Shown: one piece after another, positions 1 through 64,000 of the stretch | How positions within the stretch are numbered: position 1 is the stretch's first letter | How the letters are laid out: each line of letters opens with the position of its first letter | Notes under the pieces: model-generated | What the model was told of the DNA's origin: nothing | The model's database searches: none | Seen by the model: the letters and a program-made list of their open reading frames with translations, nothing else | Program-made: the position numbers and the translations under genes | NCBI GenBank assembly: GCA_025999275.1 | Contig: AP024680.1 | Coordinates: 492,522-556,521 of the forward strand | Origin: Patescibacteria group bacterium | Lineage (GTDB): Bacteria; Patescibacteriota; Microgenomatia; UBA8517 | DNA: 64,000 bases | Reading direction: 5' to 3'

Positions 1-2
1 AA

Positions 3-911
3 ATGAAAAGAGGAGTTCACAAGCCAGTATTGGCTAAAGAGATTATAAGTTTTCTTGATCTTTATAAATTTGCACATTCAAAAATAAGGGGCAAGCTGAT
101 AGATGCAACTTTTGGTCTTGGTGGATATGAGGTTCTAATGAAAGATCTAAATTTGGATATTCTGGGAATAGAGATCGATCAGAAGACACTAAAAGAAGCT
201 AAAGCAAGGATTGATAATTTGAATGATAAGAAATTTGACCTCCATTTGGTGCAGGGAAATTTCAGAAATATTTTGTCTATTGCTAGGAATGCTGGTTTTG
301 ACCAAGTTGATGCAATAATATTTGATTTAGGGATTTCAAGTTTTCAGCTAGAGTCTGAAGGGTATGGTCTTTCCTTTAAGTTCCCAGAAAGTCCACTTGA
401 TATGAGACTTGATAAAGGTAGTCAGATAACTGCCGCTGATTTGTTAAATACATTAAGTCAGAAGCAGCTTGAGAGTCTTTTTGGGGTTGTTCTTAACAGG
501 AGTGTCTCTGGTAGGGTTGCAAGAGAGGTAGTAGACAGAAGAAAAAAAATAAGCTTTTCAAAAGTTGCAGATTTATTAGATTTAGCTGAAAGGGTTATGG
601 GAAAAAAAGGAAAATTACATCCAGCTACTAAGATTTTTTTAGCTTTGAGAATGGCTGTTAACAGTGAGTTAGAAAATCTTAGCATGAGCTTGCCTGATTC
701 TTTTTCTCTGTTGAAAAAAAATGGAAGACTGGCGGTTGTGAGTTTTCATTCTTTAGAAGACAGAGTTGTTAAAAATTTCTTTAGAAAGGTTTTAAAGGAA
801 GATAAAGCTAGATTGTTAACTAAAAAACCTGTTTTACCTTCTGAGGATGAGGTTTTAGACAATCCTCGTTCCAGAAGCGCCAAACTAAGAGTTATTGAAA
901 AGATAATATGA
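3..911 (+). CDS. rsmH: 16S rRNA (cytosine1402-N4)-methyltransferase RsmH/MraW
   Basis: N-terminus 'HKPVL...DATFGLGGY' is the MraW signature; it sits at the head of the dcw cluster and overlaps the ftsL start. Confidence 0.85.
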   Translation: MKRGVHKPVLAKEIISFLDLYKFAHSKIRGKLIDATFGLGGYEVLMKDLNLDILGIEIDQKTLKEAKARIDNLNDKKFDLHLVQGNFRNILSIARNAGFDQVDAIIFDLGISSFQLESEGYGLSFKFPESPLDMRLDKGSQITAADLLNTLSQKQLESLFGVVLNRSVSGRVAREVVDRRKKISFSKVADLLDLAERVMGKKGKLHPATKIFLALRMAVNSELENLSMSLPDSFSLLKKNGRLAVVSFHSLEDRVVKNFFRKVLKEDKARLLTKKPVLPSEDEVLDNPRSRSAKLRVIEKII

Positions 912-1246
912 AAATTAAACGACATTATTTACAAGGTTGTAGTTGGCGAAGGGGTAAGAAAATTAATAAACCCCTAAGCATTAGATTTTTATTGATTGTT
1001 TTGTGTTTGGTTGGTATGGTTGGAAGTGTAATGTTTGCTGTCCAGATAGCTTTTGCAAGTTCTAAGGTTATATTTTTGGAGAATGAAGAAAGAAAAATTG
1101 TAAGTGAAAATAAAGAGTTGGAAGAAAAACTAATAAAAGGTAACTCATTAATTGGTTTAACTTCAAAAGCTAACGATTTGGGTTTTTCTAATTTTGTTGA
1201 GATCGTATATCTTAACCAGGAAAAAGCAATGGCAAAACTTCCTTAG
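908..1246 (+). CDS. ftsL: FtsL-like cell division protein (single TM plus coiled coil)
   Basis: Small bitopic protein with one hydrophobic helix and a charged coiled-coil segment, in the conserved position between rsmH and ftsI. Start overlaps the rsmH stop. Confidence 0.5.
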   Translation: MKIKRHYLQGCSWRRGKKINKPLSIRFLLIVLCLVGMVGSVMFAVQIAFASSKVIFLENEERKIVSENKELEEKLIKGNSLIGLTSKANDLGFSNFVEIVYLNQEKAMAKLP

Positions 1247-1256
1247 CTAATATGTT

Positions 1257-2978
1257 ATGGACTTTAGAATCAGAATAACTAGTTTTTTCTTTTTGCTTTT
1301 ATTTTTAGCTGTGGTATTAAGACTTCTTTTTTGGCAGGTTATTAAAGCGGATGAATTGGTCGAAAGAGGTAAAATGCAATACCAAAGTAATGGTGAGATT
1401 TTGGCTAGTAGGGGTAACATCTTAGCTGACGATGGATCTTATCTAGCTGCAACTAGTGACGGTTGGACTATTTATGCTTATAAGCCTGAGATTAAGGAAG
1501 ATTTTAGTAAATTAGCTTCTCTTCTTGCTCCGTTTCTAGCAAGTCTTGAAGACAAAAAAGATACAACTGAAGATCCAGTCAAAAAGGAAAAAGAAAAATT
1601 GATGGCTTTGTTTTCTGATAAGAGTGTTAATTGGTTTCCTTTGGCTTCCAGAATAGATAATGAAACTAAGAAGAATATTGAAGCAATGAAATTATCTGGT
1701 ATAAATTTTGAACACCAGGATTTAAGGGTTTATCCGGAGGCTTCTAGTTCTGCTCACATTTTAGGCTTTGTGGGTAAGGATGATAAAGGTTTTGACAAGG
1801 GTTATTTTGGTCTTGAAGGGTATTATGATTTGATTTTGTCTTCAAGAAAAGGTTATCAGTCAAGGGAAACAGATGCTTTGGGAGGCTTGATGTTTTCTAA
1901 TTGGATAAAAGAGGTAGATGCTCAAGAAGGAATTGATTTGCAAACGAACATTAATAAAGGTTTGCAACTTAGAGTTGAAGAGAAATTGAAGGAAGGAATT
2001 GAAAGATATGGTGCTAAAGGAGGAACGGTGATCATAATGGAACCTAAAACCGGTGCAATTAAAGCTATGGCTTCTTTTCCGTCTTATGATCCGTTTTATT
2101 ATTTTAAGTATGGAGATAATTTTTTTAGGAACCCAGCAGTTTCGAACTCTTTTGAACCAGGATCTGTTTTTAAGGTGATAGTTATGGCTTCAGCTCTTGA
2201 TGCAGGAGTGGTTGAGCCGGAAACAAGATGTGATATCTGTGGTGAGCCTTTGAAGATTGATAAGTATTACATTAATACTTGGAATAACAAGTATCATCCC
2301 GATTCAACGATGACTGATGTAATAGTGAACTCTGATAATGTAGGTATGTCTTTTGTGGCGTTTAGGTTAGGCAAAGAGAGAATGTTTGATTATCTTAGTA
2401 AATTTGGAATAGGAAAATTAACAGGTATTGATTTGCAAGGGGAAATAGCACCTCCTTTGAGGCAAAAGGGCGAGTGGAGTGAAGTTGATCTGGCTACTTC
2501 TTCTTTTGGTCAAGGAATAGCTGTAACACCCATTCAGTTGGTAAAAGCAGTTGGGGCGATCGCTAATAGAGGAATAATAGTTAAACCTCAGGTTGTTAGT
2601 AAGCTTTTATCAGGTAGTGTAATTAAAGAAATTAAACCAGAAATTGAAGGTAGGGTTATAAGTGAGGAAGCGGCTATTAAAATAACGGCAATGATGGCTG
2701 AAGCAGCCAAAAATGGGGAGTCTAAATGGACATATTCAAAGGGTTTTAGAGTGGCAGGAAAGACTGGAACTGCTCAAATTCCGATTGCTGGGCATTATGA
2801 CCCAGAAAAGACAATGGCCTCTTTTATTGGTTTTGCTCCGTATGATGATCCAAAGTTTGTCATGCTTGTTACCTTAAGCGAGCCTTCTTCTTCACCATGG
2901 GCCTCTGAAACAGCAGCTCCTCTTTGGTATAGTATTGCCAAAGATTTATTTCTTTTCTATGGGATTCATCCTAACTAA
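1257..2978 (+). CDS. ftsI: Penicillin-binding protein, class B transpeptidase (FtsI/PBP2 family)
   Basis: N-terminal TM anchor plus transpeptidase motifs SxxK ('GSVFKV'), SxN ('NSDNVG') and KTG ('AGKTGTA'). Confidence 0.85.
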   Translation: MDFRIRITSFFFLLLFLAVVLRLLFWQVIKADELVERGKMQYQSNGEILASRGNILADDGSYLAATSDGWTIYAYKPEIKEDFSKLASLLAPFLASLEDKKDTTEDPVKKEKEKLMALFSDKSVNWFPLASRIDNETKKNIEAMKLSGINFEHQDLRVYPEASSSAHILGFVGKDDKGFDKGYFGLEGYYDLILSSRKGYQSRETDALGGLMFSNWIKEVDAQEGIDLQTNINKGLQLRVEEKLKEGIERYGAKGGTVIIMEPKTGAIKAMASFPSYDPFYYFKYGDNFFRNPAVSNSFEPGSVFKVIVMASALDAGVVEPETRCDICGEPLKIDKYYINTWNNKYHPDSTMTDVIVNSDNVGMSFVAFRLGKERMFDYLSKFGIGKLTGIDLQGEIAPPLRQKGEWSEVDLATSSFGQGIAVTPIQLVKAVGAIANRGIIVKPQVVSKLLSGSVIKEIKPEIEGRVISEEAAIKITAMMAEAAKNGESKWTYSKGFRVAGKTGTAQIPIAGHYDPEKTMASFIGFAPYDDPKFVMLVTLSEPSSSPWASETAAPLWYSIAKDLFLFYGIHPN

Positions 2979-3611
2979 TTAAAGTTAAGAACTAACTATC
3001 TTTGGGTATAAATTTTTATTCAGTATTGACTAATATTACTTGTTAGTACCTAGATTTTAATCAATTGTTGAAACATATTCTCTGAAAAAAGTATAAACAA
3101 GGAGTATAAAAAATATGTTCGTTTTGGAGAATAAAATTATTGAAGCTAGTTTTTTCTAGATATTTTAAATTTGATGTATAAGAAACTTACTCAGAGGTAT
3201 AATTTTGATAGTTGTTTTTAGCAATGTCAGAGAAGTAGGTAAGACTTAAAGACCTTTTAATTGAGAAGGGATAGTGTCTGGTTTTGCAAACAAGATTATC
3301 TTAGCAGTTAAAAAATACAAGGAGTGAATTGATTAGGATAAATAAGCAGATTACAAGAACTACCAAAGGTTATGGTTTGAACTATTTAAGGTAGGGAATA
3401 GGTGTAATTTATTTTGCGGTAATCAAGTTAGCAAAGAAGGAAAATGCGATTGCTATTTGTGGAAAGGCAAATGAGAAAAGTATCTGTCTTGGGGACACTT
3501 AATATATGTGTTCTGGTAAAATAACTTTCAAAATGGCTATTCGAGGTTGGGTATCTGCTTATGGTAAACCAATGGTCCAATAATATATAATAAATCTGAT
3601 TCTAGTTATCA

Positions 3612-4667
3612 ATGGAAAATTATTTGACACTTTTTTTAGGTTTGCTAATTTTTTCATTCGTTATTACAAGTATATTGGTTGTTCCTTTTATTAATTTACT
3701 TTATAAACTTAAACTTCAGCGTCGAAAGGAAGCGCCGAAAAAAGGAAAAGTGCCCCTTTTTGACAAACTTCATGATATTAAGGCCGGTACACCTATCGGT
3801 GGTGGAATACTTATAATCTTGGTAGTTTTTATTCTTTTTGCTTTTGTTTTTCCTTTTTCATCTCGAATGGGGGTTTATATCAGGTCTGCTTATAATTTAA
3901 AGTCAGAACTTTTTGTAATATTATTTACTTTTTTGTCTTTCGGGGTATTGGGGTTTTTAGACGATGTGGTAAAGATATTTGGTGAGGGTAGAAGAGGAGT
4001 TAGGCCTTTAGGAATAGCCTATGGATTGACTAGATTTCAAAAATTTGTTTTGCAGTGGATATTGGCGGGCATAGTTTCTTTCTTTCTTTATTTTAAGATG
4101 GGAATTAGCATAATTCATATACCATTTGTTTCTATGACTTTGAATTTAGGTTTTTGGTATGTTCCTTTTGCCGCTTTTTTGATTGTTCTTTTCTCAAATG
4201 CCTATAACATTACAGATGGGCTTGATGGTTTGGCGGCTGGTCTTTTGGTTATTTCTTTGGGAGTTTTTGCAGTTATTGCTAGTGGAAATTTAGATGCACC
4301 TCTATCTGTCTTTATTGCTTTGTGGATAGGTTCTCTGATTGCCTTTTTATATTTTAATGTCTGGCCCGCAAGGATCTTTCTTGGTGACTCTGGAGCTCTT
4401 TCTTTTGGGGCTACTTTGGCTGTAATTGGTCTTCTAACAGGGTCGGTATTTGCTCTCTTTTTGGTTGGAGCAATTTATTTATTGGAAACTATTTCTTCTG
4501 CAATCCAAATCTTTGGTTGGAAGTTCTTGAAAAGACCGATTTTTCTTATCGCTCCAGCGCATCACATTTTTTTGGCTAAAGGTTGGGAGGAACCAAAGAT
4601 TGTTACAAGAGCTTGGCTTGCTGGTTTGATACTTGCGGTTTTTGCTCTTTGGCTTTCTACAATCTAA
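3612..4667 (+). CDS. mraY: Phospho-N-acetylmuramoyl-pentapeptide transferase MraY
   Basis: Polytopic membrane protein with 'NAYNITDGLDGLAAG' and 'PARIFLGDSGALS' motifs of the MraY/WecA family. Confidence 0.9.
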   Translation: MENYLTLFLGLLIFSFVITSILVVPFINLLYKLKLQRRKEAPKKGKVPLFDKLHDIKAGTPIGGGILIILVVFILFAFVFPFSSRMGVYIRSAYNLKSELFVILFTFLSFGVLGFLDDVVKIFGEGRRGVRPLGIAYGLTRFQKFVLQWILAGIVSFFLYFKMGISIIHIPFVSMTLNLGFWYVPFAAFLIVLFSNAYNITDGLDGLAAGLLVISLGVFAVIASGNLDAPLSVFIALWIGSLIAFLYFNVWPARIFLGDSGALSFGATLAVIGLLTGSVFALFLVGAIYLLETISSAIQIFGWKFLKRPIFLIAPAHHIFLAKGWEEPKIVTRAWLAGLILAVFALWLSTI

Positions 4668-4679
4668 TTTTTCCTTCTC

Positions 4680-5813
4680 ATGGTTATTAAAAGAATAAAA
4701 AATAATTTTGACTGGCAGTTTCTAGTTATTGTTTTAATATTGACTTTTTTAGGTTTAGTTTTTATTGCTGATGCTTCAGCTCCTCAAGCCTTGAAATTTT
4801 TTGGTGATAGATTTTATTTTGTTAAACAGCAGGTAGTTTGGGCTTTGTTTGGGTTTGTTTTTCTTTTGTTGTTTTCTAATATTAATTATAAGATTTGGTC
4901 AAAGCTTTCAGTTTTTATTTTTGCTTTTAGTATTTTTCTTTTGATTTTAGTGATTACACCCTGGTTTGGTTTTAAGGCATTAGGTGCCAGTAGGCGAATT
5001 GTCCTTGGCTCTTTTGGGTTTCAGCCTTCAGAGTTGGTAAAATTCAGTTTAGTGCTTTATTTTGCTAAGCTAGCAGAGTCAAGAAAAGGTTTTTTTGCTT
5101 ATATATTGCCCTTATTTATTGTGTGTTTTTTGATAATGCTTCAGCCTGATTTGGGGACAACATTAGTAGTTGCTGCAATTGGTACGGCTCAAATATTTGT
5201 TGCTGGTGTGAGTGCTGTTAAATTTTTGGGTTTGTTAATCTTATCTTCTTTTTTGGGTTTTGCCTTAATTTGGTTTTCTGATTATCGTCGAGATCGTCTT
5301 CTGACTTTTTTAAAGCAAGTAACAGATCCTCTTGGAAAGTCTTATCATATCAGCCAAATTTTAATTTCTTTAGGTTTAGGAGGTTTTTGGGGAGTCGGAT
5401 TGGGTGAATCAAGGCAAAAGTATCTCTTTTTACCTGAGGCAGCAACCGACTCTATTTTTGCAATAATAGCTGAAGAGATAGGGTTTGTTGGTAGCGTTGT
5501 TTTGATAGGTCTTTTTCTTTATTTAATCTATCGAGGTTTTAAGATTGCAGTCTTGTCTTCTGATATTTTTGCTAAGATGACAGCTTTTGGTTTTACGGTC
5601 TGGATAGCCTCTCAAGCTTTTCTCAATTTAGCCTCAATGACATCCTTAACACCTTTGACTGGTATTCCTTTACCGTTTATATCTTATGGGGGCTCATCTT
5701 TAATAATGATTTTAATGTCAGCAGGTATAGTTCTGAATATTTCTAAATATCAGAATTTGGATTTATCAAGAATGGTGGGTCGTAAATTAATTAGAAAGAA
5801 AAACAAAAAATGA
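4680..5813 (+). CDS. ftsW: SEDS-family peptidoglycan glycosyltransferase FtsW
   Basis: About 10 TM segments and SEDS conserved segments ('PSE..K', 'DSIFA..AEE.GF.G'). Positioned between mraY and murG. Confidence 0.8.
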   Translation: MVIKRIKNNFDWQFLVIVLILTFLGLVFIADASAPQALKFFGDRFYFVKQQVVWALFGFVFLLLFSNINYKIWSKLSVFIFAFSIFLLILVITPWFGFKALGASRRIVLGSFGFQPSELVKFSLVLYFAKLAESRKGFFAYILPLFIVCFLIMLQPDLGTTLVVAAIGTAQIFVAGVSAVKFLGLLILSSFLGFALIWFSDYRRDRLLTFLKQVTDPLGKSYHISQILISLGLGGFWGVGLGESRQKYLFLPEAATDSIFAIIAEEIGFVGSVVLIGLFLYLIYRGFKIAVLSSDIFAKMTAFGFTVWIASQAFLNLASMTSLTPLTGIPLPFISYGGSSLIMILMSAGIVLNISKYQNLDLSRMVGRKLIRKKNKK

Positions 5814-6916
5814 GAAAAGTTCTTTTAACTGGTGGCCATGCAGCTACAACAGCTATAGCAGTTGTGGAGGAGATTATCAGGCGGTATCAAAACCAGCCGG
5901 TTGAGATTTATTGGATAGGGGTTAAGAATGCTTTTGAGGGTAAGGATGTACCAACTCTTGAGTCGGTGCATTTTTCAAAATTAGGGATAAAAACTCATTT
6001 TATTTTAACTGGCAGGTTGCAAAGGAGGTTTGGTCTTTGGACGATTCCTTCTTTAATTAAAATCCCCTTTGGTTTTTTGCAATCTCTTTTACTGCTGATC
6101 AAAATTAGACCAGATGTTATTGTATCTTTTGGTGGTTTTGCTGCATTTCCGGTGGTTTTGATGGGCAAGATTTTAGGAATCCCGTCTATTCTTCATGAAC
6201 AGACAGCAGCAGCAGGCAGAGCTAATCTTTTTTCAGCTCCTTTTGTTAAGAAAATTGCTTTAGCAAGAAAGGAAAGTCTTAAATATTTTGATTCAAATAA
6301 ATCTGTAGTAGTTGGTAATCCGGTGATGACACAAATTTTTGAAGTTTACCCAAAGGAGAAAATTTCGAGTCCACCAGTAATTTATATTACTGGTGGTTCT
6401 AGGGGTTCAAACGCCATTAATGAAAATGTTTTACCCATCTTAGAAGAGCTTTTACAAAAATTTTATCTTATACATCAAACGGGATTGATTGATTATCCTC
6501 GGCTTAAAAGGATTAGAGATAAACTTCCTAGAAATTTGCAGTCAAGGTATGAAGTTTATTCTGTTATTGATCCAATGCAGGTAGATGGTGTTTACAGAAG
6601 AGCTGACATAGTTATTGCTCGTGCTGGTGCAAATACAGTGGCTGAGATTATGGTTGTTAAAAGGCCCTCGATTCTTATTCCAATACCATTTTCCTATCTT
6701 GATGAGCAGACTAAAAATGCTCTTTTAGCCAAGGATTTTGGAATAGCGAAAATCTTAAAACAAGATAATCTTTCTCCTCAGAAGCTTATCGAGGAGATAG
6801 AAGATATTTATTCTAATTGGGAGACTTATGTAAAAAGAAGTCTAGAAAAGGATAGCCCTGATTTAAAAGCAAGTAGCAATTTTGTTGATTTTATAGAAAA
6901 AGTATGCAATGAGTAA
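5810..6916 (+). CDS. murG: UDP-GlcNAc:undecaprenyl-PP-MurNAc-pentapeptide GlcNAc transferase MurG
   Basis: GT28 architecture with an N-terminal 'LLTGGHAATT' glycine-rich loop and a C-terminal 'ITGGSRGS' donor-binding loop. Conserved dcw position. Confidence 0.8.
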   Translation: MRKVLLTGGHAATTAIAVVEEIIRRYQNQPVEIYWIGVKNAFEGKDVPTLESVHFSKLGIKTHFILTGRLQRRFGLWTIPSLIKIPFGFLQSLLLLIKIRPDVIVSFGGFAAFPVVLMGKILGIPSILHEQTAAAGRANLFSAPFVKKIALARKESLKYFDSNKSVVVGNPVMTQIFEVYPKEKISSPPVIYITGGSRGSNAINENVLPILEELLQKFYLIHQTGLIDYPRLKRIRDKLPRNLQSRYEVYSVIDPMQVDGVYRRADIVIARAGANTVAEIMVVKRPSILIPIPFSYLDEQTKNALLAKDFGIAKILKQDNLSPQKLIEEIEDIYSNWETYVKRSLEKDSPDLKASSNFVDFIEKVCNE

Positions 6917-7607
6917 AAGGAAATTAGCTTATATATTTTTGACTATTCTTTTGTTGTCTATTTTTATTTTTCCTTATTTTCTGAAGGTACGTTCCGTTTC
7001 CTGTATTACTGAGGATGGCAACTGCTCTATGGAAATACTGGCAAATCTTGAGCAAGTTAAAGGTGATAGTTATTTTCAAGCGAAAAAAAAGGCAATTTCA
7101 TTTCTTTCCAAAAATCCTCTTGTGACTAGTTATAAGATTTATTTTAGTTTTCCAGATATATTTTTAGTTAAGGTTGGTTTAGTAAAAGTTAATTATATCT
7201 TAAAGAATTCTAAGATTGGCTCATTTTATCTTATTAATAGTTTTGGTGAGGTTTTAGCTGAAAAAGGCGATATTGATAAAAGATCTTTTGTTGAAAGCGA
7301 ACTTTACGATCTTAAAATAGGTCAAAAAGTTGAAGATAAAGTCTTAACGGCAGTATCGGTATTTTCTTATCTTGATTATTTGTATAAAATTGATTATTCG
7401 AGACTTTTTGAAGATAGGCTAGAGGTTAAATTAAATAATGGCCCGGTTTTGATTTTGCCGGTGGAAGGGAAAGATGAAAGACTTGTGGCTGGCTCGGTTA
7501 GGTTTTTAGTTAATCAGCTTGAGAATAATTATGAAAAGTTTAGGCTTGATAAGTCTTATGATAATATTACAATAGATTTAAGATATAAAAATCCTATTTT
7601 GAAATAA
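6909..7607 (+). CDS. ftsQ: FtsQ/DivIB-like cell division protein (TM plus POTRA-like)
   Basis: N-terminal TM helix followed by a beta-rich domain. Sits between murG and ftsA as in dcw clusters. Confidence 0.5.
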   Translation: MSKRKLAYIFLTILLLSIFIFPYFLKVRSVSCITEDGNCSMEILANLEQVKGDSYFQAKKKAISFLSKNPLVTSYKIYFSFPDIFLVKVGLVKVNYILKNSKIGSFYLINSFGEVLAEKGDIDKRSFVESELYDLKIGQKVEDKVLTAVSVFSYLDYLYKIDYSRLFEDRLEVKLNNGPVLILPVEGKDERLVAGSVRFLVNQLENNYEKFRLDKSYDNITIDLRYKNPILK

Positions 7608-7608
7608 A

Positions 7609-8889
7609 ATGGCAAAGTCAAGAATAATTTCAGCTTTAGATTTGGGATCAAGCAAAATCACAACCATTATTGCTCAGGTAGATTTTTCTCAAGATATTTA
7701 TGAAAGTGGCATTGGGGTGGTTGGGGTTTCATCAGTTGACTCTAAAGGTATAAGAAAGGGTCAAATTATAAATATCGAGGAGGCGGTAGAATCGATAATC
7801 GAAAGTGTTGAGTCAGCGGAAAGAATGGCTGGTTACAATTTAAGTTCTGCTTATGTGGCTTTAGGTGGCGCGAGTATTTCTTCTCAGAATTCTCATGGGG
7901 TGGTTGCTATTTCTGATGCTGATGGTGAGATAAACGATTTGGATATAGAGCGGGTTATTGATGCGGCTTCAGCTATTTCCTTACCTGTATCAAGGGAGAT
8001 TATACATGTCATACCCAGAGAATTTACTGTTGACGGGGAAGGGGGGGTGAAAGATCCTATTGGGATGAGTGGGGTTAGGCTTGAAGTTGATACACATGTA
8101 ATTACTGCCTCAACAGCTTCGGTTAGAAATCTCAAGAAAGCTGTTGAAGAAGCTGGGGTGGGAATATCAGAAATAGTTTTTAGTGGTTTGGCGGCATCAG
8201 AAGCAGTAGCTACAAATACAGAAAAAGAACTAGGTTGCGTTGTGGTGGATATAGGGGGAGGAACTACTTCAATATGTGTTTTTGTGGATAATGCTTTGGC
8301 TTATTCGGGGGTTATACCCATTGGGGCAAAGAATGTTACTAACGACTTAGCTATAGGTTTAAGAATTTCTCTTGAATCAGCTGAGAGGATAAAGTTGCTT
8401 CTTTCGTCTTATGAGAAGAAAAAAGACAAGACGGAAGAGGTGTCTTTAACAGATAACTTAGATTTGAGCAAAGAGAATCTTGAGATTAAGAAAGTTTCGA
8501 GGAAGACTTTAGTGGAAGGTATTATAAGACCGCGTCTTAATGAGATATTTAGTATGGTTAGGCTTGAGCTTGATAAATACGGTCTTTTAGGAAAGACTCC
8601 TTCAGGAATCATTGTTACTGGTGGAGGAGCAGAAACGGTGGGGATAATTGAAAGTGCTAGAAGAATTTTGTCATTACCAGCAAGGATTGGTGTTCCCACA
8701 GGGGTAAGTGGTCTGGTTGATGATATTCTGTCTCCTGCCTATGCCGTTCCTGTTGGGCTTATAATTTATGCTTCAAAACAGGGTGAAGAAGAGGGTATGC
8801 CATTGACAAAATTAGGTAAAAAAATTAAATTACCAGTAAAGGGATCTTTTAGCAAGATTATTGAATCAATTAGAAATCTTCTGCCCTAA
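7609..8889 (+). CDS. ftsA: Cell division protein FtsA (actin-like ATPase)
   Basis: Actin-fold phosphate loops 'ALDLGSSKI' and 'VVDIGGGTT', and 'IVTGGGA'. Immediately upstream of ftsZ. Confidence 0.85.
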
Positions 8890-8945
8890 AGAGAGGCAGT
8901 TGTGTTTATCTGTCCTCTATTATACAATCTGCCTATAATAATTTT

Positions 8946-10103
8946 ATGGCTCTAGTTAAACCAGATGAAGCAAGAATAGCAAAGATAAAAGTAGTTGGAG
9001 TTGGTGGTGGTGGTGGCAATGCTGTATCTTCGATGGCAGAGGAAAATTTAATAAAAGGAGTTGAATTTATAGTTGTTAATACTGATGCTCAAGTTTTACT
9101 CCAAAATAAAGCTCCTACAAAAATTCAAATAGGTGAGAAATTGACCAAAGGCTTGGGAGTTGGGGGAAATCCTGAAATTGGAAGGCAAGCAGCTGAAGAG
9201 TCTATAGAGAAAATAAAAGAGCTTTTGATTGATACAGATATGGTTTTTGTAACTGCAGGTATGGGGGGAGGAACAGGAACAGGAGCTTCTCCAATTATTG
9301 CCAGGGCAGCTCGTGAAGCAGGAGCACTAACGGTAGGTGTAGTTACAAAGCCCTTTGCTTTTGAGGGAACAAGAAGAGGAGTGATTGCTGAAGAAGGGAT
9401 AGAAAAGTTGCGTCAAGAGGTTGATACTTTGATTGTTATCCCCAACCAGCGTCTCATGGATGTTATTGATAAAAAGATGACTTTGGTTGAAGCATTCAAA
9501 CTAGCCGATTCTGTTTTGTCTCAAGCTGTTGGAGGAATTGCTGATATTATTACTACACCAGGACTTATTAATGTCGATTTTGCTGATGTTAAAACGATTA
9601 TGAAGGACGCGGGAACAGCACTTTTGGGAATTGGTACTGGAGTTGGGGAAAACAGAGCTCAGATGGCGGCTCGCGCAGCTATTTCTTCCCCACTTTTGGA
9701 TCTTTCAATAGAAGGAGCAAGAGGGGTGCTTTTCAACATTGCGGGTGGCAATGATTTAACAATGTTTGAGGTTAATGAAGCAGCAAAAATTATTTCCCAA
9801 TCGGCTGATGCAGATGCAAATATTATCTTTGGTGCAGTTATCAAGAACGACCTCAACGATCAGGTTAAAATTACTGTTATAGCCACTGGTTTTGATGAGA
9901 CTCAATCAAGACTTGCCTCTTTCTCAAAAGTTGGCAATGAGACAAGGGTAGAAGGAATAATTAGTGATACTATCAACAAAGCAGGAAAATCCGAAGCTGA
10001 AGATGAAGAAGAGAGTAGAGAGGTTGTTGATACTGGCGATGAAGACTCAGATGTTTTTGGCCAGAAATTCGAAATACCAGCTTTCTTGAGGAAGATTCAT
10101 TAG
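8946..10103 (+). CDS. ftsZ: Cell division GTPase FtsZ
   Basis: Tubulin signature '[10 protein letters not shown]', plus '[11 protein letters not shown]' and 'NTDAQ'. C-terminal acidic tail and conserved terminal peptide. Confidence 0.95.
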
Positions 10104-10154
10104 TTTAAATTTATCTTCTTTTTTGCCGTTTATGGTAGTAAAATATTTTAAATT

Positions 10155-13118
10155 ATGAAGAATAAATTTTATTTTAACCCCATAAGTCCGAAGGTTTCTT
10201 TTCAGGAGATAGAAAGGAAGATGTTTGATTATTGGAAAGAGAATGATGTTGAAAAAAAATATCTAAAGAAGAATAAAAATTCTAATAGGTATTTCTCCTT
10301 TTTAGATGGTCCGATTACTGCTAACAACCCAATGGGTGTTCATCATGCTTGGGGTAGAACTTATAAAGATCTTTGGCAAAGATTTAAAAACATGCAAGGC
10401 TTCAAACAAAGGTTTCAAAATGGATTTGATTGCCAGGGTTTGTGGGTTGAAGTGGAGGTTGAGAAAGAATTGGGTTTTAAGACGAAAAAAGATATAGAAA
10501 AATATGGGGTTGATAAATTCGTAGAAAAATGCAAGGAAAGAGTTCTCAAGTTTGCCAAGATTCAAACAGAACAATCCAAAAGGCTTGGTTATTTTATGGA
10601 TTGGGACAATTCTTATTACACAATGAGCGAGGAAAATAACTATATGATTTGGTATTTCCTGAAGGTTTGTCATGAGAATGGATGGATATATAAAGGCAAT
10701 GATTCGGTGCCTTGGTGTCCAAGATGCGAGACAGCTATATCACAGCATGAGATCTTGACTGAGGATTATAAAGAATTAACTCATACTTCCATTGTTTTGA
10801 AATTCCCCATTGTTGGTCGAGAAAATGAATATCTCTTGGTTTGGACTACTACTCCTTGGACTATTCCTGCTAATGTAGCAGTGGCCGTTGATAAGGATTT
10901 GGAATACGCAATGATAGAAGATAGAGGTAGTTATTATTGGTTGGCTAAGGATTGTGTAAAGAGAATTTTCAAGGAAGACAGAAAGCCTTTAAAATTTGTT
11001 CGCGGTGAAAAGCTTTTAGGGCTTAAATATAGAACTGCTTTTGATGATTTACCCGCAGTTAAAGAAGTTTCTTCTCACCCCAATTTTCATACGGTTGTGG
11101 CTACAGACGATAGAATAATGCCCATTACTGTTGAAGAGGGAACTGGACTTGTTCACACAGCAGTTAGCGCCGGAACAGAGGATTATAGATTGGGGCAGAA
11201 AATTAATTTACCGATGATACCTGTTATTAATGACGATGCAAGTTATAAAGAAAATTTAGGTTTCTTGGCAGGATTAAATGCCAAGAAAGATCCAAATATA
11301 ATCTTTGACTACCTTGATAAAAGAGAGAAAGAATATGGGGAAAATTGGGTCTTTGATAAATTTGAATATAAGCATAGATATCCAGTTTGTTGGCGTTGCA
11401 AAGAAGAGCTAGTTTGGAAGGTGACCGATGAATGGTATATTGCTATGGATAGACCTACGAAGGTAGGGAAGAGCAAAGGCCTAACTTTAAGACAAAGATT
11501 GATGAAAACGGCTAAAAAGATAAATTGGATACCTTCTTTTGGACTTAAAAGAGAAATCGACTGGCTTGAAAATATGCAGGATTGGCTTATTAGCAAGAAA
11601 AATCGTTATTGGGGTTTAGCTTTGCCGATCTGGGAATGTGATAAATGTGGTAATTTTGAGGTTATTGGATCAAAGGAAGAGCTAAAAGAAAGAGCTGTTT
11701 CCGGCTGGGAGAAATTTGAGGGTAAGACACCACATAAACCTCAGATTGATTTTGTTAAGATAAGGTGCTCTAAATGTGGAACTATAATCTCCAGAATTGA
11801 GCCAGTTGGAAACCCATGGCTTGACGCTGGTATAGTCTCTTTCTCTACAATTAGTAAGGATAATAAATCTAAACCTTTGTACCTGGTTGATAAAAAGGAA
11901 TGGAGAAAATGGTTTCCTTCAGATTTTATCACTGAGAGCTTCCCTGGTCAGTTTAAGAATTGGTTTTATTCACTTATTGCTATGAGCACGGTGTTGGAAG
12001 ATGAAAATCCGACAAAGACTATCTTGGGTTTTGCCACTCTTTTGGCGGAAGATGGGAGGCCGATGCATAAATCTTGGGGAAACTTTATAGAGTTTAATGA
12101 GGGTGCTGAAAAAATAGGTGTTGATGTGATGCGTTGGATATATGTTCGTCAAAATGTTTCTGAAAACTTGCTTTTTGGTTACAAACTTGCCGATGAGACA
12201 AGAAGAAGATTTCATCTTAAACTTTGGAATATTTACAATTTCTTTGTTACTTATGCAAATATTGACGGATGGACACCTGATGAGAATATTAAAAATACAA
12301 ATCTTGATATTTTAGATAGATGGATTTTGCTTCGTTTTAAAGAATTACTGGAAAAAGTGACTTTAAGTCTAGAAAAATATGATGCCAGTCTTGCTAGCGG
12401 TTTAATTGAGGATTTTGTTGATGATCTTTCTAATTGGTATATTCGCCGCAGTCGGCAAAGAGTAGGGCCTTGGGCTCAAGACAATCTGTCTAAAGAGGCG
12501 TTTTATAAAACTCTTTACTTAATTATGAAGAATTTATCTAAATTGCTTGCACCTTTTACTCCTTTCTTAAGTGATGAAATCTATCAGAATTTAACCAAAG
12601 AATTATCGGTACACTTAGCAAGTTGGCCTGATGTTGATTTATCTTTCTTGGAAGATGGCGAGGAGTTAATTACAAAAATGAATTATTTGAGGAATTGTGT
12701 TGAAAAGGTTCATAGCAAAAGGAAAGAATTGGGTATTCCAATTCGTCAACCTCTTTTGAAAGCAGAGATTGGGGTGGCTGATAAAAGTTATGAGAAATTG
12801 GATAGGGAACTTCTGATGATTGCGGAAGAAGAGCTTAATATAAAGGAGTTGTTGTTTAGATTTTCTAAAGAAGAATACATTAAATTGGATACTAAAATTA
12901 CTCCTCAGTTAGAAGAAGAGGCAAAAACTAGAGAGTTGATAAGAAAAGTCCAAGAGGAGAGGAAGAAGATGAACATATCTTTTACTCAACCATCAGTAAT
13001 TTTCTCTCCCTGGCAGCCTAAGAATAAAAGCTTGTTGGAAGCGATTCTTAAAAAAACTTATTCTGAAAAAATAATTAACAGCGATAGATTTGAGGTGAAA
13101 ACTCTAAATGAAAAGTAG
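10155..13118 (+). CDS. ileS: Class I aminoacyl-tRNA synthetase, most likely isoleucine--tRNA ligase
   Basis: 987 aa. HIGH-type motif 'MGVHHAWG', 'GFDCQGL' (GWDCHGLP-like), 'DWLISKKNRYWG..PIW' editing/connective region, KMSKS-like 'MHKSWGN', and a CxxC zinc knuckle. The IleS versus ValS/LeuS assignment rests on size and motifs only. Confidence 0.6.
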   Translation: MKNKFYFNPISPKVSFQEIERKMFDYWKENDVEKKYLKKNKNSNRYFSFLDGPITANNPMGVHHAWGRTYKDLWQRFKNMQGFKQRFQNGFDCQGLWVEVEVEKELGFKTKKDIEKYGVDKFVEKCKERVLKFAKIQTEQSKRLGYFMDWDNSYYTMSEENNYMIWYFLKVCHENGWIYKGNDSVPWCPRCETAISQHEILTEDYKELTHTSIVLKFPIVGRENEYLLVWTTTPWTIPANVAVAVDKDLEYAMIEDRGSYYWLAKDCVKRIFKEDRKPLKFVRGEKLLGLKYRTAFDDLPAVKEVSSHPNFHTVVATDDRIMPITVEEGTGLVHTAVSAGTEDYRLGQKINLPMIPVINDDASYKENLGFLAGLNAKKDPNIIFDYLDKREKEYGENWVFDKFEYKHRYPVCWRCKEELVWKVTDEWYIAMDRPTKVGKSKGLTLRQRLMKTAKKINWIPSFGLKREIDWLENMQDWLISKKNRYWGLALPIWECDKCGNFEVIGSKEELKERAVSGWEKFEGKTPHKPQIDFVKIRCSKCGTIISRIEPVGNPWLDAGIVSFSTISKDNKSKPLYLVDKKEWRKWFPSDFITESFPGQFKNWFYSLIAMSTVLEDENPTKTILGFATLLAEDGRPMHKSWGNFIEFNEGAEKIGVDVMRWIYVRQNVSENLLFGYKLADETRRRFHLKLWNIYNFFVTYANIDGWTPDENIKNTNLDILDRWILLRFKELLEKVTLSLEKYDASLASGLIEDFVDDLSNWYIRRSRQRVGPWAQDNLSKEAFYKTLYLIMKNLSKLLAPFTPFLSDEIYQNLTKELSVHLASWPDVDLSFLEDGEELITKMNYLRNCVEKVHSKRKELGIPIRQPLLKAEIGVADKSYEKLDRELLMIAEEELNIKELLFRFSKEEYIKLDTKITPQLEEEAKTRELIRKVQEERKKMNISFTQPSVIFSPWQPKNKSLLEAILKKTYSEKIINSDRFEVKTLNEK

Positions 13119-14157
13119 TTTTTTGAAAGATCTTGATCCGGTTATTACAATTTCTATATCTTTATTGGTTTTTTTAAGTGTTTTAACTCTAAATTCTATT
13201 GCCCCCAATCTTTTTCCTGTTTATTATTTTTATATTCTTTTGGGAGTAATTTTGTTTTTTTTATTTTCTAGGATAGACTATGAAATAATTTCTTTTTTTT
13301 CCCCCTATATTTATTGGTTTTCTATTTTTATTTTGTTTTTGGTTCTTTTGGTGGGAAACGTAACAAGGGGAGCAGTGCGTTGGATACCTTTGGGCTCGTT
13401 TACTATTCAGCCAGCTGAGATCGTTAGACCGTTTCTAATAGTTTTTTGGTCTTATTATTTGACACAAAAATTGACTTTGAATAGGCTTTTTAAGGCTATT
13501 TTCCTTTTTTTACTTCCTATTTTTTTGATTGTAATACAGCCTTCATTGGGTGTATCAATTTTAACAGCCATTTCTTTTATAGGAGTGTTTTTATCTTTGC
13601 CCTTTGATAAAAAGAAATTGTTTTTTCCAATGATTTTGATGTTAATTATTATTCCATTTTCTTATTTATTTTTGGCTCCTTATCAAAAGCAGAGAATTCA
13701 GACATTTTTGAACCCTTCTAGAGATCCATTTGGAGCTGGTTATAACAGTATCCAATCTATGATGGCTGTTGGGTCGGGTATGATTTTTGGACGAGGTCTA
13801 GGCAAGGGTGTGCAGACGCAACTTCAATTTTTACCAGAGAGACACACAGATTTTGTTTTTGCAGCTATATCTGAAGAAATGGGTTTTATCGGATCTTTCT
13901 TGGTTTTAGCATTATTTCTTGTTGTTTTTATTAGACTGTTGAATTTGATGTCTAAGGTAAAGTTGGCTTCTGCTTTCGCTTTTTTGTCGGGCTTGTTTGT
14001 TACACTTTTAGTTCAGGTTTTTGTTAATGTTGGTATGAATATGGGATTGATGCCAGTTACAGGAATTACATTGCCTTTTGTTTCTTCAGGCGGCTCTTCG
14101 TTTCTGGCTTTAATGACAGCGTTTGGGATTGTTACAAGTATTTACAGGAAGTTGTGA
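13108..14157 (+). CDS. rodA: SEDS-family protein (RodA/FtsW paralog)
   Basis: Second polytopic SEDS protein in the window ('PAEIVRP', 'DFVFAAISEEMGFIG', 'LPFVSSGGSS'). Overlaps the ileS stop. Confidence 0.7.
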   Translation: MKSSFLKDLDPVITISISLLVFLSVLTLNSIAPNLFPVYYFYILLGVILFFLFSRIDYEIISFFSPYIYWFSIFILFLVLLVGNVTRGAVRWIPLGSFTIQPAEIVRPFLIVFWSYYLTQKLTLNRLFKAIFLFLLPIFLIVIQPSLGVSILTAISFIGVFLSLPFDKKKLFFPMILMLIIIPFSYLFLAPYQKQRIQTFLNPSRDPFGAGYNSIQSMMAVGSGMIFGRGLGKGVQTQLQFLPERHTDFVFAAISEEMGFIGSFLVLALFLVVFIRLLNLMSKVKLASAFAFLSGLFVTLLVQVFVNVGMNMGLMPVTGITLPFVSSGGSSFLALMTAFGIVTSIYRKL

Positions 14158-14199
14158 CACTTGTTTTTATATGTTTTAGAGTTTAAAATATCCATTGCA

Positions 14200-14505
14200 A
14201 TGAAAAGAGTAGTAATTAGGATAAAAGGCAGACAATATGAAGTAGTTGAAGGGGAAGAGCTTTTGATTGATAGAACCATTGAAAAAAAATTTGAACCGGA
14301 AGTTCTTTTGGTTTTTGACGAGGATTTTGTTAAGGTAGGTAAACCTTTGGTTGATAAAGCAAAAGTTGAGCTAGAAGTGTTAGGGGAACTAAAAGGTGAA
14401 AAGGTTGAAGTTTTGAAGTATAAAGCCAAATCTCGTTATAGAAGGAAGTATGGCTTCAGGCCTTTGTTTACAAAAGTTTTGGTTAAGTCAATTGAATTGT
14501 CTTAA
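14200..14505 (+). CDS. rplU: 50S ribosomal protein L21
   Basis: 'MKRVVIRIKGRQYEVVEGEEL' matches the L21 N-terminal pattern, and there is a basic C-terminus. The ORF track begins at a TTG at 14161, but the ATG at 14200 fits L21 better. Confidence 0.8.
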   Translation: MKRVVIRIKGRQYEVVEGEELLIDRTIEKKFEPEVLLVFDEDFVKVGKPLVDKAKVELEVLGELKGEKVEVLKYKAKSRYRRKYGFRPLFTKVLVKSIELS

Positions 14506-14559
14506 TTTCTCCAATCCAGATAAATCAAAGTATATCTAATTATATACTAGTATGTACTC

Positions 14560-14588
14560 TTGACAGTTGTGAAAAATTTGTTTATATT
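14560..14588 (+). promoter_or_regulatory. Consensus sigma70 promoter TTGACA-N17-TATATT between rplU and rpmA
   Basis: Exact -35 hexamer, 17-nt spacer and a TATATT -10 ending about 11 nt before the rpmA ATG. No SD in between. Confidence 0.4.
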
Positions 14589-14599
14589 GTATTTCAGTT

Positions 14600-14851
14600 A
14601 TGTCTAAGAAAAAACAAGGGGGTAAGGCAGCCCAACACGTAAGACCTGAGGGAAAAAGGTTGGGAATAAAAGTATCTGATAGCCAGAAAGTAGAAGCTGG
14701 TTCTGTTCTCGTTCGTCAGCGAGGGACGAAAATAAAAGCGGGGAAAGGAGTAAAAGTAGGTAGAGATCACACTTTGTACGCTATTGAATCAGGAAGGGTT
14801 AAGTTTAGGAATGTAGAAGGCAAAAAGGAGGTTTATATAACAGAAGCGTAG
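14600..14851 (+). CDS. rpmA: 50S ribosomal protein L27
   Basis: 'KKQGGKAAQ...KRLGIK...VRQRGTK...G.DHTLYA' is the canonical L27 sequence. Confidence 0.9.
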   Translation: MSKKKQGGKAAQHVRPEGKRLGIKVSDSQKVEAGSVLVRQRGTKIKAGKGVKVGRDHTLYAIESGRVKFRNVEGKKEVYITEA

Positions 14852-14852
14852 A

Positions 14853-15698
14853 ATGGCAGAGGAAATAGTACAGCTTGAGGTAAACGAAATTAATCCCAAT
14901 CCGTTACAGCCTCGTGGTGCAATTACTCCAGAAAGCCTGGTTGACTTAGTTGATTCTATTAAAGAACATGGTGTTCTTGAGCCTTTAGTGGTTGCAAAAA
15001 CACCAGCAGGATACCAGATTATTGCTGGGGAACGTCGTTGGAGAGCTTCAAAATTAGCAGGATTGACTCATGTTCCTTGTATAATTCGTGAAACTACCCC
15101 AAAAGGAATGCTTGAAATGGCTTTGGTTGAAAATGTTCAAAGGGTTGATTTGAATCCAATTGATCGAGCAAAGGGTTTTGAGAGATTGATGAATGAATTT
15201 GGATTAACAACCTCAGAAGTTGCTATAAAAGTTGGAAAGTCGGTTTCCTATGTCTCAAATAGCGTAAGACTTTTGAGCCTGCCGGATGCATTAAAAGATG
15301 GTCTTTTGTCTGGTTTGATTACTGAAGGTCATGCTAGAGCTTTGGCAGGTATCGAAGACCCTGAGCTCATGATTGAGGCATACAAGATTGTTTTGAAAGA
15401 ATCAGCATCAGTTAGGAGGGCTGAAGATTTGGCCAGAAAGATGAAACACAAGTTGAATCAAAAGCCGAAGCCAAAGACTGATTTAGCTTCCCTAAGAATA
15501 GTTTCAGATGAAATAGACAGAATGCAGGAAGAAATGACACAAGCTTTAAAGAAGTTAGAAAAAAACGAAAGGGAAAATTCTTCTCAAGTAAAATTGGTTC
15601 GTTCTAGAAGGGAAACTAGGATTACTTTTATATTTAAAGGTAGCCTTGAAGAGACAGAAGAAAGACTTCAGAAAATTTATAAGAGTGTAATCTCTTAA
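14853..15698 (+). CDS. parB: ParB/Spo0J family chromosome-partitioning protein
   Basis: ParB box 'GERRWRAS' and an HTH ('TTSEVAIKVGKSVSYVSN'). No parA is adjacent. Confidence 0.8.
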   Translation: MAEEIVQLEVNEINPNPLQPRGAITPESLVDLVDSIKEHGVLEPLVVAKTPAGYQIIAGERRWRASKLAGLTHVPCIIRETTPKGMLEMALVENVQRVDLNPIDRAKGFERLMNEFGLTTSEVAIKVGKSVSYVSNSVRLLSLPDALKDGLLSGLITEGHARALAGIEDPELMIEAYKIVLKESASVRRAEDLARKMKHKLNQKPKPKTDLASLRIVSDEIDRMQEEMTQALKKLEKNERENSSQVKLVRSRRETRITFIFKGSLEETEERLQKIYKSVIS

Positions 15699-15702
15699 TG
15701 TT

Positions 15703-16266
15703 TTATAAGTTGTAATTTACTTTGGGTACAATTCCAGCTTTTTGTGGTGGCCAGTAAACTAACCAAGCCTTTCCGATAATGTTTTTCTTTGATACAAAAC
15801 CCCATGCTCTTGAATCAGACGAATATGACCTATTATCTCCCATCACAAAGAAATAATTATCTGGTACTACTACTTCTTTGTTGTTAGGGAGAAAAATTCC
15901 ACCATTGGTGTAAAGACCAGCTGGTAAATATGTTTCTTCCAGCTTTTGACCGTTTATATAGACAAAACCATCTTTAATCGAAACAGTATCGCCTGGCAAG
16001 CCTATTATTCTTTTGATGTAGTCATCCTCTTCGTTTACTGGTGCTTTAAAAACTATGACATCTCCTCTTTGGGGTGGATGAAAACGATAGCTTATTTTAT
16101 CAGTCAGCAAAAATTCTCCGTCTGGAAAGTTTGGCTGCATAGAATCACCCTTGATCTTATGAGGTTGAAATAGCAAAAGGTATATAAAAAGAAAAATAGA
16201 AATAGAGAAAACTATAGTTTGTATAAGGTCAGAAAAGAAAGATGCTAGTTTTTTAACATTTTCCAT
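15703..16266 (-). CDS. lepB: Signal peptidase I (LepB)
   Basis: N-terminal TM, Ser box 'GDSMQPNF', 'KRIIGLPGD' and 'GDNRSYSSDSR' boxes. Confidence 0.85.
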   Translation of the reverse strand: MENVKKLASFFSDLIQTIVFSISIFLFIYLLLFQPHKIKGDSMQPNFPDGEFLLTDKISYRFHPPQRGDVIVFKAPVNEEDDYIKRIIGLPGDTVSIKDGFVYINGQKLEETYLPAGLYTNGGIFLPNNKEVVVPDNYFFVMGDNRSYSSDSRAWGFVSKKNIIGKAWLVYWPPQKAGIVPKVNYNL

Positions 16267-16300
16267 ATGGAATCATTATATTTGTTTCTTTGGCAATACT

Positions 16301-17428
16301 TCAAGAAGGAAATTGATTATTAGAGTTTGCGATAACATCGTGGTAATTACTTTCTCTTTGACCTAGTGGTGTTACCCTTATGAATTTTGCTTTTTCCCAG
16401 AGTTCTTGGATATTTATTGCTCCCAAGTAAGAAAATCCGGCTCTAAGACTGGCTTCAAGATATGAGACGACTTCACTTAAAGGACCACGATAGGGGACAA
16501 GGCTTTCTATTCCCTCTATGTGTTTGAGATAGTTTGGGCTAGTGTTTATTTTTTGGCTGTGTTTTTCTTTTTCGGCAAGAGATGTTGAGGCATTGTATGT
16601 TTTGTATTTTTTGTTATCTTTTATAACTATTTGTCCTTCGGACTCGTCGCATCCAGCAAACTGGCTGCCGATTATAACTGCTGAGGCTCCAGTAGCCAAT
16701 CCTTTTACAATATCTCCTGGATTTTTTGTGCCGCCGTCGCAAAGTATGGTTTTTTTGAATTTTTTGGCTGCTTTTGAGGCTTCAAGAAGAGCGGTAATTT
16801 GGGGAACTCCCACTCCTGTAGTAATTCTTGTAGTGCAGATGGTTCCTGGTCCAACGCCAACTCTAACTGAGTCTGCTCCGGCTTTAAACAAATCAGCGGT
16901 AGCTTTATAAGTAGCAACTACACCTGATACTATATCAACTTTTTTACCATAAAGCCTCTTTAGGGTTCTTGTGGTTTCTATTGCTTTTTGCATTGCTCCA
17001 TGGGCAACATCGATAGTAATAATATCCGCTCCGGCTTCAACCAAAGCTTTAGCTCTTTCTAGTTCCCCTTCCTTAATTCCAACAGCGGCACCAACTTTAA
17101 CACCCGCGTTTTTTACTTGTTTTACCATATTGGCTTCTTCTTCAATTGTTGTAAAGCGAGGTAAGAATCCAATTCCTCCAAGCTTGCCTAAAGCAACAGC
17201 CATTTTGACTCCTGTAACATCAGTCATATTGACACTGATTAGAGGAAGATTGAGAGTAACTCTTGGGGTAATTTTGACAGTTAGGTTGACTTCTTGCCTG
17301 CTGTTAATTTTTGAATGTTGAGGAACTAGAAGGACATCATCATATGACAGTCCAATTGGTATTTCCTCTTTATTTCTAAAAAAATTTAACACAAGTTTTA
17401 ATTTAGAGTTTTGTTCTTTTATTGTCAA
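16301..17428 (-). CDS. guaB: IMP dehydrogenase/GMP reductase family enzyme (short form, no CBS pair)
   Basis: 'GLSYDDVLLVP' and catalytic-Cys loop 'GVGPGTICTTR'. At 375 aa there is no room for a CBS subdomain. Uses a non-ATG (TTG) start in the track. Confidence 0.8.
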   Translation of the reverse strand: MTIKEQNSKLKLVLNFFRNKEEIPIGLSYDDVLLVPQHSKINSRQEVNLTVKITPRVTLNLPLISVNMTDVTGVKMAVALGKLGGIGFLPRFTTIEEEANMVKQVKNAGVKVGAAVGIKEGELERAKALVEAGADIITIDVAHGAMQKAIETTRTLKRLYGKKVDIVSGVVATYKATADLFKAGADSVRVGVGPGTICTTRITTGVGVPQITALLEASKAAKKFKKTILCDGGTKNPGDIVKGLATGASAVIIGSQFAGCDESEGQIVIKDNKKYKTYNASTSLAEKEKHSQKINTSPNYLKHIEGIESLVPYRGPLSEVVSYLEASLRAGFSYLGAINIQELWEKAKFIRVTPLGQRESNYHDVIANSNNQFPS

Positions 17429-17482
17429 CTCTAGAAAAAGTTTGGTAAAGAGTGATAAAATACAAGTTTAAGAACATCTTTT

Positions 17483-17556
17483 GACCGCTTAGCTCAGTTG
17501 GTTAGAGCGCATCGTTCACATCGATGAGGTCGTAGGTTCGAGTCCTACAGCGGTCA
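17483..17556 (+). tRNA. tRNA-Val (anticodon CAC)
   Basis: Hand-folded cloverleaf. Acceptor GACCGCT/AGCGGTC (7 bp), D-arm GCTC..GAGC, anticodon stem CATCG/CGATG with loop TTCACAT, T-arm GTAGG-TTCGAGT-CCTAC, discriminator A. CCA is not encoded. Confidence 0.85.
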
Positions 17557-17565
17557 CTATTTTAT

Positions 17566-18243
17566 ATGAATAAAAAAAGCCGCATTTTTTGGTTTGTTTA
17601 CATCTTTTTTATTTTGTTTTTTTCTTTTAGTGTTTTTAAAAACGTCTTCTTTCAATTCTCTTTGACTAAACAGATTAACTCTTTTCTTTTTATTTCAAAT
17701 TTATTACAGAGACTTAGCGGGTCTGTTGCTCTTTTTCTTCTCTTTGTGCAAATAATATTTGGTGCTTATAGACCTAAACTTTCAAAATTGCTTGGCAATT
17801 GGGTGATGAATTTCCATATTTGGCAGGGAAGGGTAATTTATGTTTTGGTTTTGATTCACACATTTTCTTTACTTTTGTTTAATTTTATTTCAAAAAAGGG
17901 TTTTGACCCATTTTATGTTTTTGTTGATTTTTGTGTTTTATGTCAGACAAGAAAGGAATTGTTTTATTCTTTTGGCAGATTTGGTTTTTGGTTGTTGAAT
18001 TTAGCAATTCTTTCGGCTTTGGTGAGGAAAGATAATTGGTGGAGGCAAAACTGGCGATATTTCCACATCTTAAACTATTTTCTTTTTTTCTTAATTTCTC
18101 TTCACGCTTTCTTTATCGGTTCTGATTTTTCTTTGAGAGTTGGATATTTAGGAAAGTTGAATCTATTTTTTTCTATATTTGTTATTTCAGTCATTTTGGT
18201 TAGATTTTTTAATTGGTTTTTAAAGAATTTTAAACTGTCGTAG
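17566..18243 (+). CDS. Six-TM membrane protein with ferric-reductase-like (MsrQ/YedZ-type) bis-His heme b motifs
   Basis: Six predicted TM helices. His pairs 'FHIWQGRVIYVLVLIHTF' (H-x13-H) in TM3 and 'FHILNYFLFFLISLHAF' (H-x12-H) in TM5 match the FRD-domain heme-ligand layout. The start is 10 nt after tRNA-Val. Confidence 0.4.
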   Translation: MNKKSRIFWFVYIFFILFFSFSVFKNVFFQFSLTKQINSFLFISNLLQRLSGSVALFLLFVQIIFGAYRPKLSKLLGNWVMNFHIWQGRVIYVLVLIHTFSLLLFNFISKKGFDPFYVFVDFCVLCQTRKELFYSFGRFGFWLLNLAILSALVRKDNWWRQNWRYFHILNYFLFFLISLHAFFIGSDFSLRVGYLGKLNLFFSIFVISVILVRFFNWFLKNFKLS

Positions 18244-18314
18244 TACTATAAATCTTCTAGATTAGAAAATGTTTAGAGGTGCAGTTCTTTGAAGTAATTT
18301 TAATACCTCAATTA

Positions 18315-18551
18315 TCAGGGAATGCAGGTATAGTTGGGAAAACAATCAGGTTCACATTCTGTTTCAGGGTAACATTCTGGTCGACAAGATGGATTGCAGT
18401 TGGGATAACACAGAGGTGGCCAGCAATCTTCGTCTTCTGTTTCGCAACGTGGTGGCCAGCATCCGGGGCCACAATGGGGTTTACAATCATGCTCTTTTGT
18501 ATTTCTTGTTGTTACTAATTCTATTGTAGGTATTTGCTTTTGTTCTACCAT
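18315..18551 (-). CDS. Cys/Pro-rich RiPP precursor-like peptide (78 aa: 22-aa leader plus 12-Cys core)
   Basis: Translation from the ATG at 18551: MVEQKQIPTIELVTTRNTKEHD-CKPHCGPGCWPPRCETEDEDCWPPLCYPNCNPSCRPECYPETECEPDCFPNYTCIP. It lies 41 nt downstream of the rSAM/SPASM gene on the same strand and has no signal peptide. The ORF track merges it into a longer ORF (18315..18740) that overlaps the rSAM gene. The internal Met is the plausible start, but there is no obvious SD. Confidence 0.55.
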   Translation of the reverse strand: MVEQKQIPTIELVTTRNTKEHDCKPHCGPGCWPPRCETEDEDCWPPLCYPNCNPSCRPECYPETECEPDCFPNYTCIP

Positions 18552-18592
18552 CTTAAACTGTAAATAAATTTTAACTCTAGTTTGGTAAAAGT

Positions 18593-19876
18593 TCAACTTT
18601 CTATAGGAAAATATTCTGGTTCTCCTTTTTCGTTTTCTTTCCAAAGCCCTTTTCCCCATTCTCCTGTATATGGATTGTAAGTACATCTTGAGTAGGGGGC
18701 TAGGTAATTTCCAGAATTTCCAACAGATACCGGTCGGCAATCATTGCAGGCATAACGATATTCGCAATCTCTACATACAGGTATTTTATCTTTAGTTATT
18801 CTCCACACCTCTTGGGTTTCTTCTGATTCAGCAATTTCTTTTAGTGATTTTTCTTTAATATTTCCTAAAGCTCTTCTTCTATAGAAAACACAGGGTATTA
18901 CTTTACCATCGGGACAAATTGATAGTTTTCCAGCAAGGCAATTGTGCCAATACATATTTCTACGAAAAGATTTTTCGCTAGTTGAAAAATCTGGTCTCAT
19001 AAAAAGAGATATTTGTTTCCTTAGTTCCATGCTGGGAATTAGTCCAGAATTTTCTGAAGTATTGTCTGGTCTTATAATGTCTGGCATTCTTGTTAACATT
19101 CCTTCTTTTTTAAGCCATCTTATTAATTCTGATAATGTGTCTTCATTTTGTTTCATAGCTATTACAGCTATTCTTACTGGCACTTTGTTTCTTCTAAGAA
19201 TTTCTATAGCTTTCATTGTTTTTTCAAAACTTCCTTTTTTTTGAGTTATTGATTCATGAGTTTTAGGGTCGAGAGAATATAGGGAAAGGGCGACAGAAAC
19301 TTTGAGATCTCTTAATATTTGAATCTTTTTTTCATCTAGTAATGTGGCGTTGGTAAAGTATTCTATTTTTTCAATTCCTACTTTTCTCATTAGTTCAAGT
19401 AGATCGTATGAATTATTACCTTCTTCTCTGTATAGATCTGGTTCTCCACCTATGATAGTAGCTGCTTTTATGCTATTTTCCCCTAATTGCATGATGATAT
19501 TTCCCCAATCTTTGAAGGTTAGGCGATCTTCATTTCTAATAGTTGCAGGTCCGAATTTGCCGTAGCAATGAATACATCTTAAGTTGCATTTTTCTGTGAG
19601 TTCTAACCATACAAATGACAATTTAACTTCTGGTGGTATTTTTTCTTGCTCTTCTAGAGATTCTTTTGTTTTGACTGCTAAACCTAAATTAAATAGAGTT
19701 TCCCAGAAATCTTCGTTATAACTTCTTTTTGTAATTACTTCTATAGCAAGTGGATTTATAGAGTATACATTACCTTTTTCAAGGTCGTATAAAGCTCCTC
19801 GTAAAGCTCCCTCGACTAGTTTTACACTTGGGCGTAGATGCCAACTTGGAGATTCTGAACTTATTTCTTTAGACAT
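18593..19876 (-). CDS. Radical SAM/SPASM-domain peptide maturase with N-terminal PqqD-like RRE
   Basis: CX3CX2C motif 'CNLRCIHC'. C-terminal SPASM-type Cys cluster 'C..SICPDGKVIPC ... CRDCEYRYACNDC' (7 Cys, room for two auxiliary Fe-S clusters). The N-terminal ~90 aa ('GALYDLEKGNVYSINPLAIEVI') resemble a PqqD/RiPP recognition element. Confidence 0.85.
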   Translation of the reverse strand: MSKEISSESPSWHLRPSVKLVEGALRGALYDLEKGNVYSINPLAIEVITKRSYNEDFWETLFNLGLAVKTKESLEEQEKIPPEVKLSFVWLELTEKCNLRCIHCYGKFGPATIRNEDRLTFKDWGNIIMQLGENSIKAATIIGGEPDLYREEGNNSYDLLELMRKVGIEKIEYFTNATLLDEKKIQILRDLKVSVALSLYSLDPKTHESITQKKGSFEKTMKAIEILRRNKVPVRIAVIAMKQNEDTLSELIRWLKKEGMLTRMPDIIRPDNTSENSGLIPSMELRKQISLFMRPDFSTSEKSFRRNMYWHNCLAGKLSICPDGKVIPCVFYRRRALGNIKEKSLKEIAESEETQEVWRITKDKIPVCRDCEYRYACNDCRPVSVGNSGNYLAPYSRCTYNPYTGEWGKGLWKENEKGEPEYFPIES

Positions 19877-19949
19877 TTTAATAGGACAGATTATAATAGT
19901 ATTATACCTTATTTTTGGTTATTTTTCTATTTTTAATGTCTTTAATTAT

Positions 19950-21971
19950 TTAATTATCATCAAAATTAATTTCTTTTATTATGGGTAATTTGCCTTTGAT
20001 TTTATATTCTTTCCAAGAATAATCTCCGTTTTTTAGGAATTGGCCCACCAGGAGTGTTGATTCGCTGGAGAGTGGCAATATTCCTATTTTGTATTTTCCT
20101 GATTTTGGGTTTAGATAAGCTGCTACATTATTTTTGTCTTTTTTGATTTTGCCTTTTGTATCAATTGTCAAAAATGTGGCAGGGTGGGCAATTATTACTA
20201 ATGCAGAGTTTGGTTCTTCATTTGCTGTTGAAGTTAATCCTGTAGTATTAGCTTCTCCTTTTAGAAAATTTATAATTGTTTGGATTCCTTCTTGGGAGTA
20301 GACCAATCCACCGTGGTTTTGATTTATTTCAAAGTTTTGTGCCCCATCAACTTTAGCGCTTTTTGAAAGTACAGTCCCATCTCCCTGATACGTGGTTTCT
20401 TTTCCTGCTGGTTTTCCTTCTTCCCAAATTCCCTCCTTTTTCTCTTTTTTGTTTGGTTCTTTGACTTTAATATTTTCTAATGTTTCAAACCCATTGCCTG
20501 AAAGAGTGGCAATTATAGTGTTGGTTTGGGAAGGAAAATTGCTTTCAAGAAGCCATTTGTTTGTATCTACTCCTTTTAGTTGTCCGTTTCTGTCTCTTAA
20601 GAAAGTGTATGTAGGGAGTAAATCCTGAAAAGAAGGTGCGATGCTTCTTAAAGTTTCCATGTCATTTTTATGATTTATCCCACAGCGTTTAATCAAGAGT
20701 GTGGCAGCAATTTTTGTTACCAAACTGTTATTCCAAATTTGACCGCCATACCAAGCAGGGTAGGCAAGAGCTGTGCCTTGATGAGGTGATCCGGCTGAGA
20801 TGTATTTATAAATTTTATTATCGTTATTGTTTTCAATATAAGCCCTTCCAACCAGTCCTCCCATGCTATGTCCGACGAAATTGATTTTCTCATTTTCTAG
20901 TAGTTGCAGGTTGTTGAGGAGATTATCAATTTCTTGATTGTGGGAGGGTATATTTTTTCTCCAGTCATAGTAGAAAGGATAAACAGTAAAGCCGTTATCT
21001 TGAAGTGACGAGATTAAAGGTTGGTAAATATCTTCTGCAAAAGGTGCCATAGTCCAATTACCAGAATAGTTATCCAATTTGCAGTTTAAAATTGCATCTG
21101 TGTTCCAGCTCGCTCCCATTCCCGGTGCGAGAATGACTTTGGTTGGAGGAGGTGTTGGTGTAGGAGTAGGTGTGAGAGTGGGGGTAGGGATGGGGGTAGA
21201 AGTGGTGGTTGGTGTGGGAGTTTCAGTTTTTATTTTTTGGACTAGGACATTGTCAAATGTAGTAGTGTTAGGGGTTTGAGGCCACACCAAAAGTCCTACA
21301 GCTCCTTCATAGAAAGGAGTGTTTGTTGAAGTTTTCTTATCAATGTAATCTATTAGAAGGTTATTATCAACGTATACTTTAATTGATACATCCTCTGTTA
21401 TGTTTAAGACCTCAATCCGTATGTTGTAGTAGACATTTGGATAATTCTCAATTTTAGATGTTGCTAGGATTGACCCATAGTTGCTTTTTAGATCTGGTGA
21501 TTTGAACAAAACTATATCATTCCCATCTGAGGTGGCGTAATGGCTTCTTAGGTCTACTTCATAAGCTGATCTTGTTTCCTTATTAAAATAGAAGAAAATT
21601 GTTTTGTCTACATTGTCTATTCCTTTTATTTTTACTGAGAAGCTGTAGTTTTTCCAACTGCTGTCTCCATTGTATGTATAGGAGTTTCTCCTTGTATTTC
21701 CACTTGGGGAAGCTGTTCCTACATATTCGCCATTATCTACATACCAATCTCCATTAAATATTTCCTCAGTCCAATCATTTGAATTACCATCATTAAAATC
21801 GTCATAGAGTAATATACTGCTTTCTCCGTGTATACTGTTTGTGGGGTTAAAAAGAGGGAGAATCACGGTTGCAATTAGTATGAAGAGGATGGGTTTTAAT
21901 AAGGTAATTATATTTTTGTTACAGGATTTTGTTCTTTTCGGTGGGTGAGAAATACCAGAAGTTGTTATCAT
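19950..21971 (-). CDS. Secreted/membrane-anchored multidomain LCAT-like alpha/beta-hydrolase (lipase/phospholipase family) with N-terminal concanavalin-like (DUF1080-type) domain
   Basis: N-terminal hydrophobic anchor, then a jelly-roll domain ('SILLYDDFNDGNSNDWTEEIFNGDWYVDNGEYVG', 'YEVDL'). This is followed by a Thr/Pro linker 'TPTPTTTSTPIPTPTLTPTPTPTPPPT'. The hydrolase domain has 'ILAPGMGAS', the LCAT-family 'YDWR' motif and the nucleophile elbow 'GHSMGG'. Confidence 0.6.
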   Translation of the reverse strand: MITTSGISHPPKRTKSCNKNIITLLKPILFILIATVILPLFNPTNSIHGESSILLYDDFNDGNSNDWTEEIFNGDWYVDNGEYVGTASPSGNTRRNSYTYNGDSSWKNYSFSVKIKGIDNVDKTIFFYFNKETRSAYEVDLRSHYATSDGNDIVLFKSPDLKSNYGSILATSKIENYPNVYYNIRIEVLNITEDVSIKVYVDNNLLIDYIDKKTSTNTPFYEGAVGLLVWPQTPNTTTFDNVLVQKIKTETPTPTTTSTPIPTPTLTPTPTPTPPPTKVILAPGMGASWNTDAILNCKLDNYSGNWTMAPFAEDIYQPLISSLQDNGFTVYPFYYDWRKNIPSHNQEIDNLLNNLQLLENEKINFVGHSMGGLVGRAYIENNNDNKIYKYISAGSPHQGTALAYPAWYGGQIWNNSLVTKIAATLLIKRCGINHKNDMETLRSIAPSFQDLLPTYTFLRDRNGQLKGVDTNKWLLESNFPSQTNTIIATLSGNGFETLENIKVKEPNKKEKKEGIWEEGKPAGKETTYQGDGTVLSKSAKVDGAQNFEINQNHGGLVYSQEGIQTIINFLKGEANTTGLTSTANEEPNSALVIIAHPATFLTIDTKGKIKKDKNNVAAYLNPKSGKYKIGILPLSSESTLLVGQFLKNGDYSWKEYKIKGKLPIIKEINFDDN
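21127..21237 (-). repeat. Imperfect 6-nt (ACN-CCN) tandem repeat encoding the Thr/Pro linker
   Basis: The plus strand shows reiterated GGTGTN/GGGGTN units ('ggtgttggtgtaggagtaggtgtgagagtgggggtagggatgggggtag...'). This is a coding microsatellite-like tract inside the lipase gene. Confidence 0.5.
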
Positions 21972-22043
21972 TTGATTGAAATTAAGTATAATTTAATAAT
22001 AAAACTACAATATTATTATTTGTCAATAGTCATTACTAGGTAA

Positions 22044-23069
22044 ATGAAAGTTTTGATGATAACTAAATATTTTTTTCCTCACGTCGGAGGGGTGGAAAGA
22101 CATGTCCAAATGGTTTGTGATGAGCTGAGCAGACGAGGAATAAAATTTACTGTTTTGACAGAAAAGTTTAGTAAAGATTTGAAATCAATTGATATTCAAG
22201 ATAAGGTGAAAGTAGTTCGTTTTAATTATCCGCCGGTGAAGTTTGTTGGTATTATTTATATCTGGTTGTGGTTAATAAAGAATTCATACTTGATTAAGGA
22301 GACCGATTTAGTTCATATACATGATGTTTTTATTTGGTATTTACCATTGAGATTTTTGTTCCCCCGAAAGCCTGTTTATATAACCTTCCATGGTTATCCG
22401 TCCTTTCCGTTGAGCAGGAAAGCCGTTTTCTATCAGAGAATAGCTGAGAGACTTACTAAGGGCAATATTTGTGTTGGAGATTTTATTGGAAAGTGGTTTG
22501 GGACAACCCCAACCATAGTTACTTATGGGGGTATTGATATAAGGAAATCTTTGGATAGTAAATTTACTCTTAATAGTTCTAAGATTGCTTTTGTTGGTCG
22601 GCTAAGTAAGCAAGTTGGGACATTAGTTTTTAAGAGAATGGTTGATATCTTAAAAGAAAGAAAGATAAGTCTTGAAGCTGTGGCTGTGGGAGATGGAGAT
22701 CTCAGGAATGAGCTGACAAATGATGGAATAAAATGCAGAGGTTTTGTCTCAGACCCTTACCCTTTTATTAGGAGATCAACATTTGTTTTTGCAACTGGCT
22801 ATTTGTCAATATTGGAAGCTTTTTCTTGTAGAAAATTGGTTTTTGTTGCTTTCGAAGACCCTCTTAGAGAAGATTATCTTAAGATGACGCCGTTTTCTAA
22901 GTGGATGGTTATTAGTAATGATCCTGAAGAATTAGCTGATAAGGTTGAATATTATATTAAGAACCCCAAAAAAGCTCAGAAAAAAATTGATGCCGCCTAC
23001 AGGTGGGTTAAAAAACAGACTTGGAGCAAAATGGCTGACAATTACGAAAAACTTTGGGGTTTAAGGTAG
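22044..23069 (+). CDS. Glycosyltransferase family 4 (GT-B) protein
   Basis: 'MKVLMITKYFFPHVGGVERHV' is the typical GT4 N-terminus. The C-terminal half has a GT-B donor-binding region. Confidence 0.65.
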   Translation: MKVLMITKYFFPHVGGVERHVQMVCDELSRRGIKFTVLTEKFSKDLKSIDIQDKVKVVRFNYPPVKFVGIIYIWLWLIKNSYLIKETDLVHIHDVFIWYLPLRFLFPRKPVYITFHGYPSFPLSRKAVFYQRIAERLTKGNICVGDFIGKWFGTTPTIVTYGGIDIRKSLDSKFTLNSSKIAFVGRLSKQVGTLVFKRMVDILKERKISLEAVAVGDGDLRNELTNDGIKCRGFVSDPYPFIRRSTFVFATGYLSILEAFSCRKLVFVAFEDPLREDYLKMTPFSKWMVISNDPEELADKVEYYIKNPKKAQKKIDAAYRWVKKQTWSKMADNYEKLWGLR

Positions 23070-23348
23070 AATTCCTTTTCTTTGTAAATCTTCTGTTCTC
23101 TTAAAGGCTTCAAGGAGTCGGAGGATAGCTTGACCTTTGTTTTCACCAAAGGTTCTAATTGTAGTAGCGCCATGGGTATTTGTAATTTCTATGGAAATTT
23201 CTATTGCTTTCGCTTTTGATAAAGGGCCAATTATTTGTATTCCTATGCCCTCGTCGGTTTTGACCTGATAGCCAAAATAATCTCCTTTTTCTTCATTTTC
23301 TACTCTATTTGGTTGTTCGACGCTCATTTGCCTGAGAATTTTAGCCAT
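23061..23348 (-). CDS. Hypothetical 95-aa protein
   Basis: Non-repetitive, protein-like composition. Convergent with the GT4 gene (9-nt overlap). No recognisable motif and no clear SD. Confidence 0.3.
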   Translation of the reverse strand: MAKILRQMSVEQPNRVENEEKGDYFGYQVKTDEGIGIQIIGPLSKAKAIEISIEITNTHGATTIRTFGENKGQAILRLLEAFKRTEDLQRKGILP

Positions 23349-23437
23349 TTTATTTTGATATTTTAATATTGTTTAACAAAATCTGATCTGTATTCTTGGT
23401 TTTATATTTTTTGTTTTTGGTGTTAGTATTCTCTTAA

Positions 23438-24427
23438 ATGAAGGTTTCAGTTTGTATTACTGTTTTTAATGAAGAAAAAACTATTAGTCGGCTTTTGCAC
23501 GCACTTCTTGATCAAACTAAAAAGCCTGATGAGATAGTTATTGTTGATGGTGGTTCAACTGATAAAACAATTGAAATAATAAAGCACTTTCAGAAAAAAG
23601 ATGCGACTATTAAACTTTTGGTTGAAAAATGTTCTATCGCCAAAGGCAGAAATCTTGCTATTAGTCTTTCAAGAAATGAAATAGTTGCTTTAACTGATGC
23701 AGGTTGTGAGCCTTATTTAGATTGGCTTGAGAAGCTAGTTTATTTCTTTAAACATAAAGAGGTTGGAATAGCAGCTGGTTTTTATGATATGAGAACCACG
23801 AATCCCTTGAATAAAGTAATTTCCTGTTATCTTGGAGTTGTTGAGGAAAGATTTGATCCGACATCATTTTTGCCTTCAACCAGAAGTGTTGCTTTAAGAA
23901 AAAGTGTTTGGGAGGAGTTGTGTGGATTTGACGAGAGTCTTGAAAGTACTGGTGAGGACACTTTATTTTTTGCCAGAGCTGTGAAACAAGGCGTGAAAAT
24001 TGTTAGAGTGAAAGAGGCTAGGGTAGTGTGGTGGGAGATTGGAGAAATGAATCTTAGAACTTTCTTTAAAAAAGTTTTTAGTTATGCAAAAGGTGATGTA
24101 AAAACAGGAATTTGGCTCCATCCTTCCAAAGGCTTAATGTCGCACAATATAAAAGCAGTTTCCGTTTTTCTTCGTTATTTCTTATTCTTATTTTTGGCTT
24201 TTAAACTTTTTCAATCTTTCAGTTCTTACTTTTGGGTGATTTTTGTATTCTTTTTGTATCTTATTTGGCCAATTTACAAGTGGCGTGATGTTTTAAAAGA
24301 GAGAAAAGAAAGAATATTTTTACCCTTGGTTCAGGCGGTTTCTGATTTTGGTATTATGGGAGGTTTCTTGGCAGGTATTTGGGAAGGTTTGTTTTCTATC
24401 TTTAAGATATCTTTTAAGATAAAATAG
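23438..24427 (+). CDS. GT2 polyprenyl-phosphate glycosyltransferase (GtrB/DPM-synthase-like) with C-terminal TM helices
   Basis: 'VCITVFNEEKTISRLLHALLDQTKKPDEIVIVDGGSTDKT' is a GT2 N-terminal fold. 'DAGCE' and an 'ED'-containing segment, with two or more C-terminal hydrophobic helices as in GtrB/ArnC. Confidence 0.65.
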   Translation: MKVSVCITVFNEEKTISRLLHALLDQTKKPDEIVIVDGGSTDKTIEIIKHFQKKDATIKLLVEKCSIAKGRNLAISLSRNEIVALTDAGCEPYLDWLEKLVYFFKHKEVGIAAGFYDMRTTNPLNKVISCYLGVVEERFDPTSFLPSTRSVALRKSVWEELCGFDESLESTGEDTLFFARAVKQGVKIVRVKEARVVWWEIGEMNLRTFFKKVFSYAKGDVKTGIWLHPSKGLMSHNIKAVSVFLRYFLFLFLAFKLFQSFSSYFWVIFVFFLYLIWPIYKWRDVLKERKERIFLPLVQAVSDFGIMGGFLAGIWEGLFSIFKISFKIK

Positions 24428-24431
24428 CTTT

Positions 24432-25649
24432 ATGGGTTATTTGAAAGATGCTATTCGCGGTATTGGTTGGATGGCATTGTTGCGCGCTTTTACTAGAGGT
24501 CTTGCTTTTGTAAGACTTGCAATTTTGGCAAGGCTACTTGATCCTTTTCAGTTTGGAATTTATGGTATTGCTTCTTTGATTCTTGCACTTCTTGAAATTT
24601 TTACAGAAACTGGGGTGAACATAGTTCTTGTTCAATCAAAATCAAAAATAACTGATTATTTAAATACAGCTTGGGTAGTCTCTATAGCAAGAGGAGTAGC
24701 CATTTCTATTTTGATGTTAATTTTTTCCTATCCAGTTTCTATTTTTTTTAAAAACCCACAATCTTTAGGGATTATATTATTTTTGAGTATAGTTCCGTTC
24801 TTAAGAGGTTTTATAAATCCAATGATAGTTAATTTTCAGAAAGAATTGGAGTTTAAAAAAGAATTCGTTTTTAGGTCAGTAATCTTTTTATTTGATGCTT
24901 TTGTTGCTATTGCTTTTGGTTTTATAACAAGGTCGGCTTACAGTCTTGCTTTTGGTTTGATGGCTGGAGCATTGCTTGAAATTTTCCTTTCTTTTTATTT
25001 GGTTAAGCCTACCCCCTCGTTTAAATTTGAGAAGGAAAAACTATTGTATGTTATAAGAAATGGTAAATGGATGACTTTTGCTGGTATTTTTGATTATTTT
25101 TTTAGAAACGGTGATGATATGGTGGTTGGCAGGATTCTGGGTGCTTCTTCATTGGGTTTGTATCAAGTTGCTTACAAGATCTCAACTCTTCCTGTTTCGG
25201 AAACAGGTCAGGTGTTTAATAAGGTCACTTTTCCTCTTTTTACTAAGATATCTAAGGATAAAAAGCTTCTTAAATCAACCTTTTGGAAGTCTTTATTTGC
25301 TGTTTCTGTTTTTGTTTTACCTTTTGGTTTAGTGCTTTTTTTGTTTGCCCATATACTTGTGCCACTAGCTTTGGGGGCAAAATGGGTTGAAATTATACCT
25401 GTCGTTCGTATCCTTGCTCTATTTGGAATAGCAAGTTCTCTACAAGGACCATTTTATTCTCTTTTTCTTGGGGTTGGTAGACAAAATTATGTTACTTACG
25501 CTTCTTTCTTGGGATTTCTAATTATGATCTTATCTATTGTTCCTTTGGTTGTGAGGTTTGGAATTGTTGGAGCGGCAGTCTCTGCTCTTTTGGGAAGTTT
25601 GGTTTCTTTTCCGCTTGTGATTTACTATTTTTCTAAAATTATAAAATGA
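24432..25649 (+). CDS. Wzx-type oligosaccharide flippase (MOP superfamily polysaccharide biosynthesis protein)
   Basis: 405 aa with about 12 TM segments. Composition and spacing are typical of PST/Wzx family members, and it sits inside the glycosyltransferase cluster. Confidence 0.5.
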   Translation: MGYLKDAIRGIGWMALLRAFTRGLAFVRLAILARLLDPFQFGIYGIASLILALLEIFTETGVNIVLVQSKSKITDYLNTAWVVSIARGVAISILMLIFSYPVSIFFKNPQSLGIILFLSIVPFLRGFINPMIVNFQKELEFKKEFVFRSVIFLFDAFVAIAFGFITRSAYSLAFGLMAGALLEIFLSFYLVKPTPSFKFEKEKLLYVIRNGKWMTFAGIFDYFFRNGDDMVVGRILGASSLGLYQVAYKISTLPVSETGQVFNKVTFPLFTKISKDKKLLKSTFWKSLFAVSVFVLPFGLVLFLFAHILVPLALGAKWVEIIPVVRILALFGIASSLQGPFYSLFLGVGRQNYVTYASFLGFLIMILSIVPLVVRFGIVGAAVSALLGSLVSFPLVIYYFSKIIK

Positions 25650-26404
25650 TGGATTTTGATGAAAGAGTTATTCCAGGTATAACTGCCAATTTTCAATTTA
25701 AAGAATCTTTAGCCCGTTATGAATTTGCTTCGAAGATTTTAAAGGGTGGTTCTTATGTTCTTGATCTTGGTTGTGGAACAGGATATGGCAGTGATTTTTT
25801 ATCAAGAAAATTTAATGTGATAGGAATTGACATTAATAAGGAAGCTATATCTTTTGCTAAGAAACATTATCCCAATTCTGCTAGATTTCTTGTTGGTGAT
25901 GTTTGTCGACTGCCTTTTGAAAGGGAAGAGTTTGATGCTATTTGTTCTTTTGAAGTTATTGAGCATATCAAAAATCCTAAAGATATGCTTTCTGAGGTTC
26001 TAAGAGTTTTAAAGAAGAGGGGATTGTTTGTTATGTCAACACCAAAAAAGGGAAAGAAAGTTATTAGTCCTTATCATTTTAAGGAGTATACCAAGGTTGA
26101 GCTTGAAAATCTTTTGAGACTTTATTTTAGTAAAGTGGAAATATTTGGGCAGTGTAAAAACAAAAAGGCTAAAAAAGCTTTTCTTGATTTCTTAAAGTCT
26201 CAACAGGCAAGGGAAAAGGTTGTAAGAAATGATGTTTTGGGTTTAAGGAGACTGTTCCCCAAGATTTTAAAAGAAAAAATCTGGAAGTATGTGGGCAACT
26301 TTTTTGGTAGAAGAAGCCAGGAATCTCTTGAAACTTCAGATTTTCCAATTGGAGCTTTTCGCCAAGAAGAGTCTGAATTTTTGATTGCAGTATGCCAGAA
26401 ATAA
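25646..26404 (+). CDS. Class I SAM-dependent methyltransferase
   Basis: Motif I 'VLDLGCGTGYGS' and motif II 'FDAICSFEVIEH'. Confidence 0.7.
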   Translation: MMDFDERVIPGITANFQFKESLARYEFASKILKGGSYVLDLGCGTGYGSDFLSRKFNVIGIDINKEAISFAKKHYPNSARFLVGDVCRLPFEREEFDAICSFEVIEHIKNPKDMLSEVLRVLKKRGLFVMSTPKKGKKVISPYHFKEYTKVELENLLRLYFSKVEIFGQCKNKKAKKAFLDFLKSQQAREKVVRNDVLGLRRLFPKILKEKIWKYVGNFFGRRSQESLETSDFPIGAFRQEESEFLIAVCQK

Positions 26405-27276
26405 AAGTTTCGATAATTATAGTTTATTATGACGGCACGGAGTCTCTTTTTAATTGTCTTAATTCAATTAAAAAGTATCCTCCCAGTTTTCCTTATGAAG
26501 TTATTGTTGTTGATAATAATGAAAAGAAGGTTATTGAAAGGGAGCTTAAGAAAGATTTTGGATGGGTAAAGTATATCAAATCTCCGAAGAATTTGGGCTA
26601 TGGAGCCGGTAATAACTTAGGGGTTAAATATTCAAGAGGCGAATATATTTTAATCTTGAATCCGGACACTAAGGTCAAAAAGGGTTCAATTGATAAATTA
26701 ATTGATTTTCTTGATAGAAATAAAGACGTTGGTGTAGTTGCTCCAAATTTAATTGACGATAAAGGCAGGGTTTTTCAACAACTTGGTTCAAGGGAGCTAA
26801 CTCCAATTAGAGGTGTTTTTGCGCTTTCTTTTTTGAATAAGATTTTTCCCAATAACCCAATTTCTAGAGGTTATTATCTTTATGATGTGCCGATGGATCA
26901 AAAAAGAGAGGCTGATGTTGTTCCCGGCTCTGCCTTTTTGATAAGAAGAAGTGTTTTTCAAGAAGTAGGTGGTTTTGATGAAAACATTTTTCTTTTTTTT
27001 GAAGAAAGTGATTTGGGCAGAAGAATAAGAAAAGCAGGGTATAAATTATTCATAATTCCTGATTCTGAAATTTTTCATTTTTGGAAGGGTAAGGGGGATG
27101 GTTCTGATAAATTAAAAAGAATCTTTAGGGAGAGCAGATTTTATTATTTTAAGAAGCATTTTGGTATATTTTCTGCTGTTTTGGTTGAAATTTTTGCCAG
27201 ATTTTCAAAGAGGATTTTTATTTTTATGATCATTTTCGTATTTTTTATTTTTGTTTTATATAATTTGTTAAGATAA
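26392..27276 (+). CDS. GT2 glycosyltransferase with C-terminal TM segment
   Basis: 'VSIIIVYYDGTESLFNCLNSI' and 'VIVVDNNEKK' form a GT2 Rossmann region. It has a DxD-like 'NPDT' and a hydrophobic C-terminus. Confidence 0.65.
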   Translation: MPEIKVSIIIVYYDGTESLFNCLNSIKKYPPSFPYEVIVVDNNEKKVIERELKKDFGWVKYIKSPKNLGYGAGNNLGVKYSRGEYILILNPDTKVKKGSIDKLIDFLDRNKDVGVVAPNLIDDKGRVFQQLGSRELTPIRGVFALSFLNKIFPNNPISRGYYLYDVPMDQKREADVVPGSAFLIRRSVFQEVGGFDENIFLFFEESDLGRRIRKAGYKLFIIPDSEIFHFWKGKGDGSDKLKRIFRESRFYYFKKHFGIFSAVLVEIFARFSKRIFIFMIIFVFFIFVLYNLLR

Positions 27277-27278
27277 TC

Positions 27279-28040
27279 ATGATTACAGCTGTGGTCTTGA
27301 CTAAAAATGAGGAAAAAAGTATTAAAGATTGCCTTAAAAGTCTTTCTTTTTGCGACGAGATAATTTTGGTTGATGATTATTCTACTGATAAAACTATTCA
27401 AATAGCATCTTTGTCTGGAGCAGTTGTTTTAAGAAGGAATTTAAATAATGATTTTTCTTCCCAAAGAAATTTTGGGCTTGATAAGGCAAATGGCCCTTGG
27501 GTTTTGTTTGTTGACGCTGATGAGAGGATTCCTGAGAATTTGAAGCTTGAGATTATAAGTAAGATAAATGATCCGGTTAATAAAAATGTTGGCTATTTTA
27601 TTAAAAGAAGAACTTTTTTTCTTGGCAAAGAGCTAAAATTTGGACAAATATCGCAGGATAAAGTTTTAAGATTAGCGAAGAAAGATGCTGGTCGATGGAA
27701 GAGAAAAGTTCATGAGTTTTGGGACATAAAAGGTAGAGTTGATAATTTAAGAAACCCGCTTGATCATTTTACCTGTAATAGTTTGGATGATTTTGTCCAC
27801 AAAATTAATGTTTATTCTGATATTCACGCAGAATCATTACTCGAAGAAAAAAAATACTCAAATCTTTTTAAGATTATTTTTTATCCGCCTTTTAAGTTTT
27901 TTGATAATTTTATTTTGAAGAGAGGATTTTTAGATGGAGTTTATGGCTTGGTTTTTGCTCTTCTGGCTAGTTTTCATTCGTTTTTAGGTTGGAGTAAATT
28001 ATGGCTTTTACAAAGAAATACAAAATTGAAGAAATATTAG
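27279..28040 (+). CDS. GT2 glycosyltransferase
   Basis: 'ITAVVLTKNEEKSIKDCLKSL' and 'IILVDDYSTDKT' form a GT2 fold, and 'VDADERIP' contains a DxD. Confidence 0.65.
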   Translation: MITAVVLTKNEEKSIKDCLKSLSFCDEIILVDDYSTDKTIQIASLSGAVVLRRNLNNDFSSQRNFGLDKANGPWVLFVDADERIPENLKLEIISKINDPVNKNVGYFIKRRTFFLGKELKFGQISQDKVLRLAKKDAGRWKRKVHEFWDIKGRVDNLRNPLDHFTCNSLDDFVHKINVYSDIHAESLLEEKKYSNLFKIIFYPPFKFFDNFILKRGFLDGVYGLVFALLASFHSFLGWSKLWLLQRNTKLKKY

Positions 28041-29200
28041 TTTTTGCCTTTTTGGCCGCTTTTCCTTTTGGTAGGCTTTTGGCTTTCGAATTTTCTTTAT
28101 TTGGCTTTCGCGTGTCTTTTGTTTTTCTTGACTTTATTGCATTTTTGGGTTCTCTTTTGTTTATTTATTTAAATCGAAATAGGCTTAAATTTTTAGACTC
28201 TAACTTCTTAACTTTTGTCTTTCCTTTTTTGTTTTCTTTTTTGTTTTCAATATTTATCTTTAGAGATATCAGAATTTTATTTGGTACTTTTTACTTAGTA
28301 AGAATTTTTTCTTATTTGGGCTTTTATTTTTTTATTAAGGATTTTTTAAAGAGCTCGAAAGACAATAAAAAATTATTGGAGAATAGTTTATTTTTAATAC
28401 TTTTATTTTCTTTATTATTTGGCTTTTTTCAATATTTTTTTTATCCCGACTTAACCTCACTTAAATTTTTGGGGTGGGATGATCATCTTTATCGTATGAC
28501 TGGAAGTTTTCTTGACCCTGGCTTTACCGGAATTATCTTTGTTTTTGGTTTTATATTTTCTTGGGCGAAATTTAGAAGCAATAAATCTAAGAAGTTTTTA
28601 TTTTTTTCTTTGTTGTTTTTAATTGGTATTTCTTTAACCTTTTCTAGGGCGAGTTATTTATCTTTGGTTGTTTCTTTTTTCTATTTTTCTTATCTTAAGA
28701 AGGAGAAGTGGCTTTATGGAGTTTTGTTTGTGGTTATTCTTTTGTTGCTTTTATTATTTATTCCAAAACCTGCTGGAGAAGGTGTTAATTTGGCTCGTCT
28801 TTATAGTGTTTTTGATAGAATAGAAAACTACAGGGAGACATATTTAATTTTTTCCCAATCCCCGATTTTTGGAGTTGGTTTTAATAATCTTTGCCTTGCC
28901 AAAAATATTTATTTTGGAAACGATAATTTTCAGTCGCATAGTTGTGGTGGTTCTGATTCTTCTTTGCTTTTTGTGGTTTCAACCTTGGGAGTTGTTGGTT
29001 TTATGATTTTGATACATCTGGGGCTTGAAATTTGGAGGAAAATAAAAAAGGATGGTTTTGGGATGGTGTTGAGATCTTTTATTATTGCTCTTTTTTTACA
29101 TAGTCAGTTTAATAACAGCTTGTTTTATCCATGGATATTGGCAATTTTGGTGATTGCTTTTGTCTTGGAGTTTAATTCTACTTCCAAAATTGAACCGTAA
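28001..29200 (+). CDS. Wzy_C/O-antigen-ligase-like polytopic membrane protein (candidate O-oligosaccharyltransferase or polymerase)
   Basis: About 10-12 TM segments with a central loop 'LTFSRASYLSLVV' like the Wzy_C (WaaL/PglL/Wzy) signature region. It is the last gene of the GT cluster. Confidence 0.55.
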   Translation: MAFTKKYKIEEILVFAFLAAFPFGRLLAFEFSLFGFRVSFVFLDFIAFLGSLLFIYLNRNRLKFLDSNFLTFVFPFLFSFLFSIFIFRDIRILFGTFYLVRIFSYLGFYFFIKDFLKSSKDNKKLLENSLFLILLFSLLFGFFQYFFYPDLTSLKFLGWDDHLYRMTGSFLDPGFTGIIFVFGFIFSWAKFRSNKSKKFLFFSLLFLIGISLTFSRASYLSLVVSFFYFSYLKKEKWLYGVLFVVILLLLLLFIPKPAGEGVNLARLYSVFDRIENYRETYLIFSQSPIFGVGFNNLCLAKNIYFGNDNFQSHSCGGSDSSLLFVVSTLGVVGFMILIHLGLEIWRKIKKDGFGMVLRSFIIALFLHSQFNNSLFYPWILAILVIAFVLEFNSTSKIEP

Positions 29201-29894
29201 GCCGTTCGATTTTTTTGTTTCCGGCTTTATCTTCAGCGACGATTTCAAAGTCATTATTTCCTTCCTGAAGTGTGACTGCGTAAGTAAAGCTGCCGTCGTT
29301 TTCGATTATAACTATTCTATCGTTTATTTTAAGAGTATCAGCATCTTTTACTTTTCCCTGGATTACTATCTGTCTTTGTTTTGAACCGTAAAATGATGCT
29401 CCATCCTGAGGGGAATAAATAGTTATTTCTGGTGGTTCGTTATCATAATTTATTGTATACGTTGATGTTGGCTGGCTTTCGTTGCCAGAGTTATCTTTTG
29501 CGATAAATGAGATTTTATTTTCGCCGTTTTTGAGAGAAAAAGTGTAAGTAAATAACCCATCTTTTCCTGAAACAATTTCCTCTGTTTGTGAATTGGCTTG
29601 GACAATGATAGTAATTCCAGGTTCAGTTGTTCCCTTTATTTCTATTTTGGGCTGATTAGTGTATTCTGTTGGAACTTGAATATTGGGGACTGCTGGGGGA
29701 ATGGTATCTTGTTTTTCTATTGGTTTTGTACCTTTTCTTAATTCTGAGACAAAAGAAGCAGTTTTTACTATTAATGGAATTCCTAGAAAAATAAAGACGG
29801 CAATGGCGACAATGGTCAAAAAGATGTAAAGACTAGCCTTTCTGATATTTCTTTTTTCTTGAGTTATTATCCTTCTTGAATAAAAGTTGTTCAT
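29178..29894 (-). CDS. Membrane-anchored surface protein with two Ig-like/beta-sandwich domains
   Basis: Starts at Met 'MNNFYSRR' and has a TM anchor 'LYIFLTIVAIAVFIFLGIPLIV'. Two beta-sandwich modules follow (e.g. 'PPEITIYSPQDGASF...DGSFTYAVTLQEGNNDFEIVAEDKAGN'), with Ser/Thr-rich segments. The track ORF extends to 29960, but that extension reads through the tRNA-Thr gene. Confidence 0.5.
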   Translation of the reverse strand: MNNFYSRRIITQEKRNIRKASLYIFLTIVAIAVFIFLGIPLIVKTASFVSELRKGTKPIEKQDTIPPAVPNIQVPTEYTNQPKIEIKGTTEPGITIIVQANSQTEEIVSGKDGLFTYTFSLKNGENKISFIAKDNSGNESQPTSTYTINYDNEPPEITIYSPQDGASFYGSKQRQIVIQGKVKDADTLKINDRIVIIENDGSFTYAVTLQEGNNDFEIVAEDKAGNKKIERLTVQFWK

Positions 29895-29902
29895 AATTTG
29901 AG

Positions 29903-29974
29903 AGCCGATGAGAGGAGTTGAACCTCTAACCTCTCCCTTACGAAGGGATTGCTCTGCCATTGAGCTACATCGGC
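29903..29974 (-). tRNA. tRNA-Thr (anticodon CGT)
   Basis: Hand-folded on the minus strand. Acceptor GCCGATG/CATCGGC, D-arm GCTC-AATGGCA-GAGC, anticodon arm ATCCC-TTCGTAA-GGGAG (one A.G mismatch at 27-43), T-arm AGAGG-TTCAACT-CCTCT. Confidence 0.8.
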
Positions 29975-30013
29975 ATCTTCTTTATTATATCATTTTGGTC
30001 TTTTTTGCTTTAA

Positions 30014-30727
30014 TTAGTATCCAGAAAACTTTTCTGTTCTTAATTTATTTATGCTAGCTTTTGCTAATTCTTCCTCGAGTGCACTTACAAAACTTGGTGG
30101 GCCGCAAAGCCAAAAGGCAGCTTTTGATGTTTGATCTTTGCCGACAAGTGAGATTATGGTTTCTTTATTAAGACGACCAGTCAAACCATTCCACTTTTGT
30201 TTTGATTCTTCTGGGCGAGTTATGGTGATATCTAGTTTTATAATCTTTTCTTTTGACCAATTCTCAAGTTCGTTTTTGAAAGTTATTTCTTCGGTCGTAG
30301 AGCAGGAATAAATCAAGTGAATTGGTGTTTTAAATCTTTTATCAACTTTGTACTTAATCATACTTCTAAATGGAGTTATGCCAATACCTCCGGCGATAAA
30401 AATTTGCGTTTTGTCATCTTCTTTACTAAGACAAAAGTCTCCAATTGGACCTTTATATTTAATGGAATCACCTAATTTTAACGAGTCAAGCGTCATTTTA
30501 TAACCTGACTCTTTCCTTATCTTGGTGGTGATTGCTATTTTTTCTTCAGTGGGAGAAGAACTTATAGTAAAATGTCGAGTGTTTCCTCGATTATCTTTGA
30601 ATTTTAGCTTTGGTAAGGTTAGATATATAAATTGTCCTGCCTTAAAGTTAAAACCTTTTGGTTTCTCAAAGAAAAAAGTCTTAATGTTTTCTGCCTCTTC
30701 CTTTTTGCCGCAAATAGTAAACTCCAT
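30014..30727 (-). CDS. Ferredoxin-NADP+ reductase-like FAD/NAD(P)-binding oxidoreductase
   Basis: FAD-binding 'RHFTISSSP' (RxYS-type) and 'GPIGDF', NAD(P)-binding 'FIAGGIGITPFRSM', and a C-terminal 'CGPP'. This is an FNR-like two-domain fold. Confidence 0.6.
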   Translation of the reverse strand: MEFTICGKKEEAENIKTFFFEKPKGFNFKAGQFIYLTLPKLKFKDNRGNTRHFTISSSPTEEKIAITTKIRKESGYKMTLDSLKLGDSIKYKGPIGDFCLSKEDDKTQIFIAGGIGITPFRSMIKYKVDKRFKTPIHLIYSCSTTEEITFKNELENWSKEKIIKLDITITRPEESKQKWNGLTGRLNKETIISLVGKDQTSKAAFWLCGPPSFVSALEEELAKASINKLRTEKFSGY

Positions 30728-30766
30728 GTCTAGATGATATCATAATATAAAGGGGGTGATTAATAA

Positions 30767-30949
30767 ATGTGTTATAACTGTGGCTGTGGAATACCAGATG
30801 ATGATATGGGTAAAGGCAAGCTGAAAGATGGTGGTGCATCCTTAACAGAAGATGATTTTGTTCATATGGCAAAAGAATGGGGTATGAGCGTTGAAGACAC
30901 AAAGAAAGAGGTCTTGAAACTTTTAAAAAAAGAGCTTAAGGATAAGTAG
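30767..30949 (+). CDS. Small (60 aa) protein with N-terminal Cys triad 'MCYNCGCG' and acidic/Lys-rich tail
   Basis: Strong SD 'AAGGGGGTGA' 7 nt upstream of the ATG. It is transcribed divergently from the FNR-like gene, and the sequence is non-repetitive. Confidence 0.45.
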   Translation: MCYNCGCGIPDDDMGKGKLKDGGASLTEDDFVHMAKEWGMSVEDTKKEVLKLLKKELKDK

Positions 30950-30986
30950 GTTGCCTGTATTTTTGTTTTTACTGTAGAATTAAAAA

Positions 30987-31964
30987 ATGCAGAACCCTTT
31001 TGTTGTACATTTGTTGATTTATCTTGTTTCCTTCGTTGGTATCTGGATAGGTTCGGGTTTTGTCATAAAGTCAATTGAGGTTCTGTCAAGAAAGATTAAA
31101 GTCTCTTCTTTTGCCATCTCTTTCTTGGTGTTGGGTTTTTTTACTTCGATTGGCGAACTATCAGTTGGAGTTAATTCTGTTATGGAAAGAGACCCCGAGA
31201 TTTATGTTGGTAATTTGATTGGCGCTTCTGTAGTAATTTTTCTTCTTGTTATACCTTTGCTTGCAATCTTGGGCAATTCTATCCATATATCTTCAGAATT
31301 TCGTGGTTTTAATTTGGCTGCTTCTTTAATTGTAGTTGCAATCCCTGCTGTTTCGGTGATGGATGGATCAGTAAGTATGAGTGATGGAATTATTTCTCTT
31401 ATTCTTTTTGGGTTCTTATTATTTAGTATTCAGATGAAGAAAGGATTAATTGAGAGAATTGAAGATTTCAATAAAGATTTTGCACTTAGATTGAAAAATG
31501 AATTGCTGAAGATAATTTTTGGGGTGGTAGTGGTTTTTGCAGCAAGCCATTTTATAGTACAAGAAACTTTATATTTTGCTTCTGCTCTTTCTGTTTCTCC
31601 TTTTCTGATAAGTCTTTTGATGGTTTCAATTGGTACTAATATTCCCGAACTCTCGCTTGTGGTAAGATCTATGTTTGTTAGAAATCACCAAGTTGCTTTT
31701 GGAGATTATGTTGGTTCTGCTTGCTTTAACACTTTTTTGTTTGGCTTTTTAACCAAAATCTATAATCAGAGATTTTATCTTTCAAATAGTTATGTTGTCA
31801 GTTTGCTTTTTCTGATTGTAGGTCTTGTTGCCTTTTACTTTTTTGCCAAGAGTAAAAACACAATATCTCGCCTTGAGGGGTTATTTTTGATAATACTTTA
31901 TATTCTTTTTATTTTTACAGAAGTCTATCTTCATGAAAGTCTTATGTTTTGGAATAAAATGTAA
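30987..31964 (+). CDS. Na+/Ca2+ exchanger (CaCA) family membrane protein
   Basis: Two internal repeats each carrying an alpha-repeat-like 'G(T/E)..PEL/GELS' segment ('SIGELSVGVNS', 'SIGTNIPELSLVV'). About 10 TM segments. Confidence 0.5.
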   Translation: MQNPFVVHLLIYLVSFVGIWIGSGFVIKSIEVLSRKIKVSSFAISFLVLGFFTSIGELSVGVNSVMERDPEIYVGNLIGASVVIFLLVIPLLAILGNSIHISSEFRGFNLAASLIVVAIPAVSVMDGSVSMSDGIISLILFGFLLFSIQMKKGLIERIEDFNKDFALRLKNELLKIIFGVVVVFAASHFIVQETLYFASALSVSPFLISLLMVSIGTNIPELSLVVRSMFVRNHQVAFGDYVGSACFNTFLFGFLTKIYNQRFYLSNSYVVSLLFLIVGLVAFYFFAKSKNTISRLEGLFLIILYILFIFTEVYLHESLMFWNKM

Positions 31965-31966
31965 GA

Positions 31967-34411
31967 ATGGACTCAAAATTGATTGGCATTTCAGAAGATG
32001 AGGTAGAATTAAAAATAAAGCAATACGGACTCAATAAATTACCAGAGAAGCCTCGTCCTTCTTTGCTTTACTTTGTTATAAAACAACTAAAGAGTCCTTT
32101 GGTTTATGTTCTTATTTTTGCTTTGTTTTTAACCCTTATTATTGGCGATTATAAGGATTCTTTTGTCATTTTTATTGCTATTTTTATAAACACTTTGTTG
32201 GGCGTGTTTCAGGAAAAGAAAGCCAGTGATTCCTTGTTTGCTTTAAAGAAATATATAAGTGAAAAAGTTGTTGTTATAAGAGATGGAGTGAGAAAAGAAA
32301 TAGATTCTTTATTTCTTGTTCCTGGGGATATTGTTTTTCTTAGACAGGGGGATAAAGTTACTGCTGATGGCGTGATTATTCAGGCTAACCGTTTGTTTTT
32401 AGACGAGTCGGTAATCACAGGTGAAAGTATTCCTGTAGCAAAAGATGACAAAGATGAAGTTTTTACAGGCTCTATAGTTGTCTCGGGTGTATGCTTTATG
32501 AAAGTTGTGTCAACAGGAAATAATACTGTTATTGGGAAAATAGCATCTCAAATACAGGAAAAGGAAGAAGAAACACCCTTTCAAATTCAGCTTAAATTTT
32601 TTAGCCGTCAACTCCTCCTTGTTATTTTATTTTTACTTATTTTTATTTTTTTAGTAGGAATTGTGAAAGGTTTGGGTTTATTTGAGATTTTGGTAGTGTC
32701 TGTAGCCCTTGCTGTTTCAAGTATTCCTGAAGGTCTTCTAATTTCACTAACTGTGATTTTAGTTATCGGGATGAGGCGCACATTGAAAAGGAAAGGTTTA
32801 GTTAGAAGTCTTTTGGCTGCTGAGACCTTGGGTGGTGTAACAACTCTGTGTATCGATAAAACTGGTACCTTGACAGAAGGTAAAATGAAAGTTGTTGGTG
32901 TTTTTGGTGATAAAGTTAAATTGGCAAAGCAAGTTTTAGTGGCAAACGATTTGGATGATCCGATTGTTATAGCTTCTTACGATTGGGCTAGCGGCTTTCT
33001 TAAAGATTTTGGAAAAGATAAATTTGAAAGGTTGGATAGCATTCCCTTTTCTCCAAAAGATAGATATTTTGCAAGTTTAAATAGATGGGGTAAAGATTTT
33101 AACAGACTTTTTGTTAATGGTGCTCCTGACATTATTATTAACTGGTGTAATATTAGTAAAAAGGAAAAGAAAAGGTATCTTTCTTTGATTGACGAATTAA
33201 CCAAGAACGGAAATAGATTGATAGGTTTTGCTTTTAAAGATGTTCTTTTAGGGAAAGATAAAATTTTAGATGGGGATGTAAAAAGAGATTTGAATTGGGT
33301 TGGTGTTATATCTCTTTATGATCCAGTAAGAAAAGGTGTAGCTGATGCTCTGGAAAAAACAAGAAGAGCTGGGATAAGGTTGCTTGTAATAACTGGTGAT
33401 TACCCCAACACTGCGGAGTTTGTTCTTCGCCAGATGGGTTTTAATTTGGAAAAAGAAGAAATAATGCTTGGCAGTGATGTTGAATCTATGAGTTTGAAAG
33501 ACCTTTCTGAAGCGGTGGGCAAAGTAAAACTTTTTGCTAGAACAAAACCTGACCAAAAGTTAAAGATAGTGGAGGCATTGAAACAAAATGGAGAAGTTGT
33601 GGCTATGATGGGCGATGGCGTAAATGATGCCTCTGCTCTTCATAGAGCTGATATTGGTATTGCAGTTGGAGAAGCGACTGATGTTGCTAAGGAATCTTCA
33701 GATCTGGTTTTGCTTGATTCTAACTTTTCAACTATTCTTGCGGCAATTGAGGAGGGTAGAAGCATGTTTGAGAATATAAGAAAAGTTGTTATTTACCTTT
33801 TAAGTGATTCTTTTGCTGAAATATTAATTATTTTATTTTGTATTGTTTTGGGTTTGCCGCTGGCGCTTCTTCCTATTCATATATTATGGATAAATTTAGT
33901 TTCAGACGGCTTCCCTGGTATTGCTATTGCAGTTGACCCAAAAAGGAAGGGTATAATGAATGAACCACCTCGTTTACCATCCGAAAAAATAGTGGAAAGG
34001 TGGATGATTTTACTTATTGCTTCTGTTAGTTTCTTTGCAGGTTTGATTGCCTTTATATTTTTCTTAGTTACCTATAAGTCAACTGGCAATCTGGTCTTGG
34101 CTCGATCGGTTGCGTTTTTGACCCTTGGCCTTAATTCTCTGTTTTATGTTTTTTCAGTTAAGGGGTTGACAATGCCTTTTTGGAAACATAATTTTTTGAA
34201 TAATCGTTGGCTAGTACTTGCAGTTTTTGCTGGTTTTTTATTGCAGGCACTGCCTTTTATTAGCGAATTTACAAGAGATTTGTTTAATATAACTGCTGTT
34301 GGTATTAATTATTGGATTTTGGCTATTCTGGCTTCTTTTGTGGTTTTTTTGTTTGTTGAGTTTTTTAAATTGGTTTTGAAATTTAAGAAGAATTTTATTT
34401 ATGCTTCTTAA
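31967..34411 (+). CDS. P-type cation-transporting ATPase (type IIA, Ca2+-ATPase-like)
   Basis: 'CIDKTGTLTEG' phosphorylation motif, 'KGA' and 'TGES' actuator motifs, 'VITGD', 'MMGDGVNDASAL' and 'PEGL' in TM4. 814 aa. Confidence 0.85.
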   Translation: MDSKLIGISEDEVELKIKQYGLNKLPEKPRPSLLYFVIKQLKSPLVYVLIFALFLTLIIGDYKDSFVIFIAIFINTLLGVFQEKKASDSLFALKKYISEKVVVIRDGVRKEIDSLFLVPGDIVFLRQGDKVTADGVIIQANRLFLDESVITGESIPVAKDDKDEVFTGSIVVSGVCFMKVVSTGNNTVIGKIASQIQEKEEETPFQIQLKFFSRQLLLVILFLLIFIFLVGIVKGLGLFEILVVSVALAVSSIPEGLLISLTVILVIGMRRTLKRKGLVRSLLAAETLGGVTTLCIDKTGTLTEGKMKVVGVFGDKVKLAKQVLVANDLDDPIVIASYDWASGFLKDFGKDKFERLDSIPFSPKDRYFASLNRWGKDFNRLFVNGAPDIIINWCNISKKEKKRYLSLIDELTKNGNRLIGFAFKDVLLGKDKILDGDVKRDLNWVGVISLYDPVRKGVADALEKTRRAGIRLLVITGDYPNTAEFVLRQMGFNLEKEEIMLGSDVESMSLKDLSEAVGKVKLFARTKPDQKLKIVEALKQNGEVVAMMGDGVNDASALHRADIGIAVGEATDVAKESSDLVLLDSNFSTILAAIEEGRSMFENIRKVVIYLLSDSFAEILIILFCIVLGLPLALLPIHILWINLVSDGFPGIAIAVDPKRKGIMNEPPRLPSEKIVERWMILLIASVSFFAGLIAFIFFLVTYKSTGNLVLARSVAFLTLGLNSLFYVFSVKGLTMPFWKHNFLNNRWLVLAVFAGFLLQALPFISEFTRDLFNITAVGINYWILAILASFVVFLFVEFFKLVLKFKKNFIYAS

Positions 34412-34483
34412 GCGGTAAGATGTACTTATTTTATGCAGGGCTTGTTTGGGATAATTGTGTCTTTTTTTTTCAAGATTTAGCGG

Positions 34484-34554
34484 AGCGGGATAGGGGAGTC
34501 GAACCCCTTTCTCCACCTTGGGAAGGTGGCGTTAGGCCGCTTAACTAATCCCGC
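34484..34554 (-). tRNA. tRNA-Gly (anticodon CCC)
   Basis: Hand-folded on the minus strand. Acceptor GCGGGAT/ATCCCGC, D-arm GTTA-AGCGGCC-TAAC, anticodon arm CCACC-TTCCCAA-GGTGG, T-arm AGGGG-TTCGACT-CCCCT. Confidence 0.85.
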
Positions 34555-34621
34555 AATAAACCACCAGCTTTTATTTGCCATAGATTATAGCCCAGCATCT
34601 TGATCTAGTCAAAGAAACTTT

Positions 34622-35182
34622 TTAGCGTGGCAGCCTCAAGACATTGCCTGCATGGATTATATTTGGATTAGCCAACTTGTTTTCTCTTGCAATCTCTACC
34701 CATTTATAACCGTCTCCATAAGCTCTTACTGCAATTTTCCAAAGGTTATCTCCCTTTTGTACAGTATAAGTTCCACCAGTTACCTTTTGCATTTCGGGCG
34801 ATATGGTTGTTTTTACCTCTTTTACTTCAACATTAGGGATTTTTAATTCTTGCCCTTCTCTAATTATGTTTGGATCTTTAATATTGTTTTCTTTGGCGAT
34901 GTCTACCCAATTGTAGCCTGAACCATAGACTTCCTCAGCAATCTTCCAGAGCGACTGATTCTTTTTAACTTTATAGGTCTTTCCAACCTTATTTTCGTTG
35001 CTGGTTTCTTCTTGGGTTTGAGTATTAATAGCAGGTATAGTCTTTCCTGATTTTCCTTTCTTAAAGTAGTTGAAAACAAAAGTTGTGGCTACCAAGACAA
35101 CTATTATTCCCAGGACAGTGCTTATGGTAGACTCGTTGAGTTTAATTGTTTTTAGTATTTTCTTTAAGTCCAATCTAATCAC
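34622..35182 (-). CDS. Membrane-anchored protein with two LysM peptidoglycan-binding domains
   Basis: N-terminal TM, then two LysM repeats ('YKVKKNQSLWKIAEEVYGSGYNWVDIAKENNI...GQELKIP' and 'YTVQKGDNLWKIAVRAYGDGYKWVEIAREN...GNVLRLP'). Strong SD 'AAAGGGGGTG'. Confidence 0.75.
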   Translation of the reverse strand: MIRLDLKKILKTIKLNESTISTVLGIIVVLVATTFVFNYFKKGKSGKTIPAINTQTQEETSNENKVGKTYKVKKNQSLWKIAEEVYGSGYNWVDIAKENNIKDPNIIREGQELKIPNVEVKEVKTTISPEMQKVTGGTYTVQKGDNLWKIAVRAYGDGYKWVEIARENKLANPNIIHAGNVLRLPR

Positions 35183-35240
35183 CCCCTTTTCTGTTTCTTG
35201 GGGGCAGGTGTTAGCCTGAATTTAGATTAATTTGTTTTTA

Positions 35241-35268
35241 TTGTCAAGAGTGTGGTTTGCTTTATTAT
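35241..35268 (+). promoter_or_regulatory. Candidate sigma70-type promoter (TTGTCA-N16-TATTAT) upstream of tRNA-Asp
   Basis: Read directly from the sequence. It lies about 85 nt upstream of the tRNA start. Confidence 0.3.
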
Positions 35269-35324
35269 CCCGGCTTGCGAAGCTGTTCCAAGCCCGGCTT
35301 GGAATTTTGATTGGAATTTTGATA
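35269..35324 (+). repeat. Short direct repeats in the tRNA-Asp leader
   Basis: 'cccggcttg' occurs twice, separated by the hairpin 'gcttgcgaagc'. This is followed by a 12-nt tandem 'ggaattttgatt/ggaattttgata'. Confidence 0.3.
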
Positions 35325-35354
35325 AATCTTAATTTATGGTAAAATAAAGTTGCT

Positions 35355-35428
35355 GGGGCTGTAGCTCAGTTGGTTAGAGCGTCCGCCTGTCACGCGGAAG
35401 GTCGCGGGTTCGAGTCCCGTTAGCCCCG
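35355..35428 (+). tRNA. tRNA-Asp (anticodon GTC)
   Basis: Hand-folded. Acceptor GGGGCTG/TAGCCCC (one G.U pair), D-arm GCTC-AGTTGGTTA-GAGC, anticodon arm TCCGC-CTGTCAC-GCGGA, T-arm GCGGG-TTCGAGT-CCCGT, discriminator G. Confidence 0.85.
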
Positions 35429-35458
35429 CCCCCATTTATCTCTGATATAATAGATTTA

Positions 35459-37279
35459 ATGAAGATTGATAAAGAGCTGACGAATTTAAAGTTAGCAGAT
35501 CTCCTGCGAGCAATAGCAGCTTCTTATCAAATCAAAGATCCTGTTGGTAATAAATTCAAAATTATTGCCTACAGTCGAGCTGCTGATGCGATAGAACACT
35601 TATCAAGTGAGGCTAAAGATTTATACGATGAGGGAAAACTAAATCAGATTCCTGGTGTTGGCCCTTCTATAGCCTCTCATCTTGAAGAATTGTTTAGAAC
35701 CGGCCGTTCGAAGCATTTTGAGGAGGTTATGAAAGGAATTCCAGATGCTGTTTTCAAACTAATGGAATTGCCAAGAGTAGGCCCAAAGACTGCTTTGAAG
35801 TTGGTCAAAAATCTAAATCTTGATTTGGTGGATGATCCTATCGCTGCTTTGGAGAAATCAGCCGAGCAAGGTAGAATAGCTTCGATTGAAGGGTTTGGGG
35901 AGGAATCGCAAAAAGATATTCTTCAGGCAATTCTTGAGTTTAAAGGCAAGAGCCGGCGAATGCTTTTGCCTTATGCTAGAGAAATTGCTGATAGGATAAT
36001 AGAATGGTTGAGGAAAGAGCCGGCAGTACTATTTGTGGATGCTCTAGGTAGTTTGAGAAGACAGGTTTCAACTATTGGTGACATTGATATAGCCGTGGCT
36101 TCCAAAAAGCCTTTGACGGTAATTAATCACTTTGTGAATTATCCAAAAACGGTTCGAGTAATAGAAAGAGGCGAGAAAACAGCTTCTATTCTTTTGCCTT
36201 CTGATATCCAAGTCGATCTTATGGTTGTTCCTCCAGACTCTTATGGTTCACTTTTGCAACATTTTACAGGATCAAAACATCACAACATTGCTCTTCGAGA
36301 ATTTGCTTTGAAAAAGGGATTAAGTTTGTCTGAATATGGTATAAAAATAAAAGAAAGCGGCAAGCTTAAGAAATTTTCCTCTGAGGAAAAGTTTTATCAA
36401 TTTTTGGGTTTGAAATGGATTCCTCCGGAGTTAAGAGAAGATACGGGAGAGATAGAAGCAGCTTATAATAACAAATTACCAAATCTTATTACTTTGGATG
36501 ATGTTAAAGCAGATTTACAGATTCATTCTGATTTTGACATTGAGACAAGCCACGACTTGGGCGAATCTTCAATGGAAGATATAGTTAGAAGAGCAAACGA
36601 GTTGGGATATGAATATATTGCCTTTACAGAACACAATCCTTCTAGAAGTCATCATAATCAAAGGGAAATTTTGGAAATCTTAAAGAGGAAGAAAGATAAG
36701 GTTTTAAATTTAAATGAAAACTTGACTGAAATTAAGAAAGAACAATTTAATTGTTCAGATAAAGAGGCTAAAGATATGGGAGTAAAAAAAGTGTTCAATA
36801 GCCTTGAGGTTGATATTTTACCCAATGGTGAGCTTGCTATAAATGAACAGGCTCTAGAGCTTCTTGATTTTGCTTTAGTCTCAGTTCACTCAAGCTTTAG
36901 ACAATCAAAAGAAGAGGTTACAAAAAGATTACTTTCTGCTTTAAGTCACCCTAAAGTTAAAATTTTAGCTCATCCTACAGCACGCAAAATAAATGAAAGG
37001 GAGGGTGTTGATGCTGAGTGGGTGAAAATATTTGAATTCTGTGTGAAAAATAATAAGTGGATAGAAATAAATGCAGATCCCATGAGGCTTGATTTACCTG
37101 ATTTTTTGGTTAAAGAGGCACTTTCATATGGGGTTAAATTTACTTTTGGGACTGATGCACACCATAAAGATGGACTTTATAATATGAGGTGGGGAGTGTC
37201 TGTTGCTAGGAGAGGCTGGCTAGAGAAAAAAGATATAATTAATTGTTTGACTTTGGAGGAATTTGAAAGTCTGTTCTAA
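35459..37279 (+). CDS. polX: DNA polymerase X family protein with C-terminal PHP (polymerase/histidinol phosphatase) domain
   Basis: HhH motifs ('IPGVGPSIA', 'LPRVGPKTA'), nucleotidyltransferase 'GDIDIAVAS', and a C-terminal PHP His/Asp motif 'HSDFDIETSHD...AFTEHNP'. Confidence 0.8.
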   Translation: MKIDKELTNLKLADLLRAIAASYQIKDPVGNKFKIIAYSRAADAIEHLSSEAKDLYDEGKLNQIPGVGPSIASHLEELFRTGRSKHFEEVMKGIPDAVFKLMELPRVGPKTALKLVKNLNLDLVDDPIAALEKSAEQGRIASIEGFGEESQKDILQAILEFKGKSRRMLLPYAREIADRIIEWLRKEPAVLFVDALGSLRRQVSTIGDIDIAVASKKPLTVINHFVNYPKTVRVIERGEKTASILLPSDIQVDLMVVPPDSYGSLLQHFTGSKHHNIALREFALKKGLSLSEYGIKIKESGKLKKFSSEEKFYQFLGLKWIPPELREDTGEIEAAYNNKLPNLITLDDVKADLQIHSDFDIETSHDLGESSMEDIVRRANELGYEYIAFTEHNPSRSHHNQREILEILKRKKDKVLNLNENLTEIKKEQFNCSDKEAKDMGVKKVFNSLEVDILPNGELAINEQALELLDFALVSVHSSFRQSKEEVTKRLLSALSHPKVKILAHPTARKINEREGVDAEWVKIFEFCVKNNKWIEINADPMRLDLPDFLVKEALSYGVKFTFGTDAHHKDGLYNMRWGVSVARRGWLEKKDIINCLTLEEFESLF

Positions 37280-37284
37280 AATTT

Positions 37285-37313
37285 TTGACATTCTAACCAA
37301 TTTAGATTAGAAT
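37285..37313 (+). promoter_or_regulatory. Candidate sigma70 promoter TTGACA-N17-TAGAAT upstream of lemA
   Basis: Consensus -35 with 17-nt spacing to a TAnnnT -10. It is followed by SD 'GAGGGAGGTG' and the lemA ATG. Confidence 0.45.
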
Positions 37314-37336
37314 GAAAAAAGAGGGAGGTGATAATT

Positions 37337-37918
37337 ATGATTTATCTAGTAGCTGCAGTAATTTTTGTTTTACTCTTGTGGATAATCTCCACCTATAATT
37401 TTTTTGTTTCGACTAAAGCAAGAATTAAAGCTTCAATTCAAGAGATAGGTAATCAGTTAAAAAGACAGGCGGATTTAATACCCAACCTTGAATCATCAGC
37501 AAAAGCTTATTTGAAGCATGAGAAAGGAATTTTTGATTCTTTGGCTGAGGCAAGGAAAGCGGTGGAATCAGCTGTCAAATCAGGGAATGTCCAAGAAATG
37601 GCTGATGCTGGAAGTAAGTTGGCTGCTATTTTACCTAAAATTCAAGTGGTAATGGAGTCAAACCCAGAAATAAAGGGCTCTGAAGTAATAACAAAGCTTA
37701 TGGATGAATTGCGTGATACTTCAGATAAGGTAATGTACGCAAGAAGGTTGGTAATAGATTTAACTGCTGACTTTAATGTTAAAAGAGCCTCTTTCCCTTC
37801 TAATCTAGTAGCTGCCATCTTTGGATTTCAAGAACAGCCTGGTTTGATTACACCTCTTGAAGGGGAACATATTGAGGTGAAAGGCGAGGACTTGAAAACA
37901 CCTCAGGTAAATTTGTAA
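37337..37918 (+). CDS. lemA: LemA family protein
   Basis: N-terminal TM plus 'YNFFVSTKARIKASIQEIGNQLKRQADLIPNLE', the LemA signature. The track starts at the GTG at 37328. The ATG at 37337 has better SD spacing. Confidence 0.8.
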   Translation: MIYLVAAVIFVLLLWIISTYNFFVSTKARIKASIQEIGNQLKRQADLIPNLESSAKAYLKHEKGIFDSLAEARKAVESAVKSGNVQEMADAGSKLAAILPKIQVVMESNPEIKGSEVITKLMDELRDTSDKVMYARRLVIDLTADFNVKRASFPSNLVAAIFGFQEQPGLITPLEGEHIEVKGEDLKTPQVNL

Positions 37919-37929
37919 TATATTTTGCT

Positions 37930-38853
37930 ATGCAAAATATTTACGAGGCGACGTCAGCAAACAAAAGAAAGAGCTTTTTGGTTGTTGTTTTCTTTTTGGC
38001 TTTTGTAAGCTTGGCTTCCTATTTTATTGTTTCGGCCCTTTCTTATTATTGGGGTTATGAAGCCAGTGGTTTAGGTATTTTTGGTATAGCCTTGATAATT
38101 TCAGGTTTTACCACCTTTATTGGTTATTTTTTCTCTGACAAGATTATATTAACTATTTCCAATGCCCACCCGGCAGATAGAAATCAGGATTTTGAATTTT
38201 ATACAGTAGCAGAGAATTTGAGCTTGGTAGCAGGTTTGCCAAAGCCTAAACTTTATATTATTGAAGATAGTGCTCCTAATGCTTTTGCAACAGGTAGGAA
38301 TCCGGAAAATGCTGTAGTTTGCGTAACCAGAGGATTGCTAGAAAAACTAAACAGAACCGAACTTGAAGGAGTTATAGCCCATGAGCTTTCTCATATTAAG
38401 AATTATGATATGCTTTTGATGTCAATAGTGGCTGTTTTAGTGGGTTCTATTTCTCTTTTAGCTGATATTTTTTTAAGAACTAGCTTTTATCGTGGAAATA
38501 GGGAGGAAAAGAATGGAATTCAAAGCTTGGTTATAATTTTAGGGATTCTATTTGCTATTGTCTCTCCAATAATTGCTCAGCTTATAAAATTGGCAATTTC
38601 AAGGAGGAGAGAATTTCTTGCTGACGCTTCAGCAGTTATGATTACAAAGCAACCATCTGGTTTGATATCAGCACTTAGGAAAATTTCTTCTGATTATGAA
38701 CCTCTTGAGGTGGCAAATAAAGCTACAGCTCATCTTTTTGTTGTTAGTCCTTTTAAAGGCAAGGGCCATAGGGCAGTGGATTGGTTTTCTGGCCTTTTTA
38801 ATACTCATCCTCCGATTGAAAAGAGAATTGAGGTTTTGGAAAAGATGATTTAA
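37930..38853 (+). CDS. htpX: HtpX-like M48 zinc metalloprotease
   Basis: 'HELSHIKNYD' HExxH, four TM helices and a downstream 'EFLAD' Glu ligand region. Classic lemA-htpX pairing. Confidence 0.8.
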   Translation: MQNIYEATSANKRKSFLVVVFFLAFVSLASYFIVSALSYYWGYEASGLGIFGIALIISGFTTFIGYFFSDKIILTISNAHPADRNQDFEFYTVAENLSLVAGLPKPKLYIIEDSAPNAFATGRNPENAVVCVTRGLLEKLNRTELEGVIAHELSHIKNYDMLLMSIVAVLVGSISLLADIFLRTSFYRGNREEKNGIQSLVIILGILFAIVSPIIAQLIKLAISRRREFLADASAVMITKQPSGLISALRKISSDYEPLEVANKATAHLFVVSPFKGKGHRAVDWFSGLFNTHPPIEKRIEVLEKMI

Positions 38854-38894
38854 GATTCTTGTCTTAATTTTTTTAAAGTTGTATTATTGCTTCG

Positions 38895-39200
38895 ATGACA
38901 ATCTTGACTGATAAGGACATAAAACACATAGCAAAACTTTCTAAGCTCACCCTTTCTTCGTCTGAGGTGAAGAAATTCAAAAATCAACTTTCAGATATAG
39001 TTAATTTCATTAAGGAACTATCCAGTGTTGATACCGAAGGAGTAGAACCAACTAGTCAGACTACTGGTTTGCTGAATAGTTTTCGTGATGATGAGGTTGA
39101 AGCTGGATTGATACAAGAAGAAGCTTTCTTTTCAACAGAGAATAACTATTCAGGATTTTTTAAAGTTAAGGCTTTATTGTCAGAAAGAGGGAAAAAATAA
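38895..39200 (+). CDS. gatC: Asp-tRNA(Asn)/Glu-tRNA(Gln) amidotransferase subunit C
   Basis: About 100 aa with 'ITDKDIKHIAKLSKLTLS...VDTEGVEP', the GatC pattern. Directly upstream of gatA. Confidence 0.75.
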   Translation: MTILTDKDIKHIAKLSKLTLSSSEVKKFKNQLSDIVNFIKELSSVDTEGVEPTSQTTGLLNSFRDDEVEAGLIQEEAFFSTENNYSGFFKVKALLSERGKK

Positions 39201-39208
39201 AGAATAGA

Positions 39209-40618
39209 ATGGAAATTCCTTTAACCATTAAAGAAACTCAAGAAGCTTTAAGAAAAGGAGAGATTAGCTGCGTTGGGTTAGTTGATTATTATTTGGAGAG
39301 AATCAATAAGTTTGACAAGGAGATTAATGCTGTCCTAACTGTTTCTTCGGAAGTTGCCTATAGGAAAGCGAGGGAAAATGATAAGTTGATTGATCAACTG
39401 GGAGACAGGGCTTTTGAGGAATTCCCATTGCTTGGTGTTTCAGTAATCCACAAAGACATGTTTCTTACCAAGGGGATAAGAACAACTGCTGCTTCAAAAG
39501 TGCTTGAGGATTACGTTCCAGTTTATTCAGCTACTGTGGTAGAAAGATTAGAAAAGGCAGGTTGTATTACTTTGGGCAAAGCTAATCAAGACGCTTGGGC
39601 TCATGGTTCCTCGGGTGAGAATTCAGACTTTGGACCAACTAAAAATCCTTGGAATGAAAAGCTTGTGCCGGGTGGTTCTTCAAGTGGTTCTGCAGCTAGC
39701 CTTGCCGCTGATTTTTGTTTGGTATCAACCGGGACTGATACTTGTGGATCTATTAGACTTCCGGCAAATTATTGTGGTGTCTTGGGTCTGAAACCCACCT
39801 ATGGTTCTGTATCAAGATATGGCGTTATTGCTATGGCTTCTTCTCTTGATAGTATTGGCCATTTTGGTAGAACTGTGGATGATGTCAGAAGGGTTTTTGA
39901 GATAACCAAGGGAATTGATGGCAGGGATTCGACTCTAGCTTCTCTTCATAAAAAGTTTATTGGTAAAGAACATCTCAAAATAGGGCTACCGAAAGAGTTT
40001 CTCGGAGAGGGTTTAGAAGATGAAATTAAAAATGAAGTCTTGCACACAGCAAAAATATTAAAAGAAATGGGTCATGAAGTTGTTGAAATATCACTTCCTC
40101 ATACAAAATACGGTATTGATGTTTACTATATTATCCAACCGGCAGAAGTTTCTTCAAATTTGGCCAGGTATGATGGTGTTCGCTATGGAAAGGATAGAAT
40201 CTTTTTTGGTGATGAAGCTAAAAGAAGGATAATGCTTGGTTCCTATGTTTTATCGGCTGGGTATTATGATGCCTATTATTTGAAAGCAATGAAGGTAAGG
40301 TCTATAATTATTAAGGAAGTAGAGGAAGCTTTTGAAAAGGTTGATGTTATTATTGCTCCAGTTTCTCCAACCCTTCCTTTTAAGTTGGGAGAGAAAATTA
40401 ATGATCCCTTGAAAATGTATCTAACTGATATTTACGCAGCAACAGCCAATCTCACTGGTATTCCGTCTTTGGCAGTTCCATCTGGATTTAACAAAAAAGG
40501 TTTGCCTTTAGGTTTTCAGATAATGGGGCCTAAGTTTTCTGAAAACTTGCTGTTTGATTTAGCAGAGAAATACCATAATTTTACAGATTACAGTCCAAAA
40601 GTAGTAAACTTAAGATGA
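39209..40618 (+). CDS. gatA: Glutamyl-tRNA(Gln) amidotransferase subunit A
   Basis: Amidase signature 'GGSSSGSAASLAA' with Ser-cisSer-Lys triad context ('KDMFLTKG'). Confidence 0.9.
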   Translation: MEIPLTIKETQEALRKGEISCVGLVDYYLERINKFDKEINAVLTVSSEVAYRKARENDKLIDQLGDRAFEEFPLLGVSVIHKDMFLTKGIRTTAASKVLEDYVPVYSATVVERLEKAGCITLGKANQDAWAHGSSGENSDFGPTKNPWNEKLVPGGSSSGSAASLAADFCLVSTGTDTCGSIRLPANYCGVLGLKPTYGSVSRYGVIAMASSLDSIGHFGRTVDDVRRVFEITKGIDGRDSTLASLHKKFIGKEHLKIGLPKEFLGEGLEDEIKNEVLHTAKILKEMGHEVVEISLPHTKYGIDVYYIIQPAEVSSNLARYDGVRYGKDRIFFGDEAKRRIMLGSYVLSAGYYDAYYLKAMKVRSIIIKEVEEAFEKVDVIIAPVSPTLPFKLGEKINDPLKMYLTDIYAATANLTGIPSLAVPSGFNKKGLPLGFQIMGPKFSENLLFDLAEKYHNFTDYSPKVVNLR

Positions 40619-41859
40619 AAGATTATACTTATTTGTTTAAAAATAGAAACTTTATTTATCTTTGGTCTTCTCAAATCTTGTCTCAACTTGCAATTAACAT
40701 AATGAATTTTTTGCTTTTAACCCGTCTTTTTTCTGTTACTAACTCGAGCATTGCTACCTCATTCTTATGGGTGGCTTACTCTTTACCTGCTATTTTATTA
40801 GGTCCTTTTGCATCAGCTTATGTTGATATGGCTGATAAAAAAAGGCTTTTGATAGTCACCAATTTTTTGCAATTTTTAGTTATTTTCACTTACGCTTTTA
40901 CCTTTAATTACAATATATTTTTAGCTTATGGTGTGGCTATGGCTTATTCATTTTTAAACCAATTTTACGTTCCAAGTGAATCGGCCTCTCTTCCTTCACT
41001 TATCAAGAAAAGGGATTTACCGTTTGCAAATGGTTTATTCTTTATAACCCAGCAATTTGCTGTTATTGCTGGTTTTGGTTTTGCTGGCATACTGAGTCAG
41101 TTATTGGGTTTTCAAGGTGCCTTGATTCTGTGTTCATTATTTTTACTTACAGCTTTTGTAAGTGTTTCTTTCTTACCAAAAACTAGAAGTATTGATTTGA
41201 CTGTAAAGAGTTTGGATAAATTGATCTTTGACTTCTTTTATAGAATTAAAGAGGGGTATGATTTTATTAAGGCTAATAACAGGGTTCTTTTCCCATTTTT
41301 ATTACTATTGGGAATGCAGGTAGGTTTGTCTATAATTGTGGTTAATATCCCCTTGATAGCTCAAGAAATCTTATCAATTCATGCTGATAAAGCTGGTGTT
41401 TTGGTAATAGTTCCTGCTGGTATAGGTGCAAGTGTAGGAGCAATTTACATACCTAATATCCTTAGAAAGCTTAATATTAGAAAGAAAAAAGTGGTCGAAA
41501 TATCGTTGGCTTTGTTAGCAGTTTCGATATTCTTGCTTTCATTTTTATTTTTGTGGCTTTACGGCACCTTTAAATTTGTTATATCCTTAATTATCTTAAT
41601 AACTATGGGTTCTTCTTTTATGGGTGTGATAATACCCACACAGACTTTTTTACAAGAGGTTGTGCCTGGAGGTTTGAGGGGACGGATATTTGGGAATTTT
41701 TGGTTTTTAGTAACTGTTGCCAGCGTATTTCCGGTTATTTTTTCCGGTGCTCTAAGCGAATTTTTAGGGGTTAGATTTTTGCTTTTTATTTTTGCTGCTG
41801 TAAGTTTTACTGCTTTTATTTTTATAAAAAAGAAAGGAGATGATTTAATTGGAAAATAA
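40615..41859 (+). CDS. MFS-type transporter
   Basis: 12 predicted TM helices and a 'DKKRLL'-type loop between TM2 and TM3. Start and stop overlap gatA and gatB. Confidence 0.7.
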
Positions 41860-43177
41860 TCTTATTCCTGTAATTGGACTTGAAGTTCATATTGAGCTTG
41901 CAACTAAAAGTAAAATGTTCTGCCGTTGTTCGGCTGATCATTTTGCTAAAAAGCCGAATACTCAAGTATGTCCTGTTTGTTTGGGTTTGCCCGGAGCTTT
42001 ACCTTATGCTAATAGACAAGCAGTGCTTGATACAATCAAATTTGGGCTTTCTTTCGGTTGCAATATTAATCTTTTTAGCAAATTTGATCGGAAGCATTAT
42101 TTTTATCCAGATCTTCCTAAGGGGTATCAAATTAGTCAGTATGATCTACCTCTTTGTTATGGAGGAAACTGGATTTTGAAAAATGGTAAAAAGGTTCGAA
42201 TAAGGAGAATTCACCTAGAAGAAGACACGGCCAAGATAGTTCATCAGAAAGTAAATAATGAGGAAGTAAGTCTTCTTGATTTTAACAGAAGTGGTGTGCC
42301 TTTAATGGAGATGGTTACAGAGCCTGATTTTAGCGAGCCTGATGATATTGTTGAATTCTTGAAGAATGTCCAGTTAAATGTGAGGTATTTGGGAATTTCT
42401 TCAGCTGATATGGAAAAAGGTTCGATGAGACTTGAAGCCAATATTTCTTTGAAAAAGAATACTGATCCTGTTGATTTTCTTCCTGATTACAAAGTTGAGC
42501 TTAAGAACATAAATTCATTTAGATTTTTAGAAAAAGCTGTAAATGCTGAGATTAGAAGACAGGTTGAGGTTTTGTCTTCTGGCAATAAGCCTATTCAGGA
42601 AACTCGAGGTTATAATGAAGAGATTGGTTTAACTTTTTCTCAAAGAGTAAAAGAAGAAGCTCAGGATTATCGTTATTTTCCTGAACCAGACATACCGCCT
42701 CTTAAATTCGACTCTGCCGAGATTAATGAAATTAAAAAACAAATTCCAGAACTGCCCAATCAAAAAAAGAATAGATTCGTTAGAGAATTTTCTTTGCCAG
42801 AGAATTATGCTGAAGTTTTGATATCTGATCTTCAGAAAGCTAATTATTTTGATGAAGCAGTTAAGCTAGGTAAAAAATATAACTTATCTGCCTTATTTTT
42901 AGCTGATTTGATTGTTAACAAAAAGATGAATGAGCAGTTTCCAGAGCCGGCAGGTTTGGTTAAAAAGGCGGTAGAATTATCAAAGAGGGATTATGCCTCG
43001 CATGAGGAAACATTAGAATCTGTAAAGGAAGTCTTAAAAGAGCAGGTTAAAGCTGTATCTGATTTTAATGCGGGTAAGGGAAGCGTGATAGGATTTTTAA
43101 TCGGTATGGTACAAAAGAAGCTTAAAGGAAAAGGTGATGCAAGATTGATAGACAAGCTTTTAAGGGAAAATATTTGA
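41849..43177 (+). CDS. gatB: Aspartyl/glutamyl-tRNA amidotransferase subunit B
   Basis: '[22 protein letters not shown]' is the GatB N-terminus, and there is a C-terminal YqeY/GatB domain. TTG start with SD 'AAAGGAGA'. Confidence 0.9.
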
Positions 43178-43815
43178 ATATGGAAAGTCCTACTGCAGAG
43201 AAGCGTATTAGTTGGTACTTAAAAGGCCCTAGGGGAACGGGTGACTATGAAGCTCCCAATGTATTGGAATTAAAGAAAAAGGCATTTAAAGATCCTCTTA
43301 CCAATCTTAATAACAGAGAAGGTTTAAGAGAAATTTTTGGTAAATATCTAGAGATTTATAAAAGAAATATCCAGAATGCGAGTTTGAGAGTTTTTTTGAT
43401 TGATTTAGATGGGTTTAAGAGAGTAAATGATCGGCTTGGCCATAAGGTGGGTGATAGTCTTCTTGAGTCATTGGCTGGTAGGTGGCAAAAATCCTTAAGG
43501 CAGGAAGATGTATTAGCTAGAATAGGGGGCGATGAATTTGTTGTTTTAGCTTTTACAGGTGAGGAAGTGCCTATATTAGAAAGATTGAGAGAAGGTTTCT
43601 CTGAAGCGGTCAGGATGCTCAATCTACCTGGTGATTTAGAGGTTGGTTTTAGTATTGGCAGCGCTAGGATTGGGGAGGGATTAAATGAATCAGGGGAAAA
43701 AATAGAATTTGATATTAACAATACAGATGCCAAAGTTTTACTTGAGTCAGCTCTAAGATTGGCAGATAAAAATATGTATAATGACAAGAGCTCTAAGAAA
43801 GATGAAAGACAATAA
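43174..43815 (+). CDS. Stand-alone GGDEF-domain protein (putative diguanylate cyclase)
   Basis: '[16 protein letters not shown]' and intact 'RIGGDEF' active-site motif. No sensor or TM domain. Confidence 0.8.
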
Positions 43816-46800
43816 ATTTGTTCATCTTCATGTTCATACAGAATATTCTCTTCTTGATGGTCTAAGTCGTATAAAAGATCTTGTGGTAACAGTAAAAGAT
43901 CTTGGAATGGACTCTGTAGCTATTACTGACCACGGAGTTCTATATGGTGTAGTTGAGTTTTATAAGAAAGCAAAAGAGATGGAGGTAAAACCCATTATTG
44001 GTATGGAAGCCTATATTGCAGATAGTCTTAAAAAACAGGAGAAAGGACAGACTTATCATCTTTTAGTTTTGGCAAAAGACAAGAAAGGTTATCAGAATTT
44101 GATGGAATTATCATCAATAGCTCACATAGAGGGATTTTATTATAAACCAAGAATCGACAAAGAGATTTTAAGGACACATAGAGAAGGTCTTATTGTTGCC
44201 TCTGGTTGTATGCAGGGGGAAATATCTTCTTTATTAAGAGATGGTGATTACGATAAAGCTAAAAAGGCAGCCGGTTGGTATTTAGATGTTTTTGGTGATG
44301 ATTATTATCTTGAAATTCAGAGGCATAATTTTCTTGATTATTTAGAACTTACTTCTGATAATGAAATTAAAAGTAATATTAGACAATCAGCAGAAGATGA
44401 AGAAAAAGTTAACAATGGCTTAATCAAATTAAGCCGAGACTTGGGAATTCCTCTTATTGCCACAAACGATGTTCATTATATTAGAAAAGAGGACGCTATT
44501 GCTCAGGATGCTTTGGTTTGTATTTCAACAGGAAAGACAGTTGGAGACAAAAAAAGATTGAGATACGTTGATACTCCGGACTTTTATCTTAAGAGCAAGG
44601 AGGAAATGTATAAGAATTTTTCAGATATCCCCGATGCAATTGAGAATACGGTAAAGGTTGCTGAGAAATGTAACGTTGAAATAGAAATTGGTAAATGGTA
44701 TTTTCCTAAATTTCCCCTACCAGAAGGGTTGACCGCCGAAGAACAACTTAGGAAGTTCTGTTACGAGCGTGTTGAGGACAGGGTGGGTAATGTAGATGAA
44801 AAGGTTAAGGAAAGATTGGAATATGAGCTTAATATTATTAACCAAAAGGGTTATGCGCCATATTTTTTGATAGTTGCTGATATGGTTAATTGGGCTAACG
44901 AAAGGGGCATTGTTACAAACACTAGAGGTTCGGCGGCAGGATCCTTGGTTTCTTACGTTCTAGGAATTACAACAGTTAATCCTCTTAGATATTATCTTCC
45001 GTTTGAGAGATTTTTAAACCCCTATCGGCCTTCTCCTCCAGATATTGATTTTGATGTTGCTGATAATAGAAGGGAAGAGGTTATTGATTATATTGTCCAA
45101 AAATATGGGCGGGAAAAAGTAGCACAAATATGTACTTTTGGAAGAATGTTGTCTCGAGCGGCTGTAAGAGACATCGCTCGTGTTTTAGGATATCCATATA
45201 GTGTGGGTGACAAAATAGCAAAGCTTATTCCTTTTCCAAAGCAAGGCTTTCCTGTAACTATTAAAAGTGCTCTGGAACAAGTGCCAGAGTTAAAAGAGAT
45301 TTATGATAAAGAACAAGATGCGAAGAAAATTATTGATTTAGCTATGCAAATTGAGGGTAATGCAAGGCATATTTCTGTTCATGCGGCAGGAGTTGTTGTT
45401 GCCCCAACTAAACTTACCGAGTTTACCCCCATACAAAAAGAGCCATCGGGTGAGAAGATAATTACTCAGTACGAAATGCATGCTTGTGAAGATGTTGGGT
45501 TAATAAAATTTGATATTTTGGGTATTAGAAATTTGTCTATTTTGGGTGCGGCTGTAGACATCTTGAAAAAAGAAGGGATAACAGTTGATCTTAAAAAGAT
45601 TCCGCTTGATGACAAAAAGACTTTCGAGATGCTTTCTAGAGGAGAAACGATGGGCGTCTTTCAACTTAGTAGTTCAGGAATGACCAAATATTTGAAAGAG
45701 CTTAAACCAACTTGTGTTGAAGATTTAATGGCAATGGTTGCTTTATATCGTCCTGGACCTATTGCTGTTATTCCTGAATATATTAAAAGAAAGAGAAATC
45801 CAAAATTGGTTAAGGTTATAGATAAGAGAGTTGAAAAGTACCTAGAAGCTTCTTATGGATTAATAGTTTATCAAGATGATCTTTTATTCTGTGCAATAGA
45901 GCTTGCCGGATATAATTGGGAAGAGGCAGACAAATTTAGAAAGGCTGTTGGCAAGAAAATTCCTGAGGAAATGGCAGCCCAAAAAGAGAAATTTATCCAA
46001 GGTGTGGTTAAAAATGGTCGATCTAAAGAATTTGCTGAAAATCTATGGAAATTATTTGAACCTTTTCAATCTTATGGTTTTAATAAAGCCCATGCTGCTT
46101 CATATGGAATGGTTGCTTATCAGACTGCCTATATGAAAGCCAATTACCCAGTTGAGTATATGACTGCACTTTTAACCGCTGAAAGTGGAGATAAAGAAAA
46201 AGTTTCAGCTGCGGTAAACGAATGTAGGCGAATGAAAATTAAAGTATTACCGCCTGATATAAATGAAAGTAACAAAGATTTTACTATTGTAAAAGATGAG
46301 AGTTCTTTAAATGGTAAAGCAATCCGTTTTGGACTTGGTGCAATTAAGAATGTTGGAGAAGCTGCTATTGGAGCTATTATCTCAGAAAGAGAGAAGGGGG
46401 GGGCTTTCCCCTCTTACATTGATTTTGTATCAAGAGTAGATTCTAGAAAAGTTAATAAAAAGGTCTTGGAAAGTTTAATCAAGGCAGGAGCGATGTCTTC
46501 TTTTGGTAGTAGAACTTTTTTACTTGCTAATATGGATAATCTTAGGGAAAAAGTGGTAAAAAAAAGTGGGGATGAAAATCAGCCAGCTCTTTTTTCTGAC
46601 TCAGAGATAAAAACGACAACGTCCTCTATTAACTTTGGTGAAGAGATGCTTAAAGAAGAATTTAGTAATGAAGAGATAGAAAGTTTTGAGAAACAGCTTT
46701 TAGGATTTTCATTATCATCAAAACCTATTGATGAAATATTGGGAGGAGTCGAAACTCTGGCAACTCACAAAATTGATGAGATTTGGGACGAAAATTTGGA

Positions 46801-47287
46801 CTTGAGAGAAGTTACCTTAGCGGGTGTTATTAGAGAAATAAGGGTTATATTTACTAAAAAGGATTTGAAAGAAATGGCATTTGTAAAAATAGAAGATCCA
46901 ACTGGTATGGTTGATTTAGTTGTCTTTCCAAAAATTTATGAAAATATAAAAAATCTTCTCTCTGAAGACAAACCTTTAGTGGTAGTTGGTTCTATTGACC
47001 GTAGAGAAGATTCTGTAACCGTTATTGTGAAATCGGTAATAACTGATTTGGAAGATAATGAAAACAAGAACGCTGGGGAAGTGATGATAGAAATACCAAA
47101 AGGAATAACCAAAGAACAACTTCTAGAGTTAAAAGATTTTTTTCTTGAGATTCCTGGAAAACATAAAGTCTTTTTAGTTTTTTCCGAGAATAATCAGAAA
47201 GTAGAAACTCAGACAAGAATAAGTTGGAATCAAGATATTGCTAAAAAGATAGCTAGCATTCTTTCACCTGGTAGATCTTATCATTGA
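43802..47287 (+). CDS. dnaE: DNA polymerase III alpha subunit
   Basis: N-terminal PHP 'FVHLHVHTEYSLLDG', polymerase core, and a C-terminal OB-fold. The track ORF begins at 43781, but the ATG at 43802 matches DnaE N-termini. Confidence 0.9.
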   Translation: MKDNKFVHLHVHTEYSLLDGLSRIKDLVVTVKDLGMDSVAITDHGVLYGVVEFYKKAKEMEVKPIIGMEAYIADSLKKQEKGQTYHLLVLAKDKKGYQNLMELSSIAHIEGFYYKPRIDKEILRTHREGLIVASGCMQGEISSLLRDGDYDKAKKAAGWYLDVFGDDYYLEIQRHNFLDYLELTSDNEIKSNIRQSAEDEEKVNNGLIKLSRDLGIPLIATNDVHYIRKEDAIAQDALVCISTGKTVGDKKRLRYVDTPDFYLKSKEEMYKNFSDIPDAIENTVKVAEKCNVEIEIGKWYFPKFPLPEGLTAEEQLRKFCYERVEDRVGNVDEKVKERLEYELNIINQKGYAPYFLIVADMVNWANERGIVTNTRGSAAGSLVSYVLGITTVNPLRYYLPFERFLNPYRPSPPDIDFDVADNRREEVIDYIVQKYGREKVAQICTFGRMLSRAAVRDIARVLGYPYSVGDKIAKLIPFPKQGFPVTIKSALEQVPELKEIYDKEQDAKKIIDLAMQIEGNARHISVHAAGVVVAPTKLTEFTPIQKEPSGEKIITQYEMHACEDVGLIKFDILGIRNLSILGAAVDILKKEGITVDLKKIPLDDKKTFEMLSRGETMGVFQLSSSGMTKYLKELKPTCVEDLMAMVALYRPGPIAVIPEYIKRKRNPKLVKVIDKRVEKYLEASYGLIVYQDDLLFCAIELAGYNWEEADKFRKAVGKKIPEEMAAQKEKFIQGVVKNGRSKEFAENLWKLFEPFQSYGFNKAHAASYGMVAYQTAYMKANYPVEYMTALLTAESGDKEKVSAAVNECRRMKIKVLPPDINESNKDFTIVKDESSLNGKAIRFGLGAIKNVGEAAIGAIISEREKGGAFPSYIDFVSRVDSRKVNKKVLESLIKAGAMSSFGSRTFLLANMDNLREKVVKKSGDENQPALFSDSEIKTTTSSINFGEEMLKEEFSNEEIESFEKQLLGFSLSSKPIDEILGGVETLATHKIDEIWDENLDLREVTLAGVIREIRVIFTKKDLKEMAFVKIEDPTGMVDLVVFPKIYENIKNLLSEDKPLVVVGSIDRREDSVTVIVKSVITDLEDNENKNAGEVMIEIPKGITKEQLLELKDFFLEIPGKHKVFLVFSENNQKVETQTRISWNQDIAKKIASILSPGRSYH

Positions 47288-47336
47288 TAATTGCTAAAGT
47301 TAATGAATTAATATAAAATACATTCGTTTAATAATT

Positions 47337-47687
47337 ATGGCTATTAGGTTGAAATTCAAAGACAGTGAATTTGGTGTTGGCGATACCGTTAGGGTTGTTC
47401 AGCGCATAAAAGAAGGGGATAAAGAGAGGAACCAGTATTTTGATGGCATTGTAATTGCTATTAAGGGTAAAGGTTCTGGAAAAGTTTTTGTGGTTAGAAA
47501 AATTGGTGTTCAACAAATAGGAATAGAAAAAATCTTTCCAGTAGAAAATCCTTCTATAAAAGAAGTAAAAGTGCTAAAAAGAGGAACAGCTGGAGTGAGA
47601 AAAGCTAAGCTTTATTATATTCGAGGTAAATCCAGAAAAGAAATTAGTCGTATTTACCAAAAAGCTTCATTGAAAGAAAACAAGTGA
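47337..47687 (+). CDS. rplS: 50S ribosomal protein L19
   Basis: '[33 protein letters not shown]...[10 protein letters not shown]' is the L19 pattern. Confidence 0.85.
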
Positions 47688-48037
47688 ATGACAGAAGAAA
47701 GGGGTTAGGAAAACTGGGCGAGGATGCTGCTTGTTTTATTCTCCAGAAACAAGGTTATAAAATCTTAGCTAGAAATTATCATAGTTTTCTTGGTGAGATA
47801 GACATAATTGCCCTGGATAAAGATACTTTAGTTTTTGTGGAAGTAAAATTGCGCACTACCTCTAAATTTGGTTTGCCCGAAGAAGCAGTAGACAAAAGAA
47901 AGATTGATAAGATTAAAAATGTTGGGTTTAAGTTTTGGCAAGAAAAATGCCCAAACATAAAAAAGGCAAGAATAGATGTTGTTTCTCTTAAATTTCAAGA
48001 AGGCAAAATCGAAAGTAGGGTTATTAAATCAGTTTAA
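47684..48037 (+). CDS. YraN/UPF0102 family endonuclease-like protein
   Basis: '[45 protein letters not shown]' matches the YraN pattern. GTG start overlapping the rplS stop. Confidence 0.7.
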
Positions 48038-48082
48038 TTTTGCCACTTGCTTATTTTTTTATTAGTACTTATTATTTAATAT

Positions 48083-48748
48083 ATGGCTGTTAAGAAAGCA
48101 AAAGCCGAAGAGAAAAAAGAAACCGAAGCCAAAAAAACAGAACAGGTTGTCAATAAAAGAAAGCCTTCTAAAAAATATGGATTAGTTATTTTCATTTTAC
48201 TTATTCTTTTTATTGTTGGCTTGTGGATTTACCTTCATTTGGGATGGTTTGTGGTTGCTTCTGTTAACGGAAAATTAATTTGGAGAACAGATTTAATTAG
48301 AGAACTAGAGAAGCAAAGTGGTAAGCAGATGGTTGACTTTTTAGTTAACCGCTCTCTAATTTATCAAGAAGCAGCCAAGAAAAATGTAAATGTAACTGAA
48401 GAGGAGATAAAAGCAGAGCTTGATAAGTATGATCAGCAATTGAAAGCTCAAGGAAGTTCGCTAGCCGATGCTTTATCTCTCCAGGGTTTAAACGAAGATA
48501 GTTTTAAAGATGAGTTAAAGTATGAACTAACTGTAAGAAAGCTTTTAGCAGACAAAATAAATGTTACGGATGAGGAAATAAAACAATATTATGAACAAAA
48601 CAAAAGTCAGTTTGGAAAAGATCAAACTCTAGAAGGTCTTAAGGATACAATAAAGCAGTTACTTTCTAATCAAAAATTATCTCTTAATTACTCAAGTTTT
48701 ATTCAGGATCTAAAATCTGCAGCAAAACTTAGGTATTTCTCAAATTAG
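48083..48748 (+). CDS. Membrane-anchored SurA-N/trigger-factor-like chaperone domain protein
   Basis: Lys-rich N-terminus, a single TM, then a SurA_N-like helical domain ('NGKLIWRTDLIRELEKQSGKQMVDFLVNRSLIYQEA'). Weak assignment. Confidence 0.35.
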   Translation: MAVKKAKAEEKKETEAKKTEQVVNKRKPSKKYGLVIFILLILFIVGLWIYLHLGWFVVASVNGKLIWRTDLIRELEKQSGKQMVDFLVNRSLIYQEAAKKNVNVTEEEIKAELDKYDQQLKAQGSSLADALSLQGLNEDSFKDELKYELTVRKLLADKINVTDEEIKQYYEQNKSQFGKDQTLEGLKDTIKQLLSNQKLSLNYSSFIQDLKSAAKLRYFSN

Positions 48749-48824
48749 CTTAATACTTCTGATTTTAAAAATTAAATAAATTGCTTTGATATGGCTTTAA
48801 CTGTTTTTTATACTATAATTACTT

Positions 48825-49340
48825 ATGCTTGTTTTAGGTATTGATCCGGGAACGGCAACAACAGGATTCGGATTAATAAAAGATAAAGACGGCGTCATGG
48901 AAGTTGTTAACTGGGGATTAATTGAGACAGATAAAGAAAGTCTTTTAGGAAAAAGATTTATAAATATTTATTCCCAGGTTTCAAAACTTATCAAAGAATT
49001 CAAGCCTGATGTAGTAGCAATGGAAAAAATTTTTTTTGCTACCAATGCCAAGACTGCTATTTCTGTTGGTCAAGCACAAGGTGTAATGATCTACTGTTTC
49101 GCCAAATCTAATCTAGAAGTTTTTGAATATGCACCAGGAACTATCAAGAAGGTAGTTGCTGGTGATGGTAAAGCTAAGAAAAAGGATATCCAAAGATCAC
49201 TAAGAACAATATTTGGTTCTAAGATCAGAAGTGCCAAAAAGAAAAAAAGTCACTTTGACGATTCTGCAGATGCTCTGGCTGTGGCATTATGTCATATTTT
49301 GTCTTCAAAATATAAGAAAGGGGGTGAAAAAAATGTTTAA
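48825..49340 (+). CDS. ruvC: Crossover junction endodeoxyribonuclease RuvC
   Basis: 'LVLGIDPGTATTGFGLI' and catalytic acidic residues ('AMEKIFF', 'DDSADALA'). Confidence 0.85.
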   Translation: MLVLGIDPGTATTGFGLIKDKDGVMEVVNWGLIETDKESLLGKRFINIYSQVSKLIKEFKPDVVAMEKIFFATNAKTAISVGQAQGVMIYCFAKSNLEVFEYAPGTIKKVVAGDGKAKKKDIQRSLRTIFGSKIRSAKKKKSHFDDSADALAVALCHILSSKYKKGGEKNV

Positions 49341-49578
49341 GGTAGGAAAAGTTACTCATTATTATGACAAAATAGGAGTGGCTGTTGTAGAGCTTACAGG
49401 AGATTTGGCAGTAGGTGATAAGATAAAATTTGTGCGAGGTGGTGAAGATCTATTCGAACAGACAGTAGAATCAATACAGGTGGAGCACAATAAAATAGAT
49501 GCCGCTAAAAAGGGTGAAACTGTTGGATTGAAAGTAGATCAGCCACTTAAGGAGGGTACAGAAATCTATAAACTTTAG
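49333..49578 (+). CDS. Small beta-barrel protein (EF-Tu domain-2-like fold family)
   Basis: 81 aa 'MFKVGKVTHYYDKIGVAVVELTGDLAVGDKIKF...'. SD 'GGGGGTGAAAAA' precedes the ATG at 49333. The track ORF (49213) carries an N-terminal extension overlapping ruvC. Confidence 0.4.
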   Translation: MFKVGKVTHYYDKIGVAVVELTGDLAVGDKIKFVRGGEDLFEQTVESIQVEHNKIDAAKKGETVGLKVDQPLKEGTEIYKL

Positions 49579-49601
49579 TTTTTTACCTGCCTTATTTTAT
49601 A

Positions 49602-50030
49602 GTGATCAAGAAAAGGACTAGTGGTATTTTTTGGGAAGATGCCACCGATGTTAAAAGAAAAATAGAAATGATCAAAGAAGGCGGCGAGTTTTCTTGGCTT
49701 GATTTGGAAGCTATAACTTGTTTACGTTCTTATGGTTCTAAATCAAGAGCAATTGCTAGAATTTGGGGGTTACCAAAGCTGTGGCAAAAAGTCTTGAAGT
49801 TAAAGCCGCATTATGTCATTGAGGTAGTTTCCGAAAAATATGACAAATTAAATAACCAACAAAAAGAGGATGTCCTTTTGCACGAGATTGCTCATATTCC
49901 CAAAAACTTTTCTGGTTCCTTAGTGCCTCATTATCGTAAGGGAAGAAGGAAGTTTAAAGATTTGGTTAAAAATTTAAAATTAAGGTATCATTTGGATTAT
50001 GGAAATAATAGTTCTTCAAGGAGAAGATAA
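49602..50030 (+). CDS. Hypothetical protein with HExxH-like motif ('LLHEIAHI'), putative minimal zinc metallopeptidase
   Basis: Single HExxH motif, 142 aa, basic C-terminus. No further family assignment is possible by eye. Confidence 0.3.
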   Translation: MIKKRTSGIFWEDATDVKRKIEMIKEGGEFSWLDLEAITCLRSYGSKSRAIARIWGLPKLWQKVLKLKPHYVIEVVSEKYDKLNNQQKEDVLLHEIAHIPKNFSGSLVPHYRKGRRKFKDLVKNLKLRYHLDYGNNSSSRRR

Positions 50031-50673
50031 GTTAGCTTTAGAAAAGCGATTGTCTGTTTTTATTGCGGAGGCAAGAAAAAGAAAGTGGGGAGTTAACAGA
50101 ATCTCAGCTGGTGAAGCTGCCTTAGAAAAAATTTTTCTTTCTGATCTTTTCACCCCTAAGAACCTTTTTATAATTGATGATTATAAAAGTCTTAGTAATA
50201 AAGATGTTAAGCATTTATTAAAAAAAAATGACAACCTAGAAGGGGTTTTAGTTATTTGTTCTTCTGGAGATTCAATTCCCACCAGTTTTCTTAAAAATTT
50301 ACCCAAAATCAAAAAAATTGAGAATTTCAATTATCCAAAGATTATTTTCCAGTTTTTGGATTCGATTTATCCAAAAAATGCTAAGAATAGCTTAGCACTT
50401 TTGCATCAGGTTCTATACAGAGAACCACCAGAATTAGTTTTTCACCTTATTGCGGTTAGATTGCGAGATATTTACTGGAGCAAAGTTGATCCCTCTACTT
50501 TGCCTTATTCTTCCTGGCAAGTTGAGAGGATAGAAAGACAAGCTGCTAAATTCGATTTAGAAAAAGTTAAAGATCTTATTAATGAGTTAGCAAAATATGA
50601 TGTTGAGGCCAAAAGGTCGTCACTAGGTTTAACATTTTATCTTGACCTTTTAATCACTAAACATATAAAATGA
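49999..50673 (+). CDS. Possible DNA polymerase III delta subunit-like protein (short HolA-like)
   Basis: N-terminal 'IIVLQGEDKLALEKRL' resembles HolA, but it is only 224 aa. Tentative. Confidence 0.35.
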   Translation: MEIIVLQGEDKLALEKRLSVFIAEARKRKWGVNRISAGEAALEKIFLSDLFTPKNLFIIDDYKSLSNKDVKHLLKKNDNLEGVLVICSSGDSIPTSFLKNLPKIKKIENFNYPKIIFQFLDSIYPKNAKNSLALLHQVLYREPPELVFHLIAVRLRDIYWSKVDPSTLPYSSWQVERIERQAAKFDLEKVKDLINELAKYDVEAKRSSLGLTFYLDLLITKHIK

Positions 50674-50676
50674 ATT

Positions 50677-52017
50677 ATGTCAGTTGCCTCATTGTTTGGG
50701 ACAAGTGGGATTAGAGGAGACGCCGAAAAACTTTTTACAAACCAATTTTGCTTTGATCTAGGTAGATCGTTTGCAATATTTCTAAGCAACCGCAAACAAG
50801 ATGGCATGATTGCTGTGGGAATGGACCCACGTGTTTCAAGTCCAAGGATAAAAAAATACTTAATTTCTGGGTTAATCTTTGAGGGTAGGCAAGTATGTGA
50901 CGAGGGTGTGGTACCTGTTCCTTCCCTAAACTATATTCTTAAATCTTCATCCGCTTATGCCGGTAGCCTAATGGTGTCGGGCAGCCATATTAAGCCTGAA
51001 TTAAACGGAGTAAAATTTTTTGCATTTGGTGAAGAGATATTAAAAGAACATGAGAAACAGATAGAAGAGATATATCTTTCTATTAAAGAAAAGGTTGCTG
51101 GTGGTGATTTTGATTCAAAACAGGTAATTTATGAAGAAAAAGCAAAAGAAGAGTACATAAACTACCTCATAAGTAAAGCGGATCTACCTTTTCCCAATTG
51201 GAAAGTGGTAGTAGATGCTGGAAATGGAACTCAATCTGAGGTTATGCCTTATGTATTAAAAAACCTTGGATTTGAAGTAATTGAATTAAACACCTCAGTT
51301 CAGGAAAACTTCTTGTCCCGCGATACTGAAGTGGAAGGTGATTTCAAGGATCTCCAAAAGAAAGTAAAAGAGCAAAAAGCCGATTTTGGAGTTGGATATG
51401 ATTCTGATGGAGATAGATGTGTCTTTGTTGATGAAAAGGGTAATTTCATTCCTGGAGATTATAGTGGTACTTTAATTGCTAGAAAAATAGCTCAAGACTC
51501 AGTTGTAACACCAATTAATACGTCTCAGATAGTGGAGAAGGTTTGCAAAAAAGTTTATAGGACTAAAGTTGGATCTCCTTATGTTGTTGCTAAAATGAAA
51601 GAAACTGGCAGTAATTTTGGCTTTGAAGCTAATGGTGGGGGAATTTTTTCAGAAATGCATAGTCGTGATGGTGGTAGATCTACAATTGAAATTTTAAATA
51701 TTCTAAAAGAGTCTAAGAAAACACTCTCGAATTTAATTTTGGAACTTCCACGATATTTTATAGCCAGAGACAAAGTTGAATATGACTGGAGCTTAAAAGA
51801 TGAAATTATTAATCAAGCCAAAGACACATTTAAGGGTATAAAAGTTGATGAAACAGATGGCTTAAAAATTTGGATTGATGATGAAAATTGGATTTTGTTT
51901 AGAAGTTCTCAAAATGCACCAGAATTTAGAGTTTTTGTTGAATCGCCATCTTTGACTAAAGCTCAAAGCTTGCTTTTTGAAGGAATTAACCTGGTTAAAA
52001 AGATAGTGGAAAAATGA
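50677..52017 (+). CDS. Phosphohexomutase (phosphoglucosamine/phosphomanno/phosphogluco-mutase family)
   Basis: 'LFGTSGIRGD' N-terminus and phosphoserine loop 'SGSHIKPELNGVKF' (archaeal-like variant of TASHNP). Metal-binding 'GYDSDGDR'. Confidence 0.6.
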   Translation: MSVASLFGTSGIRGDAEKLFTNQFCFDLGRSFAIFLSNRKQDGMIAVGMDPRVSSPRIKKYLISGLIFEGRQVCDEGVVPVPSLNYILKSSSAYAGSLMVSGSHIKPELNGVKFFAFGEEILKEHEKQIEEIYLSIKEKVAGGDFDSKQVIYEEKAKEEYINYLISKADLPFPNWKVVVDAGNGTQSEVMPYVLKNLGFEVIELNTSVQENFLSRDTEVEGDFKDLQKKVKEQKADFGVGYDSDGDRCVFVDEKGNFIPGDYSGTLIARKIAQDSVVTPINTSQIVEKVCKKVYRTKVGSPYVVAKMKETGSNFGFEANGGGIFSEMHSRDGGRSTIEILNILKESKKTLSNLILELPRYFIARDKVEYDWSLKDEIINQAKDTFKGIKVDETDGLKIWIDDENWILFRSSQNAPEFRVFVESPSLTKAQSLLFEGINLVKKIVEK

Positions 52018-53084
52018 AAGATTTAGATAATACAGAAAAATTTTTAGATTTTGATAAGAATAAAGTTTATGACTCCATTTGTTCATTTGCCGGCCAAGTA
52101 AAGCAAGCTTACGAGGAAATTAAAAACATAAAAGTACCCAAAAGTTATCTTAATGCTAAGAATATTGTTATTGCTGGTATGGGGGGTTCAGCACTTGGAG
52201 GAAGAGTGGTTGATTCGCTAATTCCTCAAAGAGTTAGGGTTCCTGTTGAAGTCTTTACAGAATTCTACATCCCAAATTATGTAAACAAAGATTCTTTAGT
52301 AATCATATCTTCTTATTCCGGTAGCACACAGGAAACTTTGAGAGACATTAACGAAGCAATCAAAAGACAAGCTAAAATATTTGTTATAACCACAGGAGGA
52401 GAATTGGAAGAAATAGCAACCAAAGAAAATATTCCCTCATATATTTTTAATCCAATTAACAATCCCTCTGGACAGCCAAGACTAGCATTAGGTTATTCAG
52501 TGACTGCCATAATGGCATTTTTATCAAAATGTGATTATATTCATTTATCAGACGAGGAAATAAGTGAAGTAGTTTCATTCATTGAGAATTTAATTAAGGA
52601 TTATTCTCGAGAAAAAGCAGACCACGAAAACCTTGCTAAAAAATTAGCAGTTGAACTTACTGGCTTTCTGCCAGTAATAGTCTCAAGCGAACATTTGATA
52701 GGCTCCTGTTATGCTTTCAAAAATCAACTTAATGAAACAGCCAAAACTTTTGCTGTTCTTTTTGATATCCCAGAACTAAATCATCATTTGCTAGAAGGTT
52801 TGAAAAATCCAACGCGACTAAGAAATATTTTAAAATTTTTGGTAGTTGAATCCAATCTTTTTTCTAGAGAAGTATCAAGGAGATACTCCGTTACCAAAGA
52901 TGTAATTTCTAAAAATGGTTATCCTGTCTTAACTTATGAAACTTTGGGTAAAAATAAAATTCTCCAAGTTTTTGAGGTAATTGTTTTATCTTATTTTGTT
53001 GCATATTATTTGGCTTTTATTTATGGTGAAGATCCAAGCAAAATTCCTTGGGTAGATTATTTTAAAGAAAAACTCCGGGAATAA
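52014..53084 (+). CDS. SIS-domain sugar isomerase, probably bifunctional phosphoglucose/phosphomannose isomerase
   Basis: Two SIS-like halves ('IAGMGGSALGG', 'ISSYSGSTQET'). Size and layout resemble archaeal-type PGI/PMI. Confidence 0.5.
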   Translation: MKDLDNTEKFLDFDKNKVYDSICSFAGQVKQAYEEIKNIKVPKSYLNAKNIVIAGMGGSALGGRVVDSLIPQRVRVPVEVFTEFYIPNYVNKDSLVIISSYSGSTQETLRDINEAIKRQAKIFVITTGGELEEIATKENIPSYIFNPINNPSGQPRLALGYSVTAIMAFLSKCDYIHLSDEEISEVVSFIENLIKDYSREKADHENLAKKLAVELTGFLPVIVSSEHLIGSCYAFKNQLNETAKTFAVLFDIPELNHHLLEGLKNPTRLRNILKFLVVESNLFSREVSRRYSVTKDVISKNGYPVLTYETLGKNKILQVFEVIVLSYFVAYYLAFIYGEDPSKIPWVDYFKEKLRE

Positions 53085-53131
53085 TAGTTCTTGCTAAAAG
53101 GCCGCTTGTTTGTCTATAATTAATTTGTTTT

Positions 53132-55396
53132 ATGACTGCCCAAAAATTAGTTTCTTTTTTTAAGGATTTAGATAAAACTAGTGTTGATTTGGTTGGGGGG
53201 AAAGGTGCCAATCTGGGTGAAATGACTAAAATTGGGTTACCTGTTCCTCCTGGTTTTGCTATTACCTCTAATGCCTACGATATTTTCTTGAAAGAAAATG
53301 ATTTAGAAAATAAGATTTACTCAATTTTATCTTCTCTTGACGTTTCTGATCCTGCACAGCTTCAGCAAGCTTCAAAAACAATTCAAAAAATGATAATCAA
53401 CTCTAATATTCCGGAGTTATTGGTTAAAGAAATAGTAGATTCCTATCTGAAACTTTCGGGTTTGCTAAAAAAAGCATTAGTTGCTGTAAGATCTTCTGCT
53501 ACAGCTGAGGACATGCCTTCCACCTCATTTGCAGGCCAGCAAGCAACACTTTTAAATATCAAGGGTGAAAACAATTTGCTTCAGGCAGTCAAGGAATGTT
53601 GGGCTTCGCTTTTTACAGCTCGTTCGATTTTTTATCGTGTTCAAAACAAAATACCTCACAAGAAGGTAAAAATTGCTGTTATTGTTCAAAAAATGATTCA
53701 ATCCGAAGTCTCAGGGGTTATGTTTACTGTTGATCCAGTAAGTGGTGAAAAAGACAGAATTATTATCGAAGCTGTTTGGGGCTTGGGAGAAATGATAGTT
53801 CAAGGATCAGTAACACCTGACCGTTATGTTGTACAAAAGGATACTTTTGATATTCTTTCAAAAGAAATTTCAGAACAACATATTCAATTGATAAGAGAAG
53901 GGGGTCAGACCAAGGAGTCTAAGGTTTCCAAAAAGAAGCAATCTTTACAAAAAATTAGTGATGAAGATATTAGATTTTTGGCAAAAATAGCCCAAAAATT
54001 GCAGGAGCACTACTATTTCCCACAAGATTCAGAGTGGGCTAAAGACAAAACCGGCATTTATATTGTTCAAACAAGGCCTATTACAACATTGGGTAAAGAA
54101 AATGAAATAAGAAAAGAGACAGAAAATGAATTTGCTAATTTGCCAGTTATTCTCTCAGGAAAGCCAGCAAGCCCAGGCATTGGAAGTGGGGAAGTAAAGT
54201 TGGTTAATAGTGCCAAACAGATAGGAAAGGTTAAAGATGGGGATGTTCTAGTATCAAAGATGACTTCTCCTGATTTTGTGCCGGCAATGAAAAAAGCTTC
54301 GGCTATTGTAACTGATGAAGGGGGAATGACTTCCCATGCGGCTATAGTCTCTCGCGAACTGGGAGTGCCTTGCGTGGTTGGGACAAGAATGGCTACCAAG
54401 AGACTTTCAGAAGGTATGATAGTTACAGTTGACGGCACAAATGGGATAATTTACCAAGGAACAAATCAGGCAAAAGTTAAGAAAATAATAACAAAACAAC
54501 CAACGCTGATTAGGAAAACTGCTACTAAACTCTACGTTAACCTGGCCGAGCCAGAAATGGCTAAAAGAGTGGCAAAAATGGATGTTGATGGAGTTGGTCT
54601 TTTAAGAGCAGAGTTTATGATGGCCAATATGAGAATTCATCCTAAAGAGGCAATCAAGCAGAAAAAACAAATAAAATATATTGATGATTTAGCATCGGGA
54701 ATTGAAACTTTTTGTAAGGCTTTCTATCCAAGACCAGTGGTCTATCGAACTACCGATTTCAAAACAAACGAATATCGAGTACTTGAAGGTGGTAAGCATT
54801 GGGAACCAGAAGAAGCAAATCCTTTACTTGGCTTTAGAGGAGCTTTACGCTACATCTCCAATCAAGAAGTTTTTACTTTGGAATTAAAAGCTTTAAAGAA
54901 AGTTCTTTCGGGTTATAATAACTTAAGGGTAATGATTCCTTTTGTTAGATCTCCTCTTGAACTTTCAAAGGTAAGAAAAATAGTTGCCTCCGAAGATTTA
55001 TTCAAGTTTTCAAGTTTTAAGTTTTGGATGATGGTAGAACTGCCTGTTAATGTGATTCTTTTGGATGATTTTATTAAAGTAGGCCTTGATGGAGTTTCTA
55101 TTGGTTCAAACGATTTAACAATGCTTTTAACAGGAACCGATAGAGATAATGCTGAAGTGGCAAATGCTTTTGATGAAAGATCACCCGCAGTTCTTTGGGC
55201 TATCAAAAAAACAATTAAGACCTGTAATAAATATGGAATTAATTCCTCAATTTGTGGCCAAGCCCCATCTATTTATGATGATTATGCTTTTAATTTGGTT
55301 AAATGGGGAATTACAAGTATTTCGGTAAATCCAGATGCTTTGGCAAGGACAAGAGAGACTATTTATCAAGCTGAAAAAGAACTACTCAGAAGGTAA
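53132..55396 (+). CDS. ppsA: Phosphoenolpyruvate synthase / pyruvate,water dikinase
   Basis: N-terminal 'VGGKGANLGEM', phosphohistidine domain 'GGMTSHAAIVSRELGVPCVVG', and a C-terminal PEP-utilising TIM-barrel ('GSNDLTMLL'). Confidence 0.8.
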   Translation: MTAQKLVSFFKDLDKTSVDLVGGKGANLGEMTKIGLPVPPGFAITSNAYDIFLKENDLENKIYSILSSLDVSDPAQLQQASKTIQKMIINSNIPELLVKEIVDSYLKLSGLLKKALVAVRSSATAEDMPSTSFAGQQATLLNIKGENNLLQAVKECWASLFTARSIFYRVQNKIPHKKVKIAVIVQKMIQSEVSGVMFTVDPVSGEKDRIIIEAVWGLGEMIVQGSVTPDRYVVQKDTFDILSKEISEQHIQLIREGGQTKESKVSKKKQSLQKISDEDIRFLAKIAQKLQEHYYFPQDSEWAKDKTGIYIVQTRPITTLGKENEIRKETENEFANLPVILSGKPASPGIGSGEVKLVNSAKQIGKVKDGDVLVSKMTSPDFVPAMKKASAIVTDEGGMTSHAAIVSRELGVPCVVGTRMATKRLSEGMIVTVDGTNGIIYQGTNQAKVKKIITKQPTLIRKTATKLYVNLAEPEMAKRVAKMDVDGVGLLRAEFMMANMRIHPKEAIKQKKQIKYIDDLASGIETFCKAFYPRPVVYRTTDFKTNEYRVLEGGKHWEPEEANPLLGFRGALRYISNQEVFTLELKALKKVLSGYNNLRVMIPFVRSPLELSKVRKIVASEDLFKFSSFKFWMMVELPVNVILLDDFIKVGLDGVSIGSNDLTMLLTGTDRDNAEVANAFDERSPAVLWAIKKTIKTCNKYGINSSICGQAPSIYDDYAFNLVKWGITSISVNPDALARTRETIYQAEKELLRR

Positions 55397-55410
55397 GTTT
55401 TACATTTACT

Positions 55411-56694
55411 ATGCCTATAATTAAAAAAATCTGGGCAAGAGAAATATTAGATTCAAGAGGCTGGCCAACTATTGAGGCGGTAGGCCAACTTGATACTGGC
55501 CAAATAGCTGTTTTTTCGGTTCCTGCGGGTGCTTCAACAGGAAGTCATGAAGCTTTGGAATTAAGAGATAGGGATGAAGAAAGATTTTATGGAAAAGGTG
55601 TCTTAAAGGCAGTAGAAAATGTTAATACTGTTTTATCACAAGCTGCAATAGGAAAAGACCCTTCAAATCAAGCTGAACTGGATCAAATTCTAATTAACCT
55701 AGATGGGACCCCGAATAAGTCCAAGTTAGGAGCAAATGCAATTCTGGCTATTTCTGGTTTAGTCTTAAGACTTGGGGCAATAGCCAATAATCTGACCCTT
55801 TATTCTTGGATATTTCTACTAATGAAAAATATGGGATTTGAAGTTACTCCAAAGATACCCACGCCTATATTTAACATAATAAATGGCGGTCTTCATGGGG
55901 CAGCCAATCTTGATTTTCAAGAGTTTCATATTGTTCCAGCTTCCAATAAAGCTTATTCTGAATCATTGAGAATGGCTGTTGAAATCTATATGGTTGCTGG
56001 AGAAAACTTAAGACAAAAAGGAGCAATTCATTCGGTTGGAGATGAAGGAGGCTATGCCCCTAATCTCTTTACAAATATGGATGCTCTAGAACTTTTAGTA
56101 GAAAGTATAAAACAAACAAATTATGGTTTGGGTAGAGATGTGTTTTTGGGTCTTGATACTGCTGCTTCAGTGTTTTACAAAAACGGTGTTTATCATATAA
56201 GAGACAAAACTTCTCCTCTTGATAAGTCTGCTATGCTTGAGTATTACAAAACACTTAATGATCAATATCATCTCACACTACTTGAAGATCCTATAGAAGA
56301 AGATGATTGGGAAGGGTGGAAAAAATTAACGGAAATGATTTCAAAAGAAACAATTATAGTGGGAGACGATCTTTTGGTAACAAATCCAGAAAGGGTGAAA
56401 AAAGCTATCTTGGAAAAGGCTTGTACTGCAGTTTTAGTTAAACCTAACCAAGTAGGAACAATTACTGAAACCTTTAATGTTATTAAGTTGGCAAAAGAGG
56501 GTGGTTTGAAGGTGGTGGTTTCTCATCGATCTGGAGAAACTAACGATTGGTTCATTGCCGATTTTGCTGTTGGAGTAGGAGCCGACTATGTTAAATTCGG
56601 AGCGCCAGCTAGAGGGGAAAGAGTAGCAAAGTACAATAGACTCTTAAGTATAGAGTCTGAAATTCTTTCTTATTTTAATAGAAATGCCTCCTAA
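55411..56694 (+). CDS. eno: Enolase
   Basis: 'IIKKIWAREILDSRGWPTIE', 'SHRSGETND' and 'KPNQVGT' are canonical enolase motifs. Confidence 0.95.
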   Translation: MPIIKKIWAREILDSRGWPTIEAVGQLDTGQIAVFSVPAGASTGSHEALELRDRDEERFYGKGVLKAVENVNTVLSQAAIGKDPSNQAELDQILINLDGTPNKSKLGANAILAISGLVLRLGAIANNLTLYSWIFLLMKNMGFEVTPKIPTPIFNIINGGLHGAANLDFQEFHIVPASNKAYSESLRMAVEIYMVAGENLRQKGAIHSVGDEGGYAPNLFTNMDALELLVESIKQTNYGLGRDVFLGLDTAASVFYKNGVYHIRDKTSPLDKSAMLEYYKTLNDQYHLTLLEDPIEEDDWEGWKKLTEMISKETIIVGDDLLVTNPERVKKAILEKACTAVLVKPNQVGTITETFNVIKLAKEGGLKVVVSHRSGETNDWFIADFAVGVGADYVKFGAPARGERVAKYNRLLSIESEILSYFNRNAS

Positions 56695-58357
56695 TGAAAT
56701 CGATAAAAAATTAGTAGTCCTTTTGGTTCTTGATGGTTGGGGTCTGGCACCTCCTGGACCAGGCAATGCCATAAGTTTAGCTGAAACTCCAAATATGAAT
56801 AGATTTTGGGCGTCCTTTCCTCATACCCAACTTATAGCATCTGGTGATGCTGTAGGCTTACCAAGGGGAGAGGCTGGTAATACAGAAACTGGCCACCTTA
56901 ATCTTGGTGCAGGCAGAATTGTTTATCAAGATTTAGAGAGAATTAATATGGCAATAGCTGATGGTTCTTTTTTTCAAAACCCAGTTTTAAAACAAGCTTT
57001 AGAACATGCTCAAAAGTTTAATTCCAAAATTCATCTCCTTGGTCTTTTGGGTGCAGGCGGTGTTCACTCTAGCGCTGAACATCTTTATGCTTTGATTAGG
57101 TATTTTGGTTCCCAAAAGTTTGATCGTCTTTTCTTGCATATCATAACCGATGGTCGAGATTCTCCTCCTACCGCTTCTGCTTCCTATATAAATTCTTTAA
57201 GAAATGTAATAAAGAAAGAGGGAGTAGGAACAATAGCTTCTTTAATGGGAAGATATTGGGCAATGGACAGGGATAGACGTTGGGACAGAACTCAAAAAGC
57301 TTATGAAGCTTTAACAGAAGGAAAGGGAAATCTCGTCAAAACACCCGAAGAAGCTATTTCTTATTCTTATTCTGAAGGCAAGACCGACGAATTTATAGAA
57401 CCTGCACTAATTTCAGATCAAGAAGGTAAACCTATATCACTAATATCTGATAACGATGTCGTTATATTTTTTAACTTTAGAATCGACAGACCAAGACAAC
57501 TAACTGCGGCCTTTATTGTTGAAGACTTTAGCAACACCAGTATAGCCTTGGATTTCGACCCATATCTTGAAAGATACGAAAAAACACACTTAATCGGTAA
57601 GGTTGCATACTATCAACGGGTTTTTGAAAGAAAAGTTAAATTGAACAATCTCTTCTTTTGTACAATGACAGAATATAGCAAGTCCTTGACAGCAAGTGGA
57701 GCTCATGCACTCTTCCCTCCTGAGATTGTAGAAATGCCTCTAGGAAGAGTAATTTCTGAGAATTCTTTAAGACAAATGAGAATTTCTGAATCTGAAAAAG
57801 AAAGATTTGTAACTTTTTATTTCAATGGTCAAAGAGAAAACCCATTTCCAGGAGAGGAAAAAATAATTGTTCCTTCACCAAATGTCCCAACCTATGATTT
57901 AAAACCAGAAATGTCAGTTTACGAGGTTACTGAAAAAGTGATTTCCACTTTAAAACAGGATGGATATGCTTTTGTACTAGTCAATTTTGCTAATCCTGAT
58001 ATGGTAGGGCATACTGGCAATATTGGAGCTGCTGTTAGAGCCTGCCAAGCAGTAGATGAATGTGTTGGTAAAATTGCCAATTTTATCCTAGCATTTGGAG
58101 GATGTTTAGTAATTACGGCTGATCATGGAAATGTTGAGGTTATGATTGATCCCAAGACTGGACAAATTGAGACAGAACATGACAACTCTCCTGTGCCGTT
58201 TATAGTTGTTTCAAGAAAGTTAATTGGAAAATCTCAAACTTTAATTTCGGGAATTTTAGCAGATGTTGCTCCAACCGTACTTTATCTTCTTGGCATTAAT
58301 CCACCGGCATCGATGACTGGTAGAAATTTACTTTCTGGGTTGAATTTTTCTAGTTAG
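56684..58357 (+). CDS. gpmI: 2,3-bisphosphoglycerate-independent phosphoglycerate mutase
   Basis: 'LLVLDGWGLAPPGPGNAI', 'TDGRDSPP' and 'ADHGN' are iPGM signatures. Confidence 0.9.
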   Translation: MPPNEIDKKLVVLLVLDGWGLAPPGPGNAISLAETPNMNRFWASFPHTQLIASGDAVGLPRGEAGNTETGHLNLGAGRIVYQDLERINMAIADGSFFQNPVLKQALEHAQKFNSKIHLLGLLGAGGVHSSAEHLYALIRYFGSQKFDRLFLHIITDGRDSPPTASASYINSLRNVIKKEGVGTIASLMGRYWAMDRDRRWDRTQKAYEALTEGKGNLVKTPEEAISYSYSEGKTDEFIEPALISDQEGKPISLISDNDVVIFFNFRIDRPRQLTAAFIVEDFSNTSIALDFDPYLERYEKTHLIGKVAYYQRVFERKVKLNNLFFCTMTEYSKSLTASGAHALFPPEIVEMPLGRVISENSLRQMRISESEKERFVTFYFNGQRENPFPGEEKIIVPSPNVPTYDLKPEMSVYEVTEKVISTLKQDGYAFVLVNFANPDMVGHTGNIGAAVRACQAVDECVGKIANFILAFGGCLVITADHGNVEVMIDPKTGQIETEHDNSPVPFIVVSRKLIGKSQTLISGILADVAPTVLYLLGINPPASMTGRNLLSGLNFSS

Positions 58358-58967
58358 AATATTTTCTAATTAGACCGACCACCCTACCTTGAACTCTAAC
58401 ATTCTTTACAAAAATCGGACTCATCTTAGCGTTAGCAGGCTCTAGCCTAATTCTAGTAGCCTCTTTGAAAAATTTCTTTAATGTAGCCATGCCATTATCA
58501 AGAAGTGCAACTACAATATCTCCATTTTTGGCAGTTTGAGTCTCTTCACAAACTACATAATCTCCATCTCTAATTTGCTCTTCAATCATTGAGTCTCCTC
58601 TTACTTGAAGAACAAAAACCCTTTTGTTGTCACTTGCAAATGAAGGGGGAATTCCAATTTTTGCGTTTGGATCACTATAAGGCTCAATAGGCAGGCCTGC
58701 TGCTATATATCCTAAAACCGGGACTTCTACTCCTTTGGGAGAAAAACTGATCTCTTCATCCAAAATTTCTATATTCTTGCCTCTATTGGTTCTTTTTATC
58801 AAACCTTGCTTTTCAAGATTGGTTAAATGTTCGTGAATTGTAGAAAGCGAAGAAACTCCAGTGGCCTCGGCAATTTTTCTTAATGTAGGGGCAACACCAT
58901 ACTTTTGGATGTATTGCTTCAAAAAATCTAGTATAATAGCTTGCCTCCTGTAGACAACTGGGGTCAT
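58350..58967 (-). CDS. lexA: LexA repressor (S24 peptidase)
   Basis: N-terminal winged HTH, Ala-Gly cleavage site 'YIAAGLP', catalytic Ser 'GDSMIE' and Lys 'KKF'. Confidence 0.8.
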   Translation of the reverse strand: MTPVVYRRQAIILDFLKQYIQKYGVAPTLRKIAEATGVSSLSTIHEHLTNLEKQGLIKRTNRGKNIEILDEEISFSPKGVEVPVLGYIAAGLPIEPYSDPNAKIGIPPSFASDNKRVFVLQVRGDSMIEEQIRDGDYVVCEETQTAKNGDIVVALLDNGMATLKKFFKEATRIRLEPANAKMSPIFVKNVRVQGRVVGLIRKYSN

Positions 58968-59014
58968 ATTATTTAAGTTTTACCAAAAATAACCCGAATT
59001 TGTCAACAACTAAA

Positions 59015-61030
59015 ATGAAAAAATTTAATCTAGAATTAACTTATAAACCAACCTTAGAACAAAAAAGGGCTGTGGAAGAATTGGCAAAGGGATATCAAGA
59101 CGGCAATCTCTATCAAGTTTTATTAGGTGTAACCGGTTCTGGAAAAACATTTGTAATGGCTAATTTAATTGAAAAATTACAAATGCCAGCTCTAATAATC
59201 TCTCATAACAAAACTTTGGCAGGTCAGCTTTATCAAGAGATGAGAGAATTTTTTCCCAAAAATGCGGTTTCTTTTTTTATTTCCTATTATGATTATTATC
59301 AACCAGAAGCATACATTCCTTCAACTGACACATATATTGAAAAAGACTCGGCTGTAAATGAACTTATAGATAAACTAAGGCTTGAAACAACAGCCAACCT
59401 TTTAAGTAGAGATGATGTTATCGTTGTTGCTTCAGTTTCTTGCATTTATAACTTGGGTTCTCCAAAATCTTATGGAAATTTCTCTCTAAAAGTAAAATTG
59501 GGTAGTAGACTATCACAAAAAGAACTAATAGACAAACTAATAGACTTACAATATGAACGCAATGAATTCGACTTTAGAAGAGGAACTTTTCGTTTACGCG
59601 GTGATTATATAGATATCTACTTGGCCTACATAGATAAAGGAGTAAGAATCTATATTGAATATGATCAACTGAGAAACATTTCTTACTTTGATCCAATAAC
59701 AGGAAACAAAGAGAGCAACGAAATTGAAGAAGTAATTCTTTTTCCAGCAAAGCACTTCATAGCAGAACGTAGTGACGAAGAAGTTTTTGAAGAAATTAAA
59801 AGGGATATGGAAGAAAGGGTTAAGTTTTTTGAAAAGAAAGGCGATCTTCTTTCGGCTCAAAGAATAAAACAAAAAGTTAATTACGATTTGGAGATGATTA
59901 AAGAGTTTGGTTATGTAAAGGGAATTGAAAATTATTCCCGTTATTTTGATAACAGAAAACCTGGCGAGCCTCCATTTACACTGCTTGACTATTTTACAAA
60001 CTCCTACAAAGACAAATGGCTTTTAATAGTTGACGAATCACATATTAGCTTTCCTCAAATAAGGGGAATGTATAATGGTGATAAATCTCGAAAACAAACT
60101 TTGATAGATTACGGCTTTAGATTACCTTCAGCGCTTGATAATCGTCCTTTGAAATTTGATGAATTCTTGGATAAGATCCCAAATTTTATTGCCACTTCAG
60201 CAACCCCAGATATTTGGGAGGTAGAATATAGCCATGGAAAAGTAGTAGAACTCCTGACCAGGCCTACAGGAATACCAGATCCTGAAATCCTAATAAAACC
60301 CACCAAAAACCAAGTTGCAGATGTGATAGAGGAAATAAAAACCCAAGTCAAGAAGAAGCAGAGAACTTTGGTTACAACTTTAACTAAAAATATGGCTGAA
60401 GATCTTTCTTCTTATCTTGCAGATCAAGGTCTTAAGGTGCACTATCTTCACTCTGAAGTCAAAACCCTCGAAAGATCTGACATCTTGGAGAGCTTAAGAA
60501 AAGGAGAATACGATGTTTTAGTGGGAGTTAATTTACTAAGAGAAGGTCTTGATCTTCCAGAAGTTTCATTGGTTGCTATTCTTGATGCTGATAAAGAAGG
60601 GTTCTTGAGATCAAAAACAACATTGATTCAGACAATGGGAAGGGCTGCTAGACACGTTGAAGGTAGAGTAATTTTATATGCTGATGTAATAACTGATTCT
60701 ATAAAGGAAGCTATTAGAGAAGTAGAGAGGAGAAGAAAATACCAATTAGAAGTTAACAAAAAGTATAATATCAAGCCAAAAAGTGTTATCAAGCCAATTA
60801 GGAGCAAACTGATAGAAAAAGAAGAAACAGGAGTTTTTGATCAATTGTTTGTTAAAGAATCTACTTTTGGTAATTTAGATAAATTTGATATCGATAGTCT
60901 AACACCTCTTGACAGAAAAAAATTAGTTAAGAAATTAAGACAAGAAATGAATCTTGCTGCTAACGATCTTGATTTTGAACTTGCTATTAAAATTAGAGAT
61001 AAAATCAGAGAAATTGAAAGCATAAAATAA
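59015..61030 (+). CDS. uvrB: Excinuclease ABC subunit B
   Basis: 'LLGVTGSGKTF' Walker A, helicase motifs, 'DESH', and C-terminal UVR domain 'ELAIKIRDKIREI'. The track starts at the TTG at 59000. The ATG at 59015 is the likely start. Confidence 0.95.
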   Translation: MKKFNLELTYKPTLEQKRAVEELAKGYQDGNLYQVLLGVTGSGKTFVMANLIEKLQMPALIISHNKTLAGQLYQEMREFFPKNAVSFFISYYDYYQPEAYIPSTDTYIEKDSAVNELIDKLRLETTANLLSRDDVIVVASVSCIYNLGSPKSYGNFSLKVKLGSRLSQKELIDKLIDLQYERNEFDFRRGTFRLRGDYIDIYLAYIDKGVRIYIEYDQLRNISYFDPITGNKESNEIEEVILFPAKHFIAERSDEEVFEEIKRDMEERVKFFEKKGDLLSAQRIKQKVNYDLEMIKEFGYVKGIENYSRYFDNRKPGEPPFTLLDYFTNSYKDKWLLIVDESHISFPQIRGMYNGDKSRKQTLIDYGFRLPSALDNRPLKFDEFLDKIPNFIATSATPDIWEVEYSHGKVVELLTRPTGIPDPEILIKPTKNQVADVIEEIKTQVKKKQRTLVTTLTKNMAEDLSSYLADQGLKVHYLHSEVKTLERSDILESLRKGEYDVLVGVNLLREGLDLPEVSLVAILDADKEGFLRSKTTLIQTMGRAARHVEGRVILYADVITDSIKEAIREVERRRKYQLEVNKKYNIKPKSVIKPIRSKLIEKEETGVFDQLFVKESTFGNLDKFDIDSLTPLDRKKLVKKLRQEMNLAANDLDFELAIKIRDKIREIESIK

Positions 61031-61034
61031 AAAT

Positions 61035-63935
61035 ATGGAACAGTTGATTAAAATTAGAGGAGCAAGACAACATAATCTCAAAAATATTAATCTTGATATT
61101 CCCAAAAATAAGATGGTTGTTTTTACCGGAGTGTCAGGAAGCGGAAAAACTTCTCTTGCTTTTGATACCATCTACGCCGAAGGACAAAGAAGATATGTTG
61201 AATCACTTTCAACTTACGCCAGACAGTTTTTGGGGGTAATGGATAAACCCGATGTAGATTTAATCGAAGGTTTATCACCTGCTATCTCTATAGACCAAAA
61301 AACTACTTCTCATAATCCAAGGTCAACTGTGGGAACAATTACTGAAATATACGATTATTTAAGGTTACTTTTTGCAAAAATAGGCCACCCTCATTGTCCT
61401 GTTTGTGGCAGAGAAATTTCTCATCAAAGCATAGATGAAATTGTCGAAAGTGTGATTCAATTGATAGCTTCAAAAGTTTCTGAAAAAAAGGCGGTAAGAT
61501 TTTTCATCCTTTCTCCGGTGGTTAGGCAAAGAAAGGGGGAGTTTGGAGCTTTATTTGCCAATCTAAAAGCCAAGGGGTATTCAAAATCAAGAATAGATGG
61601 TTATTTTAAATCTTTGGAAGAGGATTTGTTTTTAATCAAAACCAACAAGCATTCTATAGATGTAGTCATTGACAAATTCAGTATTAGTGAGAAAAACTTA
61701 AAGGACAAACTGTTTTTCAACAATTTCAAGGCAAGACTAGTCAATTCTATTTCTCAGGCATTGAATCTATCTGAGGGTAATGTGATTTTAGCTGAAATAT
61801 TGGATGCTGGCTTTGAAATTCCCGACAATCCTCGAGAGGTTAAGGATCACCTTTTTTCTGAACTTTTTGCTTGTCCAATTGATAATATTCAAATTCCAGA
61901 AATTGAACCTAGAACTTTTTCATTTAATTCACCACAGGGAGCATGTCCAAACTGTGGCGGGTTAGGCAAAGTATTAAAGATTGACCCCCAGAAAATCTTT
62001 TCAGCCGAGCTTTCAATAACAGAGGGGGGAATTTTGCCATTCTCACGTCTTTTTGAAAAAAATACTTGGTATTCAAGAATTATCCTGAAAGTTTGCCAAG
62101 AAAACGGAATAAATCCAAAAGAGCCAATTAAATCTTACTCAAAGGAACAACTTGATATTTTGCTTTATGGAACAGGAGATAAACTTTATCAAGTTGAGGG
62201 GTTAAATCGATTTGGTAAACCAACTTCAATCTTGGAAAATTTTAAAGGAATAGTTGCTGAACTGGAAGATAAATATTCTCAAACCACATCCGATTTTGTC
62301 AAACAAGAAATAGAAAAGTACATGAAAGAAGAAACTTGTGAGGTTTGTAAAGGAACTCGACTTAAAAAAGAAGCTTTGTCAATTACTATCGCTGAGAAAT
62401 CAATAGCAGATATAGTTGATTTACAAGTCAAGGATTTAATTATCTGGATAGAAAAATTACCAGAAAAAATTAGCGAGAGGGAAAAAGTTGTTTCTCAAAT
62501 AATAATCAAGGAGATAAAAGAGAGGTTAAATTTCCTTTCTTCAGTTGGACTTGATTATCTTTCTTTGGGCAGATCTTCATCATCTCTTTCTGGTGGAGAA
62601 GCTCAAAGGATAAGACTAGCCAGTCAAATTGGTTCTGGATTAACAGGGGTTCTTTATGTTTTAGATGAGCCAACTATTGGTCTACACCCCAAGGATAATC
62701 AAAAACTAATTGATACACTCAAAAAACTTCGTGATCTTGGTAATACAGTAATAGTAGTAGAACATGATAGAGAAATGATAGAGCAGTCAGATTGGGTAAT
62801 TGACTTTGGTCCTGAAGCTGGAGAAAAAGGTGGAAGCGTAATCTTTGAGGGGACACCAGATCAAATTAAAAATGACAGCAAATCTTTAACAGGACTTTAT
62901 CTATCAGGAAAAAGGTCTATTAATATTGGTGGAACAAATAATCTTTTTCCAAAAGGGGAAATTAAACTATTTAAAGCATCTCGACACAACCTAAAAGATA
63001 TTGATGTTGCTTTTCCATTGGGTAAGATGGTGGTAATAACAGGCGTTTCAGGAAGTGGAAAATCTACTCTTTTGGTAGATACTCTTTACCCCGCTCTTCA
63101 AAGTTACCTAAACTTTGGGTATATAGATAAAGATTTGCATCTAAAAGACTTAAAGATAAATGGAAAAGTCGATAAAGTAATACTCATTGACCAGTCACCA
63201 ATTGGAAGAACTCCCCGCAGCAATCCTGCTACATATACCAAAGTCTTTGATTTGATCAGAGAAGTTTTTGCCAACACCAGAGAAGCAAAAGCGATGGGAT
63301 TTAAAAAAGGAAGGTTTTCTTTTAATGTAAAAGGGGGTCGATGTGAAGTTTGTGAAGGGCAAGGGCAAATAAAAATAGAGATGCAATTTATGAGTGATAT
63401 TTGGATTACTTGTGATGTTTGCCATGGCAGAAGATACAACAACGCCACATTGGAAGTAAATTTTAGAGGAAAAAATATTGCTGAAGTTTTAGATATGTCG
63501 GTCGATGAGGCTTTAGAGTATTTCCACTCTTATTCGCAAATAATACACAAACTTGAAACACTTAAAGAAGTAGGCCTTGGCTATATTAAGCTTGGTCAAC
63601 CAGCAACAACACTTTCAGGTGGAGAGGCCCAAAGAGTTAAATTAGCAGCAGAACTCTCAAAAAAATCAACTGGAAATACTGTATATATCTTAGACGAACC
63701 CACAACTGGTCTTCATTTTGCTGATGTAGAAAAACTTCTTAAAGTTTTAAGGCTTTTGGTTGAAAGGGGCAATAGTGTTTTTATGATCGAACACAATCTT
63801 GATGTAATTAAAAATGCAGATTTTATTATCGATCTTGGCCCTGAAGGTGGCGAAGCTGGTGGATACGTCTTAGCTACAGGAACCAGAGAAGAAATTAAAA
63901 AGAACGCTTTATCTTATACAGCAAAATATCTCTAA
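61035..63935 (+). CDS. uvrA: Excinuclease ABC subunit A
   Basis: Two ABC ATPase modules ('GVSGSGKTSLAFDT', 'GVSGSGKSTLLVD'), zinc-finger CxxC pairs and 'LSGGEAQR' signature motifs. Confidence 0.95.
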   Translation: MEQLIKIRGARQHNLKNINLDIPKNKMVVFTGVSGSGKTSLAFDTIYAEGQRRYVESLSTYARQFLGVMDKPDVDLIEGLSPAISIDQKTTSHNPRSTVGTITEIYDYLRLLFAKIGHPHCPVCGREISHQSIDEIVESVIQLIASKVSEKKAVRFFILSPVVRQRKGEFGALFANLKAKGYSKSRIDGYFKSLEEDLFLIKTNKHSIDVVIDKFSISEKNLKDKLFFNNFKARLVNSISQALNLSEGNVILAEILDAGFEIPDNPREVKDHLFSELFACPIDNIQIPEIEPRTFSFNSPQGACPNCGGLGKVLKIDPQKIFSAELSITEGGILPFSRLFEKNTWYSRIILKVCQENGINPKEPIKSYSKEQLDILLYGTGDKLYQVEGLNRFGKPTSILENFKGIVAELEDKYSQTTSDFVKQEIEKYMKEETCEVCKGTRLKKEALSITIAEKSIADIVDLQVKDLIIWIEKLPEKISEREKVVSQIIIKEIKERLNFLSSVGLDYLSLGRSSSSLSGGEAQRIRLASQIGSGLTGVLYVLDEPTIGLHPKDNQKLIDTLKKLRDLGNTVIVVEHDREMIEQSDWVIDFGPEAGEKGGSVIFEGTPDQIKNDSKSLTGLYLSGKRSINIGGTNNLFPKGEIKLFKASRHNLKDIDVAFPLGKMVVITGVSGSGKSTLLVDTLYPALQSYLNFGYIDKDLHLKDLKINGKVDKVILIDQSPIGRTPRSNPATYTKVFDLIREVFANTREAKAMGFKKGRFSFNVKGGRCEVCEGQGQIKIEMQFMSDIWITCDVCHGRRYNNATLEVNFRGKNIAEVLDMSVDEALEYFHSYSQIIHKLETLKEVGLGYIKLGQPATTLSGGEAQRVKLAAELSKKSTGNTVYILDEPTTGLHFADVEKLLKVLRLLVERGNSVFMIEHNLDVIKNADFIIDLGPEGGEAGGYVLATGTREEIKKNALSYTAKYL

Positions 63936-64000
63936 TCCTTGTTATACTAAACTTGATGCGAAAATTAATATTAATCATTTATTTAGTTATAACAATTTTC

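What the first reader, a model, noticed from the sequence alone, without database searches (positions are those of the whole stretch)
18315..18551. Precursor core is a near-periodic C-x-P-x-C ladder, unlike known Cys-rich RiPPs
Core: CKPHC GPGC WPPRC ETEDEDC WPPLC YPNC NPSC RPEC YPETEC EPDC FPNYTC IP. Four consecutive units are exactly C-x-P-[N/S/E/D], and 'CWPP' occurs twice. Every Cys has a hydrogen-bearing polar residue 2-3 positions away. That is the right spacing for ranthipeptide-type Cys-S to beta/gamma-carbon (Asp/Asn/Glu/Thr/Ser) crosslinks or short sactionine rings. With 10 Pro in 56 core residues the peptide would be pre-rigidified. The coding DNA is visibly GC-richer than its surroundings because of Cys/Pro/Gly codons. 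Alternative roles are a metal (Cu/Zn)-binding or disulfide-ladder peptide. The start codon is inferred (internal Met of a longer track ORF that overlaps the maturase) and has no obvious SD, so translation may be coupled to the rSAM gene.
Basis: seen in the sequence. Interest (0 to 1): 0.8.

Follow-up and report, generated by a model that had tools for sequence, protein, structure and literature searches.

The report
Cys-x-Pro repeat peptide with radical-SAM partner
This is a real small gene for a peptide built from repeated Cys-x-Pro units. It sits beside a radical-SAM enzyme that almost certainly modifies it, and the same unnamed gene pair occurs in dozens of distant bacteria and some archaea.

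Summary
Window 18315..18551 (-) encodes a 78-aa peptide with a 22-aa leader and a 56-aa core. It lies 41 nt downstream of a radical SAM/SPASM gene (18593..19876, -).

The pattern is conserved. In 69 of 80 homologous loci a co-oriented small ORF made of C-x-P units lies next to the enzyme. These loci come from Patescibacteria, Chloroflexi, Negativicutes, Clostridia and archaea. Across 731 Cys, Pro occupies +2 in 95%, while +1 and +3 are unconstrained.

No Pfam or NCBIfam model, database name or searchable paper covers it.

The chemistry is not resolved. The most likely reading is a thioether made inside each C-x-P unit. An anSME-like Cys-to-formylglycine conversion remains a rival.

Verdict: a new variant of a known kind, of moderately high interest.

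The parts
18315..18551 (-). Precursor peptide gene (78 codons plus stop): leader plus C-x-P repeat core
   Evidence: ORF and translation. 52% identical over 64 aa to the peptide next to the homologous rSAM in a Woesebacteria genome (L004/P0122). The same arrangement occurs in 69 of 80 loci.
18486..18551 (-). Leader region, residues 1-22 (MVEQKQIPTIELVTTRNTKEHD)
   Evidence: It contains no Cys. Its boundary is set by the first C-x-P, and leader lengths are comparable in homologues. The cleavage site is unknown.
18510..18530 (-). Leader box P-T-I-E-L-V-T (residues 8-14), the proposed RRE-binding strand
   Evidence: A P-[TE]-I-x-L-V-[TS]-like box lies 5-15 residues before the first C-x-P in 37 peptides. 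Archaeal peptides carry EPTIELLEP or KPTIEKINP. Binding to the RRE is inferred, not shown.
18318..18485 (-). Core, residues 23-78: 12 Cys and 13 Pro, with 11 C-x-P units, the last ending at the C-terminal Pro
   Evidence: for counts, shuffles and GC. for family-wide conservation of the C-x-P unit.
18593..19876 (-). Radical SAM/SPASM peptide maturase (427 aa)
   Evidence: Pfam Radical_SAM 2e-23 and SPASM 1.1e-11. No NCBIfam model reaches its cutoff. AF2 model pLDDT 86.6. Foldseek hits to SuiB, SkfB, anSME, CteB, TigE and PqqE. 768 homologues at E<=1e-10.
19661..19876 (-). N-terminal RRE-like domain of the maturase (about residues 1-72)
19565..19588 (-). CX3CX2C radical-SAM cluster motif (C97, C101, C104)
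   Evidence: Sequence CNLRCIHC. These Cys are invariant in 31 homologues.
18683..18940 (-). SPASM auxiliary-cluster region with seven family-invariant Cys (C313, C329, C368, C371, C377, C380, C398)
   Evidence: Invariant columns in alignment A1. Pfam SPASM matches residues 316-372.
19901..19929 (-). Promoter-like site (TAGAAA-17-TATAAT) just upstream of the rSAM gene
   Evidence: 10 of 12 matches. This is a consensus match only; the number of sites in the region does not exceed shuffles.
18568..18596 (-). Weaker promoter-like site (TTGAAC-17-TAAAAT) in the rSAM-peptide gap
   Evidence: 9 of 12 matches. Consensus match only.

Best explanation
The region is the precursor gene of a two-gene RiPP cassette that belongs to a widespread, so far unnamed family.

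Shown:
- The peptide has a Cys-free leader carrying a P-T-I-E-L-V-T box, and a core made only of C-x-P units separated by 0-4 variable residues.
- The adjacent enzyme is a radical SAM protein with a full seven-Cys SPASM domain and an N-terminal RRE fold.
- This pairing and the C-x-P unit are conserved across phyla.

Inferred:
- The leader box binds the RRE as an added beta-strand.
- The core is threaded through the active site, and each C-x-P unit is modified on its own.

The chemistry I consider most likely is a radical thioether. 5'-deoxyadenosyl radical abstracts an H atom from a carbon inside the unit, and the carbon radical is captured by the Cys sulfur. The acceptor would be the invariant Pro at +2, or the alpha-carbon of the +1 residue. 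Each unit would become a small ring, giving a stiff string of up to 11-12 rings with a mass change of -2 Da per unit.

The biological role is unknown. The window has no protease or exporter gene in the cassette. By analogy with the SCIFF two-gene cassettes, the product may act inside the cell or leave by generic routes.
For: - Real, conserved gene. 69 of 80 loci that encode a homologue of the rSAM carry a same-strand C-x-P ORF next to it. ORFs with 4 or more C-x-P number 70 adjacent against 1 elsewhere in 644 kb over six frames, and that one is the antisense of a real peptide.
- Unit definition. Among 731 Cys, Pro is at +2 in 95%. No other position is conserved. Cys-Cys spacing is 3-9 and almost never below 3. 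Archaeal peptides keep C-x-P even when units are 10-20 residues apart. 48 of 75 peptides end within 3 residues of the last unit, and 5 end at its Pro.
- Leader and RRE. A conserved leader box is seen. The N-terminal domain matches TbiB1, TfuB1 and PqqD RREs.
- Enzyme class. Radical_SAM plus SPASM. There are seven invariant SPASM Cys and no eighth conserved Cys for auxiliary cluster I. From my knowledge of the CteB structure, this is the arrangement that leaves a site for a substrate thiolate.
- Closest solved sequence relative is the thioether synthase SkfB (profile E 2e-19). AlbA and StsB sactisynthase models score 62-107 bits, all below cutoff.
- Orthologue conservation. The window peptide and the L004 peptide share CWPPLCYPNC.PSC.PEC, although their enzymes are only 42% identical.
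Against: - No modification has been observed. The chemistry rests on analogy.
- Thioether formation onto proline is not described in anything I could search.
- An invariant Pro could be purely conformational, as in the sulfatase C-x-P-x-R motif.
- Similarity to sactisynthases is weak. General SPASM enzymes score as well or better (AhbD, NirJ2, and the C-terminal part of TIGR04193).
- The window has no protease or transporter, so maturation and export are unexplained.
- Expression of the peptide in this organism is untested. It is not annotated in the GenBank record.
Confidence: 0.55

Rival explanations
1. anSME-like oxidation. The enzyme abstracts a C-beta hydrogen from each Cys in C-x-P and converts it to C-alpha-formylglycine (or a thioaldehyde-derived product), giving a poly-aldehyde peptide. 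Pro(+2) serves only as a recognition or turn element, as in the sulfatase C/S-x-P/A-x-R motif.
For: - C-x-P is the core of the sulfatase maturation motif. In the searchable literature 'Cys-X-Pro' appears mainly in that context.
- anSME is the PDB protein that aligns over the longest stretch (residues 93-382) and is a good structural match (TMt 0.62-0.63).
- A Cys-only reaction explains why no acceptor is conserved.
Against: - Arg at +4 occurs in only 5% of units, and Ala never replaces Pro.
- The anSME model TIGR03942 scores 52-72 bits against a cutoff of 349.
- anSME Cys276-Asp277 aligns with C329-V330, and position 330 is Ile in at least 90% of the family. Asp277 is the proposed catalytic base, which I know from the anSMEcpe structure paper and did not re-check here. 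So that base is missing.
- anSME has no RRE and needs no leader, whereas this enzyme has both.
Confidence: 0.13
2. One reading: a classical ranthipeptide or sactipeptide in which each Cys sulfur is linked to the beta/gamma carbon of a nearby Asp, Asn, Glu, Thr or Ser two or three positions away, or to an alpha carbon in a short sactionine ring spanning units.
For: - Polar residues are common at +3 (R 24%, N 13%, S 11%, D 10%, T 7%).
- In this window the units read CYPN, CNPS, CRPE, CEPD, CFPN.
- Repeated Cys-x(n)-Asp/Asn motifs are known for freyrasin and NxxC peptides (my knowledge; NxxcB is cited in PMC11851443).
Against: - Position +3 takes all 20 residues, including Cys (52 units), Gly, Ala and Pro. 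C-x-P-C repeats leave no polar residue at all.
- Five peptides end at the Pro of the last unit.
- In Negativicutes +3 is Arg; in Patescibacteria it is Asp or Asn. The acceptor would have to differ by lineage while Pro stays fixed.
Confidence: 0.1
3. The Cys are not modified. The peptide works through free thiols (a metallothionein-like Cu/Zn/Fe-S binder) or as a disulfide-stapled rod. The rSAM enzyme either modifies another position (for example epimerisation or Pro chemistry) or is only genomically linked.
For: 12 Cys in 56 residues is metallothionein-like density. No export or protease genes are present. Core charge varies from -14 to +11 between lineages, so charge-based activity is not conserved.
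Against: - A two-gene linkage kept from Patescibacteria to Bathyarchaeota, with a leader box and an RRE, is the signature of enzyme-substrate pairs.
- No Pfam metallothionein or other family matches.
- The strict Pro at +2 has no obvious role in metal binding.
Confidence: 0.08
4. The ORF is not translated. It is only the 3' tail of the rSAM transcript, and its Cys/Pro pattern is a compositional accident.
For: There is no SD and no annotation in the GenBank record. Only one identical database protein exists.
Against: 0 of 200,000 shuffles reproduce the register. The same kind of ORF is kept next to the enzyme in 69 of 80 loci across phyla. SD-less starts are the rule in this genome. The DNA jumps to 49% GC only within the core codons.
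Confidence: 0.02

Closest known systems
SCIFF / ranthipeptide cassettes (six-Cys-in-forty-five peptide plus rSAM/SPASM maturase such as CteB or Tte1186)
   Same: A minimal two-gene cassette: a Cys-rich precursor plus an RRE-bearing rSAM/SPASM enzyme. It is widespread in anaerobes and usually lacks a dedicated protease or exporter. The fold matches CteB (TMq 0.58).
   Different: No NCBIfam SCIFF or PapB model reaches its cutoff for the enzyme or the peptide. SCIFF peptides have a fixed six-Cys C-terminal motif with Thr/Asp-type acceptors. Here there are 3-21 copies of C-x-P, Pro is the only conserved partner, and the leader box is different.
Sactipeptide synthases SkfB, AlbA and StsB
   Same: SkfB is the best solved-structure sequence match (E 2e-19 with the family profile). 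AlbA and StsB models give 62-107 bits. The substrates are Cys-containing.
   Different: All scores are far below the family cutoffs (300-850 bits). SkfB has a twitch domain and an N-terminal 2Fe-2S domain rather than a full SPASM plus RRE. Sactipeptide cores have few Cys and a hairpin topology, not tandem three-residue units.
Repeat-motif rSAM RiPPs with three- to five-residue units (triceptides, WPR/WprB, WGK, NxxC, freyrasin CxxxD)
   Same: The logic is the same: a short motif repeated several times in the core, each copy cyclised independently between its first and last residue (WprB: three WPR motifs, Trp-C5 to Arg-C-gamma; PMC11851443). The Negativicutes members even read C-W-P-R.
   Different: WprB has a twitch domain and a separate RRE protein, and the WgkB model scores only 66-96 bits. 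Across this family the aromatic and Arg positions are not conserved; only Cys and Pro are. Copy number reaches 21.
Anaerobic sulfatase-maturating enzyme (anSME) acting on C/S-x-P/A-x-R
   Same: It is an rSAM enzyme with a SPASM domain acting on a Cys followed by x-Pro. It gives the longest pairwise alignment and a good structural match.
   Different: It has no leader or RRE. Arg(+4) is absent from these peptides. The Asp277 equivalent is Val/Ile. TIGR03942 scores far below its cutoff. Here there are many sites per substrate instead of one.
Grasp-with-SPASM system maturase (TIGR04193, Bacteroidetes)
   Same: It is among the three best-scoring NCBIfam models for three of the four rSAMs scanned, and first for the window enzyme. 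The match covers only the C-terminal SPASM part, residues 302-409 (97 bits).
   Different: The score is below the cutoff (175). Only the last third of the model matches. No ATP-grasp gene was found in any of the loci.

Membership tests
RiPP precursor/maturase pair | A short precursor ORF adjacent to and co-oriented with the modifying enzyme | tested here: met
   The gap is 41 nt on the same strand. The same arrangement occurs in 69 of 80 homologous loci.
RiPP precursor/maturase pair | Bipartite precursor: a conserved leader motif plus a core that carries the modified residues | tested here: met
   A P-[TE]-I-x-L-V-[TS] box occurs in 37 peptides, and a PKW[DE]xPE box in 23 Negativicutes peptides. 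Cores consist of C-x-P units.
RiPP precursor/maturase pair | A RiPP recognition element (PqqD-like winged helix) in or next to the enzyme | tested here: met
RiPP precursor/maturase pair | A leader peptidase and/or exporter in the cluster | tested here: not met
   The rSAM is the only universally conserved neighbour. The HExxH protein seen in 29 Patescibacteria loci is absent from the window. This feature is not obligatory for RiPPs.
RiPP precursor/maturase pair | A demonstrated post-translational modification of the core | not testable with these tools
   This needs co-expression and mass spectrometry.
Radical SAM / SPASM subfamily | A CX3CX2C cluster motif and a TIM-barrel core | tested here: met
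   C97, C101 and C104 are invariant. Pfam Radical_SAM 2e-23. Foldseek hits to SuiB, SkfB, anSME and CteB.
Radical SAM / SPASM subfamily | The seven-Cys SPASM motif for two auxiliary clusters | tested here: met
   Pfam SPASM 1.1e-11. C313, C329, C368, C371, C377, C380 and C398 are invariant in 31 sequences.
Sactipeptide / ranthipeptide | The maturase falls in a curated sacti/ranthi synthase family (AlbA, SkfB, StsB, PapB, SCIFF maturase) | tested here: not met
   AlbA 75 vs cutoff 850, SkfB 61 vs 300, StsB 62 vs 625 for the window enzyme; PapB 74 vs 340 for the archaeal L065 homologue.
Sactipeptide / ranthipeptide | A conserved acceptor residue at a fixed distance from the donor Cys | tested here: inconclusive
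   No polar acceptor is conserved, and +1 and +3 are free. The only fixed partner is Pro(+2), which is not a known acceptor.
Sactipeptide / ranthipeptide | A Cys-S to carbon thioether in the product | not testable with these tools
   This needs MS/NMR.
SCIFF (six Cys in forty-five) | The precursor matches the SCIFF peptide model and its fixed six-Cys C-terminal pattern | tested here: not met
   No NCBIfam or Pfam hit for the window peptide or for seven homologous peptides. Copy number is 3-21.
anSME / sulfatase maturation | Substrate motif C/S-x-P/A-x-R | tested here: not met
   C-x-P is present, but Arg at +4 occurs in only 5% of units and Ala never occupies +2.
anSME / sulfatase maturation | The enzyme reaches the TIGR03942 cutoff and keeps the Asp next to the auxiliary-cluster-I Cys (anSMEcpe D277) | tested here: not met
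   59.8 bits against a cutoff of 349. The aligned residue is V330, and Ile in at least 90% of the family. The role of D277 is taken from my knowledge of the anSMEcpe structure paper.
Metallothionein-like metal-binding peptide | A match to a metallothionein family, or demonstrated metal binding | tested here: not met
   No Pfam family at E<=0.01. Metal binding itself cannot be tested here.

The most novel reading that the evidence does not exclude
C-x-P is a self-contained three-residue macrocyclisation unit. The rSAM enzyme joins the Cys sulfur to a ring carbon (or the alpha carbon) of the Pro two residues on. I could not find a Cys-Pro thioether of this kind reported anywhere. The enzyme would do this 3-21 times per peptide, producing a rigid, protease-proof poly-cyclic rod. 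The family would then be a new RiPP class shared by ultra-small Patescibacteria, Chloroflexi, Negativicutes, Clostridia and archaea.
Probability: 0.25. Interest if true: 0.8.

Novelty: new variant of a known kind. Interest (0 to 1): 0.62.

Why it matters
If the enzyme modifies every C-x-P unit, this is an undescribed RiPP family with very simple substrate logic: three residues, one of them free. It has an unusually wide host range. That range includes Patescibacteria with genomes below 1 Mb, which can afford few accessory genes, so the product is likely important to them.

The short autonomous unit would suit peptide engineering, because tandem small rings could be installed by one enzyme. It might also reveal a new radical crosslink, to proline, or the first leader-guided poly-formylglycine peptide.

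There is a practical point for annotation too. These peptide genes are missed or called 'hypothetical', and the enzymes are named only 'radical SAM protein'. A simple C-x-P plus leader-box rule would recover them.

Tried and rejected
- Sequence searches with the peptide alone. The word-indexed search of 5.8 billion proteins found only itself. Exhaustive phmmer over 1.84 billion representatives found only itself, the L004 orthologue and two spurious repeat proteins. The family can be reached only through the enzyme neighbour.
- Pfam and NCBIfam scans of the peptide and of seven homologous peptides gave nothing.
- Pfam scan of 18 N-terminal domains at E<=10 did not detect PqqD. The RRE showed up only by structure.
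- Nine literature searches found no description of a C-x-P repeat RiPP or a Cys-Pro radical crosslink. WprB (WPR motif) looked promising for the Negativicutes C-W-P-R repeats. It is a twitch-domain enzyme with a separate RRE, and its Trp and Arg positions are not conserved in this family.
- Three key subscription papers could not be read: Hudson 2019, Haft and Basu 2011, and Clark and Seyedsayamdost 2022. Prior mention there cannot be excluded.
- A search for conserved accessory genes found none in the window. The HExxH proteins, GNATs and tig-clpP-clpX synteny are lineage-specific. The HExxH proteins have no Pfam or NCBIfam assignment.
- Terminator scan: no intrinsic terminator pattern after the peptide, only a modest hairpin (z -2.0).
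I could not measure which Cys surround auxiliary cluster I or dock the peptide.

Full report
**What is in the window**

On the minus strand, 18315..18551 is a 78-codon ORF: MVEQKQIPTIELVTTRNTKEHDCKPHCGPGCWPPRCETEDEDCWPPLCYPNCNPSCRPECYPETECEPDCFPNYTCIP. It starts 41 nt after the stop of a 427-aa gene (18593..19876, -). That gene carries Pfam Radical_SAM (2e-23) and SPASM (1.1e-11) domains.

Eleven of the 12 Cys are followed by x-Pro. None of 200,000 composition-preserving shuffles reached 11 C-x-P (maximum 9). No other ORF in the 64-kb window has even three such motifs. The core DNA is 49% GC in a 35% GC window.

The missing Shine-Dalgarno is not informative. Only 8 of 46 long ORFs in this window have an SD-like motif. 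A TTGAAC-17-TAAAAT match sits in the gap before the peptide.

The organism is a Patescibacteria MAG. The enzyme is 100% identical to 'hypothetical protein KatS3mg088_522'. The peptide itself is not in that GenBank annotation; the only database copy comes from a Logan assembly.

**Is the pattern conserved?**

The peptide alone finds almost nothing by sequence. The enzyme has 768 homologues at E<=1e-10. A scan of one genome per species returned 201 confirmed loci, of which 80 were kept. They come from Microgenomates and other Patescibacteria, WWE3, Dojkabacteria, Chloroflexi, Negativicutes (Pelosinus, Sporomusa, Propionispora and others), Clostridia, a few other phyla, and Thermoproteota/Bathyarchaeota.

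- In 69 of the 80 loci, a small ORF on the same strand directly beside the enzyme contains 3-21 C-x-P motifs.
- ORFs with four or more C-x-P occur 70 times in that position and once elsewhere in 644 kb over six frames. The one exception is the antisense of a real peptide.
- Examples: CWPRQQ repeated 7-10 times (Pelosinus), CFPRQ nine times, CSPCSPCNP runs (Clostridia), and CGPDCFPPDC...CWPPLCYPNCSPSCSPEC in a complete Woesebacteria genome.
- That last peptide is 52% identical to the window peptide over 64 residues, while the two enzymes are 42% identical.

The data answer it in favour of the finding.

**What exactly is conserved**

Over 731 Cys in 75 peptides, Pro occupies +2 in 95%. Roughly half of the 35 exceptions lie before the first C-x-P unit, in the leader region.

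- Position +1 takes 19 residue types, including Gly (30 units) and Pro (43 units).
- Position +3 takes all 20: Arg 24%, Asn 13%, Ser 11%, Asp 10%, Cys 8%.
- Cys-Cys spacing runs from 3 to 9 and is almost never shorter than 3.
- Archaeal peptides keep C-x-P even when units are 10-20 residues apart.
- 48 of 75 peptides stop within three residues of the last unit. Five, including this one (…TCIP), stop at its Pro.
- Core net charge ranges from -14 to +11 between lineages.

The functional unit is therefore the tripeptide C-x-P, and it looks autonomous.

**Leader and recognition**

Thirty-seven peptides, including the window's (PTIELVT, residues 8-14), carry a P-[TE]-I-x-L-V-[TS]-like box 5-15 residues before the first Cys. 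Archaeal versions read EPTIELLEP and KPTIEKINP. Twenty-three Negativicutes peptides instead have PKW[DE]xPE, an acidic run and [IV]-G just before the first C-x-P.

The full-length model (pLDDT 86.6) aligns with SuiB, SkfB, anSME, CteB (TMq 0.58), TigE and PqqE. Together these results show a leader-guided rSAM/SPASM RiPP system. Actual binding of the box to the RRE is inferred.

**What the enzyme probably does**

The radical-SAM Cys (C97, C101, C104) and seven SPASM Cys (C313, C329, C368, C371, C377, C380, C398) are invariant.

No curated model claims the family. For the window enzyme and three distant homologues, the best NCBIfam hits stay far below their cutoffs. These hits are the C-terminal part of TIGR04193, AhbD, NirJ2, TIGR04053, AlbA, StsB and SkfB. 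The closest solved sequence relative is the thioether synthase SkfB (E 2e-19 with the family profile).

I favour a thioether formed inside each unit, for three reasons:
- rSAM/SPASM-RRE enzymes paired with Cys-rich cores are, in every characterised case I know, sulfur-to-carbon crosslinkers.
- Known repeat-motif rSAM RiPPs join the first and last residue of the motif. An example is WPR in WprA (PMC11851443).
- Here the only two fixed residues are Cys and Pro.

A bond to the alpha carbon of the +1 residue is also compatible with the data.

The main rival is anSME-like oxidation of Cys to formylglycine, because C-x-P is the heart of the sulfatase motif. Several points count against it:
- Arg(+4) is absent.
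- The anSME model scores 52-72 bits against a cutoff of 349.
- The residue aligned with the anSME catalytic Asp277 is Val/Ile. The role of Asp277 comes from my own knowledge.
- anSME uses no leader or RRE.

None of this is proof. Mass spectrometry would separate the options at once: -2 Da against -18 Da per unit.

**Context and function**

In the window the cassette is just two genes. Upstream on the same strand, with its own promoter-like site in between, lies a large secreted esterase-like protein (19950..21971). A ferric-reductase-like membrane protein (17566..18243) converges on the cassette from downstream. Neither is a conserved neighbour.

Lineage-specific neighbours are:
- an unannotated HExxH protein in 29 Patescibacteria loci, absent from this window;
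- GNATs in Clostridia;
- tig-clpP-clpX synteny in Negativicutes.

One deltaproteobacterial homologue places 14 C-x-P units between a Tat-like signal (SRRGFIK) and a peptidoglycan-binding domain. This hints that, at least there, the modified segment is exported after cytoplasmic modification. The biological role remains unknown.

**Novelty**

The kind is known: a Cys-rich RiPP made by an RRE-bearing rSAM/SPASM enzyme. The C-x-P repeat family, its leader boxes and its enzyme clade are not covered by Pfam, by NCBIfam (June 2026) or by public protein names. Those names read only 'radical SAM protein' or 'hypothetical protein'. None of the papers I could search covers it either.

Three relevant subscription papers could not be read, so an earlier mention cannot be ruled out. 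I rate this a new variant of a known kind. There is about a one-in-four chance that it hides a genuinely new crosslink, Cys to Pro.

Noticed in passing
L038:5630-6475 (-), L001:5627-6508 (-), L013:5618-6373 (-) and about 26 other Patescibacteria loci; absent from the window: Two clusters of ~250-290-aa proteins with an HExxH motif sit immediately beside the C-x-P peptide gene (20 and 9 loci). They have no Pfam or NCBIfam assignment. They could be leader peptidases or HExxH tailoring enzymes of this system.
   Followed up: partly
L036, L037, L039, L042-L044, L048, L050-L052, L055, L056 and others (Negativicutes loci), upstream of the rSAM gene: In 23-25 Negativicutes loci the rSAM plus C-x-P pair lies next to trigger factor, clpP and clpX on the opposite strand. 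I cannot tell whether this is functional linkage or plain synteny.
   Followed up: no
L031:5245-5787 (+): A deltaproteobacterial homologue encodes a 181-aa protein with four parts in order: a Tat-like signal (SRRGFIK), a PPEIKAA leader-like box, 14 C-x-P units, and a PG_binding_1 domain (1.1e-13). This suggests an exported, wall-attached version of the modified segment.
   Followed up: partly
whole window (46 long ORFs): Only 8 of 46 long ORFs have an SD-like motif within 20 nt of the start. Several, including the rSAM gene at 19876, have a TATAAT-like box within about 25 nt of the ATG. This suggests very short or absent 5' leaders as the norm in this genome.
   Followed up: partly
window 18315-18551 (-): The peptide gene is not annotated in the public GenBank record of this genome. 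The only database copy is a Logan-assembly gene call. The Pelosinus and Sporomusa peptides tried were also not found with the start sites I chose.
   Followed up: partly
window 19950-21971 (-): A 673-aa protein directly upstream of the cassette combines three parts: a 3-keto-disaccharide-hydrolase-like (DUF1080-type) domain, a Pro/Thr-rich linker, and an alpha/beta-hydrolase domain of the LCAT/PGAP1/palmitoyl-thioesterase type. It is not a conserved neighbour of the system.
   Followed up: no
window 17566-18243 (+): A 225-aa membrane protein with a ferric-reductase-like transmembrane domain (Pfam 1.1e-08) converges on the peptide gene. It is not conserved next to the system in other loci.
   Followed up: no
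L026:2432-3036 (+): One Anaerolineae locus lacks a C-x-P peptide. Instead it has two tandem upstream peptides with a different Cys pattern (…GPGCSCNSHCACDSFC…), perhaps an alternative substrate type for this enzyme clade.
   Followed up: no
L047, L049, L063, L067, L078 (Clostridia loci), downstream of the peptide: One or two GNAT acetyltransferase genes follow the C-x-P peptide in five loci, and a Cys-rich ~256-aa protein of unknown family follows in four of them. These may be lineage-specific tailoring genes.
   Followed up: no

Follow-up and report, generated by a model that had tools for sequence, protein, structure and literature searches.

On balance, we consider it likely that the open reading frame at 19950..21971 on the minus strand of the window (the whole 64,000-nt stretch of DNA analysed) encodes an exported, modular lipolytic serine hydrolase, and its catalytic domain is a distant LCAT-like relative set in a different architecture. 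The ORF list, an exact-sequence look-up and the homologues showed that the gene is complete: the frame runs uninterrupted for 673 aa from an ATG start, with the stop codon included in the coordinates, and its product is identical to the deposited protein BCX14840.1, annotated as 'hypothetical protein KatS3mg088_523 [Patescibacteria group bacterium]', from a Patescibacteria MAG with a 785,860-bp contig. A word-indexed search returned 260 homologues (top E=1.9e-288) and 1,278 cluster representatives at 50% identity matched the hydrolase at E<=1e-30, indicating that the frame is not a chance feature. The order of its parts is a Sec signal peptide, a DUF1080/CBM66-like jelly-roll, a Thr/Pro linker, the alpha/beta-hydrolase and a C-terminal beta-sandwich. 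The family is large and nearly limited to Microgenomates, with homologue loci in Woese-, Gottesman-, Shapiro- and Amesbacteria, and these loci, together with the Patescibacteria deposit, bore out the CPR origin suggested by an earlier, sequence-only reading of this DNA. Even if the lipid-scavenging role discussed below is wrong, a large 'hypothetical protein' family thereby gains a defined architecture.

The catalytic domain (aa 278-575; 20247..21140, on the minus strand like all features of the protein given here) was delimited from AF2, Foldseek, hhalign and Pfam as an LCAT/LPLA2-like alpha/beta-hydrolase, which AF2 modelled as a minimal six-strand core with a helical cap; the model of the catalytic and C-terminal domains reached a pLDDT of 94.7 and a pTM of 0.93. 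The Ser/Asp/His triad, whose completeness the sequence-only reading had left to an alignment, is complete and invariant in 87 homologues at 33-72% identity. It consists of Ser369 (codon 20865-20867; invariant in 87/87 and 70/70) within the GHSMGG nucleophile elbow (aa 367-372; 20856..20873), aligned to LCAT Ser181; Asp531 (20379..20381) in a GDGTV motif, aligned to LCAT Asp345 in GDDTV; and His553 (20313..20315) in NQNHGG, aligned to LCAT His377. Equally invariant in the 87 homologues were P283-G284, Y335-D336, C297 (21081-21083) and C430 (20682-20684, inside the cap), and the invariance of triad and motif residues was repeated in 70 representatives of 50%-identity clusters. P283 and G284 open the PGMG oxyanion-loop motif (aa 283-286; 21114..21125), aligned to P-G-F103-G of LCAT, where F103 is an oxyanion-hole residue. 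Y335 and D336 open a YDWR motif (aa 335-338; 20958..20969) that aligned to the YDWR of human LCAT and whose W337 and R338 were kept in at least 90% of homologues. The two cysteines may form a disulfide, C297-C430, and presumably have no correspondence to the disulfide cysteines of LCAT.

Between beta6 and beta7 lies the helical cap insertion (aa 394-485; 20517..20792), for which DSSP on the AF2 models gave helices at 403-409, 417-433, 437-444, 446-451 and 472-476. In LCAT family enzymes the cap domain bears a mobile lid over the active site (PMC6277198), and the insertion matches the LCAT cap in topological position and approximately in length, with low confidence of the alignment columns. The position aligned by hhalign with LCAT Lys218, a proposed lipid-phosphate binder, is not conserved in the hydrolase family, which speaks against the lipolytic reading. 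The C-terminal beta-sandwich (aa 589-673; 19953..20207), recognised from AF2 and family conservation, is conserved across the family and had no Pfam match; its eight predicted strands show a defined packing on the catalytic domain in the two-domain AF2 model (pTM 0.93).

Comparison with LCAT yielded a significant family match, in line with the sequence-only reading, which had assigned the protein to the LCAT family. PF02450, the Pfam LCAT family, which takes in LCAT, LPLA2 and PDAT, scored 34.7 bits, above its gathering score of 21, with a match spanning model positions 68-189 of 392 only, and was the sole Pfam family to match all of 70 diverse members (70/70, best E=2.9e-14). In hhalign, the family profile aligned with human LCAT (sequence checked to be identical to 4xx1_A) with a probability of 94.3% and E=9.8e-8 over 256 columns covering LCAT residues 97-394, in a register that paired PGMG with PGFG, YDWR with YDWR, GHSMGG with GHSLGC (S181), GDGTV with GDDTV (D345) and H553 with H377. 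Among the 50 Foldseek matches listed, LPLA2 and LCAT (PLA2G15 and LCAT structures 4xx1, 5bv7, 6mvd and 4x90-4x97) occupied ranks 3-9 with the highest TM-scores, 0.46-0.51 on the query and 0.49-0.54 on the target over ~410 columns, values of only about 0.5; family I lipases came near them on the target (up to 0.53), and identity to solved lipases was 12-16%. The listed matches were lipases and phospholipases apart from a few lower-ranked esterases, KAI2-type receptor hydrolases and NDRG2, and included BlEst2, family I.1/I.2 lipases, the A. fulgidus lipase, Legionella PlaB and the T6SS effector Tle4.

The earlier assignment therefore stood as far as a relationship with LCAT is concerned, but not as full membership, because LCAT residues 1-96 have no counterpart; a further caveat is that another Pfam family scores higher. 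The hhalign alignment begins at LCAT 97, and no counterpart was found to the preceding residues including the membrane-binding domain, which in LCAT contains Y51 and G71 (PMC6277198); as the catalytic domain starts directly after the linker, at aa 278, there is no sequence for an equivalent of that domain. We accordingly name the hydrolase an LCAT-like relative. The higher-scoring family is Palm_thioest (42.2 bits; gathering score 26.8), the top Pfam score of the hydrolase, and PGAP1, DUF676 and DUF915 also scored above their gathering scores, with DUF7379 below its own; across the 70 members, Palm_thioest matched 64 and PGAP1 67. These scores would suit a palmitoyl-protein-thioesterase or PGAP1-type deacylase of lipidated surface proteins or glycolipid anchors, a function that we nevertheless regard as very improbable, given that the matches are limited to the nucleophile-elbow region (64/254 model positions for Palm_thioest and 49/233 for PGAP1), that PPT2 and PGAP1 reached only E=0.06-0.085 in the profile-to-PDB comparison (PPT2, E=0.064), and that PPT and PGAP1 are absent from the top 50 Foldseek matches. 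Membership of the palmitoyl-protein thioesterase family (PF02089) was rejected, with no full-domain match and no PPT fold match in the top 50.

At the N terminus, the signal peptide region (aa 1-48; 21828..21971) was defined from hydropathy, homologue N-termini and AF2. A K/R-rich n-region is followed by a hydrophobic core at aa 21-41, the top 19-residue Kyte-Doolittle window is 2.44 at aa 21, and AF2 placed a low-confidence helix at aa 20-41. An N-terminal hydrophobic segment was present in 165/201 full-length homologues, many of them with AxA directly before the first domain. Since these homologues show clear AxA sites at the same position, we read the segment as a cleavable Sec signal peptide, with cleavage probably after SIHG(48) to judge from the sequence. 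Of the 'membrane anchor/signal' proposed earlier, the export signal is thus upheld by the homologue N-termini, whereas a permanent anchor is not.

The jelly-roll module that follows (aa 52-246; 21234..21818) was identified with Pfam and Foldseek, as the sequence-only reading had anticipated: PF06439 (DUF1080/3keto-disac_hyd) matched aa 59-242 at 29.5 bits (gathering score 26.8), covering model positions 6-184 of 187, and the structural matches comprised CBM66 4b1l (TM on target 0.81, rmsd 2.8 A), DUF1080 3hbk and legume lectins. The sequence and the model suggest that it is probably a glycan-recognition module. It is the hypervariable part of the gene, and among 70 members Pfam distinguished GH130/GH32N-like propellers (15/70), Kelch/NanM (6/70) and SpaA_2 (6/70) at this place; with DUF1080/CBM66 included, the N-modules across the family are all glycan-type folds. 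The TP-rich linker noted earlier, which may be O-glycosylated, likewise held up in its composition and predicted disorder. This linker (aa 247-277, IKTETPTPTTTSTPIPTPTLTPTPTPTPPPT; 21141..21233), delimited by sequence composition, is 81% Thr+Pro, its core at aa 254-266 has a pLDDT <50 and is predicted by AF2 to be disordered, and 65/160 homologues have at least 50% T+P over the 40 aa preceding the catalytic domain.

Secreted polysaccharide degraders classically consist of a carbohydrate-binding module joined through a Thr/Pro linker to a catalytic domain, and N-modules that are CBM66/DUF1080-like or glycoside-hydrolase-like propellers (GH130, GH32N) would be in keeping with a nutritional, CBM-tethered esterase acting on acylated polysaccharides or polymeric esters, like CBM-linked acetyl-xylan or feruloyl esterases. 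We consider such an enzyme quite unlikely: the 50 Foldseek matches listed contained no cutinase, polyester depolymerase or described carbohydrate esterase, the catalytic domain has an LCAT-type YDWR as well as a large helical cap, and the gene belongs to the syntenic core of the clade, not to variable polysaccharide-utilisation loci.

The hydrolase locus is flanked by a surface-glycan gene cluster on one side and by a signal-peptidase/ParB block on the other, and its chromosomal position was fixed in 38/39 loci, the gene being a core gene of the clade. On the other side of a divergent promoter region begins the glycan cluster, whose first gene, identified from Pfam and synteny, encodes a GT4 glycosyltransferase (22044..23069, plus strand); up to ~29200 the cluster comprises GT4, GT2, a Wzx-type flippase, a methyltransferase, GT2, GT2 and Wzy_C. 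Comparison by blastn with strain L088 revealed a segment without a match (variable segment 1, 21225..22838) that takes in the N-module and signal peptide, the divergent promoter region and, in GT4, the initial ~265 codons. Its flanks are 97.1% and 99.1% identical to L088, the L088 DNA inside is non-homologous, and the GT4 of L088 is an 81-aa remnant. The window becomes homologous to L088 again at 21224, within the Thr/Pro linker, and from the linker on the hydrolase is ~98% identical to protein P0002, the N-modules of the two being unrelated. The linker is also the recombination breakpoint for replacement of the N-module. That such a swap occurs even between strains 97-99% identical suggests a recognition function that is diversifying rapidly, and the exchangeable front end gives a way into studying surface specificity, whether for host or for self.

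This neighbourhood could also indicate a role in envelope biogenesis, in which the N-module would bind the glycan of its own cluster and the hydrolase would remove or transfer acyl groups there or on a lipid-linked precursor, for instance by LCAT-style acyl transfer from a phospholipid to a sugar hydroxyl. The gene is divergent from a GT/flippase/methyltransferase/Wzy or PMT_2 cluster in 6/6 loci inspected, and homologues of the window's glycan cluster lie upstream in most of 39 loci (GT2 in 35/39, Wzy in 28/39). In locus pairs with catalytic domains 55-99.9% identical, homology of the N-module and of the first upstream gene was kept together in 26 and lost together in 18, with 4 discordant, and the tract replaced in the 97% identical strain takes in the N-module together with the 5' part of GT4. 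LCAT and LPLA2 are, moreover, natural transacylases (PMC6027918). However, the concordance in the locus pairs represents only about three independent replacement events, and physical adjacency alone, as one recombination tract, accounts for it. The downstream housekeeping block (S26, ParB, L27, L21, FtsW, IleRS) is equally conserved, at 38/39, so that the synteny may merely reflect conserved gene order, and the structural neighbours among the 50 Foldseek matches listed are nearly all lipid hydrolases. We accordingly judge an envelope-biogenesis role to be unlikely.

Downstream of the hydrolase, blastn revealed a second segment without a match in L088 (variable segment 2, 18223..19962), a strain-specific island that we treat as context outside the system. 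It carries an rSAM/SPASM maturase gene (18593-19876, minus strand; Pfam, NCBIfam) and an ORF for a 78-aa Cys-rich precursor candidate (18315-18551, minus strand). The sequence-only reading had placed the hydrolase directly upstream of the RiPP genes, and the adjacency itself is real: both genes lie on one strand, the rSAM gene starts 73 bp past the hydrolase stop codon, and the interval contains no terminator-like site. This arrangement might suggest that the hydrolase functions in the rSAM/RiPP cluster as a leader peptidase, a tailoring esterase or an export-linked factor. The rSAM and precursor genes, however, were found in 0/39 syntenic loci, in none of six annotated loci and not in L088, which is 97-99% identical, and the slot downstream of the hydrolase is filled by unrelated lineage-specific ORFs in other genomes. 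Homologues of the rSAM protein (40-45% identity) are common in Microgenomates, with none beside the hydrolase in the loci examined. A promoter-like TAGAAA-17-TATAAT between the two genes also speaks for separation, weakly, since sites of this kind occur in this AT-rich DNA no more often than expected by chance. Being strain-specific, the adjacency has no functional meaning, and the accessory-gene reading, to which we give next to no credence, is close to refuted. The apparent link between the hydrolase and a RiPP cluster is thereby removed even if the lipid-scavenging reading is wrong.

Returning to the lipolytic enzyme, we infer that its substrate is a lipid, that the N-module binds glycan and that the enzyme serves in the acquisition of fatty acids or lysolipids, and the mechanism that we propose would run as follows. 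The protein would be exported by Sec, with its signal peptide probably cleaved near residue 48, and the lectin-like jelly-roll would bind a glycan either of the cell's own wall or surface, retaining the enzyme on the cell, or of a neighbouring or host cell, while the extended Thr/Pro linker would give the catalytic unit reach to its substrate. Activated by His553 and Asp531, Ser369 would attack an acyl ester of a phospholipid, lysolipid or acylglycerol to form an acyl-enzyme, with the PGMG-loop and Met370 backbone stabilising the tetrahedral intermediate. Water would then release fatty acid and lysolipid, or an alcohol could act as acceptor, as in LCAT/LPLA2, and the helical cap and C-terminal beta-sandwich may shape or gate the acyl-binding site. 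A glycan-related substrate would also agree with the glycan-synthesis neighbourhood and with the joint replacement of the N-module and the first glycan gene.

Patescibacteria (CPR) are generally unable to synthesise lipids. We tentatively put forward, as one possibility, that the hydrolase is the missing extracellular lipid-acquisition enzyme of Microgenomates, a core, Sec-exported LCAT-like phospholipase/transacylase in which a lectin-type module would replace the membrane-binding domain and serve as a tether to the cell surface or host glycan. The module would be inherited and replaced jointly with the first genes in the bacterium's own surface-glycan locus, and acyl chains or lysolipids stripped from neighbours' membranes would be incorporated by a fatty-acid-auxotrophic bacterium. 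With its export signal, its intact triad and a chromosomal position shared by Woese-, Gottesman-, Shapiro- and Amesbacteria, the hydrolase is a concrete and easily expressed candidate for lipid acquisition in CPR.

Comparison with known systems placed the hydrolase beside several groups of enzymes. With CBM66 (B. subtilis SacC, 4b1l) and DUF1080, the PF06439 '3-keto-disaccharide hydrolase' domains, the N-module shares the jelly-roll fold, but identity is 21% and the module is here fused to a lipase-type domain and exchangeable with unrelated modules. Like lipases of families I.1/I.2 (P. aeruginosa LipA 1ex9, Burkholderia 1ys1/3lip, Proteus) and I.4 (Bacillus LipA), the hydrolase is secreted and has a minimal alpha/beta-hydrolase core without the first two strands and a GHS-x-GG elbow followed by G-(S/T)-PH-x-G-(S/T); its spacing of 22 residues from Asp to His is presumably the same in these families. 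In contrast to the hydrolase, however, those lipases have no YDWR, and their HG oxyanion dipeptide is replaced here by PG; their TM-scores on the query, 0.36-0.39, are lower than those of LPLA2/LCAT. Alignment by hhalign with the P. aeruginosa lipase (sequence checked to be identical to 1ex9_A) covered 74 columns only, from the elbow to the first cap helix, and profile-to-PDB matches of bacterial lipases were limited to about 46 residues. Membership of families I.1/I.2 was rejected, there being no homology over the whole catalytic domain. No foldase-like (Lif) or other conserved partner gene adjoined the hydrolase in 56 loci, where the downstream ORFs were lineage-specific singletons, Ferric_reduct or S26 peptidase.

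An alpha/beta-hydrolase followed by a beta-sandwich is also found in Bacillus licheniformis BlEst2 (6wpx/6wpy), T. tengcongensis EstA3 and the A. fulgidus lipase (2zyh), and BlEst2 6wpx gave the top Foldseek E-value, 6.9e-13. C-terminal sandwiches comparable to that of the hydrolase have been described in lipases, and in EstA3 the sandwich is required for C12-C16 substrates (PMC10816834). These enzymes nevertheless differ in having neither a lectin-like N-module nor YDWR, at 14% identity, and their global TM of 0.31-0.34 (rmsd ~16 A) indicates a different domain arrangement. With interbacterial phospholipase effectors such as the T6SS effector Tle4 (4r1d; TM on query 0.44) and Legionella PlaB (6zth), both among the Foldseek matches, the hydrolase shares a GxSxG alpha/beta-hydrolase, and these effectors target the membranes of other cells; a gene with a PF02450 domain lies in the variable region of a Pantoea T6SS gene cluster/island (PMC3942780). 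The hydrolase, in contrast, has no T6SS context and no conserved adjoining immunity gene, and would be exported by Sec and targeted through its lectin-like module.

LCAT and LPLA2 share with the hydrolase a collinear Ser-Asp-His triad, with 162 residues from Ser to Asp here and 164 (S181, D345) there, as well as YDWR, a (G/A)HS(M/L)G elbow, a PG-x-G oxyanion loop, a GD(G/D)TV Asp motif, a beta6-beta7 insertion of a size similar to the LCAT cap and an extracellular location, predicted here from the export signal. Identity is only 13-15%, however, and whereas the His of LCAT follows the Asp by 32 residues, that of the hydrolase follows by 22. Unlike these enzymes, the hydrolase belongs to a bacterial, CPR-restricted family, and compared with LCAT it additionally has a C-terminal beta-sandwich and a lectin-like N-module carried on a Thr/Pro linker.

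The hydrolase gene at 19950-21971 (-) was found in the ORF list as an uninterrupted ORF of 673 aa, and the exact protein is on deposit as BCX14840.1 ([quoted passage not shown]) from a 785,860-bp contig. An AlphaFold2 model of the full-length protein, built with 87 homologues, reached a mean pLDDT of 89, and aa 272-673 modelled alone reached a pLDDT of 94.7 and a pTM of 0.93. In the export signal (aa 1-48), an n-region rich in Lys and Arg precedes a hydrophobic core (aa 21-41); the sequence-only reading had taken this for a membrane anchor or signal. Homologues carry textbook Sec signal peptides with an AxA end directly before the first domain, a position at which the query reads SIHG/ESSILLYDDF; these AxA sites argue for a signal peptide, probably cleaved, and not for an anchor. 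The DUF1080-like jelly-roll named in that reading was recovered at aa 52-246, where PF06439 (DUF1080/3keto-disac_hyd) scored 29.5 bits (gathering score 26.8) and Foldseek superposed the domain on CBM66 4b1l (TM 0.81, rmsd 2.8 A), with further matches to DUF1080 3hbk and legume lectins. Thr and Pro make up 81% of the Thr/Pro linker (aa 247-277), and the AlphaFold2 model predicts disorder in its core stretch (aa 254-266). The linker leads into an alpha/beta-hydrolase domain (aa 278-575), whose core has six strands and which carries a helical cap (aa 394-485) and, before the catalytic Asp, an additional beta-hairpin; an eight-stranded beta-sandwich (aa 589-673) follows, for which a Pfam search returned no match.

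YDWR lies at aa 335-338 and GHSMGG at aa 367-372, and the overall sequence description proved accurate. To assess the catalytic residues, the query was aligned with 87 homologues that are 33-72% identical to it; S369, D531 and H553 proved invariant, together with P283-G284, W289-N290, C297, W306, Y335-D336 and C430. In 70 cluster representatives (50% identity), a set independent of the first, S369, D531, H553, Y335-D336, P283-G284, C297, W306 and C430 were again invariant. The triad, whose completeness the sequence-only reading had left to be checked, is therefore complete and under selection. Since one of the invariant cysteines C297 and C430 sits in the oxyanion-side loop and the other in a cap helix, their placement suggests a disulfide, which would fit an extracellular enzyme.

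Assignment to a hydrolase family required more than the elbow region, where the query gave partial Pfam matches to Palm_thioest (42.2 bits), LCAT (34.7 bits, gathering score 21, over positions 68-189 of the 392-position model), Abhydrolase_1, PGAP1, DUF7379, DUF676 and DUF915. Among 70 diverse members, LCAT was the sole family matched in all (70/70), with PGAP1 in 67/70 and Palm_thioest in 64/70. Assignments to Palm_thioest, PGAP1, DUF676, DUF915 and DUF7379 were rejected because their matches were confined to the elbow; these matches, and nothing else, point to a PPT/PGAP1-like deacylase, which we regard as very improbable. Two database names were likewise set aside as apparently generic or spurious: the JGI name "pimeloyl-ACP methyl ester carboxylesterase" and "Glycoside hydrolase family 48", the source name of one homologue (P0046). 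The protein itself is exported, multidomain and 673 aa long.

Single-sequence phmmer against the PDB gave only matches around the elbow (E~0.15-0.9), and a profile search was stronger, yet covered ~46-80 residues and did not tell the lipase families apart. By hhalign, the family profile aligned with human LCAT (identical in sequence to 4xx1_A) over 256 columns at a probability of 94.3% (E=9.8e-8), query aa 279-567 falling on LCAT 97-394. In this alignment PGMG lay on the LCAT PGFG loop, which holds the oxyanion residue F103, YDWR on YDWR, GHSMGG on GHSLGC (S181), GDGTV on GDDTV (D345) and H553 on H377, whereas P. aeruginosa lipase (identical to 1ex9_A) aligned over 74 columns only, between the elbow and the first cap helix. 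In Foldseek searches with the full-length model, lectin matches of the N-domain were dominant and masked LCAT. The search was rerun with a model of the catalytic and C-terminal domains, in which ranks 3-9 were LPLA2 (4x92, 4x90, 4x97, 4x95) and LCAT (4xx1, 5bv7, 6mvd), with the highest TM-scores of all: 0.46-0.51 (query) and 0.49-0.54 (target) across ~410 columns, against 0.36-0.39 on the query for family I.1/I.2 lipases. BlEst2 (6wpx) had the top E-value with a low TM, and A. fulgidus lipase, Legionella PlaB and the T6SS effector Tle4 were also matched. Because family-wide Pfam, hhalign and domain-only Foldseek separate the candidates, the catalytic domain appears, by profile and predicted fold, to be truly, if distantly, related to LCAT and LPLA2.

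A profile search with the family recovered 1,278 representatives of 50%-identity clusters at E≤1e-30, and tblastn confirmed at least 479 pattern-matched stretches in GTDB species genomes, the genes being fewer than these stretches since two search patterns may strike one gene. The 80 loci listed carried Woese-, Gottesman-, Shapiro- or Amesbacteria, Microgenomates or Patescibacteria labels, with two exceptions. Catalytic-domain homologues of ~30% identity on a Bathyarchaeia MAG contig (L071) and an Aminicenantes MAG contig (L072) could reflect horizontal transfer or mis-binning. Many loci (L009, L010, L014-L017, L020 and others) come from MAG records that carry this Microgenomates-type gene under the title "uncultured Gammaproteobacteria bacterium" (binchicken/TPA); where examined, they too showed the ParB-L27-FtsW synteny, and the names look like placeholders or mislabels. 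A literature search for an earlier account of the family in CPR found nothing specific.

The neighbours of the gene were alike in 6/6 annotated loci, and the window has the same order: on one side, divergently, a surface-glycan cluster of GT4/GT2, methyltransferases, Polysacc_synt flippase and Wzy_C or PMT_2, and on the other [Ferric_reduct]-[IMPDH]-S26 signal peptidase-ParB-L27-L21-FtsW-IleRS. When window proteins were searched by tblastn against 39 loci flanked on each side by 8 kb or more, S26, ParB and FtsW were found downstream in 38/39, and upstream GT2 in 35/39 and Wzy in 28/39. The hydrolase gene therefore belongs to the ancestral core of the clade and keeps a fixed position. The S26 signal peptidase I gene lies directly 3' on the same strand at ~100-160 bp in 20/56 loci (from L009-L087), and in other lineages the gap is filled by Ferric_reduct, IMPDH or unrelated small ORFs. 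Because its content varies by lineage, the slot 3' of the hydrolase acts as an insertion hot spot. Across these 56 loci, no conserved small ORF 3' of the hydrolase was found that might encode an immunity or foldase partner like those of the Tle/Tli and Lip/Lif pairs; singletons, Ferric_reduct or the S26 peptidase occupy the site.

Several further genes around the locus were recorded. A membrane ferric-reductase-like protein (PF01794; 17566-18243, +) adjoins it, the glycan cluster has an FAD/NAD-binding oxidoreductase module (PF00970/PF00175; 30014-30727, -) at its far end, and the two resemble separately encoded halves of a NOX/FRE-type electron-transfer system. Also at the cluster end is a probable further surface protein of 260 aa (29178-29960, -), which combines bacterial Ig-like (Big_6/Big_13) and Glucodextranase-B domains and is conserved in L001, L002 and L088. 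Between GT4 and GT2, in antisense orientation, is a 95-aa ORF (23061-23348, -) without a Pfam match; it was called as a gene at the matching site of L088 (7467-7754), and L003 has a 99-aa ORF in a similar place.

A link between the hydrolase and the adjacent RiPP genes, suggested from their position, did not survive comparison of loci, and a functional tie was rejected on that ground: the rSAM/SPASM gene and the Cys-rich ORF were present in 0/39 loci by tblastn, the island carrying them was absent from L088, the contig of a near-identical strain, and other genomes had unrelated lineage-specific ORFs in the slot. Homologues of the rSAM protein (40-45% identity) occur widely in Microgenomates and lay beside the hydrolase in no locus examined. 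The adjacency is incidental, and a role as a RiPP accessory enzyme is essentially refuted. In a promoter and terminator scan the site count did not exceed the shuffled expectation, and so did not argue for or against co-transcription with the rSAM gene. The first interpretation was largely right, three corrections being needed, on full LCAT family membership, on the membrane anchor and on the RiPP adjacency. The strain-specific island itself (18223-19962) encodes the rSAM/SPASM maturase BCX14839.1 (18593-19876, -), similar at its C-terminus to the grasp-with-spasm maturase TIGR04193 (97 bits, below cutoff). The precursor candidate (18315-18551, -) is a 78-aa ORF starting 42 bp downstream of the rSAM gene, with 12 Cys in its C-terminal ~57 residues in a repeated C-x3-C-type Pro-rich pattern (...CKPHCGPGCWPPRC...CWPPLCYPNCNPSCRPECYPETECEPDCFPNYTCIP); the ORF list gives it as a longer 141-aa TTG-start ORF overlapping the rSAM gene.

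L088 matched the window at 97.7% identity over 17529-18222 (Ferric_reduct), 97.1% over 19963-21224 (C-domain, catalytic domain and linker) and 99.1% over 22839-30814 (glycan cluster). Two intervals were non-homologous: 18223-19962, where L088 has 441 bp with a 130-aa ORF, and 21225-22838, which takes in the N-module and signal peptide of the hydrolase, the promoter region and GT4 (22044-23069, +) up to about codon 265. The L088 counterpart of the latter is 784 bp (7976-8759) with a different N-module, which showed no BLASTP or Pfam relation to that of the window and no Pfam match of its own, and GT4 is reduced to an 81-aa remnant, ~795 bp of its 5' end being lost. The hydrolase and its L088 equivalent (P0002) thus have unrelated N-modules, an identical linker (ETPTPTTTSTPIPTPTL...) and ~98% identity on to the C-terminus, and one breakpoint of the replacement lies inside the linker's coding repeat, which makes the low-complexity linker the recombination joint. 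This comparison provides a clean example of lectin-module cassette exchange.

Across 70 family members the N-modules included DUF1080 (10/70), GH130/GH32N-like propellers (15/70) and, more rarely, Kelch/NanM (6), SpaA_2 (6) and PQQ (1), all of them carbohydrate-recognition or adhesin-type folds. Such modules would suit a CBM-tethered carbohydrate esterase, a reading that the structural neighbours of the enzyme do not back and that we consider quite unlikely. Comparing locus pairs with catalytic domains 55-99.9% identical, we found that 26 kept homology of both N-module and first upstream gene, 18 lost both and 4 lost that of the N-module only (full tally 26/18/4/0), a strong concordance that rests on only ~3 independent events; between L065 and L066, for example, the N-module is LamG-like versus DUF1080 and the upstream gene GT1-type versus GT2. 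With so few events, and with physical adjacency as a confounder, we did not accept this covariation as proof of functional coupling. Co-loss may reflect single recombination tracts over adjacent DNA, and is still compatible with a lectin module that fits the glycan of its own cell. Another reading, an envelope-glycan acyl-transferase or esterase, draws support from the synteny and from the joint replacement of N-module and GT4, and we hold it to be unlikely.

The lipid substrate, glycan binding and physiological role proposed for the hydrolase would fit together as follows. After export via Sec and probable cleavage of the signal peptide, the N-module would bind glycan, either of the cell's own envelope for retention or of a foreign cell for targeting, and the extended linker would position the catalytic unit. 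Ser369, with His553 and Asp531, would form an acyl-enzyme from a lipid ester; water, or possibly an acceptor alcohol in the manner of LCAT and LPLA2, would then resolve this intermediate. Lipid acquisition fits what has been described for Patescibacteria, in which mechanisms of lipid uptake and breakdown are unidentified and lysolipids of neighbours are the suspected lipid source (PMC11665869). The hydrolase is a concrete, testable candidate for CPR lipid acquisition.

A G-(S/T)-PH-x-G motif is common to the hydrolase and family I lipases. Its Asp-to-His spacing of 22 residues equals that of family I lipases as well. LCAT residues 1-96 find no counterpart in the hydrolase, whose catalytic domain begins directly after the linker, and in LCAT these residues hold the membrane-binding domain, including Y51 and G71 (PMC6277198). 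Relative to LCAT, the C-terminal beta-sandwich is an addition; BlEst2, T. tengcongensis EstA3 and A. fulgidus lipase have one likewise, and in such lipases it inhibits the enzyme or aids binding of long-chain substrates (PMC10816834). The kinship with LCAT first proposed thus held, whereas full membership did not, because the counterpart of LCAT 1-96 is absent and a beta-sandwich is added. Since motif and spacing also match family I lipases, the hydrolase is filed as LCAT-like and not as an LCAT family member, its enzyme type being known and its architecture new.

Follow-up and report, generated by a model that had tools for sequence, protein, structure and literature searches.

The gene cluster at positions 22044 to 29200 of the window (the whole stretch of 64,000 nucleotides that was analyzed) is supported by its predicted gene families as a genuine locus for a lipid-linked glycan that is flipped by Wzx and transferred outside the cytoplasm. 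Judged by its conservation in related genomes, it is a vertically inherited surface-glycoconjugate locus, core to the Woesebacteria and other Microgenomates (CPR). As the best explanation of the whole, we tentatively propose a CPR surface-glycoconjugate locus with a WaaL-fold ligase, for which a protein is the preferred acceptor, a reading in which our confidence is somewhat short of even. The source genome, a MAG of the Patescibacteria (CPR) that stands close to the Woesebacteria, shows no sign of LPS, as had been expected. The kind of system is ordinary, and the host phylum is under-studied.

The first-pass annotation had described a set of 8 genes, and all 8 open reading frames were present in this interval. 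They are listed below with the adjoining Ig-like gene, the tRNA gene that marks the locus boundary, and the E-values of the family matches.

22044..23069, plus strand: GT4-family glycosyltransferase, 341 aa (PF13439 1.7e-15, PF00534 1.7e-9)
23061..23348, minus strand: 95-aa ORF, no family match
23438..24427, plus strand: membrane-embedded GT2, 329 aa, first gene of the operon (PF00535 3e-26, PF13632)
24432..25649, plus strand: Wzx-type MOP flippase, 405 aa (PF13440 4e-67, PF01943 6e-30)
25646..26404, plus strand: class I SAM-dependent methyltransferase, 252 aa (PF08241 3.9e-25)
26392..27276, plus strand: GT2, 294 aa, with one C-terminal hydrophobic helix (PF00535 1.6e-21)
27279..28040, plus strand: GT2, 253 aa, overlapping the Wzy_C gene (PF00535 1.8e-19)
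28001..29200, plus strand: Wzy_C/WaaL-fold membrane protein, 399 aa, 12 TM helices (PF04932 3.4e-11, 43.6 bits)
29178..29894, minus strand: membrane-anchored protein with two Ig-like domains, 238 aa (Glucodextran_B 4e-23, Big_13, Big_6)
29902..29974, minus strand: tRNA-Thr(CGU), locus boundary (ARAGORN; Rfam tRNA 66.6 bits)

The families assigned earlier (GT4, 3 GT2s, Wzx, SAM methyltransferase, and Wzy_C) were all matched in Pfam, with E-values of 3.4e-11 for PF04932, about 3e-26, 2e-21, and 2e-19 for PF00535, 1.7e-15 for PF13439, and 6e-30 for PF01943. The 6 genes between 23438 and 29200 formed a tightly packed operon, with intergenic distances ranging from -40 to +4 nt. Since the 95-aa ORF lies on the minus strand, the plus-strand unit consists of the GT4 gene alone and this six-gene operon, and the 8 genes do not form one unit: the supposed hypothetical gene falls outside the operon. 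No match to the 95-aa ORF was found in Pfam, NCBIfam, or PHROG, and it was kept as a protein only in the 2 closest species, L003 and L006 (48% to 52% identity). It breaks up the cluster and has no apparent tie to the pathway.

The 399-aa protein exceeded the gathering cutoff of PF04932 (31.7 bits), with residues 202 to 338 aligned to positions 2 to 149 of the 149 in the model. Its AF2 model contained 12 long helices (pLDDT 87, pTM 0.90), and the sole significant fold match in the PDB was WaaL (Foldseek, 7tpg_B, E 1.9e-5, probability 1.0, TM 0.56), while sequence searches matched no solved chain. The profile match and the predicted structure support its identification as a genuine Wzy_C/WaaL-fold protein. 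An hhalign comparison of the family profile with E. coli WaaL was weak (E 0.0075, 175 columns, probability 5%); its confident part placed R216 on WaaL R215 and R273 on WaaL R288, whereas H313 was placed on WaaL H338 only in a low-confidence extension. These 3 WaaL residues are required for its function, and PglL has conserved them as well (PMC3643930). Among 41 sequences, R216 was invariant and R273 and H313 were at least 90% conserved. Of the 65 positions conserved to at least 90%, 47 were located in outside loops, and M1 was the only one in the inside segments. The outside loop between TM9 and TM10 was 67 residues long (254 to 320) and contained 23 conserved positions, and the K/R-rich loops faced inside.

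The PF04932 family takes in polymerases as well as ligases, and a Wzx gene and a PF04932 gene in one operon are a textbook pairing. The 399-aa protein might accordingly polymerize flipped units in a classical Wzx/Wzy pathway, with an enzyme encoded elsewhere, such as an LCP protein, attaching the polysaccharide to the wall. The always-adjacent, single-pass Ig-like protein could then be a co-polymerase or chain-length factor, that is, a functional analog of Wzz. We consider this improbable. The fold and profile likeness is to the ligase WaaL, with conserved equivalents of the Arg-Arg-His residues of WaaL and PglL, whereas scores against the 2 polymerases compared were at noise level (E 0.37 for WbbH, the E. 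coli Wzy, and 0.13 for WzyE, against 0.3 for the negative control WzxE). The Wzy_C proteins also remained alignable across relatives (31% to 62% identity, 29 invariant columns) despite changes in the accessory glycosyltransferases and so, presumably, in the repeat unit, a constancy that is unusual for Wzy. The window ORFs scanned included neither a PCP/Wzz-family protein nor any other chain-length regulator, and no LCP gene was found in the window. Because the equivalents of the WaaL/PglL residues lie on the outer face and the scores against the 2 E. coli Wzy polymerases are at noise level, we think en-bloc ligation more likely than polymerization.

The gene order of the 253-aa GT2, the Wzy_C protein, and, in the opposite orientation, the Ig-like membrane protein was constant in about 80 related species, the triad occurring in all of their loci. 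The gene for the 253-aa GT2 was present in all 54 loci with upstream flank and adjoined the Wzy_C gene in 69 of 74, its 3′ end overlapping the Wzy_C start by 4 to 40 nt in almost all loci. In 73 of the 77 species loci with enough flank, the Wzy_C gene had the Ig-like gene directly beside it, on the other strand. By its genomic neighborhood, the 253-aa GT2 is the conserved partner glycosyltransferase of the Wzy_C protein. Among the 54 related loci, upstream homologs were found for Wzx in 45, for the membrane GT2 in 43, and for GT4 in 18, while the methyltransferase was found in 8 (related loci hold one to three methyltransferases). The GT4, the methyltransferase, and the 294-aa GT2 are thus accessory and variably present: the GT4 gene has been deleted except for its last ~76 codons in the sibling strain L001 and is broken into 2 ORFs in L003. 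The retention of the triad while the accessory glycosyltransferases vary is consistent with a ligase that recognizes nothing but the reducing end.

The flanking genes were also syntenic (LysM in 47 and PolX in 30 of 58 loci). Since the whole neighborhood is conserved, the adjacency of the Wzy_C and Ig-like genes alone is weak evidence, and synteny across the lineage argues against a horizontally transferred, mobile island. The locus is therefore no island, as it had been called; the GT4 varies between strains, and the other accessory genes are variably present among relatives. A conserved cell-wall-type locus and a mismatch to Wzy_C had been named as findings that would speak against protein glycosylation; the strong conservation, which is half of the former, was observed, whereas the mismatch did not occur.

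The Ig-like and Wzy_C genes converge and share 23 nt at their 3′ ends, a tail-to-tail overlap that is conserved in relatives. The first 22 codons of the 260-aa ORF overlap the tRNA-Thr gene, so that the real protein is 238 aa long and starts at M23 (position 29894); nearly all of 86 homologs were 238 aa long. The protein is membrane-anchored as annotated, but it is not Ser/Thr-rich: its S+T content was 15.1%, compared with 16.5% in the neighboring oxidoreductase, and no Ser/Thr/Ala/Pro-rich low-complexity tract was found in it beyond a short DTxPPxP domain linker. The cytoplasmic N-tail was conserved, including a Ser at position 6. The correlation between the Wzy_C and Ig-like distance matrices was not distinctive (partial r 0.24). 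We regard the Ig-like protein as a candidate acceptor or partner of the Wzy_C protein. The nearby lipase, which had also been suggested as an acceptor, does carry a TP-rich linker, but its linkage to the locus was sporadic (6 of ~80 loci).

The Wzy_C protein had been annotated as more likely a general O-oligosaccharyltransferase, or else a polymerase for a surface glycan. Its Wzy_C/WaaL fold agrees with the former, whereas the PglL-specific flanking domains PglL_A (PF15864) and Wzy_C_2 (PF11846) were absent, the Pfam scan at E <= 0.01 yielding only PF04932; protein glycosylation is one of 3 live readings, and the precedent of TacL had been overlooked. Counted against a protein acceptor were the absence of these domains, the convergent rather than co-transcribed arrangement of the Ig-like gene, and its lack of an acceptor tract.

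The 329-aa GT2 consists of a GT-A domain and three C-terminal helices (AF2 model, pLDDT 92.8). Its top whole-chain fold match was hyaluronan synthase (Foldseek, 8snc, TMq 0.72), followed by PcManGT (0.59), and the best profile match in the PDB was chondroitin synthase (1.4e-20), well ahead of GtrB (2.3e-6), DPMS (7.9e-5), and ArnC (5e-4), none of which was among the top 50 Foldseek matches. The architecture fits an enzyme of the GtrB/DPM1/ArnC type, but generic and synthase-like GT2s rank far higher in both sequence and fold, and the label of a GtrB-like polyprenyl-phosphate GT2 was dropped. Weak matches to ceramide glucosyltransferase (3e-4) were noted, and homologs carry PF13506. The enzyme probably acts on a lipid-linked acceptor.

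These features of the membrane GT2 also bear on the possibility that the Wzy_C protein is a TacL- or WaaL-like lipid ligase, which would place the glycan on a membrane glycolipid to yield a lipoglycan or a lipoteichoic-acid-like polymer, the Ig-like protein being a neighbor or an accessory factor. The GT2 at 23438 to 24427 could make the glycolipid anchor, consistent with its likeness to membrane-integrated GT2s such as hyaluronan synthase and PcManGT, its ceramide glucosyltransferase matches, and the PF13506 domain of its homologs. Moreover, the only match to a solved structure and the only E. coli profile match above noise were to WaaL, a ligase with a lipid acceptor, and typical acceptor tracts are missing from the Ig-like protein. 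The lipid ligase would, however, leave the invariant pairing with the Ig-like protein unexplained, the window ORFs scanned included no genes of the teichoic-acid type (polyol-phosphate, LicD-like, or separate polymerase), and lipid synthesis is generally thought to be limited in CPR bacteria. We judge it possible, if doubtful. Its precedent is TacL of S. pneumoniae, a bacterium that has no LPS. This 397-aa Wzy_C protein acts downstream of a Wzx-type flippase and joins Und-PP-linked teichoic acid to a glycolipid (PMC5727136).

The flippase matches the Polysacc_synt models of Wzx (MOP superfamily) over its full length, the PF13440 match spanning residues 31 to 323; in NCBIfam it matched MOP flippase PRK10459 (1.2e-50, under the model's own equivalog cutoff) and TuaB (1e-35). 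The methyltransferase presumably methylates a sugar. The 294-aa GT2 shared 60% identity with the GT2 at the N terminus of a 758-aa protein in L004, a GT2-PMT_2 fusion, and 21 of the 28 homologs of the 294-aa GT2 in relatives were 700 to 774 aa long; the GT-C (PMT_2) half is missing from the window copy.

The closest solved relatives of the 253-aa GT2 were GmaR (6.9e-19), SunS (4.5e-10), and ThuS (6e-9), which glycosylate proteins or peptides directly. Together with the conserved N-tail of the Ig-like protein and its Ser at position 6, this raises the idea that the 253-aa GT2 glycosylates a protein in the cytoplasm, for example that tail, while Wzx and Wzy_C serve a separate glycan. We consider this very unlikely, as the match is confined to the generic GT-A half at the N terminus, and the hydrophobic C-terminal helix of the GT2, along with the overlap of its gene with the Wzy_C gene, points to a shared lipid-linked pathway.

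The cluster had been said to contain every component of such a pathway. This did not hold: there were no nucleotide-sugar genes in the cluster, and the sole phosphoglycosyltransferase of the initiating type identified by Pfam in the window was the MraY of the dcw cluster (3612 to 4667). No other PF00953 or PF02397 initiating enzyme was found in the 64-kb window (Pfam and tblastn), nor within 10 kb on either side in 85 loci (tblastn with MraY, E. coli WecA, and an approximate PglC query). The encoded pathway is therefore incomplete, which counts against our preferred explanation because the lipid-linked donor must then be inferred. It is normal for the primer enzyme to be encoded outside the glycan cluster, as in E. 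coli, whose wecA sits in the ECA cluster rather than in the rfb cluster.

In the pathway that we propose, a phosphoglycosyltransferase encoded elsewhere would prime the polyprenyl-diphosphate carrier, on which glycosyltransferases at the cytoplasmic face would build a short oligosaccharide. The conserved enzymes of this step would be the membrane GT2 and the 253-aa GT2, and the GT4, the 294-aa GT2, and the methyltransferase may add species- or strain-specific parts, as gene content and conservation suggest. The flippase, assigned by family, would carry this putative substrate to the outer face, where the WaaL-fold protein, to judge from its fold and residue equivalents, would transfer the glycan en bloc to an outside acceptor. 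In the last and weakest step, that acceptor would preferably be a protein, the Wzy_C protein acting as an O-oligosaccharyltransferase and the 238-aa Ig-like protein being its dedicated substrate or obligatory partner.

More speculatively, the triad of the 253-aa GT2, Wzy_C, and Ig-like proteins might be a dedicated, class-wide CPR module in which a WaaL-fold ligase has one specific, single-pass Ig-like membrane protein as its partner or substrate, either as "one enzyme, one substrate" O-glycosylation or as an obligatory ligase-partner complex analogous to SEDS-bPBP or Wzy-Wzz. We think it rather unlikely in this specific form; if true, the Microgenomates would have their first defined machinery for a surface glycoconjugate.

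Among known systems, WaaL of E. coli K-12 and Cupriavidus (7TPG) resembles the 399-aa protein in fold, 12 TM helices, the large outside loop between TM9 and TM10, the R/R/H equivalents, and PF04932. The window Wzy_C gene differs in that a GT2 gene overlaps it and an Ig-like gene converges with it, and lipid A-core cannot be the acceptor because the CPR host shows no sign of LPS. By its published description, TacL is comparable in size (397 vs. 399 aa), Wzy_C domain, and LPS-free host, but there are no teichoic-acid genes near the window Wzy_C gene.

WsaB and WsfB are S-layer O-oligosaccharyltransferases of Gram-positive bacteria. The O-oligosaccharyltransferases PglL, PglS, TfpO/PilO, and TfpM contain the same Wzy_C core and R/R/H residues (PMC3643930), and in the PglL/PglS class Wzy_C is flanked by PglL_A and/or Wzy_C_2 (PMC12645811, PMC3643930). 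The genes for TfpO, TfpM, and PglS usually adjoin their substrate gene (PMC12645811), and 21 of 31 PglL homologs sit beside their substrates (PMC12645811, PMC3643930). The window protein is like these enzymes, as described, in its core, its R/R/H residues, and, with the Ig-like gene as the candidate substrate gene, in this adjacency; unlike in TfpO, TfpM, and PglS, the neighbor is not a pilin, lies on the opposite strand, and is without a low-complexity acceptor region.

Three-component GtrB/GtrA/GT-C systems also have a GT2 with C-terminal TM helices, and the third GT2 is fused to PMT_2 (GT-C) in most relatives; the window copy of the third GT2 is without this half, the membrane GT2 shows no specific likeness to GtrB, and the flippase is of the Wzx rather than the GtrA type. 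With the rfb-type Wzx/Wzy clusters of E. coli, the locus shares glycosyltransferases, Wzx, and a PF04932-type protein in one operon, and an initiating enzyme located elsewhere. Unlike the Wzx/Wzy O-antigen and capsule clusters, it is without sugar-nucleotide genes or a chain-length regulator, and its Wzy_C protein is unlike the E. coli polymerases; those clusters are hypervariable, whereas the locus described here is conserved across the whole class.

All eight open reading frames that the first-pass annotation had grouped into a surface glycosylation cluster were found where it had placed them, and the claimed families were recovered. Together with the neighbouring Ig-like gene, they were arranged as follows:

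22044-23069 (+): GT4 glycosyltransferase (PF13439/PF00534)
23061-23348 (-): 95-aa open reading frame
23438-24427 (+): membrane GT2 of 329 aa (PF00535)
24432-25649 (+): MOP/Wzx flippase (Pfam PF13440, 4e-67; PF01943, 6e-30)
25646-26404 (+): class I SAM methyltransferase
26392-27276 (+): 294-aa GT2 (PF00535)
27279-28040 (+): 253-aa GT2 (PF00535)
28001-29200 (+): 399-aa Wzy_C protein (PF04932, 43.6 bits versus a gathering score of 31.7)
29178-29894 (-): Ig-like protein

The 95-aa frame, counted as a hypothetical member of the cluster, was present but on the minus strand; it matched no family in Pfam, NCBIfam or PHROGs and was kept only in the two nearest species. The plus strand thus carries the GT4 gene alone, followed by a six-gene operon at 23438-29200 with junctions of +4, -4, -13, +2 and -40 nt. 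A promoter and terminator scan was at chance level (26 found versus 25.4 expected) and did not resolve the operon boundary. Overall, the original observation was largely right, although several of the details that backed its reading of the terminal enzyme as an O-oligosaccharyltransferase (O-OTase) were wrong.

The 399-aa Wzy_C protein matched KatS3mg088_531, from a Patescibacteria group MAG, at 100% identity, and the records of its relatives were named Candidatus Woesebacteria, Microgenomates or Patescibacteria. The remainder of the window consisted of housekeeping genes, with a dcw cluster (MraW, PBP, MraY, FtsW, MurG, FtsA and FtsZ) plus RodA; ParB, signal peptidase and IMPDH; PolX, LemA, GatA/B, DnaE, RuvC, LexA and UvrAB; and glycolysis genes, a PGM/PMM and a PGI/PMI. 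GC content was 0.29 to 0.34 in the cluster and about 0.35 in the window, the strong positive GC skew continued through the cluster without change, and the composition check revealed no foreign-DNA signature there. Two further genes in the housekeeping part were noted:

43174-43815 (+): small GGDEF diguanylate cyclase domain protein of 213 aa, ending 35 nt inside the dnaE start, which points to c-di-GMP signalling in a CPR genome of about 0.8 Mb
49602-50030 (+): 142-aa protein matching PF18894 ('Putative phage metallopeptidase', 1.5e-20), flanked by RuvC and a DNA polymerase III delta-like gene and otherwise surrounded by housekeeping genes

Scanning a single genome for each species yielded 338 loci encoding relatives, the best 80 of which were characterised by title. 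These were titled Woesebacteria, Microgenomates, Shapirobacteria, Patescibacteria or 'uncultured Gammaproteobacteria' (TPA); the last-named MAGs (e.g. L007, L010 and L012) shared the same Woesebacteria synteny (PolX-LemA-M48, LysM), and their titles are therefore probably placeholder taxonomy. Gene presence was assessed by tblastn of the window proteins against all loci, with upstream counts restricted to loci with at least 6 kb of flank (n = 54). Upstream of the Wzy_C gene, the 253-aa GT2 was encoded in 54/54 loci, Wzx in 45/54 and the membrane GT2 in 43/54, followed by the 294-aa GT2 (22/54), GT4 (18/54) and the methyltransferase (8/54). The Ig-like gene was located downstream on the opposite strand in 57 of 58 loci and was adjacent in 73 of 77. 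Conserved overlaps joined the 253-aa GT2 and Wzy_C genes (4 to 40 nt) and, tail-to-tail, the Wzy_C and Ig-like genes. Flanking synteny was also frequent (LysM in 47/58, PolX in 30/58 and FNR-like in 26/58 loci), which weakens adjacency as evidence of function, yet the Ig-like gene was the most constant neighbour. From this pattern, the locus has a core passed on vertically (membrane GT2, Wzx, 253-aa GT2, Wzy_C and Ig-like protein), to which decorating enzymes are variably added. It is not an 'island' in the mobile sense, and horizontal transfer was ruled out, since the composition shows no foreign signature and the core is syntenic across the lineage.

Variation was already evident in the sibling strain (L001, 97% to 99% nucleotide identity), which differed from the window in two blocks, 18222-19963 and 21224-22840; both are hot spots of recombination beside the conserved operon. 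In this strain, the radical-SAM/SPASM gene (18593-19876, -) was swapped for an unrelated 130-aa open reading frame, and replacement or deletion had affected the lipase (its N-terminal LamG-like domain) and GT4 (all but the last ~76 codons). In the closest other species (L003), GT4 was split, and the methyltransferase and 294-aa GT2 were missing. The 294-aa GT2 homolog formed the N-terminal part of a 700- to 774-aa protein in 21 of 28 relatives, and Pfam identified a GT2-PMT_2 (GT-C) fusion in the related loci L004 (7006-9282) and L005 (7017-9218). The window gene at 26392-27276 ends after one hydrophobic helix, with the next gene beginning 2 nt on, so the GT-C half was either cleanly lost or never gained. 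It was also noted that the Woesebacteria locus L005 contained three SAM methyltransferases (221-997, 4242-5081 and 5078-5905) and a PTPS_related membrane protein (1-154) by the same core, which hints that some species make heavily methylated glycans and have additional transferases outside. Other genes around the locus were:

17566-18243 (+): ferric-reductase-like transmembrane protein (PF01794), upstream of the glycan locus
18315-19876 (-): radical SAM/SPASM enzyme of 427 aa, its 3' end overlapped by a 141-aa TTG open reading frame; the two could be a peptide-maturase locus, and the enzyme gene is missing from the sibling strain
30014-30727 (-): FAD/NAD-binding oxidoreductase (PF00970/PF00175, with a weak ferric-reductase NAD-domain match), downstream of the glycan locus

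The PF01794 and PF00970/PF00175 genes lie on either side of the locus, in the window as in about a dozen related species (e.g. L003, L006, L008, L014 and L015), and look like two halves of a split NOX/Fre-type system.

The Wzy_C family already carries the database label 'O-antigen ligase family protein', and neither NCBIfam nor PHROGs was informative. The sequence and a 41-member profile gave no match among all PDB chains. However, the AlphaFold model was confident (pLDDT 87.1, pTM 0.90), and its single significant PDB fold match was the WaaL O-antigen ligase 7tpg (E 1.9e-5, probability 1.0, TM 0.56; runner-up E 0.27). The model contained 12 long hydrophobic helices and, assuming an inside N-terminus, short inside loops with 2 to 4 Lys/Arg each and inside segments with no conserved position except the start Met. 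By contrast, outside loops contained 47 of the 65 positions with ≥90% conservation; the 67-residue TM9-TM10 loop accounted for 23 of them and the GWDDHxxR loop for 12. When the family profile was aligned locally to E. coli K-12 WaaL with hhalign (175 columns, E 0.0075-0.011), an alignment on which the comparison rests as global hhalign failed and the MAFFT --add register was meaningless, the invariant R216 paired with WaaL R215 and R273 with R288, while greedy extension paired H313 with H338 at low confidence. WaaL cannot function without R215, R288 and H338, and PglL has kept all three (PMC3643930). With the E. coli polymerases WbbH (E 0.37) and WzyE (0.13) as targets, the same profile scored no better than with the WzxE negative control (0.3). 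A ligase is therefore favoured over a polymerase, because WaaL alone showed similarity, the Arg-Arg-His equivalents have been retained, the window ORFs scanned included no chain-length regulator, and Wzy_C stays conserved while the accessory glycosyltransferases change.

Family and fold assignments, topology, conserved outside residues, operon packing and conservation pattern are direct observations, from which we infer a pathway in which an oligosaccharide would be primed on polyprenyl-PP, the presumed donor lipid, by an enzyme encoded elsewhere. Sugars and methyl groups would be added at the inner face, Wzx would flip the product, and the ligase-type Wzy_C protein would then transfer it outside as a single block. 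Contrary to the original claim, the set does not hold every component, in that the initiating phosphoglycosyltransferase was not found. The MraY of the dcw cluster was the sole PF00953 protein in the 64 kb, and tblastn with MraY, E. coli WecA and a PglC sequence found MraY alone in the window and drew a blank in the 85 related loci, which extended up to ±10 kb. This does not refute the pathway, since E. coli wecA likewise lies outside its O-antigen cluster. The sole sugar-phosphate precursor enzymes seen in the window were 21 kb downstream of the cluster, and no nucleotidyltransferase was present among the window ORFs scanned:

50677-53084 (+): phosphogluco/phosphomannomutase and bifunctional-type PGI/PMI (bact-PGI_C)

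The label 'GtrB-like' for the membrane GT2 was not specifically supported, with GtrB far below synthase-type GT2s in profile and fold searches. A profile of 37 homologs matched chondroitin synthase at 1.4e-20, versus 2.3e-6 for GtrB, 7.9e-5 for DPMS and 5e-4 for ArnC. The high-confidence model (pLDDT 92.8) superposed best over the whole chain on the membrane-integrated GT2s hyaluronan synthase (TMq 0.72), PcManGT (0.59) and BcsA (0.56), with GtrB, DPMS and ArnC outside the top 50 fold matches. As a membrane-embedded GT2, the protein probably has a lipid-linked acceptor.

The reading of the Wzy_C protein as an O-OTase is plausible and unproven. It lacks the PglL_A and Wzy_C_2 domains (Pfam) that mark PglL/PglS O-OTases, and a Wzy_C domain by itself cannot tell O-OTases from WaaL (PMC12645811). 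A protein acceptor is plausible by analogy, since O-OTase genes beside substrate genes are well known (PMC12645811), with 21 of 31 PglL homologs adjoining their substrates (PMC3643930). A TacL-like glycolipid acceptor is about equally plausible, because a Gram-positive has such a ligase in the 397-aa Wzy_C protein TacL (PMC5727136) and because the membrane GT2 is synthase-like. As a minor lead, the 253-aa GT2 might itself glycosylate proteins or peptides directly, as do its best solved relatives GmaR (6.9e-19), SunS and ThuS, although these matches are confined to the generic GT-A half.

The Ig-like gene is convergent with the Wzy_C gene, their 3' ends overlapping by 23 nt. Its 260-aa call (29895-29974 part, -) runs into tRNA-Thr(CGU) at 29902-29974; the first 22 annotated codons overlap the tRNA, and the peptide MAEQSLRKGEVRGSTPLIGSQI is tRNA read as protein. 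Since nearly all orthologs are 238 aa, the true start is at 29894. Public gene calls (the sibling strain and P0241) share the 260-aa error. Contrary to the original proposal, the protein is not Ser/Thr-rich (S+T 15.1% versus 16.5% in the neighbouring oxidoreductase), and contains no low-complexity tract. Kinship with the CPR pilus protein PamR was rejected as generic Ig-fold similarity (NCBIfam E 0.0014, 17.6 bits versus a cutoff of 300). Mirror-tree co-evolution with Wzy_C was dropped as evidence because the partial correlation (r 0.24; raw r 0.65) was no better than for unrelated neighbours (0.36 for the FNR-like one). As for the lipase, the TP linker is real, but of 80 species only about 6 have the gene beside the locus, and it was rejected as a linked acceptor.

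To our knowledge, the envelope chemistry of CPR/Patescibacteria is nearly unknown, and their episymbiotic life depends on surface contacts. The locus is kept in about 80 sampled species with genomes of ~0.8 Mb, beside core housekeeping genes, and its product is therefore probably a core surface glycoconjugate. Its flippase, ligase, pair of conserved GT2s and candidate acceptor form a compact gene set that could be reconstituted heterologously. The literature searched contained no description of the locus in CPR bacteria. The type of machinery, in which a WaaL-type ligase completes a Wzx-dependent glycan pathway, is already well known; what is modestly unusual is that the locus is conserved throughout a class with tiny genomes and that its pairing with a 238-aa Ig-like membrane protein is invariant.
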